Assembly: GCA_046293555.1 (NCBI GenBank)
Contig: JBKBOT010000035.1
Location: 1-14,869 of the forward strand
DNA from: Pyrobaculum sp.
Lineage (GTDB): Archaea; Thermoproteota; Thermoprotei; Thermoproteales; Thermoproteaceae
Reading direction: 5' to 3'
Length of the DNA stretch: 14,869 bases
The translations under genes were made by a program, and so were the position numbers. The notes beneath the pieces are model-generated. The model made no database searches and was not told where the DNA came from. It saw only the letters and a list, made by a program, of their open reading frames with translations. Shown here one piece after another: positions 1 to 14,869 of this stretch; the stretch's first letter is position 1, and each line of letters opens with the position of its first letter.

Positions 1-23
1 AATACATAAAAAGCACAGGGACG

Positions 24-389
24 ATGGTAATTGCTGTCATAATGGTGATGATTTTACTAGTAGCGATTGTATATCTTCTCGGGCCACCGCCGCCACCGCA
101 GAAGAAACCTGACGTAACTACTAATACTGCCAAACCACAACAGATTAATATAACTATAGTCAAGCCTGTGTATATATCTAGTGGAGGGAAATTATACCAA
201 TGTATCCCAAGGGACAACAAGACGTATGCATGTGTAGAAGTACAACAATTACAACCACAGAGCTCTTCCGGCTGGGAGTGGGTTCTCGCGTATCTCATCT
301 TAAAAGATTTGATCGGTTCGGAGCCAGATGATCATGTTGTCTATAGAGATCGTGTTATCTATAGGACTCATACCGTTCGACGACGATAA
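24..389 (+). CDS. Membrane-anchored hypothetical protein
   Basis: N-terminal hydrophobic helix (VIAVIMVMILLVAIVYLL), poly-Pro linker, N-x-T sequons (NIT, NKT), a Cys pair and a second short hydrophobic patch (WEWVLAYLIL). Confidence 0.75.
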   Translation: MVIAVIMVMILLVAIVYLLGPPPPPQKKPDVTTNTAKPQQINITIVKPVYISSGGKLYQCIPRDNKTYACVEVQQLQPQSSSGWEWVLAYLILKDLIGSEPDDHVVYRDRVIYRTHTVRRR

Positions 390-403
390 TGGTTAGCGTA
401 AGA

Positions 404-411
404 TTTAAATA
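404..411 (+). promoter_or_regulatory. Archaeal TATA box (leaderless promoter)
   Basis: TTTAAATA starts 27 nt before ATG 431. Similar spacing at 2488 (ATG 2514), 3192 (ATG 3217), 4192 (GTG 4219), 9974 (ATG 10001), 14465 (ATG 14490) and, on the minus strand, 2253 (ATG 2228). Confidence 0.7.
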
Positions 412-430
412 CTTGTAGTTTTTTATATCC

Positions 431-1342
431 ATGGATACAAAGAGATTAGTTAGAGAGCTTGTGGAAAGCCCTGAGCTTGTGACTGCTGTCGATGTGGTTA
501 GAGAGTTAACAAAACGTGGTATGAGTATAAGAGTCGCACAAGAGTATGTACGTAAATATGGCGGCAGTAGATTTGTTAACATTGGCCGTATTGGTGTAAA
601 GAAAGAGTATGCAATACAACTACTGGCAGAAACCGCCTCGATGGTAAAAAGGCTGCTAGCAGAGAGGAGGAAAAAGAGGCTGACAACCACAGAGGTGTAT
701 AAACACCTATGCGGCAATAGGGTTATGACGAATTCTCAAAGCATATTGCTCGGCGGTTTGTTGAGAAAAGTCGCTGCATATAAAGGTATGAGTAGGGGGC
801 GTCATTACGTGTTTTCCTACAGCCATTTGGCGCAGTTCCCCGACATAGAGCCCGTCTTGTTGAAAAAAATCCTCTGCGGTGGGTCCATCGACTGTAACGA
901 AATTGCCGATGTGGTGAGAGAGGTCGCTTGGCGGCAAGATGTGGTAACCTCAATCGATGTTGTAAACATTATATCCAAAAGCCTCGGGGTTGGGGAAGAT
1001 CAAGTTCAGCCATGTGTTGTCATGCATTTGGCGGAGTTGGTCCAGGCGGGACGGTTCCACCCGTTGGGCGATGTGTTGGTCAAGAGGGAGTACGTGGGCC
1101 AGCTGTTAGTTGAGGCCGCGGCTGCCGTGAAGTTTGTGTTGCAAGGCGGCGTGGCACGGATGGAGGACGTGGCCAAGGCCTTGTGTGGAGGTACGGCGGC
1201 TAGGCTACAGACGTTGGAAGCACTCATAGACGTGTTTGCAGAAAGTAGGAGTGAGGACGGCAGCCGCCAGTTCCGCGTGGAGAGGTTTACATATATTCCA
1301 GACGGTGAGCCACAACTGCTGAGGAGTGTGGTATGTCTATAA
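431..1342 (+). CDS. Hypothetical protein with internal ~150-aa duplication, possibly tandem winged-helix DNA-binding domains
   Basis: The halves align by eye: LVRELV..ELVTAVDVV / VVREVA..DVVTSIDVV; VKKEYAIQLLAE / VKREYVGQLLVE; KHLCG / KALCG; FPDIEPVLLKKILC / IPDGEPQLLRSVVC. Confidence 0.8.
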   Translation: MDTKRLVRELVESPELVTAVDVVRELTKRGMSIRVAQEYVRKYGGSRFVNIGRIGVKKEYAIQLLAETASMVKRLLAERRKKRLTTTEVYKHLCGNRVMTNSQSILLGGLLRKVAAYKGMSRGRHYVFSYSHLAQFPDIEPVLLKKILCGGSIDCNEIADVVREVAWRQDVVTSIDVVNIISKSLGVGEDQVQPCVVMHLAELVQAGRFHPLGDVLVKREYVGQLLVEAAAAVKFVLQGGVARMEDVAKALCGGTAARLQTLEALIDVFAESRSEDGSRQFRVERFTYIPDGEPQLLRSVVCL

Positions 1343-2040
1343 CCGTCCTTGTTGGAGAGGGGGATGTAGCTGAGGTGTTGTGGGAGCGATATAACGCCAC
1401 GTTTTACATCCCTGCAGGCAGGTCTAGCCTTATGGCTTTGTATAACTTGTGGAAGTACGTAGGTGAGGATGGAAGCATAGCTGCCGAGGTGGTCGTGATG
1501 AGTTTGCCTGCGGCGGTGCAAACGTTTTACGAGAACTTAGACCGTCTGAAGGGAGAGGACGGCCCGTTTGTGTATATCGCGAGGGAGTTGGAGGACGTCA
1601 TGGGAGGTCCAGTTGATGTAATCGTGAAAGACGACATAACAACAATCCGCCACATGGGCAAGCCCATTTGGGGGGCCCCGCTTGTCGTAAGGGAGTTGGC
1701 CCCACTGTATCTTTACGTCAAAGAGCTTCTGAGGCCCGGCGTCAACCTCTCCGTAGAGTTCCCGGAGGCCAACCTACATCCATGTGTCCAAGTCAAAGTC
1801 GCCGAGGTTTTGGCCAAACTGGTTGAGAGTGGGGTCAACGTGGCTGTTGTAACACATGGAGAGGCCTTCCTATGGCGACTGTCACATTTGGCGAGGAGGG
1901 GTCTGAGGGATAAAGTGAAAGTATTTCAAATCAGGGGTGGACAGCTGGAAGAGGTTGACATAGATAACATCCCGACGCTTGACGAGGTGTATAACTGGCT
2001 GTATGACGAAAGCATCAAGCTGAGATACAAAAGGGAGTAG
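1333..2040 (+). CDS. Degenerate ABC-type ATPase (AAA_15/AAA_21-like), probably catalytically inactive
   Basis: Retains YIPAGR, RELAPL, VEFPEANLHP.VQ (canonical IEEPEAHLHP..Q) and VAVVTHG (canonical TTHS). The N-terminal ITVLVG strand is not followed by a GKS/T P-loop. Overlaps the upstream gene by 10 nt, with GAGGAG upstream. Confidence 0.75.
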   Translation: MSITVLVGEGDVAEVLWERYNATFYIPAGRSSLMALYNLWKYVGEDGSIAAEVVVMSLPAAVQTFYENLDRLKGEDGPFVYIARELEDVMGGPVDVIVKDDITTIRHMGKPIWGAPLVVRELAPLYLYVKELLRPGVNLSVEFPEANLHPCVQVKVAEVLAKLVESGVNVAVVTHGEAFLWRLSHLARRGLRDKVKVFQIRGGQLEEVDIDNIPTLDEVYNWLYDESIKLRYKRE

Positions 2041-2045
2041 GTTTT

Positions 2046-2228
2046 TTACCCAACGTCTCTCGCCCTCCCCACCTTCCCTAAAAATCGATGTACCCTGGCC
2101 CTTGTGTATGGAGATCTTGCAACCGCTACGAGAACCCTCTTTGGCGGTATCTCCTTCACTATTACGGTGTAGCTAGACGTCTCGAAGGTCTTTCGAGCCG
2201 CCACGTCATAAAACTTCAATTTGGGCAT
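2046..2228 (-). CDS. cc1: Crenarchaeal chromatin protein CC1 homologue (copy 1)
   Basis: KLKFYDVAARKTFETSSY.VI.K...AVARSPYT matches the CC1 pattern as I recall it (KLKFYDxKAKxxFETDxYEVIEK...FAVAKSPYTG). 60 aa, basic, own TATA box. Confidence 0.85.
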   Translation of the reverse strand: MPKLKFYDVAARKTFETSSYTVIVKEIPPKRVLVAVARSPYTRARVHRFLGKVGRARDVG

Positions 2229-2321
2229 GTCATATAGCTTGTAGATATTTAAAAACTTAATTCTGTGGTGAGACTTTTAAATTTGTTTGTTTTATATGGA
2301 TCACATCACAAGCTACATGCC

Positions 2322-2477
2322 ATGGGAACGCTTATATCGATCACGTCGTTGTTCGTAGCATGGCATTTCGCCACGTCCATCGTGGTGGCTCCCATCAGCA
2401 TGTTACCACCGCGTTGGCGGTATATATATCGTGAAGACTTACCCCAAATAGATTTTTTGTATTTTCGACATTTGTAG
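2322..2477 (+). pseudogene. Short or truncated paralogue of the downstream membrane protein
   Basis: GTLISITSLFVAW resembles GNLMFITALFVAW in 2514..2987, then diverges and stops early. The start is uncertain. Confidence 0.4.
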
Positions 2478-2513
2478 AAGAGAACTGTTATAAATACACT
2501 CCATATTAAGATC

Positions 2514-2987
2514 ATGGAAAGTGAAAAGAGTGTGGGATGTTCCAACAACGATTGTCTTCTGAGACTCGTCGTTGGAAACTTAATGTTTATTACGGCATTA
2601 TTTGTAGCTTGGCAGATGGTTAAAATTATTCTATTTGGAATTACATTGCCTATGTTAAGACCTGAAAAAGAGTGGTGGATCCCCATTATCGAGACAGAGG
2701 GTGGGGCCATATTCCCGGCGGCTACAATATTTCTTCTATCTGGTGTAAACATATATGCAATAAAGTTTACATACAGTAGGTGTGGCATAATGGCGTTTAT
2801 TGTGCCCATGCTATTTGTTATCTGTTCGATTGCATACCTTGTCGGCAAAGATTTTATATTGCTAGCCATAGGGGCAGCTGCAGGCTTTATGTATATAGTT
2901 CTGCTGTCGTCGGGTCTATACCACTACTGTCTAGATTGTAGCTGTACTAGAAGAGATGAAGTACAGCCTTTAGAGGGGGGGATATGA
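2514..2987 (+). CDS. Multi-pass membrane protein (about 4 TM), Cys-rich termini
   Basis: Four hydrophobic segments; TTATAAATA 26 nt upstream. Confidence 0.8.
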   Translation: MESEKSVGCSNNDCLLRLVVGNLMFITALFVAWQMVKIILFGITLPMLRPEKEWWIPIIETEGGAIFPAATIFLLSGVNIYAIKFTYSRCGIMAFIVPMLFVICSIAYLVGKDFILLAIGAAAGFMYIVLLSSGLYHYCLDCSCTRRDEVQPLEGGI

Positions 2988-3127
2988 TATGGAGAGTGAT
3001 TGGGTTGTTGGTGTTGTTAGCCGTAGCTGTTGGCATTTATACTAACGATTGGGAGTTTGTAGTCACAGTTATCGGGTCTCTAGTGGCTATAGGTTTGATC
3101 AAACAAGTAAGGGTTGGGCAGTTGTGA
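2984..3127 (+). CDS. Small 2-TM membrane protein (47 aa, not in ORF track)
   Basis: My translation: MIWRVIGLLVLLAVAVGIYTNDWEFVVTVIGSLVAIGLIKQVRVGQL*. ATGA overlap with the upstream stop and a G-rich SD-like stretch. Confidence 0.7.
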   Translation: MIWRVIGLLVLLAVAVGIYTNDWEFVVTVIGSLVAIGLIKQVRVGQL

Positions 3128-3138
3128 TCTTCAACCTA

Positions 3139-3160
3139 CAAAACAGATAGTTTTTTTGTA
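3139..3160 (+). terminator. Possible oligo-T terminator within a weak inverted repeat
   Basis: TACAAAA...TTTTGTA arms with a T7 run, just after the membrane-protein operon. Confidence 0.35.
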
Positions 3161-3216
3161 AATATTTTTGCCTCTTGTCGTATGTAACTTATTTAAACGT
3201 ATGTATATTTAGAGTC

Positions 3217-4188
3217 ATGACAGTGATATACACGCCGGGACACAACTTGGTTACAGATACGTTGATTATACATGGTGTAGTTAAGTACATATCTGTGCTT
3301 GGGGTAAAAAACGCAGTCGTGGAGAGGGTGGGCGAGAGGTATAGAGTTGAGGCGGAGGGTGTGGGTAGTGGGAGGGTGGAGTTTGTTGAGCCCATCGTCA
3401 GAGCTATAAACGTCTATGAGGAATATGGTGATGCCAGGTTGTTAAAGGGCACTGTCACGTATAAGCTCATCCGTGGGGATATAGCGATGGGTGCGATGGG
3501 GCGGCTGCATGTGTTTAAAGCCGGGTTGACGTCTCTCTCTCCCAGCTGGCTGGAGGCGTTTATCGAGAACCATCATTGTGATGGGAAACACGTCCTGCCG
3601 CCGCACCTGTCTGCGGTTTTCAACCTTAGCGGCGAGCGGGGCGTATGTGACGTATGTTTCACCTTTGCAAACCTGGGCTTTCTCTACGGCGCGACTGTAG
3701 CCGTAATGAAGAAGCCGGGGAGGCGCGATGTGGTATACATGGTGCCTACGCCCCGTGGGAGGGCGGCGTGGGAGGATGTCTTCTTGATGCAACAAGTGGC
3801 AAGCTTGTTGGAAATATCTGTGGGGGACGTACCCACCCTGGCGGTGCCCGTGGTGTGGCTTTCGTGGGGCGCTGCGATGGATATCGTGGATGGGCCGTTC
3901 GATCTGTTGGTATGGCGCGTGGAGTCCATCAGGGGGCAGCTGAGGGTTATGGATTGGCACATCTTGGATCTGACCAAGCTTACAGACGTCGTTGTGGAGC
4001 TGTGGGATGGGACTACCGACTGGCCCAGATGTGTCAAGGTCACGCTCTATGGAAATCCACATGTGTTGGCCGATCTTGCTAACTATGCGACCCAAGGCGG
4101 CGATGGGCGTAAGGTGGCTCAAGGCCTGCTGTCTGGAAAAAACACGGCTAGGTTCTGCGCCGGGGCTGTGGAGGTGTTAGCTAAGTGA
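3217..4188 (+). CDS. cas8a2: Stand-alone, divergent type I-A CRISPR large-subunit homologue (Cas8a2/Csa4-like)
   Basis: N-terminal IYTPGHNLVTDTLIIHGVV and central VCDVCFTFANLGFLYG resemble Csa4/Cas8a2 motifs as I recall them (YTPGH...D.LI..G; CxxC..A.LG). Start moved to ATG 3217 because TTTAAAC lies 25 nt upstream. Confidence 0.65.
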   Translation: MTVIYTPGHNLVTDTLIIHGVVKYISVLGVKNAVVERVGERYRVEAEGVGSGRVEFVEPIVRAINVYEEYGDARLLKGTVTYKLIRGDIAMGAMGRLHVFKAGLTSLSPSWLEAFIENHHCDGKHVLPPHLSAVFNLSGERGVCDVCFTFANLGFLYGATVAVMKKPGRRDVVYMVPTPRGRAAWEDVFLMQQVASLLEISVGDVPTLAVPVVWLSWGAAMDIVDGPFDLLVWRVESIRGQLRVMDWHILDLTKLTDVVVELWDGTTDWPRCVKVTLYGNPHVLADLANYATQGGDGRKVAQGLLSGKNTARFCAGAVEVLAK

Positions 4189-4218
4189 TAATTTATATGT
4201 GATCTCTAATTCGACCTC

Positions 4219-4527
4219 GTGGCGATGAGATATGTTCACAAGATGGGCGATGTTCTTATCGATGTTGTTGAAAGATATTACCCGGAGGCTGCAGAGGAAT
4301 ACAGGCAATATGTAAAAAACGTGACGAGGGTTGCGGATATGTTGTTTAGGAGGGGGCGGGTGGATGAGGCCATGACGTATATACAGGCGTTGAGGCAGAT
4401 GTCGCTTGACGTCATAAACTCTTTAGATATAGATCCCAACGAGAGGGAGCTGTTAAAACGGGATATAGATGGCTACTTTGAAAACGTGGTGAGGGAGCTG
4501 GAGAAAAAAGCCCGGCCGGTTCTATAG
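4219..4527 (+). CDS. Small alpha-helical hypothetical protein
   Basis: Charged amphipathic helices; TTTATATG 27 nt before the GTG. Confidence 0.8.
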   Translation: MAMRYVHKMGDVLIDVVERYYPEAAEEYRQYVKNVTRVADMLFRRGRVDEAMTYIQALRQMSLDVINSLDIDPNERELLKRDIDGYFENVVRELEKKARPVL

Positions 4528-4776
4528 GTTCTTCAAAGCGTCGGCATATTTTTTCACAACCTCCTGCGGCATCTCTATCCCCATCTCCCTTGCCGTGACG
4601 TCTATAATGTTGTATATAACTTGTAGCTTCACCTTAGTTTTTTTTCCGCTTTTTGCCTCGTTTAACAGAGTTAGAAATATGTGACGATATTGTCTTACAA
4701 GACGTCTGTGTGGGGTATCTCTAAGAGCTTTTAGAAAGGCGTTTATGTACTCCTCAGCTACCTCATATACATCCAT
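4522..4776 (-). CDS. Small alpha-helical hypothetical protein
   Basis: 84-aa ORF with protein-like composition, upstream TTTAAATA, 6-nt convergent overlap with 4219..4527. Confidence 0.8.
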   Translation of the reverse strand: MDVYEVAEEYINAFLKALRDTPHRRLVRQYRHIFLTLLNEAKSGKKTKVKLQVIYNIIDVTAREMGIEMPQEVVKKYADALKNL

Positions 4777-4799
4777 GTCATATAATTTTATTTAAAAAG

Positions 4800-5138
4800 T
4801 TAGTTCATCAATGGTCTACCTCTAAACGGGGGGAATCTGTCGTGTAGGAGATCTATCATCTCTCTATATCTCTTAAACATCTCCATAGGTGGGTCCCTTC
4901 CGGCGAAGCCGCGCATTATATTTCTATATATATGAAACGCCACATGTAGATGTTTGACGGCCTCCTGTGGGTCATGTATCGACAAATTTATGGCGTTGTC
5001 CATAGACCTGTTTATTACGGCTATATACTCGTCTAGGAATTCTCTGTCTACAACGTCCTGGAGCTCCTCTTTAAAGTTTCCAATCATCTCTATTTTGAAT
5101 TCTTGAAGACTCTGTTGTATGTCTGGGCGACGTATCAT
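4800..5138 (-). CDS. Small alpha-helical hypothetical protein
   Basis: 112-aa ORF, amphipathic helical pattern, AT-rich upstream region. Confidence 0.8.
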   Translation of the reverse strand: MIRRPDIQQSLQEFKIEMIGNFKEELQDVVDREFLDEYIAVINRSMDNAINLSIHDPQEAVKHLHVAFHIYRNIMRGFAGRDPPMEMFKRYREMIDLLHDRFPPFRGRPLMN

Positions 5139-5186
5139 ATGTTAGAATTTAGAGATACATATATACATTCATTTTTAAGATGATAT

Positions 5187-5693
5187 ATGCCTATAGAAAA
5201 AATCTCAGTAAATAGCCACATTGCACGTGTTAGCGACGTATATCCATTGTTGTGGCTTGGAGAGAACGGCTATGCGATAACCCGCTACGGGAGGCTATAT
5301 ATGCTCGACGGCGAGCCGCTTGGCGTGGAGTATGTGGCAAAGCTGTCGGTCCCACAACGTTTCAACCCGGGCGTCTACATAGTTGGAGGTGGCGTAAAGC
5401 TCGGAGTCTACTACGTGTTGAATGTAGTTAAGGCTGTACGCGATGCGGTGAAGTATATAAACGTGGGGGAGACGCTGGCTGCGGCTGGACTGAAGCGTAC
5501 TACACATGTGGCTATCGTGCAGCACATCGAGACGCCGTATCCCCACACAGTCGATTTACGATATGTAAAAACGCTATTGTCGAACCCCCCGGTTAGATAT
5601 ATGGTGGCGTGTGGGGAGGTATACAAAGTGGTTGGGTGGGTGGATGGCCTAGACCAAATGTTTGCGTGTCATACAGACAACGGTCGTATATAA
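5187..5693 (+). CDS. Hypothetical protein (V/Y/G-rich, alpha/beta)
   Basis: Longest ORF between two AT-rich intergenic gaps; no recognised motif. Confidence 0.75.
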   Translation: MPIEKISVNSHIARVSDVYPLLWLGENGYAITRYGRLYMLDGEPLGVEYVAKLSVPQRFNPGVYIVGGGVKLGVYYVLNVVKAVRDAVKYINVGETLAAAGLKRTTHVAIVQHIETPYPHTVDLRYVKTLLSNPPVRYMVACGEVYKVVGWVDGLDQMFACHTDNGRI

Positions 5694-5743
5694 TATCTCT
5701 AGTTGTCGATATGGACCTTTTTAAATAGACTTTTTTATATATC

Positions 5744-6562
5744 ATGGACCCAATTCAGATCCCAAAGTTTTTAAACATGCATTTTCATAAATCTATGTGC
5801 GATCACAAGCCGATACAGATAGATGGCCAGTATGTATGTGTTGAATGCGGCGAGGTGTTAGGCCAAGTGGTGGACTTGCGGGGCGAGTGGCGTGACCCCG
5901 CATTGAGTCGCACCGGCCTCCTGTATGCCAACACCCCCATTGCGGCCACCTTCATGACGTTTATCAGCCACAAGCCCGGCAGAGATGCAGCCACGCTTAT
6001 AGCCACACAGAGGGCCGGCCTCTACGTGTCGGTAAAGGAGAGGCGGATTGTAAACGTGGCTGTGGAGATAGAGCGTCTAGGCAACATCATGGGCATGCCT
6101 CGACACATACGCCAACGTGCAAAAGAGCTCTACATACAGGCCCTAAACCGCGGCGATGTCCGTTGTAACGCCAAGGCGTCTGCAGCAGCTGCGCTTTATT
6201 TAGCCCTAAAGACCGCCAAGATGCCAAGGAGTTTTGACGAGTTTAAACACATAGAACATACGGGCAGGTGTCTAAACAGGCTAGCAGCAGCGTTGGGCAT
6301 GAAGGTGGGGCCGACAGATAGCGTCTACTACCTCGCAAAGCTTGCAGAGGCGTTGTCGCTCCCAACGAATGTAGTTAAGGCGGCTAAGGAATACATAAAG
6401 TCGGCCAGGAGAAGCGGCCGGACGGCCAAGGTGATTGCTGCTGCGGCTGTCTATAAGGCGGTGAATGAGATGGGGCTCGGGCTGTCCATATCCACTATTG
6501 CCAAGACCGCTGGCACATCGCCAAGCTCCATAAAGGAGGCGGTGGCAGCGATGTGGAAGTGA
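5744..6562 (+). CDS. tfb: Transcription initiation factor IIB (TFB) homologue, divergent
   Basis: Zn ribbon CDH...YVCVECGEV; B-reader-like GEWR..RTG; two cyclin repeats (AAAALYLALK...PRSFDE; SGRTAKVIAAAAVY); C-terminal HTH (ISTIAKTAGTSPSSIK). Alternative start at ATG 5795. Confidence 0.92.
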   Translation: MDPIQIPKFLNMHFHKSMCDHKPIQIDGQYVCVECGEVLGQVVDLRGEWRDPALSRTGLLYANTPIAATFMTFISHKPGRDAATLIATQRAGLYVSVKERRIVNVAVEIERLGNIMGMPRHIRQRAKELYIQALNRGDVRCNAKASAAAALYLALKTAKMPRSFDEFKHIEHTGRCLNRLAAALGMKVGPTDSVYYLAKLAEALSLPTNVVKAAKEYIKSARRSGRTAKVIAAAAVYKAVNEMGLGLSISTIAKTAGTSPSSIKEAVAAMWK

Positions 6563-6840
6563 TGACATATAGCGTTGTGACTAACTGTACCAGGGAGAAG
6601 CTAAGCCGCCCGGCGCCGGCGAGGGAGTTGTATAGGGGATCCTCTGTGAGAAACATCGTAAAGGCGGTAGATGAGGCGAGGGCGGGGGGCGTGGATGTGA
6701 AGCTATACATAATGCCCGCGGTATGTGAGCGGCGGGATGTCTATGTGTTATCGCCATATAGACCTCACTGCGGCGTTTGGATAAAAACCGGCAATTTTGA
6801 CAAACATCTTGTAGTCAAGAGGCTTCTCCTAAATACCTGA
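6562..6840 (+). CDS. DUF6884-like small protein, apparently shortened
   Basis: VVTNCTREKL..PAPARELYRGS resembles the CxxxK...PAxxLYxG motif. TGATG coupling to the tfb stop favours start 6562 over 6553. Confidence 0.5.
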   Translation: MTYSVVTNCTREKLSRPAPARELYRGSSVRNIVKAVDEARAGGVDVKLYIMPAVCERRDVYVLSPYRPHCGVWIKTGNFDKHLVVKRLLLNT

Positions 6841-6865
6841 TTTTTTTAAATCTAATTTTATCTTC

Positions 6866-7963
6866 ATGCGATACTCACTCCCGATCATAATCGCCATATT
6901 GGCGGTAGTCATATATCTGTCTCCCCATCAACACCACCACGTTTATAGTACTGTTTATAGTACATCACCCCCTCAAAACACTACTCCTTTGTTACAACCT
7001 TATGAGCGTGTAAACTCATCGATAATAGAGGACGTCATACAATTCTACCGCTCTAAGAATTTGACAACTCAATGTGGAAAGATAGAGGTGTATTTACGCC
7101 CGGATTTGAGGGGTTACGTCGGCATTGCTGAAGGCTGTACTATATACATAAAGCGTGTAGAGCCTTACGTCATCGCCCACGAGATTGCCCACTTGTTTAT
7201 CCCATTCCGCGGCGATTGGAGGCAGGAGTCGGTGGCTGACGGCATCGCGTTGGCATATCTACACGCCAAGGGTTACGATGTGCCGCGACGTAATGTCGAC
7301 GTGTATTTCACCAAACGGTTGTATGAGAGAAGTCCTTTCGACGCAAAAGAGGAGGAGTGGTACGATTATGCCGCGCCTTTTGCCTGGGTGGCACAAAACA
7401 CGACAGACTGGCGTTGGGCATATCAGCCGGAGGCAGTGTACTTACGTTTTCTTGAGGCGCTTAAGGATTGTGTTACGATTTTTGGCGTCAAGTATTGTCC
7501 GGAGTACACAGAAGTACGTAATGCTTACAACGAGTCCTTCAAGATGGCGCCATATACGGCGCGGTACTTCCGCATAAAAACGTCAGGGGATTTCGTTATC
7601 GTTAGTGACGGCTTTATTGAACGTATCTATCCACCGTCTGTCACAATTGCATATATTGATACTATTGGGAAAATACGTCGAATTGAGATAAGTTACGTCT
7701 ACATCCACGCCACAGCGTTTGTTGCCAAGATTAACGACGTCTACGTCACTGTGGTGTACTTAGAGGAGTCTAAAAACGGCAGACCCTACAAACCGGTAAA
7801 CGGTATACGTGATATAAACGACACTAGCATGATGTTTACAAACGGTATTGCTATATTAAAGACGTGGGAGCGTCCACAAGCTGTGACAATTTATAACAAA
7901 ACGGTAGAGGTTAGGCTTGCGGAACATATTTCAGCGGAGAAAGACAAGATCTGTGTGTCGTAA
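6866..7963 (+). CDS. Secreted or membrane-anchored zinc metallopeptidase (gluzincin-like)
   Basis: N-terminal signal/anchor helix; VIAHEIAH (HEXXH) followed by WRQESVAD (candidate third-ligand Glu); many N-x-S/T sequons (NTT, NSS, NLT, NES, NDT, NKT). Confidence 0.8.
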   Translation: MRYSLPIIIAILAVVIYLSPHQHHHVYSTVYSTSPPQNTTPLLQPYERVNSSIIEDVIQFYRSKNLTTQCGKIEVYLRPDLRGYVGIAEGCTIYIKRVEPYVIAHEIAHLFIPFRGDWRQESVADGIALAYLHAKGYDVPRRNVDVYFTKRLYERSPFDAKEEEWYDYAAPFAWVAQNTTDWRWAYQPEAVYLRFLEALKDCVTIFGVKYCPEYTEVRNAYNESFKMAPYTARYFRIKTSGDFVIVSDGFIERIYPPSVTIAYIDTIGKIRRIEISYVYIHATAFVAKINDVYVTVVYLEESKNGRPYKPVNGIRDINDTSMMFTNGIAILKTWERPQAVTIYNKTVEVRLAEHISAEKDKICVS

Positions 7964-7965
7964 CC

Positions 7966-8541
7966 CTACTCCACCTCTCTATCTCTTTCCCTTTTGCGCC
8001 TAGAGTAGCGCATAAGTAACTTCTTGGCGCGGTCAAGCAACTCGTTTGAATCCACCTCTTTTTCTAGTTCCTTAAGGTATTTTAAGGCATCTCTGGCAGA
8101 TTCCACCATTATTTTTTTCACCTCCTCATCGCCGTCCACCCCTCTTGCGAGGTGGAAGTTTTTAAAGTGGTATATGAAAAGCGCTGTTGCCTTGGGGTTT
8201 GCTGCGAACAGTCTGTGGAGAGATTTGACAACGTCGCGTTTCGACATATCTAGACCCTCGGCAAATACCTCGACGGCATATTCTCCAAGCGTCTCGTGGT
8301 CTATGTATATATAGTCAACCCAACGGGGGCCTCCATACAGCCTCATGGCCAGGCCGAATGTCCTATAGTCGTCAACCAGATTTCTATGTCTTCTCGATTC
8401 AAGATCCTCGTTGTCCTCCACAACTCTGACCCTTCTCTTGGCGGGGGTCTTCACCTCCTCCACCTCTGGCCCTCTTTCTTCCACCTCTAACTCCTCCACC
8501 TCTGGCTCTCTTTCCGCTCTTGTCTTAACCATGCGACCCAT
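7966..8541 (-). CDS. Hypothetical protein with charged, low-complexity N-terminus
   Basis: Start moved from 8670 to ATG 8541, which has TTAAATATA 26 nt upstream (8532 and 8553 are alternatives). E/R-rich N-terminus, helical core. Confidence 0.75.
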   Translation of the reverse strand: MGRMVKTRAEREPEVEELEVEERGPEVEEVKTPAKRRVRVVEDNEDLESRRHRNLVDDYRTFGLAMRLYGGPRWVDYIYIDHETLGEYAVEVFAEGLDMSKRDVVKSLHRLFAANPKATALFIYHFKNFHLARGVDGDEEVKKIMVESARDALKYLKELEKEVDSNELLDRAKKLLMRYSRRKRERDREVE

Positions 8542-8759
8542 GGAGGTGGGCATGTGGATATATTTAACAATTCTACGTGTCTGTAATCTTGGCGTGTGTG
8601 AGATAAAATTTGGGAAAAATAGTATATATATCCATACGATCTTTTGTATATGGCAACACGACGGAAACAAAAAAGAAATAGGAGGAGAGGTTATTGATTT
8701 GGCGCCACTCTATAGTTTGTTATAAACATTCCCTTTTTTATTTATATATTGTTTGAAAC

Positions 8760-9101
8760 ATGGAGATGGAGTTTGTGGATGTAAAGAGGGTGGTAGAACT
8801 GTATATATCTGGCATATCGGTGAACAACATCGCTAACATGTTGGGAGTTGGCACCAAGACGGTGTCTAAGATCTTGCGGAGACATGGCATATATGCCAAA
8901 CCTAAGGTTGTGGTTGAAGTGGAGTGTGTGATGTGTGGCGAGATGGGTTTTTTGACCCCCCTAAGGAGGGGGATATACGTAACACATATAAAAAACGGAA
9001 GGGTTACGCGTTGCTACGTTGGGGACGTGTCTACAGCCATGCGGAGATACCCATCCCTGCGGAAGTACTTCGGCAGTATTTTGAGCTCCGCCACGCCTTG
9101 A
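8760..9101 (+). CDS. HTH plus Zn-finger-like putative DNA-binding protein
   Basis: HTH: VVELYISGISVNNIANMLGVGTKTVSKILRRHG. C-terminal CVMCGEMG.L...IYVTH...RCYVG (CxxC..H..C). TATA spacing favours ATG 8766. Confidence 0.8.
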   Translation: MEMEFVDVKRVVELYISGISVNNIANMLGVGTKTVSKILRRHGIYAKPKVVVEVECVMCGEMGFLTPLRRGIYVTHIKNGRVTRCYVGDVSTAMRRYPSLRKYFGSILSSATP

Positions 9102-9922
9102 CTACATGACAGCTCGCGCTCCAGAGCGCGGAGCACGCCCCAGAGGTGGGGCGCTCTGCGTAACGTTAACATCACCTCGCCGCGGGTCATGTTAAACGTT
9201 TTGGCTAGCGATGTGTAGAGATCGCCGTCATATATCGCACAAAGCTCTCGCCTCAATTGTTCCAACGCCCTGGCGTTGATGTATGTGCCGGCATATTTCA
9301 CGAAGGTCCCCTGCAGATCGTTAAGTGCATCGTATGGCAGTTTTGTCTCTATGAAGAATACAGGCAGATTATGTAATACAGAATTATGTAGCTTCCAGCC
9401 TCCCCCCATCTTTGTCTTCTCCCCTTTCCTCTTCTTGCTCCCACTCTTAACCCTCTTTCTTTTTTCCCTGTCAGCTTGGGTCACCGAGGCGAGTTTTAGT
9501 ATTACCCTAGGCGTGATTCGAGGGACCTCTATTGGGCCTAATATATATTCATCGCCGTTGGTATAGTGTTTTTTCACGACGTAGTATATAACACGTGTGA
9601 TGTGTGGCTTTGGCGGTAACTCCATGTGGAAGAGCCTTGTGAAGACCTTTCTGAATTTGCCAAAGTGATAATACTTAATGCCGCCCTCTTTTAGCACATA
9701 GCCAACCTCTGCCACCAATCTATCGTATAGATCGCGACGTATGTAGACGTTGTTTGCGTTGACGAAGTGGTCCAACAAGCGACACATCCTAGCGGCGTAG
9801 AAGACCTCGTTGTAGTTAAGGCCCATCAGGCGACAGAAGTCTGTCAACACGACGGCATTTTGGAGGAGTTTCTCCATGGCGTTGCATCTCTTTGTGACCC
9901 TGTCTGTTTGGCCATGTGGCAT
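9014..9922 (-). CDS. Basic two-domain hypothetical protein, possibly nucleic-acid binding
   Basis: 302-aa ORF with a K/R-rich linker (REKRKRVKSGSKKRKGEK); TTTATAAA about 25 nt upstream; 88-nt convergent overlap with 8760..9101. Confidence 0.75.
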   Translation of the reverse strand: MPHGQTDRVTKRCNAMEKLLQNAVVLTDFCRLMGLNYNEVFYAARMCRLLDHFVNANNVYIRRDLYDRLVAEVGYVLKEGGIKYYHFGKFRKVFTRLFHMELPPKPHITRVIYYVVKKHYTNGDEYILGPIEVPRITPRVILKLASVTQADREKRKRVKSGSKKRKGEKTKMGGGWKLHNSVLHNLPVFFIETKLPYDALNDLQGTFVKYAGTYINARALEQLRRELCAIYDGDLYTSLAKTFNMTRGEVMLTLRRAPHLWGVLRALERELSCSQGVAELKILPKYFRRDGYLRMAVDTSPT

Positions 9923-10000
9923 GTTTTTATAACAATGTTTTATAAAGACTGCTGCCTTCTATGTTATGTAATATTTATATATAACGATGTGCATCCACAT

Positions 10001-10171
10001 ATGACAAAACTACAATTCTACGACGTCAAGGCAAAGAGGAAGTTTGCCACAAGTAGGTACAAAATAGTCAAAAAGAGGACCAAGAGCGGCGTTAGAACAT
10101 TCGCTGTGGCGAAATCGCCATATACTGGGATAACCGCGTATCGGATCGTCGGAGGGCGGGAGAGGGGTTAA
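10001..10171 (+). CDS. cc1: Crenarchaeal chromatin protein CC1 homologue (copy 2)
   Basis: MTKLQFYDVKAKRKFATSRYKIVKKRTKSGVRTFAVAKSPYTGITAYRIVG. This is the C-terminal 56 aa of track ORF 9767..10171; TTTATATA lies 27 nt before ATG 10001. Confidence 0.88.
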   Translation: MTKLQFYDVKAKRKFATSRYKIVKKRTKSGVRTFAVAKSPYTGITAYRIVGGRERG

Positions 10172-10419
10172 TGGATCGTTTCGAGGCGGTCGTTGCGACC
10201 GCCGTAGCCATATCTGTCGCCTTTTTTCTCATGGCTCCGTGGAGCGTCCTTACCGCATGCTACCCAATGCAACCGCTTTTGGGGGGCGCGATTGTCTACG
10301 CCATCTTTTCCGTGCTACATGCAAAATATGGAGAGAGGGTGGAGGGGGTTTTCACAAAATTGTTCTTTGTGTTTTTAGTCGCCATGTGGATACTCACCCT
10401 TGCGCCGCCTGTATGTTAA
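10171..10419 (+). CDS. Small 3-TM membrane protein
   Basis: Three hydrophobic segments; TAATG coupling to cc1 copy 2. Confidence 0.75.
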   Translation: MDRFEAVVATAVAISVAFFLMAPWSVLTACYPMQPLLGGAIVYAIFSVLHAKYGERVEGVFTKLFFVFLVAMWILTLAPPVC

Positions 10420-10675
10420 CCATATCATAAATAAGCTGTCTTAAACACAGCCACAGCCTCCCCTTGACGCACAACCTCCTCAACTTTTCCACAGCCTCGA
10501 CGTTGAGAGTGATGGTATGCGATCTGGTGCCCTTGGCCCGCGGCGCCTCTGTGAGGGGTTCTGTGCGGGACATGATGTAGCTCTCGACGCATTTGGACAC
10601 GTTTTCGCCACAGAGCTGTCGGAGTTTCTGCCACACGTCGTCTGGCACTGAGACGAAGGCGTTTACTGTAGACAT
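10394..10675 (-). CDS. Tandem ribbon-helix-helix-like protein (2 units)
   Basis: AFVSVPDDVWQKLRQLCGENVSKCVESYI and HTITLNVEAVEKLRRLC...LCLRQLI. Start set to ATG 10675, overlapping the upstream gene end. Confidence 0.65.
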   Translation of the reverse strand: MSTVNAFVSVPDDVWQKLRQLCGENVSKCVESYIMSRTEPLTEAPRAKGTRSHTITLNVEAVEKLRRLCVKGRLWLCLRQLIYDMVNIQAAQG

Positions 10676-11199
10676 GTCTGCCGCAGAAGCGCGTTTACAC
10701 ACTTGCCGGCCCACTGTTTAAACGTGGAGATCTCGCATTTCTCTACAAGCATCTCCACATGGCGTGGCGATAGGTACAACCTCCTGGGGGCACCGCGCCA
10801 GTTTAGATACGACATGTCTACCCTCTCCGCGGCCTCTATCAGCTCCTCGACGAAGTATTGTAGCTTCTTTCCACCACGTCGCCTGTCGACAGCCCTCCAC
10901 TCAGCCAGCGGGAGCCTCACGGAGATGTGGGCCATCTTCTCGACGGTTGTTTGAAGTCCACGTAACGCCGTGTAGACCGCGGCGGATATACATTTGCTAT
11001 ATGTGGTCCACCCGGCGCAGAGCTCCTCCACCCTCTTTACATCCTTTATACGGACAATTATGGGAGTGCTGTCTACAGGCGGTGCCTCATATGGCTGCGT
11101 GGCCTCGGCTAGGAGCTCCTCAAGACATCGCCTCTTACCGACACACCAAAGTGCAAGTTTTTTGAGAGCCTCCCTGTCTAGAAACATATGTGTAAGCAT
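10663..11199 (-). CDS. Multi ribbon-helix-helix-like protein (about 4 units)
   Basis: Repeated strand-helix-helix units, e.g. HISVRLPLAEWRAVDRRRGGKKLQYFVEELIE and IIVRIKDVKRVEELC...SKCISAAV. Confidence 0.6.
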   Translation of the reverse strand: MLTHMFLDREALKKLALWCVGKRRCLEELLAEATQPYEAPPVDSTPIIVRIKDVKRVEELCAGWTTYSKCISAAVYTALRGLQTTVEKMAHISVRLPLAEWRAVDRRRGGKKLQYFVEELIEAAERVDMSYLNWRGAPRRLYLSPRHVEMLVEKCEISTFKQWAGKCVNALLRQTCLQ

Positions 11200-11239
11200 G
11201 AAAATAAAAAATGTTTAAAAGAGACACGCGGATAGATAT

Positions 11240-11908
11240 ATGTCTAACAACCCCGCCCAGAGCTACACAGAGATGATGGCTGCGTACCGTAGGTACATAA
11301 GACAGCCCGTCGAAATGTCGAAAAACTACTCCGAGATGATGGCTGCGTACCAACGCAGGGAGAAGATAGAGGCTGAAAAAAACATCAAGAAGAGAGATGA
11401 AACTCCAAAAAACGTCGCAGCCTACAGGATGTTGAAAGGAGATAAAGACATGGAGGACGGTGAGAGGGAAGAGAAGAAGAAAAAGAGGGGGGACTTCCAA
11501 GTCCTGCGGATTGGAGTAGTTCCATGGGGCGTGAGGTATGAGGGCAAGGTATATACATTCAGGGGGATTGCGGATACGAAGTACGTAGACCTTCCAGACG
11601 GCAGGAGGGTCTATGCGATATCAAGCGGTATTAACAACTGGCGTATAGAGGTGGTTGATCCCAGGGAGCTTGGCTACCGGGTCCAGTTTATAGGCGATAA
11701 AGAGGTTCACTACGTGGAGCCCGGCATGGCGGTACAGATAGAGGGCGGAAGCCCATCATACCTGATATATGACGGCAAAAAAGAGTTGGTCAAGAAAGTT
11801 GGCGATATCTACTTCAAAGAGCTCCCAGACGGGCGGGTTGTCCAAATCCGCAAGAGTGGCGCCAGAAGATGGGTGGTGAAGATCGATCGACAGAGGGCCC
11901 TTGAATAA
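11240..11908 (+). CDS. Hypothetical protein with N-terminal helical repeats and a duplicated beta-rich domain
   Basis: SYTEMMAAY / NYSEMMAAY / NVAAY; two copies of Y(E/D)GK...LPDGRxV...SG...W. Confidence 0.85.
   Translation: MSNNPAQSYTEMMAAYRRYIRQPVEMSKNYSEMMAAYQRREKIEAEKNIKKRDETPKNVAAYRMLKGDKDMEDGEREEKKKKRGDFQVLRIGVVPWGVRYEGKVYTFRGIADTKYVDLPDGRRVYAISSGINNWRIEVVDPRELGYRVQFIGDKEVHYVEPGMAVQIEGGSPSYLIYDGKKELVKKVGDIYFKELPDGRVVQIRKSGARRWVVKIDRQRALE
11270..11351 (+). repeat. 19-bp exact direct repeat, 63-bp period
   Basis: GAGATGATGGCTGCGTACC at 11270 and 11333. Confidence 0.9.
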
Positions 11909-11935
11909 TATATTAATCTATATTATGTATGGTAT

Positions 11936-14452
11936 ATGGATAGGTGGTGGGAGCATGTAGGCCTTTCTATCATCAACAAGCCGAGAGAAGATACCCATGC
12001 CGTCAAGCTGGAGGTCAAAAAGTCGGAAGAAGTAGCCGGCAGGTGGTGGGAGAGGATAAAGCCCGGCGGCCAAGATGGGGGGGCTGGCCGGATGTACACA
12101 CCGCTGCCATCCACCATCTCGGTGAAGCTGCCGGAGCCAGAGAGGCCTTCGGTCAGCGCCCCCGGCGTGGGGAGAGTAGAGAGGCCTCCGAAGGAGCTAC
12201 CGCCACATCCCACATCCACAGAGGAGGCGCCGAGGCACGGCAAACCGACCGCCACACAGCCGGAGTCCACAAAGGAGAGGCCAGATAGGCCCCCAGACAC
12301 AAAACAAAAAGAGGAGCCCAAACCGGCTCCAAGGCTTGAGCCTCCAAAGTCAGAACCTGGGCCGCCACCAAAAGAGGAGTCTCCAAAGAGGCCTCCGGAC
12401 CACATCGTAAGTCCGCCACAGCCTCCAAAAGAGCCTCTAAAGCCGCCCCCTCCACCTAGGCCGGTAGAGCCTCCGATAAAAATACCGCCCTTACATCCAC
12501 CAAGGTCAGAGCCTAGACCAGAGCCTAAGCCGGTATCATCACAGCCGCCGGCTTCAAAACCGGTTCAACCATCTATACAACAAAATAGGACGGAGTCACA
12601 GAGGTCGAGGTCTGAGGGGGGAGATAAATCCAGTGGGCATGGCGGCGACCACAACCGCGTGGTGGATCCATATAGCGACTTCGAGACTTGTGTTAAACAT
12701 TACGGTGCACAACACTGTGAGGACTACTTTGTAAAGAGAAAGATGGGAGAAAACAAGAAGAGGGAAGAGCGGGATCGGTCGCCACAAGTCCAACCACAGC
12801 CTACACCACCACCTACACCACCACGACCACAGCCGTCAAGACCGCCGCCAAAAAACCTCATAGATGGAGAGTACACAACCGTGCCGCAGTTGGAGCGGAA
12901 CAAGGCCGTGTCGTCTAAACAGCCATCTACATCGCCACAGTCCGAACAAGCGTCGTCTAAACAGCCGCCCCCTACCCCCGCGTTTAACCGGCCGAGGAAT
13001 TTGATAGATGGAGAGTACACAACCGTGTTACAACTTGAACGCAATAAGGACACACAGACGTCCAAACCAATGACTTCAAGCCAGCGACCCTCACAACCCA
13101 AGCCTGAGCCGTCTAGGGGGAGTGCGGAGTCGCCCCCCACACCTATGTTCAACCGTCCACGTAATTTAATCGACAACGAAGTTGTTACGGTGCCACAGTT
13201 GGAACGTAACAAACAGCCTCCGACGAGACAACAACAATTGCCAACACCTCCACAACAACCTCAGCCTCCAAAAGAGCCACCAAAGCCAACACCTCCACAA
13301 CCTTCTCCACAACCTCAAATGAGAGAATCAAATATCCCAACTAGGCCTCCGGACCATGTCGTAAGTCCAACACAGCCTCCACCGCCTCCATCTCCACCTC
13401 CAAAGACGGAGCCTCCAAAGACGACAACTACTCAGTCCAGGGCTGAACAACAGAAAACTACAACGACAACCACAGCCGCCAGGCCTCCGGATTACGTCGT
13501 AGGACCACCTCCTCCACCTAGTCCTCCAAAGAAGGAGGAGAAGCCTAAGGAAACTAAGCCGGAGCCTCCAAAGCCATCGCCTCCTCCACCTCCACAGCCA
13601 AAGACAGAGACAAGACCTCAAACACAAACAACGACAACCACAGCCGCGAGGCCGGTGGACTACATCGTAGGGCCTCCATCTCCGCCGAAAACAACTAGTC
13701 AACCTCAGCCCAAGGCTGAGACGGAGCCAACACAGCCTCCATCTCCACCTCCAAAGACGGAGCCTAAGCCGGAGCCTCCAAAAGAGCCTCCAAGGAGGCC
13801 GTCGGATTACATCACAGGTCCGCCACAGCCAAGGCAGGAGGTTCCCACGCGACCGCCTGTACCTATGTTCAACCGGCCCAGAAACCTTATAGACAGCGAA
13901 GTTGTTACGGTACCACAACTGGAGCGGAATAAACAAACCCAACCGCCACGGCACTCTCTACCTCCACAACCACAAAGGCCTACGACGCCGCCCAAGGCTG
14001 AGCCACAGCCGAGGTCTACGACACAGCCGCCTGTCCCAGCGTTTAATCGGCCTAGGAACCTTATAGACAACGAGGTGTCTACGGTGCCACAACTTGAACG
14101 TATCCGTAGCGTGGCTGCTACAAACAGAGTAAGTCAAACCACACGGCCGGCAGTCGCTCAGCCGCCTCCAAGGCAAGAGGTTCAAAAACAACAACCTGCG
14201 GTACCTATGTTCAACCGTCCACGTAATTTAATCGACAACGAAGTTGTTACGGTGCCACAGTTGGAACGTAACAGAGATGTGTCGACACCATCTGCACAAC
14301 CCCCGGCGTCTAAACCGGAACCACCTAGAGAGATACCACGTGCCCCAGAGCCGCCCCCTGCCCCCGCATTTAACCGGCCAAAGAATTTGATAGATGGAGA
14401 GTACACAACCGTGCCGCAGTTGGAGCGGAACAAAAGGATACGGTATATATAA
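11936..14452 (+). CDS. 838-aa Pro/Gln/Thr-rich, largely disordered repeat protein
   Basis: Uninterrupted ORF with 2x RWWE at the N-terminus, 7x (FNRP)(R/K)NLIDxExxTVxQLER and 5x RPxD(H/Y)xx(S/G)P. No signal peptide or TM segment seen. Confidence 0.92.
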   Translation: MDRWWEHVGLSIINKPREDTHAVKLEVKKSEEVAGRWWERIKPGGQDGGAGRMYTPLPSTISVKLPEPERPSVSAPGVGRVERPPKELPPHPTSTEEAPRHGKPTATQPESTKERPDRPPDTKQKEEPKPAPRLEPPKSEPGPPPKEESPKRPPDHIVSPPQPPKEPLKPPPPPRPVEPPIKIPPLHPPRSEPRPEPKPVSSQPPASKPVQPSIQQNRTESQRSRSEGGDKSSGHGGDHNRVVDPYSDFETCVKHYGAQHCEDYFVKRKMGENKKREERDRSPQVQPQPTPPPTPPRPQPSRPPPKNLIDGEYTTVPQLERNKAVSSKQPSTSPQSEQASSKQPPPTPAFNRPRNLIDGEYTTVLQLERNKDTQTSKPMTSSQRPSQPKPEPSRGSAESPPTPMFNRPRNLIDNEVVTVPQLERNKQPPTRQQQLPTPPQQPQPPKEPPKPTPPQPSPQPQMRESNIPTRPPDHVVSPTQPPPPPSPPPKTEPPKTTTTQSRAEQQKTTTTTTAARPPDYVVGPPPPPSPPKKEEKPKETKPEPPKPSPPPPPQPKTETRPQTQTTTTTAARPVDYIVGPPSPPKTTSQPQPKAETEPTQPPSPPPKTEPKPEPPKEPPRRPSDYITGPPQPRQEVPTRPPVPMFNRPRNLIDSEVVTVPQLERNKQTQPPRHSLPPQPQRPTTPPKAEPQPRSTTQPPVPAFNRPRNLIDNEVSTVPQLERIRSVAATNRVSQTTRPAVAQPPPRQEVQKQQPAVPMFNRPRNLIDNEVVTVPQLERNRDVSTPSAQPPASKPEPPREIPRAPEPPPAPAFNRPKNLIDGEYTTVPQLERNKRIRYI
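12848..14436 (+). repeat. Dispersed coding repeat, 7 copies of about 66 bp
   Basis: Copies at about 12848, 12983, 13148, 13868, 14042, 14210 and 14369. 13141-13211 is identical to 14203-14273 (71 bp); 12860-12903 is identical to 14390-14433 (44 bp). Confidence 0.95.
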
Positions 14453-14489
14453 TAGATAAAATAATATAAATATCTCTGTTAGTATAGAC

Positions 14490-14869
14490 ATGGTTAATTG
14501 GTGGGAGCGGTTCAACATAAAGGTGGGATTCGACATGAAGACAGATGAAGAAAAGAAAAAGGAGGTAGCCAAACCACAGCCGCCGGCAAAAGAGGTAGAG
14601 AGGCCGAAAGAACATCCACCAGCCCCAAAGCCGAAAGAAAGGGGGTGGTGGGAAAACTTCAATTTCAGCATTGGATTCGGCACACCGAAAACACCTCCAA
14701 AAGAGGAACCTCCAAGGCCGGAGCCTAAGCCGGTACAACCAGCTCCAAAACCAACACCTCCACAACCACCTAGACAAGAGCCTAGACCACAGCCAACACC
14801 TCCACAACCACCTAGACAAGAGCCTAGACCACAGCCAACACCTCCACAACCACCTAGACAAGAGCCTAG
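14490..14869 (+). CDS. Pro-rich protein related to 11936..14452, 3'-truncated by the window edge (not in ORF track)
   Basis: My translation: MVNWWERFNIKVGFDMKTDEEKKKEVAKPQPPAKEVERPKEHPPAPKPKERGWWENFNFSIGFGTPKTPPKEEPPRPEPKPVQP... TATAAATA lies 25 nt upstream. Confidence 0.88.
   Translation, partial: MVNWWERFNIKVGFDMKTDEEKKKEVAKPQPPAKEVERPKEHPPAPKPKERGWWENFNFSIGFGTPKTPPKEEPPRPEPKPVQPAPKPTPPQPPRQEPRPQPTPPQPPRQEPRPQPTPPQPPRQEP
14751..14869 (+). repeat. Perfect 42-bp tandem repeat (at least 2.8 copies), encoding PTPPQPPRQEPRPQ
   Basis: CCAACACCTCCACAACCACCTAGACAAGAGCCTAGACCACAG at 14751 and 14793, partial at 14835. Confidence 0.95.

Follow-up and report, generated by a model that had tools for sequence, protein, structure and literature searches.

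Does the region between positions 1333 and 6840 of this DNA hold host genes captured and turned against the host, or the remains of such captures? The window, that is the whole stretch of 14,869 nucleotides analysed here, corresponds to one entire contig (C35) of 14.9 kb, which was binned with a 1.75-Mb archaeal genome. The initial annotation had described this region as a cluster of altered, host-derived genes collected by a mobile element. The reading that we favour, with a probability of about 0.6, is that of an anti-defence and takeover gene set on a CRISPR-targeted, virus- or plasmid-like element of a hyperthermophilic archaeon with type I-A CRISPR-Cas, in which the Cas8a2 homologue would serve as a Cascade decoy. 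The five genes that had been named (ATPase, CC1, Cas8a2, TFB and DUF6884) are all present at the places given for them, among the following features.

1333..2040 (+), degenerate ATPase homologue of the AAA_15/21 type (PD-T4-4_A-like), 235 aa (PADLOC; alignment with the full-length C42 and C25 paralogues)
2046..2228 (-), CC1-like small basic protein, predicted DNA-binding, copy a, 60 aa (tblastn to C9, C23, C66, C52 and C19; TATA at about -27)
2514..3127 (+), two small predicted membrane ORFs, 157 and 47 aa, no family match
3217..4188 (+), stand-alone Cas8a2/Csa4 homologue, 323 aa (Pfam, PADLOC, alignment, tree)
4098..4144 (-), protospacer, 47/47 to a spacer of the own-genome array C71, 5' PAM CCG
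4219-4527 (+), 4522-4776 (-) and 4800-5138 (-), three small helical orphan ORFs, an A/T-rich box upstream of each
5187..5693 (+), 168-aa orphan ORF, weak paralogue on C26
5744..6562 (+), highly divergent TFB/TFIIB homologue, 272 aa (Pfam, PHROG, alignment, tree)
5870..5913 (+), partial protospacer, 39/44 to a spacer of array C98, without a CCN PAM
6562..6840 (+), DUF6884 homologue with a 61-codon in-frame internal deletion (Pfam; alignment with the host gene)
6866..7963 (+), membrane-anchored HEIAH-motif protein, 365 aa, paralogue at the end of C29
7204-7254, protospacer in the 6866..7963 gene, 50/51 match, PAM CCC
8760..9101 (+), HTH and Cys-pair protein, 113 aa, paralogues on C19, C21, C50 and C52
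8801-8842, protospacer in the 8760..9101 gene, 40/42 match, PAM CCC
10001..10171 (+), CC1-like protein, copy b, 56 aa (tblastn, sequence comparison)
11936..14869 (+), 838-aa Pro-rich repeat protein, then the start of a second one running off the contig

Four of the 297 CRISPR spacers of the same assembly match the contig (47/47, 50/51, 40/42 and 39/44 bases), the first three with a CCN PAM, which is found at 21 of the 31 spacer matches assembly-wide (CCN or TCN at 27/31). Contigs of the source sequencing run carry these spacers too, with the repeat on their flanks, and the sister contigs C50, C52 and C21 are likewise spacer targets. The host population carries spacers against the element, which is therefore under CRISPR attack. 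The presence of a perfect spacer and its PAM alongside the element may only reflect different cells of the metagenome. No synteny with the window was found in the 40 relatives compared; DNA matches occurred in four of them only, short and all inside the DUF6884 gene. Given these own-genome spacer matches and the lack of synteny in the 40 relatives, the window is a CRISPR-targeted mobile element, as had been proposed, and not the syntenic core chromosome that the initial annotation had named as the contrary outcome. The contig classification that it had called for gave these spacer matches but no recognisable capsid, replication or integrase gene on the contig (Pfam, PHROGs); terminal repeats, tRNA and a CRISPR repeat or mini-array were also looked for on the contig and are absent. 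There is an overlap between the contig end and that of contig C61, into which the element, of at least 14.9 kb, probably continues. Positions 1-1545 come from contigs with a word depth of 4-6.5, against 15-16 for the remaining window, and an alternative upstream sequence is present in the assembly at 1516.

The Cas8a2-like ORF spans 3175-4188, with the ATG at 3217 as likely start. It matched Pfam Cas_Csa4 (PF09703) with an E value of 8.9e-30 and 104.6 bits (cut-off 25) and the PADLOC Cas8a profile at 8.5e-25; with NCBIfam TIGR01914 it scored 101.3 bits and did not reach the cut-off of 232.5. The alignment with the operon Cas8a2 of a relative runs end to end with 31% identity (107/341, E 1e-50). 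The N-terminal YTPGH..D..HG and CxxC motifs are kept (T7, P8, G9, H10, D15, H20, G21, C145, C148), as are a conserved Trp and the C-terminal motifs. An internal block, EG[RY]...YGKY, is lacking in the window protein as well as in the sister copies C52b, C50a, C50b and C79, and all 17 remaining rows of alignment A1 have it (C52a and 16 canonical proteins). Pfam and PADLOC searches of the contig yielded no further cas gene.

In the three closest relatives, cas8a2 lies inside csa5-cas7-cas5-cas3'-cas3''-cas8a2 operons, a context confirmed by Pfam for G012 and read from gene order and sizes for G002 and G020. The window Cas8a2, on a long branch, clusters with five other copies from the same assembly with 99/98 support, and in a larger tree a 97-supported split separates nine non-canonical or short copies, two of them from other metagenomes, from 15 canonical ones. 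The copies it groups with are shortened and fast-evolving, stand outside operons and are carried by sister targeted contigs. Among them, C52a still has the EG[RY] block; it may belong to the host operon itself, possibly picking up where the operon on C93 is cut short, so host paralogy could account for part of the clade. Csa4 was found in 17 of 120 genomes of the class and on several contigs in this assembly only, the other 16 genomes having one gene each (one of them split across two contig fragments). The stand-alone copies recur on several targeted contigs, twice in tandem, and on sister contig C21 the Cas8a2-like gene is degraded (19.4 bits, below the Pfam cut-off).

The TFB ORF matched Pfam TFIIB (PF00382) at 8.5e-14 in two stretches, with both cyclin repeats kept and the alignment with host TFBs running through both, and PHROG phrog_20431 at 2.7e-20; tblastn with deposited phage and archaeal virus records gave no match. 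It scored 86.9 bits with NCBIfam NF001658, far under the 384-bit cut-off, and 13.9 bits with Zn_Ribbon_TF (cut-off 29). Within the Zn ribbon the first CxxC is lost (it reads SMCDH) and the second alone is kept, the B-reader is RGEWR and the C-terminal recognition helix is altered. The end branch of this TFB measures 4.63 substitutions per site compared with a median of 0.018 and has no supported placement in the tree. The 39/44 partial protospacer within the gene points to a related version of it. The CC1-like copies of 56-60 aa are small basic proteins, putative CC1 homologues that were compared with small proteins of the host: both are 50-55% identical to conserved small proteins of its large contigs, copy a showing 50% identity over 50 aa to those on C9 and C23 (E about 3e-12). 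No CC1 profile exists in Pfam or NCBIfam, and no PDB relative was found.

The start of the DUF6884 ORF overlaps the TFB stop, and the two genes are probably co-transcribed. The ORF scored 16.9 bits with Pfam PF21818 (cut-off 30), profile positions 5-35 alone being matched; a true DUF6884 gene of the host (C5:14020-14475, 66.6 bits) is 71% identical to it over 90 aligned codons, and the 61 internal codons missing in frame take out the domain core. The ATPase-like ORF gave no Pfam hit and matched PADLOC PD-T4-4_A at 1.3e-11. Over 221 aa it shares 41% identity with a full-length AAA_15/AAA_21 paralogue on C42 (64.9 and 62 bits, respectively). Compared with that protein, its Walker A reads GEGDVAEV instead of GKNNTGKS, without the lysine, its Walker B reads VEFPE instead of VEEPE, without the glutamate, and some 125 residues have been lost from the interior. 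This ORF overlaps the upstream ORF 431-1342. It has no TATA of its own; its codons 1-61, including the P-loop remnant, belong to the low-depth part of the assembly, where the alternative sequence carries an in-frame stop upstream, in keeping with a remnant left at a recombination joint. The 365-aa protein shows 75% identity to its C29 paralogue by tblastn (328 aa) and 70% over 365 aligned codons, with a dN/dS of 0.14-0.20. The C29 homologue lies beside chromosomal genes, and an integrated state or an exchange with the chromosome is possible.

A TATA-like hexamer stands at -36..-17 ahead of 12 of the 23 ORF starts, and random positions gave 1.45 ± 1.18 (maximum 7 in 2000 draws). Seven of these 12 hexamers belong to the 12 ORFs of the 1333-6840 region, in agreement with the mostly separate promoters ascribed to it. 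The changed motifs in open frames held equally, with Walker A and B, the EG[RY] block, the Zn-ribbon CxxC and the DUF6884 core all altered. The host origin claimed for the genes was upheld for Cas8a2, nested among operon copies, for DUF6884 and for the CC1-like genes, which resemble host copies, but not for TFB, whose placement is unsupported. The set does occupy 1333-6840 but is not confined to it, with the second CC1-like gene at 10001-10171 and similar sets on sister contigs.

These diverged copies of host genes, mostly each behind its own TATA box, may be the mimics of defence, chromatin and transcription components that the initial annotation had in mind. What the genes are, how they are altered, where they lie and that CRISPR targets them is shown above; their functional steps are inferred. 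In our scheme, the Cas8a2 copy, devoid of the internal block, would enter the host Cascade or sequester its subunits and give non-productive complexes, thus behaving as a dominant-negative anti-CRISPR. The TFB copy could redirect the host RNA polymerase to element promoters or compete with the host TFB, and the CC1-like copies could coat the element DNA. The dead ATPase and the internally deleted DUF6884 might be subunit-poisoning decoys of host systems, or else recent remnants.

If the genes were instead passive cargo in decay, host-like sequences would have entered by illegitimate recombination and would now be in the course of being lost, the ATPase and DUF6884 as pseudogene remnants and Cas8a2 and TFB as relics too. 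The ATPase, with its missing Walker A, Walker B glutamate, 125 residues and TATA, and its 5' part at the depth change with an alternative upstream sequence, has the features expected from such a history, as do the loss of 61 core codons from DUF6884 and the degraded gene of C21. But neither Cas8a2 (323 codons, 31% identity) nor TFB (272 codons, at the end of its 4.63 branch) has an interrupted frame, and both lie behind TATA boxes; the retained parts of DUF6884 show a dN/dS of 0.18-0.23, and the stand-alone Cas8a2 copies are recurrent on targeted contigs. Neutral decay, against which the initial annotation had asked for a check, does not describe the whole set, although the ATPase and DUF6884 may be remnants, and we consider general decay unlikely.

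The element Cas8a2 might also replace the host large subunit in a working Cascade and alter its recognition, for example of the PAM, thereby sparing the element or hitting competing ones. In type I systems the PAM is read by the large subunit, and the retained N-terminal, CxxC and C-terminal motifs, together with several diversified paralogues on co-occurring, spacer-targeted elements, would suit such a role. A part of a 2014 article describes the type I-A PAM reader as still unidentified at that time (PMC4141822). However, the block common to every canonical Cas8a2 compared is lost and the contig bears no CRISPR repeat or mini-array, which makes a working replacement improbable. That the window is not a free element but a variable chromosomal island, an integrated element or a mis-binned contig, with the extra Cas8a2 genes as host paralogues, seems very improbable. 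In its favour are the end of C29, where the 75% homologue and a Thr/Pro-rich gene like that of the window adjoin chromosomal genes, the possible continuation of the C93 operon in C52a and the lack of a hallmark virus or plasmid gene on the contig. Against it are spacers with correct PAM on this and the sister contigs, no synteny in 40 relatives and a single Csa4 gene in 16/16 other Csa4-bearing genomes of the class, and an element, even integrated, would remain a mobile one.

Beyond the preferred reading of an anti-defence and takeover set, we put forward tentatively, from sequence comparison, that there may exist a lineage of hyperthermophile mobile elements with shortened, fast-evolving type I-A Cas8a2 proteins, singly or in tandem, that poison or re-program the host Cascade amid a wider takeover set (TFB, PCNA, CC1 and dead defence-ATPase copies).

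The members of the set can be compared with known systems. With PD-T4-4 subunit A and other AAA_15/AAA_21 (OLD/ABC-type) defence ATPases, the window copy shares homology over its C-terminal two thirds, but it lacks Walker A and the Walker B glutamate, has an internal deletion and falls below every Pfam cut-off. CC1 appears in portions of PMC4200833 and PMC3189178 as a small basic DNA-binding protein of Thermoproteus tenax, the latter also mentioning several CC1 genes there; the window proteins are likewise basic and of 56-60 aa, but they are encoded on an element, and the comparison with CC1 is one of description only. Virus-encoded TFB homologues (phrog_20431 and those of rudiviruses, where the genome maps of bioRxiv 10.1101/2020.01.16.907410 annotate TFB) are, as here, TFIIB-fold proteins of archaeal mobile elements; the window TFB differs by the missing first Zn-ribbon CxxC, the changed recognition helix and the lack of a tblastn match in deposited phage and archaeal virus records. 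The Cas8a2/Csa4 of the type I-A Cascade (PF09703, TIGR01914; Thermoproteus tenax Cascade) shares full-length homology, the N-terminal and CxxC motifs and the Trp with the window copy, which in contrast stands outside a cas operon, on a CRISPR-targeted element, and without the EG[RY]...YGKY block. Cas-derived anti-CRISPRs are, in a section of a 2024 review (PMC11656645), very few and their rarity an enigma, the Cas-derived or Cas-mimicking examples given being AcrIF3 (a Cas8f domain mimic), viral Cas4 and phage dCas9. Unlike AcrIF3, a small protein that mimics by structure and is not a homologue, the window protein, a candidate inhibitor, is a near full-length sequence homologue of the type I-A large subunit; if the proposal is right, such proteins would be the first true sequence homologues of a Cascade large subunit to act as anti-CRISPRs.

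The window belongs to a CRISPR-targeted mobile element that carries altered homologues of host genes. It is the whole of C35 (14,869 bases), one of the 145 contigs of a 1.75-Mb assembly with an estimated completeness of 96%, and ORF listing together with family scans gave about two dozen plausible genes. Among the small contigs of the assembly, C71 and C72 are CRISPR arrays, and a set of 297 spacers was collected from the 23 contigs with at least two repeat copies each. Four of the 297 spacers matched the window:

4098-4144, protospacer, 47/47 bases, 5' flank CCG
7204-7254, protospacer, 50/51 bases, flank CCC
8801-8842, protospacer, 40/42 bases, flank CCC
5870-5913, protospacer, 39/44 bases, without CCN

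Spacers were oriented by the ATTGAAAG end of the repeat, following convention. Over the whole assembly, CCN was then found directly 5' of the target in 21 and TCN in 6 of 31 spacer-target matches, as would be expected for a type I PAM. Contigs of the probable source run likewise contain these spacers with the repeat on their flanks, and further targets were located on C19, C21, C25, C50, C52, C61, C66 and the end of C29. Because spacers of its own assembly match the window with this CCN PAM pattern, the element is mobile and has already been met and immunised against by this host population. A location in syntenic core chromosome, the alternative raised in the initial annotation, does not agree with these four matches, nor with the DNA search of 40 relatives, none of which was syntenic to the window; short matches occurred in only 4 of the 40, all at 6573-6807, inside the DUF6884 gene.

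Pfam and PHROGs family scans recognised no capsid, replicase or integrase gene on the window, and neither terminal repeats, Rfam matches, nor a CRISPR repeat or solitary repeat unit was found on it; tRNA genes were absent from the window and from six sister loci. Deposited records of phages and archaeal viruses gave no match to the window as a whole by megablast, nor to the Cas8a2-like, TFB, 365-aa, 302-aa, HTH and CC1-like proteins by tblastn. The right end of the window and the end of C61 have 66 identical bases in common, within a Pro-rich repeat gene, and the element probably continues into C61. The 838-aa Pro-rich protein encoded within 11936-14869 contains several FNRPRNLID..E..TVPQLERNK units and several RPPDY/HVVGP units; similar proteins are encoded on C61 (locus L030) and at the C29 end, and source-run contigs contain a length variant of the gene that skips 1270 bases (12487 to 13758). 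The 365-aa HEIAH-motif, membrane-anchored protein (6866-7963) has a paralogue at C29:18535-19671 (-), beside ordinary chromosomal genes, with 75% identity by tblastn, 70% over aligned codons and a dN/dS of 0.14-0.20. Spacers match both copies, and the C29 end may be an integrated relative of the window element. Paralogues of the HTH plus Cys-pair protein (8760-9101) were found on C19, C21, C50 and C52; as leads only, the window protein weakly matched the model of Cbp1, a CRISPR repeat-binding protein (22.6 bits, cut-off 140), and the C21 paralogue the PSV_ORF131-like domain of Pyrobaculum spherical virus (23.3, cut-off 27).

The initial annotation had described, within 1333-6840, a motif-dead ATPase, a CC1 gene, a Cas8a2-like gene, a divergent TFB and a shortened DUF6884 gene. 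All five are present as observed there, with family matches, alignments to paralogues or host genes, and altered motifs. The Cas8a2-like ORF (3217-4188) matched Cas_Csa4 with 104.6 bits and was also assigned to Cas8a by PADLOC, with a TIGR01914 score far under the cut-off (101.3 compared to 232.5). Its closest relatives among 40 genomes, at 31-33% identity, are members of csa5-cas7-cas5-cas3'-cas3''-cas8a2 operons, identified by Pfam in genome G012 and by gene order and sizes in G002 and G020. The host's type I-A genes are spread over C57, C93 and C13. The Cas8a2 protein alignment shows the N-terminal YTPGH..D..HG motif, the CxxC and a conserved Trp to be retained in the window protein; the internal EG[RY]...YGKY block, present in 17 other rows, is missing from it, as it is from C52b, C50a, C50b and C79, further Cas8a2-like copies named after their contigs. 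A word-based search of 5.8 billion proteins returned nothing closer than 31%, tblastn of the protein against plasmids gave no match, and no sequence relatives of the Cas8a2-like or CC1-like proteins were found in the PDB. Among 120 genomes of the class, 17 contain Csa4, on several contigs only in this assembly. Two contigs each bear a tandem pair of short copies:

C50 (L028), spacer-targeted, 2055-2891 and 2858-3733, Cas8a2-like pair C50a/C50b
C52 (L027), spacer-targeted, 3641-4480 and 4680-5459, Cas8a2-like pair C52a/C52b

C52a retains the EG[RY] block and is possibly the cas8a2 that belongs to the host operon, which breaks off at the C93 start. One more Cas8a2 C-terminal fragment was seen on C124. 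A 25-protein tree placed the window copy in one group with C52a, C52b, C50a, C50b and C79 with a support of 99/98, and the end branches of this group are 0.73-1.2 compared to 0.03-0.77 for the relatives' operon copies; the long branch that the initial annotation suggested looking for is seen for this gene, placed with five other copies of the assembly. HMMER, run in full against 1.84 billion representatives, gave 60 hits at E <= 0.001, and a tree enlarged with further proteins from this search split 9 non-canonical from 15 canonical Cas8a2 (support 97). Among the nine are P0047, on a 24,514-base contig of the same size as C21, and P0020 and P0038, both from other public assemblies. Neither the EG[RY] block nor the TPGH motif is present in P0020 (309 aa, contig of 5960 bases) or P0038 (274 aa, contig of 3088 bases). 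With P0020 as the query, no known relatives were found in genomes or metagenomes; IMG/VR, scanned with P0020, the 365-aa protein, the Cas8a2-like protein and the Cas8a2 alignment, gave none either, and for the C50b short form the word search retrieved nothing beyond the entry of C50b itself and C79, another copy of this assembly.

The TFB copy retains both cyclin repeats and the RGEWR B-reader, with the first ribbon CxxC lost and the last helix altered. Its branch of 4.63 compared to a median of 0.018 is long; nesting among host homologues is not recovered, the tree giving no placement of its origin. Members of the genus searched mostly gave two TFB matches compared to four in this assembly, the extra ones being on C35 and C21. 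Long-branch extra TFB genes were also seen in two relatives, on G010:C80 (L051 1453-2244) and G028:C106 (L062), with end branches of 4.13 and 1.96, and these may be borne on mobile elements too. TFB genes of crenarchaeal viruses are already annotated, according to an excerpt of bioRxiv 10.1101/2020.01.16.907410. The DUF6884 ORF, which overlaps the TFB stop, shares 71% identity across 90 codons with a true DUF6884 gene of the host on C5, with 61 codons deleted in frame and a dN/dS of 0.18-0.23. Two genes of the window are CC1-like, the family name being one that we presume applies to both. CC1 is described in PMC4200833 and PMC3189178 as a basic protein of 6 kDa that is encoded by more than one gene copy, a further basis for the label. 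TATA-like hexamers were found 17-36 bases upstream of 12 of 23 starts compared to 1.45 ± 1.18 at random positions, with TTTAAA-type boxes upstream of the Cas8a2, TFB and CC1 genes and most small ORFs. An Atlas search of the 168-aa orphan (5187-5693), on a poor model, gave only scores below 0.9.

The ATPase-like ORF (1333-2040), which has no TATA of its own, is a homologue of AAA_15/AAA_21 paralogues on C42 and on the spacer-targeted C25. Its identity with the C-terminal part of the full-length C42 paralogue (AAA_15, 64.9 bits; AAA_21, 62 bits) is 41%, and about 125 internal residues are missing from it; the remnant of the P-loop strand reads GEGDVAEV in place of GKNNTGKS, and Walker B VEFPE in place of VEEPE. 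An origin from the AAA ATPase 3' of cas8a2 in three relatives' I-A operons was rejected because the E values were only 3e-5 to 0.014 compared to 2e-48 for the C42 paralogue. This conserved AAA_15/21-like ATPase (298-318 aa) lies directly after the type I-A operon, and the three proteins are 37-44% identical to one another:

L021 8859-9755 (-), operon-following ATPase
L022 8237-9169 (-), operon-following ATPase
L024 10131-11087 (+), operon-following ATPase

It is absent from the Pyrobaculum cas tables consulted (PMC3396285). In the probable source-run contigs, the word depth was 4-6.5 over window 1-1545 compared to 15-16 over 1516-12479, and at a loose end a different sequence, with a stop codon in the ATPase frame, lies upstream of 1516; a 30-mer of this alternative sequence was found nowhere else in the assembly. 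This makes it possible that the left 1.5 kb, in which the degenerate P-loop lies, represents a minority variant or a chimeric join.

Similar gene sets were found on sister contigs. C21 encodes a PCNA, an nSTAND3 NTPase, an AAA ATPase, a TGT-like gene and a dCTP deaminase, together with:

C21:17757-18491 (-), degraded Cas8a2-like gene
C21:21229-22080 (+), TFB with intact Zn ribbon

C21 (24.5 kb; loci L065 and L033) is matched by several spacers; its PCNA has both domains, its TGT-like gene scored 25.4 bits, slightly below cut-off, and it also encodes a run of six helical paralogues, each about 180 aa long. C52 carries a weak PCNA-like gene and a CC1-like gene with its two Cas8a2 copies, and the heavily spacer-targeted C19 (30 kb) a Csa1 (Cas4')-like gene at 17125-17952, 67.5% identical to a relative's Csa1. 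Since C21, C52 and C19 carry similar borrowed genes, host-type informational and defence genes are a trait common to these elements. The proposal of a mobile element with altered host-gene homologues is therefore retained, and that of their confinement to a single island at 1333-6840 is not.

The inferred role of the Cas8a2 copy is that of a decoy, or of a subunit poison, for the type I-A Cascade; the copies of TFB and CC1 would serve transcription and DNA handling of the element, and the dead ATPase and deleted DUF6884 would be decoys or remnants. The accompanying genes (TFB, CC1-like, PCNA-like and dead ATPase) suggest that transcription, DNA packaging and defence in the host are remodelled by these little-known elements through borrowed parts. 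Because in vitro reconstitution of the type I-A Cascade is feasible (PMC4141822), the decoy idea is directly testable. In the literature searched, Cas8a2/Csa4 homologues were reported neither on viruses nor as anti-CRISPRs, and anti-CRISPRs derived from Cas proteins are called very few and an enigma in a section of a 2024 review (PMC11656645). Beside these, the window provides a specific candidate open to testing, namely a Cas8a2 copy of almost full length whose element is demonstrably targeted by the host type I-A system, with paralogues on sister elements and two relatives in other metagenomes.

What the first reader, a model, noticed from the sequence alone, without database searches (positions are those of the whole stretch)
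3217..4188. Orphan, altered Cas8a2/Csa4-like gene: candidate Cascade-decoy anti-CRISPR
Seen: own TATA box, YTPGH..D.LI..G start and CxxC..A.LG motif, with no cas5/cas7/cas3 or repeat array in the window. The segment before the CxxC (LPPHLSAVFNL) looks shortened and lacks the GKY-like motif I recall in Csa4 proteins. Known: Cas8a is the PAM-reading, Cas3-binding large subunit of type I-A Cascade, which Thermoproteales encode, and virus-borne cas homologues can inhibit CRISPR. Inference: a captured Cas8a2 that poisons host Cascade or sequesters Cas3, or one repurposed for regulation.
Basis: partly seen in the sequence, partly recalled or inferred. Interest (0 to 1): 0.85.

Follow-up and report, generated by a model that had tools for sequence, protein, structure and literature searches.

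The report
Orphan Cas8a2 homologue on mobile element
A mobile genetic element of a hot-spring archaeon carries its own, trimmed copy of the large subunit of the host's type I-A CRISPR complex, which most likely sabotages that complex, although this has not been tested.

Summary
Window 3217-4188 (+) encodes a 323-aa protein that is a true Cas8a2/Csa4 homologue: Pfam PF09703 E 7.5e-30, and a pLDDT-90 model that matches P. furiosus type I-A Cas8a at Z 27.1 over 301 residues. It has a TATA-like box 20-28 nt upstream. The window holds no other cas gene, CRISPR repeat or mini-array.

It keeps the YTPGH start, the CxxC and the C-terminal bundle. It lacks the conserved 'EGR..LYLPLSxxYGKY' beta-meander.

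The window is a whole 14.9-kb contig made mostly of ORFans. CRISPR arrays of the same bin carry four spacers against it. One is a 47/47 match inside this gene with a CCG PAM.

The same bin holds at least five more solo Csa4-like genes on other element-like contigs, two of them as tandem pairs. With one metagenomic protein they form a clade (98/87) beside the operon-borne Cas8a2 of related genomes.

Best reading (about 0.4): a Cas-derived, dominant-negative large subunit, that is an anti-CRISPR against host type I-A, analogous to AcrIB3/AcrIB4. Binding, inhibition and expression are untested. 'Virus' is not shown, only 'mobile element'.

The parts
3189..3198 (+). TATA-like box TTATTTAAAC, 19-28 nt upstream of the ATG; suggests a leaderless or short-leader transcript of its own
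   Evidence: Sequence read. The same TTTAAA-type box precedes six other ORFs of the contig. No transcript data exist.
3217..4188 (+). Solo Cas8a2/Csa4-like gene, 323 aa (P0001)
   Evidence: The ATG at 3217 is preferred over the TTG at 3175 because homologues start 1-14 residues before YTPGH and the TATA-like box lies inside the longer frame.
3229..3276 (+). Conserved N-terminal motif YTPGHNLVTDTLIIHG (residues 5-20), retained
   Evidence: T6, P7, G8 and G20 are nearly invariant in alignment A1.
3571..3645 (+). Residues 119-143 (HHCDGKHVLPPHLSAVFNLSGERGV): a clade-specific H-x-C motif plus a loop, standing where canonical proteins have the EGR..LYLPLSxxYGKY beta-meander
   Evidence: Alignment and motif scan. 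The P0001 model is almost all coil at 121-143, with pLDDT 69 for block 131-140. The canonical P0002 model has strands at 126-128, 148-150, 153-155 and 159-162.
3646..3657 (+). CxxC (C144, C147), retained
   Evidence: Invariant C144 and nearly invariant C147 in A1.
4098..4147 (-). Protospacer (4098-4144) with PAM CCG (4145-4147 read on the minus strand), inside the gene; matches a spacer of array contig C71 at 47 of 47
7201..7254 (+). Protospacer 7204-7254 (50 of 51) with PAM CCC; spacer on array contig C72
   Evidence: A metagenome contig carries the CRISPR repeat next to this stretch (loose end at 7204).
8801..8845 (-). Protospacer 8801-8842 (40 of 42) with PAM CCC; spacer on array contig C125
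   Evidence: Loose ends with the repeat lie at 8801 and 8839.
5870..5913 (+). Degenerate protospacer (39 of 44) without a CCN/TCN PAM (GTG); spacer on array contig C98

Best explanation
The gene is a mobile-element copy of the type I-A Cascade large subunit Cas8a2. It was captured from the host lineage and then trimmed.

Proposed mechanism (inferred): it is expressed from its own promoter and competes with host Cas8a2 for its place in the Cas7/Cas5a/Csa5/Cas3'/Cas3'' complex. It keeps the overall Cas8a fold and the conserved N- and C-terminal motifs, so it could still assemble. It lacks one conserved beta-meander, so the resulting complexes would be defective in a later step such as PAM reading, R-loop locking or Cas3 activation. 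That would make it a Cas-derived, dominant-negative anti-CRISPR protecting an element that the host's arrays already target.

Shown: homology, fold, the deletion, orphan status, location on targeted foreign DNA, a separate clade, and several copies on other elements.

Inferred: assembly into Cascade, loss of function, and inhibition.
For: 1. True Cas8a2 homologue.
- Pfam PF09703 E 7.5e-30; PADLOC Cas8a.
- Model pLDDT 90.4, pTM 0.91.
- Against 7tr6_C (Cas8a of P. furiosus type I-A Cascade): Foldseek E 2.1e-10, TM 0.71; VIA-align Z 27.1, rmsd 2.9 A, 301 residues aligned. The next hit, an I-B Cas8, has Z 10.2.

2. A specific rather than general alteration.
- The YTPGH motif, CxxC, WPR and GGD motifs are kept.
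- The EGR..YGKY block is missing. It is a small beta-meander in the canonical model and coil here.
- The block is old: it aligns with 'KGTATIPITLMPSAGKY' of P. furiosus Cas8a.

3. Orphan status.
- No cas gene, repeat or array on the contig.
- In four related genomes the homologue lies 3-4 kb from cas7 and cas5 on the same strand.
- Six Pyrobaculum genomes are described with cas8a2 only inside cas6-7-5-3'-3''-8a2 modules (PMC3396285, passages).

4. Foreign and targeted.
- The contig is mostly ORFans.
- Of the bin's 289 spacers, 4 hit it, at 0, 1, 2 and 5 mismatches.
- The three best hits have CCG, CCC and CCC PAMs.
- 27 of 30 protospacers in the bin with 5 or fewer mismatches have CCN or TCN. 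This agrees with the CCN (CCA/CCT) PAM that T. tenax type I-A Cascade cleaved; TCA gave reduced cleavage and TCG none (PMC4005679, passages).

5. The host has the cognate system: csa5 and cas7 on C57; cas3' C-terminus, cas3'' and the first 30 aa of a cas8a2 on C93.

6. A family of such genes on elements.
- Solo copies lie on C79, C50 (two in tandem) and C52 (two in tandem); a degenerate one lies on C21.
- C50 is linked at both ends to C41, which carries a D5-like helicase and a serine recombinase.
- Spacers also hit C50, C52 and C21.

7. These copies, plus one metagenomic protein, form a clade with support 98/87. The clade sits beside operon-borne Cas8a2 of related genomes and has long branches.

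8. Precedent: AcrIB3 (a Cas5 homologue) and AcrIB4 (a Cas8b C-terminal homologue) are element-borne Cas homologues that form their own clades and inhibit type I-B (bioRxiv 10.1101/2023.06.24.545427, passages).
Against: - No assay, no expression data and no interaction evidence exist.
- The role of the deleted block is unknown to me. The paper on the P. furiosus structure was not held.
- The GKY motif is not indispensable. 3 of 24 non-clade homologues (P0003, P0024, P0027) also lack a clean motif, and one clade member (P0006 on C52) keeps it as YGNY.
- 301 of 323 residues superpose on a working Cas8a, so the protein could be a functional large subunit.
- The bin is a population. A perfect spacer and its target in the same sample do not show that the element survives in cells that carry the spacer.
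- Element status of C52 and C79 is inferred from gene content and spacer hits only.
- Only 38 homologues exist among 1.84 billion representatives, so the clade rests on few sequences, most of them from this one bin.
Confidence: 0.4

Rival explanations
1. It is a working alternative large subunit. The element supplies its own Cas8a2 variant to re-programme host Cascade-Cas3, for example with changed PAM preference or changed Cas3 gating. Host crRNAs would then spare the element yet still attack competitors, or Cascade would be used for gene regulation.
For: - Almost the whole Cas8a fold is kept (Z 27.1, 301 residues).
- Conserved N- and C-terminal motifs are kept.
- Tandem pairs of diverged copies on C50 and C52 suggest diversification of specificity.
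- Many spacers of the bin target other element-like contigs, so conflict between elements is plausible.
Against: - No array or repeat on the contig.
- The most conserved internal block of the family is deleted.
- I know of no precedent for a solo large subunit re-programming Cascade; that statement rests on recall, not on a search.
Confidence: 0.2
2. It has been exapted for a job unrelated to CRISPR. A Cas8a-fold protein that binds DNA or protein would serve replication, partition or transcription of the element.
For: - Long branches and loss of family motifs in the shorter paralogues; the C21 copy falls below the Pfam cut-off.
- The gene sits among ORFans and near a TFB-like gene.
Against: - P0001 itself keeps most Cas8a2 motifs.
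- The copies occur only where the host has type I-A and where the elements are targeted.
- No positive evidence points to any other function.
Confidence: 0.15
3. It is a decaying passenger: host DNA picked up by the element, with no function.
For: - The gene is a local GC peak (0.55-0.57) between flanks of 0.40-0.43, as expected of captured host DNA.
- It scores 101 bits against the NCBIfam cut-off of 232.5.
Against: - The 323-codon frame is intact.
- The model is very confident, pLDDT 90.4.
- It has its own TATA-like box.
- At least five further intact solo copies lie on other contigs.
- At 33-35% identity to operon copies an unselected frame would not have stayed open.
Confidence: 0.1
4. It is an ordinary host cas gene. 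The contig would be a piece of the host chromosome's fragmented cas locus, or a binning artefact.
For: - The host cas locus is fragmented over C57, C93 and C100.
- The full host cas8a2 was not assembled.
Against: - There is 3.2 kb upstream and 10.7 kb downstream without any cas gene.
- cas3'' is followed by a different cas8a2 start on C93.
- Spacers with correct PAMs target the contig, including this gene.
- The protein lies outside the operon-borne group in the tree.
Confidence: 0.05

Closest known systems
Canonical Cas8a2/Csa4 (Pfam PF09703, TIGR01914), large subunit of type I-A Cascade, e.g. in the T. tenax csa5-cas7-cas5a-cas3'-cas3''-cas8a2 operon
   Same: - Sequence family: PF09703 E 7.5e-30.
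- 33-35% identity over nearly full length to the operon copies of related genomes G012 and G020.
- YTPGH start, CxxC, WPR and GGD motifs.
- Same fold.
   Different: - Not in a cas operon.
- Lacks the EGR..LYLPLSxxYGKY block.
- 323 aa against 343-393.
- Below the NCBIfam cut-off.
- Lies on spacer-targeted foreign DNA, in a separate clade.
P. furiosus Cas8a in the type I-A Cascade structures 7TR6/7TR8/7TR9/7TRA/7R2K
   Same: Fold match with Z 27.1, rmsd 2.9 A, 301 residues, model 1-323 on chain 2-339. The family profile hits it at E 1.1e-9.
   Different: - 12-14% identity.
- The P. furiosus protein keeps the '..IPITLMPSAGKY..' block that P0001 lacks.
- It has no CxxC at the aligned place.
AcrIB3 and AcrIB4 of Listeria mobile elements (Cas5 and Cas8b C-terminal homologues that inhibit type I-B)
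   Same: Element-borne homologues of Cascade subunits, outside cas loci, about 38% identical to the Cas protein, in clades of their own (bioRxiv 10.1101/2023.06.24.545427, passages).
   Different: - Those are bacterial and type I-B. AcrIB4 is only a 90-residue C-terminal piece. Their activity is demonstrated.
- Here the protein is archaeal, type I-A and a nearly full-length large subunit, and activity is untested.
AcrIF3
   Same: It interferes through likeness to the Cascade large subunit: described as a structural mimic of the Cas8f domain that recruits Cas3 (PMC11656645 and the preprint above, passages).
   Different: AcrIF3 has no detectable sequence homology to Cas8f. P0001 is a clear homologue.
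Known type I-A anti-CRISPRs: SIFV2 gp15, and SIRV2 gp47 (AcrIA3) and gp48 (AcrIIIB1/AcrIA4)
   Same: Same target system and the same kind of host-element conflict in hyperthermophilic Thermoproteota.
   Different: - None is described as Cas-derived.
- AcrIA3 acts on the cas promoter (10.1101/2024.04.02.587611, abstract).
- gp15 comes from a Sulfolobus virus (PMC11065993, passages).

Membership tests
Cas8a2/Csa4 (PF09703 / TIGR01914) | Scores above the Pfam gathering threshold | tested here: met
   104.9 bits against 25, E 7.5e-30, two stretches.
Cas8a2/Csa4 (PF09703 / TIGR01914) | Scores above the NCBIfam TIGR01914 cut-off used to name the protein | tested here: not met
   101.2 bits against 232.5.
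Cas8a2/Csa4 (PF09703 / TIGR01914) | Cas8a fold | tested here: met
   7tr6_C at Z 27.1, rmsd 2.9 A, 301 aligned residues; Foldseek E 2.1e-10.
Cas8a2/Csa4 (PF09703 / TIGR01914) | Conserved N-terminal YTPGH..HG motif and VCxxCF..LG..YG motif | tested here: met
   Alignment A1, invariant and nearly invariant columns.
Cas8a2/Csa4 (PF09703 / TIGR01914) | Conserved EGR..LYLPLSxxYGKY block before the CxxC | tested here: not met
   Absent in P0001. A GKY-like motif is present in 21 of 24 non-clade homologues of 240 aa or more.
Cas8a2/Csa4 (PF09703 / TIGR01914) | Encoded last in a cas7-cas5a-cas3'-cas3''-cas8a2 operon | tested here: not met
   No cas gene on the contig. Operon context was seen in G012, G020, G002 and G016.
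Cas8a2/Csa4 (PF09703 / TIGR01914) | Assembles into Cascade and supports PAM-dependent interference | not testable with these tools
   Needs biochemistry.
Cas-derived anti-CRISPR ('viral cas' such as AcrIB3/AcrIB4) | Homologue of a Cas effector subunit, encoded on a mobile element outside any CRISPR-cas locus | tested here: met
   The type of element (virus or plasmid) is not settled.
Cas-derived anti-CRISPR ('viral cas' such as AcrIB3/AcrIB4) | Forms a clade apart from the bona fide Cas proteins | tested here: met
   7 rows form one side of a branch with support 98/87. The group was recognised from the first tree and from gene context, so the test is not fully independent.
Cas-derived anti-CRISPR ('viral cas' such as AcrIB3/AcrIB4) | The host carries the cognate CRISPR-Cas subtype and targets the element | tested here: met
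   Type I-A genes on C57 and C93; 289 spacers, 4 of them against C35, with CCN PAMs on the three best.
Cas-derived anti-CRISPR ('viral cas' such as AcrIB3/AcrIB4) | Inhibits interference, while the genuine Cas protein does not | not testable with these tools
   Needs an interference assay.

The most novel reading that the evidence does not exclude
Mobile elements of this archaeal population carry a diversifying family of Cas8a2 paralogues: single on C35, tandem pairs on two other elements, and progressively trimmed. These would take over the host's integral Cascade-Cas3 complex. They would not merely block it but swap its large subunit, so that host crRNAs no longer license cleavage of the element yet remain usable against rival elements. 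That would be subunit replacement as a strategy combining counter-defence and hijacking in type I-A.
Probability: 0.12. Interest if true: 0.85.

Novelty: new variant of a known kind. Interest (0 to 1): 0.66.

Why it matters
Cas-derived anti-CRISPRs were reported only recently and for bacterial systems (AcrIB3 and AcrIB4). A 2024 review still calls it an enigma that viruses so rarely recruit Cas proteins as inhibitors (PMC11656645, passage).

A nearly full-length large-subunit homologue on archaeal elements, in several copies and in graded states of trimming, would extend that principle to type I-A and to archaea.

It would also give a natural set of deletion variants for asking which parts of Cas8a are needed for assembly, for PAM reading and for allosteric release of Cas3. 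In type I-A, Cas3 is an integral, autoinhibited part of the complex (PMC11127173, passages). The variants could also serve as an off-switch for type I-A Cascade-Cas3 tools.

Tried and rejected
Searches for relatives outside the bin:
- megablast of the whole window against phage records found nothing.
- tblastn of P0001 against phage records found nothing.
- tblastn of three other ORFs against phage records: two found nothing; the third gave only a 26%-coverage hit to an ATPase of Vibrio phages.
- IMG/VR scans with P0001 and with the 365-aa ORF found nothing.
- The metagenome-contig scan with P0001 found nothing.
- The word-indexed search of 5.8 billion proteins found only P0001 itself.
- Foldseek against viral models (BFVD) gave no match at E 0.001 or better.
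All of these searches may leave out records of the window's own genome.

Complex prediction of P0001 with host Cas3'' (chains A2 and A1) gave no verdict: scores 0.26 and 0.21 against a mark of 0.32, and the controls were not run. I use this neither for nor against binding.

The look-up of sequencing runs listed only the hot-spring metagenome that may be the source, and no RNA holder. Read laying on its contigs showed cover of the whole window, no variant in the gene and no joint that closes the element. It says nothing about expression.

phmmer of P0001 alone against PDB sequences gave nothing meaningful. Only the family profile reached Cas8a.

I considered whether P0006 (C52, 5'-open) is the host's own cas8a2 continuing from C93. 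I found no end overlap. It is 31% identical to G012's operon copy, whereas operon copies are 42-45% identical to P0002 and P0003. It branches within the element clade. I rejected the idea, but not firmly.

I considered a zinc site formed by H119/C121/C144/C147. It cannot be tested because no model coordinates are available to me.

Supplements of the papers were not seen. Those of Katz et al. and of Plagens et al. may hold lists of viral cas homologues or interaction tables that bear on novelty.

Claims about what is in print rest on searches. None of their listings named a mobile-element or viral Cas8a2/Csa4.
Full report
WHAT IS THERE

The window is a complete contig (C35, 14,869 bp) of a 1.75-Mb, 145-contig genome bin. 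The ORF at 3217-4188 (+) is open and encodes 323 aa.

- the start MTVIYTPGHNLVTDTLIIHG;
- ...HHCDGKHVLPPHLSAVFNLSGERGVCDVCFTFANLG...;
- TTATTTAAAC at 3189-3198, 19-28 nt before the ATG.

TTTAAA-type boxes ending 14-21 nt before the start codon precede six other ORFs of the contig. So the gene looks like an independent, leaderless-type transcription unit. No transcript data exist.

IS IT A Cas8a2?

Yes, by sequence and by fold.
- Pfam Cas_Csa4 scores 104.9 bits, E 7.5e-30.
- Three PADLOC Cas8a models score E 1e-21 to 1e-24.
- NCBIfam TIGR01914 matches at E 5.9e-29 but with 101 bits, far below its naming cut-off of 232.5.
- An exhaustive HMMER scan of 1.84 billion representative proteins found only 38 relatives at E 0.001 or better. 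The best outside hits are 35-39% identical.
- An AlphaFold2 model built on 26 homologues is confident: pLDDT 90.4, pTM 0.91.
- The model matches the Cas8a chain of the P. furiosus type I-A Cascade (7tr6_C). Foldseek gives E 2.1e-10 and TM 0.71. VIA-align gives Z 27.1, rmsd 2.9 A, with 301 residues aligned over model 1-323. The next hits are I-B and I-G large subunits at Z 10.2 or less.
- The ESM Atlas neighbours are also Csa4, CsaX and other Cas8 clusters.

HOW IS IT ALTERED?

In alignment A1 the conserved YTPGH..HG start, the VCxxCF..LG..YG motif, the WPR motif and the GGD motif are kept. The block 'EGR-x8-10-LYLPLSxxYGKYxxxxY' just before the CxxC is missing.

A motif scan over homologues of 240 aa or more shows:
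- A GKY-like motif is present in 21 of 24 rows outside the clade described below. These are 17 YGKY/FGKY/YGKF, 2 AGKY, 1 IGKY and 1 GGAY. It is absent or disrupted in P0003, P0024 and P0027.
- It is absent in 6 of 7 clade rows.
- The TPGH-to-CxxC distance is 138 in P0001. It is 96-103 in the shorter paralogues. It is 144-183 in 23 of the 24 other rows; the 24th, P0031, has no TPGH match.

In a model of the canonical relative P0002 (pLDDT 92.6) the block forms short strands at 126-128, 148-150, 153-155 and 159-162. In P0001 the equivalent residues 121-143 are almost all coil.

The block is ancient. The family profile aligns it with '...KGTATIPITLMPSAGKYMLKHFG...' of P. furiosus Cas8a.

In its place the clade has a motif of its own, H-x-C-[DE]-x-[KR]-[HR]-x-[LP]-P. 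Its meaning is unknown.

I could not learn what the block does in the solved complex, because the structure paper was not held.

CONTEXT: ORPHAN, ON FOREIGN DNA, AND TARGETED

None of 20 other ORFs of the contig matches a cas family. Genome-wide searches with Cas7 (PF01905) and Cas5 (PF09704) give no hit on C35. The host repeat is absent at up to 3 mismatches. There is no Rfam family and no tRNA.

Most ORFs are ORFans. The 302-aa ORF 9014-9922, for example, was found in 0 of 61 other genomes of the order. A few ORFs are host-like captures (see below).

The bin holds CRISPR arrays on 18 contigs, with 289 spacers. Four spacers match C35:
- 4098-4144, 47 of 47, inside this very gene;
- 7204-7254, 50 of 51;
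- 8801-8842, 40 of 42;
- 5870-5913, 39 of 44.

When the arrays are read in the orientation that gives the ATTGAAAG 5' tag, 27 of 30 protospacers in the bin with 5 or fewer mismatches are preceded by CCN (19) or TCN (8). The three best C35 protospacers have CCG, CCC and CCC. This matches the CCN (CCA/CCT) PAM found for T. tenax type I-A Cascade in vitro, 5' on the non-target strand; TCA gave reduced cleavage and TCG none (PMC4005679, passages).

Metagenome contigs of the probable source sample carry the repeat next to two of these spacers.

The contig's right end overlaps C61 by 39 nt within a proline-rich repeat, so the element is at least about 18.7 kb.

No hallmark of a virus or plasmid was found on C35, and there was no relative in phage, IMG/VR or metagenome collections. 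I therefore call it a mobile element, not a virus.

THE HOST'S OWN SYSTEM

G000 has:
- csa5, cas7 and adaptation genes on C57;
- a second cas7-cas5a pair on C100;
- on C93, the C-terminus of cas3', then cas3'', then the first 30 codons of a cas8a2 (MARLYTPGH...) that runs off the contig.

In related genomes the Csa4 homologue is single, 343-382 aa, and lies 3-4 kb from cas7 and cas5 (G012, G020, G002, G016). It was found in 9 of the 40 other genomes searched with P0001.

A published survey of six Pyrobaculum genomes lists cas8a2 only within cas6-7-5-3'-3''-8a2 modules (PMC3396285, passages).

A FAMILY OF SOLO COPIES

tblastn of P0001 against the bin found further Csa4-like genes:
- C79, 287-292 aa;
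- C50, two in tandem, 275-291 aa;
- C52, two in tandem: a 5'-open 259-aa piece that keeps YGNY, and a 279-aa copy;
- a fragment on C124;
- a degenerate 244-aa copy on C21, at Pfam E 7e-4, below the cut-off.

C50 overlaps C41 by 77 nt at both ends. This is consistent with a ring of about 15.5 kb, although C54 and C95 offer alternative links. C41 encodes a 974-aa protein with DUF5906 and Pox_D5 helicase domains and a serine recombinase.

C52 also encodes an HTH/zinc-ribbon protein like those of C35 and C50, and a weak PCNA-like protein. Spacers of the bin hit C50, C52 (once inside its short Csa4-like gene) and C21.

In a maximum-likelihood tree of 33 rows, the six G000 copies and one metagenomic protein (P0022, source unknown) form one side of a branch with support 98/87. 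I left out P0036 for its very long branch, and all hits under 240 aa. The clade lies next to G012's operon copy with P0002 and G020's with P0003. Inside the clade the order is C52a (block kept), then C35, then the short forms, all on long branches.

With P0022 as query, only the canonical loci of G012, G002 and G020 matched among 119 other genomes of the class.

These groups were recognised from the data and then tested on the same data, so the support is descriptive.

HOW IT MOST LIKELY WORKS

In type I-A the six proteins Csa5, Cas7, Cas5a, Cas3', Cas3'' and Cas8a2 form one complex. [quoted passage not shown] Cas3 sits autoinhibited in the complex until the R-loop forms (PMC11127173, passages).

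A protein that keeps the Cas8a scaffold but lacks a conserved internal element is well suited to take the large-subunit place and yield dead complexes. This is what AcrIB3, a Cas5 homologue, was proposed to do in type I-B as a faulty subunit built into Cascade; its homologue-derived partner AcrIB4 matches only the Cas8b C-terminus (bioRxiv 10.1101/2023.06.24.545427, passages).

I give this reading about 0.4. What is shown and what is inferred is set out under Best explanation.

The main rivals are:
- a working alternative large subunit that re-programmes Cascade (0.2);
- exaptation to a function unrelated to CRISPR (0.15);
- a decaying passenger (0.1);
- an ordinary host gene on a mis-binned fragment (0.05).

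EVIDENCE THAT CUTS THE OTHER WAY

- The fold is almost complete.
- The GKY motif is not universal among presumed canonical proteins.
- One clade member keeps the block.
- The co-occurrence of spacer and target is at the level of a population.
- Nothing is known about expression (searches give no RNA data).
- My one attempt to score binding to host Cas3'' gave no verdict (see Tried and rejected).

NOVELTY

Cas-derived inhibitors are a known kind: AcrIB3, AcrIB4, viral Cas4, and the AcrIF3 mimic. Known type I-A anti-CRISPRs are not described as Cas-derived: SIFV2 gp15, SIRV2 gp47 and gp48.

My searches listed no paper on a mobile-element or viral Cas8a2/Csa4. Supplements were closed, and the published version of Katz et al. 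was not seen.

I rate the finding a new variant of a known kind. Interest is about 0.66: a specialist would find a family of trimmed large subunits on archaeal elements surprising and directly testable, but the function is unproven.

TOOLS THAT WERE CLOSED

The search of earlier findings and the listing of cluster members were closed, so no earlier findings were used.

Noticed in passing
window 5744-6562 (+): A TFIIB/TFB-like protein of 272 aa on the element: Pfam TFIIB repeat E 8.5e-14, and PHROG phrog_20431 E 2.7e-20. It is 29% identical to TFB-like ORFs on C5 and C21.
   Followed up: partly
window 1333-2040 (+): A 235-aa ORF that matches only the C-terminal part of defence-type ATPases (PADLOC PD-T4-4_A E 1.3e-11; also GajA, HEC-02A, NsnB). 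Longer paralogues (280-401 aa, 38-41% identity) lie on C101, C42 and C25.
   Followed up: partly
window 6866-7963 (+): A 365-aa ORF with an N-terminal hydrophobic stretch and an HEIAH (HExxH) motif at residue 105. It is 71-75% identical to a copy on C29. It is related to the N-terminal part of a host protein of about 1200 aa found in 13 of 17 same-genus genomes, so it is another host-derived gene on the element.
   Followed up: partly
window 11936-14452 (+), 3-389 (+), 14490-14867 (+): An 838-aa protein with 24% proline and seven copies of a '..FNRPRNLIDxEVxTVPQLERNK' unit. Both contig ends also run into proline-rich ORFs. The right end overlaps C61 by 39 nt inside such a repeat, which is probably why the assembly broke there.
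   Followed up: partly
G000 contigs C50 (L046) and C41 (L044): C50 carries two tandem short Csa4-like genes. It overlaps C41 by 77 nt at both ends, giving a possible ring of about 15.5 kb. C41 encodes a DUF5906/Pox_D5 helicase protein (974 aa) and a serine recombinase. Alternative links lead to C54 and C95.
   Followed up: partly
G000 contig C52 (L047) 3641-5459 (-): A second tandem pair of Csa4-like genes: one keeps the YGNY block, one is short. A weak PCNA-like ORF and an HTH/zinc-ribbon ORF follow. A spacer matches inside the short copy at 40 of 44.
   Followed up: partly
G000 contig C21 17757-18491 (-) (L045 3758-4492): A degenerate 244-aa Csa4-like ORF without the CxxC (Pfam E 7e-4, below the cut-off), near a full TFB gene and an HTH ORF. 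Four spacers hit C21.
   Followed up: no
G000 array contigs C22, C71, C72, C92, C98 and 13 others: 289 spacers with one repeat family. Many match other contigs of the same bin (C19, C21, C25, C29, C30, C50, C52, C61, C66, C73, C95, C128). So the bin contains several mobile elements or proviruses that its own arrays target.
   Followed up: partly
window 1-1545 versus 1516-12479: Contigs of the probable source metagenome show depth 4-6.5 over the first 1.5 kb and 15-16 over the rest, with a loose end at 1516. The left end may belong to only part of the element population.
   Followed up: no
window 3571-3600 (+) and the paralogues on C79, C50 and C52: A clade-specific motif H-x-C-[DE]-x-[KR]-[HR]-x-[LP]-P replaces the canonical DH..EGR. 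Together with the CxxC it could form a metal site. This was not testable here.
   Followed up: no

Follow-up and report, generated by a model that had tools for sequence, protein, structure and literature searches.

The window (the whole stretch of 14,869 nt analysed here) contains, at 11936–14452 on the + strand, a gene with an ATG start and 838 codons plus stop, whose product, designated P0001, is a proline-rich, basic protein of 838 residues that is predicted to be disordered. Proline accounts for 24.4% of the residues, followed by threonine (8.3%), arginine (8.2%) and glutamate (8.1%), and the protein includes four PPPPP tracts; its pI is 9.9, and its net charge of +33 is spread across all segments. 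The initial annotation of this DNA had described a disordered Pro-rich protein with no export signal, and both statements hold. AlphaFold2 models P0001 with a mean pLDDT of 38.4, placing 750 of 838 residues below 50 and helices only at aa 2–7, 31–38 and 249–281, and the Atlas model has a pLDDT of 0.36; the prediction is of an intrinsically disordered chain, except for a Cys hairpin. Over the whole protein, hydropathy analysis finds no hydrophobic segment, Sec-type signal or membrane anchor (the peak 19-residue Kyte-Doolittle mean is 0.07). There is one N-x-S/T sequon in the 838 residues, and the composition would fit a soluble, non-glycosylated protein. A TonB-like Pro-rich spanning protein, in which an N-terminal membrane anchor and a C-terminal TonB domain flank an (EP)n(KP)n region, was considered and set aside on this hydropathy peak and the lack of a Pfam family.

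Immediately upstream, and ending 27 nt before P0001, lies ORF222 (11240–11908, + strand), which encodes 222 residues with a beta-rich C-terminal half. No family was found for it, and neither ORF222 nor a neighbouring ORF of 302 aa has relatives in IMG/VR; a 19-aa local similarity between ORF222 and a 631-aa ORF on contig C61 (E 0.028) is not claimed as homology. Downstream, a paralogue of P0001 (14490–14869, + strand) combines a Pro-rich body with two WWE motifs. Its frame runs off the contig, at whose end it carries perfect 42-nt tandem repeats (14751–14869, x 2.8), and a 39-nt end overlap suggests that it probably continues on C61. An AT-rich, TATA-like stretch, read by eye, precedes the P0001 start codon by ~20–35 nt; the neighbouring genes also have an AT-rich box before their start codons. 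Unitigs of one Logan DNA run, a hot-spring metagenome and, with no RNA run listed, the one run found to contain the locus, cover the P0001 ORF piecewise with 0 mismatches, two single-base variants sitting on other contigs; these unitigs confirm pieces of the locus and not their order across repeats, and because the run is probably the source sample, the agreement is not independent support.

Four (unstranded) sites in the window are matched by spacers on CRISPR-array contigs belonging to the same MAG: 4098–4144, within a Csa4-like gene (47/47, array contig C71); 5883–5913, within a TFB-like gene (a partial match, 30/31 of a ~44-nt spacer, C98); 7204–7254, within an HExxH gene (50/51, C72); and 8801–8839 (38/39, C125). 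Spacers from such arrays also match C61 (two) and C30 (at least three). The contig is therefore mobile-element DNA, as the initial annotation had supposed in preferring an element to host DNA, and P0001 is carried by a virus or plasmid whose host is a Pyrobaculum-like member of the Thermoproteales. Save for a host-gene-like stretch at 6573–6807, it is absent from 60 related genomes, and tRNA scans found no tRNA genes in the window, C30, C61 or C60. In tblastn searches of phage and virus records, the TFB-like and Csa4-like ORFs had no match, and the ORF at 1333–2040 had a weak AAA-ATPase match to three Vibrio-phage records (E 1e-3). The HExxH gene lies ~4 kb upstream of P0001, and its product appears by eye to have an N-terminal membrane anchor.

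The most conspicuous feature of P0001 is a 22-residue motif, motif A (xPxFNRPRNLIDxExxTVPQLERNK), that occurs seven times. Its core, NLIDxExxTVxQLER, begins at aa 307, 355, 410, 650, 708, 764 and 817, and the copies, located from the protein sequence and a degenerate DNA pattern, occupy 12830–12910, 12974–13054, 13139–13219, 13859–13939, 14033–14113, 14201–14281 and 14360–14440 on the + strand. Seven copies with an FNRP start had been reported earlier; all seven cores are present, but copy 1 reads SRPPPKNLID and has no FNR, so that a complete FNRP(R/K) start is found in 6/7. The last copy is C-terminal, as had been noted, but stops 3 residues short of the stop codon. The description of the spacing as irregular does not really apply: the intervals are 48, 55, 240, 58, 56 and 53 aa, which divide the copies into blocks of 3 + 4 with a period of ~50–56 aa, the 240-aa insert between them containing four copies of a second motif (motif B). 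Within the blocks the pitch is quasi-regular, at 48–58 aa, and fits an arrayed display. The DNA pattern has 7 matches in the window, and none of 200 dinucleotide-preserving shuffles contained any match; the most repeated 6-mer of P0001 occurs 6 times, against at most 3 times for any 6-mer in 1000 protein shuffles.

The copies lie 144–720 nt apart and are 60–85% identical, with the exception of copies 3 and 6, which share 71 identical nucleotides (13141–13211 and 14203–14273), an identity that points to recent duplication or gene conversion. Elsewhere the same peptide is written in different codons, as the initial annotation had pointed out for NLID (AAC CTC ATA GAT, AAT TTG ATA GAT, AAT TTA ATC GAC and AAC CTT ATA GAC); over the 21 pairs of copies there are 207 synonymous and 92 non-synonymous codon differences. 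By the Nei-Gojobori method, the pooled cores of copies 2–7 give pS 0.83, which is saturated, and pN 0.15 (ratio 0.18), whereas the 22 spacer codons preceding these copies have pS 0.77 and pN 0.59. Because the synonymous sites are saturated, the copies are old and kept by selection; the codon comparison indicates purifying selection on the peptide, as had been suspected, and in the P0001 frame only. We consider it scarcely credible that this frame is a mere by-product of biased composition and repeats. Several long antisense and out-of-frame ORFs do overlap it, because the composition is CCN-rich, yet the frame is open over 2.5 kb, has the AT-rich box before its start codon that its neighbours have, and bears both the frame-specific constraint on motif A and modules conserved at the protein level in paralogues.

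A structural model of motif A, built from a 10-row alignment of its copies, has a pLDDT of ~72 in the motif (mean 66). In a 40-mer, R18 and Y25 are bridged and QLER forms a turn of helix; with 10 paralogous rows behind the model, we have only moderate confidence in this small hairpin and its single helical turn. The copies are preceded by P(A/M)F and followed by NK, NR or IR. Such conserved cores within variable spacers, each with a basic residue after it, could be imagined as a multi-copy precursor from which seven 22-mers are excised, perhaps by the HExxH protein encoded 4 kb upstream, to act free. This is highly improbable, since P0001 has no signal peptide, its flanks offer neither dibasic nor otherwise uniform cleavage sites, its spacers are long (~30 to 220 aa), and motif A also occurs once or twice inside large proteins with globular domains in related loci. 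The HExxH protein, moreover, is by eye anchored in the membrane at its N-terminus, which suggests that it acts outside the cell. A secreted multi-copy peptide precursor was likewise rejected on the lack of a hydrophobic N-terminus and of dibasic flanks.

P0001 has other modules besides motif A. Motif B, RPxD(Y/H)(I/V)VGPP, has five copies, all on the + strand, at 12377–12439 (RPPDHIVSPP), 13331–13393 (RPPDHVVSPT), 13469–13531 (TTTTTTAARPPDYVVGPP), 13637–13699 (RPVDYIVGPP) and 13784–13846 (RPSDYITGPP), with pS 0.42 and pN 0.19. At the N-terminus are two W-W-E-(R/H/N)-hydrophobic (WWE) motifs, with which the downstream paralogue also begins: MDRWWEHVGLSII (11936–11974, + strand), modelled by AlphaFold2 as a short helix at aa 2–7, and VAGRWWERIKPGG (12032–12070, + strand), modelled as a helix at aa 31–38. 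Finally, a Cys module, DPYSDFETCVKHYGAQHCEDYF... (12665–12778, + strand), forms the one confidently folded part of the AlphaFold2 model, a hairpin of helices at aa 249–281 in a block with pLDDT 56–75, and is predicted to be a Cys-paired, disulfide-type helical hairpin.

P0001 belongs to a family of mosaic proteins, defined here by modules common to ORFs on C61, C130/C29, C60 and C30 of the same MAG. A divergent motif A (GPAMGRPINLIDG....SPTEF; invariant P2, P7, L10, I11, D12 and E22) is present on both C130 and C60; motif B recurs on C61, C130, C29 and C60 and in a 3781-aa ORF of C30; and the Cys module is found in ORFs on C61 and C30. The C60 protein, of 982 aa, and the giant ORF had no relatives in our searches. 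Since the module types recur across these mosaic and giant proteins, they resemble a docking vocabulary common to the element family. Motif B, the WWE helices, the Cys hairpin, the paralogues, the mosaic-protein family and the quasi-regular period had gone unmentioned in the initial annotation.

Across all the libraries searched, the P0001 motifs were found in this MAG and sample only. In a profile search with motif A, which had been proposed at the outset as a check, 2 of 7801 candidates among 5.8 billion proteins (longer ones only) matched, the C130 and C60 proteins of the same organism. P0001 itself gave no Pfam family at E ≤ 1, nothing in PHROGs or NCBIfam, no megablast match in phage and virus records or plasmids, and no tblastn match in 50,697 phage and virus records (a collection not confirmed to include TTV1, searched with low-complexity filtering). 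In IMG/VR, 127 pattern stretches yielded 0 confirmed; 0/60 related genomes contained it; and the PDB had 0 matches to P0001 or the motif A profile, while the Atlas offered no usable feature match and a structural TM of at most 0.16. With aa 226–440, a word-indexed search gave 2034 candidates, none of which scored, and a full HMMER scan of 1,835,955,588 representatives gave 0 at E ≤ 0.001. The motif A DNA pattern had 0 occurrences in viral, JGI metagenome and GTDB genome contigs, and neither the viral nor the genome contigs contained the Cys-module pattern. A looser variant-motif pattern had 0 occurrences in viral contigs; the 20 metagenome loci that it gave were discarded, because their translations read as unrelated bacterial frames of high GC content or as CobQ-like proteins. 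A literature search returned nothing relevant on Pyrobaculum proline-rich viral repeat proteins or on a Thermoproteales giant-protein family.

Several known systems bear comparison with P0001. TPX of TTV1 and ORF567 and ORF1940 of ATV are described as Pro(/Thr)-rich proteins of crenarchaeal viruses, abundant in infection and suggested to recognize host proteins (PMC4456609). P0001 is like them in being the product of a crenarchaeal mobile-element gene with Pro(/Thr)-rich regions. TPX, however, is a simple repeat of the TP type, whereas P0001 carries long (22-aa), specific and diverged motifs between Pro-rich spacers. In Borgs, which are archaeal extrachromosomal elements, amino acid tandem repeats (aaTRs) are reported to form disordered regions rich in Pro, Thr, Glu and Lys, with SLiM-like units absent from host genomes (PMC9879509). 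Those repeats are head-to-tail, near-perfect in nucleotides and recent, in contrast to the dispersed (~50 aa pitch), diverged and synonymously saturated copies of motif A, and a Borg-type tandem repeat was accordingly rejected for P0001; only the 42-nt array of its downstream neighbour matches that type.

We suggest, at a probability that we would put somewhat short of even, that P0001 is a multivalent short-linear-motif (SLiM) scaffold and a candidate partner-binding protein; a scaffold holding many copies of one partner, as was first proposed, would be the most economical reading. P0001 would be a disordered, polycationic and Pro-rich 'beads-on-a-string', with conserved short modules between variable Pro/Thr/Gln-rich spacers. 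Motif A would serve as a docking motif that folds upon binding, forming a hairpin at its D-G/N/S turn and a helical turn at PQLER. A single P0001 chain could in that case bind as many as seven units of one folded partner, or gather a polymeric one into clusters, in the interior of the infected cell or in the particle. The occurrence of motif A in one MAG and sample, with no independent lineages, is counted against the scaffold reading.

Another point counted against a scaffold is that extracellular and fibre proteins, too, typically have runs of Thr and linkers rich in Pro. P0001 might be a fibrous or adhesive protein of the virion surface or the extracellular space, its Pro/Thr stalk possibly glycosylated and its motifs serving as receptor or matrix stickers or as cross-linking sites. 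Runs of 4–6 Thr lie immediately before motif B, threonine is extremely abundant in the related C130/C29 protein, and the membrane-anchored HExxH protein of the window has a paralogue that adjoins that Thr-rich protein on C29; virion proteins of archaeal viruses, moreover, need no signal peptide. We nonetheless regard this reading as unlikely. P0001 has neither signal peptide nor membrane anchor, it has a single N-glycosylation sequon in 838 residues, and no structural-protein family was found for it. In the giant paralogue, furthermore, the shared motifs are N-terminal to the first hydrophobic segments (~aa 1290–1400, read by eye), and N-terminal stretches of that length are seldom translocated without a signal.

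Counted against the scaffold, too, is that basic Pro-rich disorder could work through bulk properties such as nucleic-acid binding or condensate formation. P0001 might be a polycationic condensing or condensate matrix, for genome compaction or for a replication or assembly 'factory', its motifs being self-associating stickers. The pI, the charge distributed over all segments, the predicted disorder and the multivalent sticker-spacer layout with its regular pitch would all suit such a protein. However, the specificity of a conserved motif of 22 residues, six of them invariant among paralogues, exceeds what sticker models require, and we find this explanation decidedly unlikely.

Motif A, with its 22 residues and its seven copies kept by strong purifying selection, is synthesisable and a tractable bait. 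A specific partner would reveal which machine, of the host or of the element, a mobile element of the Thermoproteales targets, and an instance of multivalent SLiM display at extreme temperature; if there is none, P0001 is another Pro-rich orphan like TPX. The use of short linear motifs by disordered proteins is regarded mainly as a device of eukaryotes and their viruses, and host manipulation by crenarchaeal viruses and plasmids is little known, most of their genes being orphans. In a more ambitious version, which we consider a long shot, P0001 would be a multivalent SLiM effector in the eukaryotic manner, with which a virus or plasmid of a hyperthermophilic crenarchaeon captures and clusters some polymer or machine of its host, most obviously crenactin, by means of seven hairpin peptides and the Trp-containing helices. 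No earlier SLiM-based scaffold for host hijacking would then have been described from an archaeal mobile element; this one would work near 90–100 °C, and the same motifs would link the giant 'polyvalent' proteins of the element in a single interaction network.

An analogy with actin nucleators had been raised for P0001, along with the presence of crenactin in Thermoproteales. The host does have crenactin (E 5.5e-247 to PDB 4cj7/5ly3). The analogy found no support in the sequence or the motif model. EspFu/TccP, VopL/VopF, Spire and Cobl combine several binding peptides of ~20 aa with Pro-rich linkers in disordered proteins, with a repeat unit of ~47–56 aa, and P0001 may be compared with EspFu/TccP and the tandem-WH2 nucleators as an invader-made disordered protein with a repeated peptide and Pro-rich linkers. 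It differs from them in that there is no homology, motif A is not an amphipathic helix with LKKT/V, and the actin homologue of its archaeal host is crenactin. A tandem-WH2 nucleator was rejected because neither WH2 nor any other Pfam family is found at E ≤ 1, no copy of motif A is followed by LKK[TV] (0 copies) and the model of the motif is a hairpin with one helical turn; an EspFu/TccP homologue, with its 47-aa repeat and GBD-binding helix, was rejected because there is no Pfam match and aa 226–440 have no match in 1.84 billion representatives.

It is very improbable, in our estimate, that P0001 is a cytoskeleton effector that docks on host crenactin through motif A or the WWE helices and clusters or nucleates it as tandem-WH2 or EspFu effectors do. 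Motif A, with its modelled hairpin instead of a helix, has no WH2 features. A complex prediction for crenactin (7-row alignment) with aa 1–60 of P0001, run without controls, scored 0.01 against a mark of 0.32 and is weighed on neither side. What speaks for the effector reading, besides crenactin itself and the four PPPPP tracts, is the pair of WWE helices at the start of both P0001 and its neighbour. Arcadin-2 is reported to bind crenactin through a Trp-containing C-terminal helix (PMC5173319). A 196-aa ORF adjoining the host crenactin gene ends in ...LLENEWVRILRSKS, a tail conserved in 19 loci. The conserved helix of arcadin-2, xNEWVRILRS, binds a hydrophobic groove of crenactin; the WWE motifs, by contrast, are N-terminal and doubled, and agree with it by eye at 3/7 positions of a short helix. 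As short terminal Trp helices on a Pro-rich linker, with W-x-R-(I/F) in common, the WWE helices of P0001 loosely recall the crenactin-binding helix of arcadin-2.

P0001, the Pro-rich protein of 838 aa encoded from an ATG start on the plus strand at 11936-14452, contains 24% Pro and is also rich in Thr, Arg, Glu, Gln, Ser and Lys. AlphaFold2 returned a mean pLDDT of 38.4, with 750 of the 838 residues below 50, and Atlas's own model has a pLDDT of 0.36 and a pTM of 0.16. The disordered, Pro-rich nature attributed to this protein in the initial annotation is thus borne out, and these models predict disorder everywhere except in two short N-terminal helices bearing Trp-Trp-Glu (WWE) motifs and in a helical hairpin with two Cys (the Cys module). 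Judged by eye, a TATA-like AT-rich box lies ~20-35 nt 5' of the ATG, and both flanking genes are likewise preceded by such a box. Among public runs, the locus occurs in a single one, a hot-spring metagenome.

The dominant feature of the protein is motif A, of about 22 residues, whose NLIDxExxTVxQLER core lies at aa 307, 355, 410, 650, 708, 764 and 817. A degenerate DNA pattern for the motif matched seven times in the window and in none of 200 shuffles, confirming the copy number first claimed. Six copies read xPxFNRP(R/K)NLID(G/N/S)E(Y/V)x(T/V)TV(P/L)QLER(N/I)(K/R), and the FNRP(R/K) opening of the motif as originally written holds for these; the first copy has SRPPPK where the others have AFNRPR. 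The last copy is indeed C-terminal, with three residues remaining before the stop codon. The spacing, however, is not the irregular scatter that had been described: the copies are separated by 48, 55, 240, 58, 56 and 53 residues, and hence form one array of three and another of four, with a pitch of ~50-56 residues. A peptide precursor is a reading to which we give very little weight.

Codon differences over the 21 copy pairs comprise 207 synonymous and 92 non-synonymous changes, and for copies 2-7 the Nei-Gojobori method yields a pooled pS of 0.83, which is saturated, and a pN of 0.15. The 22 codons immediately 5' of the same copies, taken as a control, give a pS of 0.77 and a pN of 0.59, and are therefore unrelated to each other. 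The combination of low pN and saturated pS, set against this control, marks motif A as an island of strong purifying selection amid drifting spacers, which upholds the earlier proposal, made from synonymous divergence, that selection acts on the peptide. Beside this pattern of constraint, the notion that the reading frame is not a real gene is scarcely credible. Saturation of the synonymous sites also implies that the copies are mostly old, the exception being copies 3 and 6, whose identity over 71 nt indicates a recent duplication or conversion. We note that between 12830 and 14440 the synonymous divergence of the motif reaches or passes saturation, with pS up to >1 by Nei-Gojobori counting; copies 3 and 6 aside, selection against recombination between the repeats is another possible cause.

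The initial annotation overlooked motif B, the two WWE motifs and the Cys module. Motif B, RPxD(Y/H)(I/V)(V/T)(S/G)PP, occurs five times (aa 152, 470, 516, 572 and 621), with four of the copies spaced 46-56 aa apart in the 240-aa gap between the motif-A arrays; its pS is 0.42 and its pN 0.19. Two of its copies come after Thr runs, a feature that would suit an extracellular or virion fibre or adhesin, but P0001 has neither signal nor anchor (the 19-residue hydropathy mean peaks at 0.07) and contains a single N-x-S/T sequon, and we regard this role as unlikely. The two RWWE(H/R)(V/I) motifs at the N-terminus (window 11936-11974 and 12032-12070) are each modelled by AlphaFold2 as a short helix. 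The Cys module, DPYSDFETCVKHYGAQHCEDYF... at aa 244-281, is a helical hairpin with its two Cys eight residues apart, and is the sole part of P0001 modelled by AlphaFold2 with some confidence (block pLDDT 56-75). For motif A itself, a 40-mer modelled with an alignment of ten copies, of which P0001 supplied seven and related proteins of the MAG three divergent ones, reached a mean pLDDT of 66, and ~72 across the motif; in this model a beta-bridge spans the D-G turn, and QLER forms a single helical turn. This gives modest grounds for viewing motif A as a hairpin-plus-turn mini-module, possibly one that forms only on binding.

We tentatively propose that P0001 is a flexible, extended Pro-rich chain that displays short linear motifs multivalently, inferring its binding, its partner and its location alike. 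Through motif A, one molecule could engage up to seven copies of a single folded partner, and motif B and the WWE helices could bind further partners. Multivalent display fits because the protein combines predicted disorder, long and specific motifs under purifying selection, a regular pitch and several motif classes, and because other proteins of the element family reuse the motifs. With a pI of 9.9 and a net charge of +33, P0001 could instead be a bulk polycationic condensing or condensate protein, which seems to us rather improbable. In sum, the interpretation put forward in the initial annotation is partly supported: a predicted-disordered, selected, multivalent display carried by a mobile element stands, while its partner and the suggested actin link are conjectural.

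That link had been drawn, as speculation, from a likeness of the poly-Pro tracts and repeated motifs to actin-nucleator architecture. Neither a Pfam scan nor the AlphaFold2 model of the motif revealed a WH2 family or anything WH2-like in motif A, and the analogy is not supported. The host does possess crenactin (E 5.5e-247 to PDB 4cj7/5ly3), and adjoining its gene is a 196-aa ORF (L017 821-1411, minus strand) whose tail, ...ENEWVRILRSKS, is kept in 19 loci of relatives; from its position and tail we take this ORF to be arcadin-2, the tail of which, xNEWVRILRS, has been described as binding crenactin (PMC5173319). In P0001 and in its downstream neighbour (14490-14530 and 14640-14680), the W-W-E-(R/H/N)-hydrophobic helices loosely resemble that tail, with three of seven positions agreeing by eye (W, R and a hydrophobic residue). 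By this analogy P0001 might be tied to crenactin, but the link is a long shot, and a crenactin effector is a very unlikely identity for the protein.

No protein-level homologue of P0001 was found in Pfam, PHROGs, NCBIfam, PDB, phage and plasmid records, IMG/VR or Atlas, nor any relative in 60 related genomes, and aa 226-440 had no match among 1.84 billion representative proteins. Searches for motif A and for the Cys module with degenerate DNA patterns gave no match in IMG/VR, among JGI metagenome contigs or across 185,579 GTDB genomes, these negatives outside the MAG being bounded by the sensitivity of the tools to short motifs. A looser DNA pattern picked out 20 metagenome loci, every one of which proved unrelated on inspection. 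The ten-copy motif profile, run on the longer proteins of a set of 5.8 billion, retrieved two sequences only, the proteins on contigs C130 and C60 of the same organism. Conservation in homologues, which had been set as a test of the motif, could thus be assessed only among paralogues in this MAG, and there the motif is kept. Closest in kind are the Pro-rich proteins of crenarchaeal viruses, namely TTV1 TPX and ATV ORF567 and ORF1940 (PMC4456609), and the tandem-repeat disordered regions carried by Borgs (PMC9879509). A third group, close in architecture alone, comprises the tandem-WH2 nucleators and the Pro-rich repeat effectors of bacteria. P0001 does not appear to belong to any of these groups; its motifs are long, diverged and selected, in contrast to the simple or recent repeats of the compared systems.

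Within the MAG, the same modules recur in a set of mosaic proteins. Directly downstream, a paralogue on the plus strand (14490 to the contig end at 14869) opens with two WWE motifs, continues in a Pro-rich body related to the first 220 residues of P0001, and ends in perfect 42-nt (14-aa) tandem repeats at the contig break. The end of the contig and the reverse complement of contig C61 share a 39-nt overlap, and the repeats probably broke the assembly between the two. C61 holds what is probably the remainder of this Pro-rich ORF, followed by a charged protein of 381 aa and an open ORF of 631 aa with a Cys module and two motif-B copies. On C130/C29, a Thr-rich protein combines motif B with a divergent motif A (GPAMGRPINLIDGTIAAVSPTEL), and its gene ends directly 5' of a HExxH paralogue on C29. 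In the C60 protein, of at least 982 aa, divergent motif A occurs twice, accompanied by motif B, Cys modules and a GGPSADALAEQE(R/W)W motif. Across the ten aligned motif-A copies, P2, P7, L10, I11, D12 and E22 are invariant; such reuse and invariance suggest that the modules are a vocabulary common to this element family. Three of the mosaic proteins also have similar basic-hydrophobic C-terminal tails, KRAVAL, KRRAVAL and RGRAVAV (C30 8239-8259, C60 960-980 and C29 19767-19790), which, like the KRIRYI that ends P0001, could be a C-terminal recognition tag.

Contig C30 encodes a 653-aa ORF followed by one of 3781 aa (L005 8279-19621, plus strand), whose N-terminus bears the motifs of the P0001 family. 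Further along, inspection by eye finds about eight six-Cys repeats of ~55 aa each, a region rich in beta structure, hydrophobic segments with much Gly and Ala around aa 1290-1400, and long helical repeats. This giant ORF has no relatives in 60 related genomes or phage records. For its aa 1001-1800, Atlas returned, below the 0.9 bar, viral hypothetical clusters and large polyvalent, pre-toxin and ejection families (LPD22, PT-TG, P22 gp16), a viral likeness that we treat as a lead only.

The window is a complete contig of 14,869 bp from a MAG of 1.75 Mb in 145 contigs. From 16 CRISPR-array contigs of this MAG, all of one repeat type, 284 spacers were extracted, and these match the window at 4098-4144 (47/47), 7204-7254 (50/51), 8801-8839 (38/39) and 5883-5913 (30/31), with no match within P0001. 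Two spacers match C61 (1698-1742 and 2273-2318), at least three match C30 (3484-3524, 9015-9060 and 15958-15992), and others match C19 (6 hits), C25 (5), C21 (4), C50 (3), C66 and C52. Several mobile-element contigs thus sit in the bin alongside the host arrays that target them, and the spacer matches identify the window as mobile-element DNA, viral or plasmid. Its DNA is absent from 60 related genomes save for a 235-bp stretch (6573-6807) like a host gene; the window's copy of that gene (6553-6840) is paralogous to a host ORF of 153 aa (C5 14014-14472) but has been shortened internally. The HExxH gene (6866-7963), encoding a membrane-anchored protein, is 76% identical in DNA to its paralogue on the chromosomal contig C29 (18538-19674). 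Neither a tRNA gene nor an integrase family was seen in the window, and eight of the ten ORFs compared with Pfam matched no family. A Csa4/Cas8a2-like gene (3175-4188, plus strand; Pfam E 9e-30; 101 bits, under the NCBIfam cut-off of 232.5) is unaccompanied by other cas genes on the element and contains the perfect 47-nt protospacer; it could be a decoy or an anti-CRISPR derivative. A TFB/TFIIB-like gene (5744-6562, plus strand; Pfam TFIIB 8.5e-14; PHROG 20431, 2.7e-20) encodes a zinc-ribbon-like N-terminus. On the minus strand, two overlapping ORFs of 106 and 178 aa (10394-11199) have repeated strand-helix units ending in Cys; on visual inspection of the translation, these resemble a series of ribbon-helix-helix motifs. 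The CRISPR-targeted C19 (L059), a separate or linked mobile element of the same bin, carries genes for a helicase of the DUF5906/Pox_D5 type (2.5e-14) and for proteins ~1500 aa long that include laminin-G/ConA-like stretches, those noted lying at 18602-19987 (minus strand) and 5431-9912 (plus strand).
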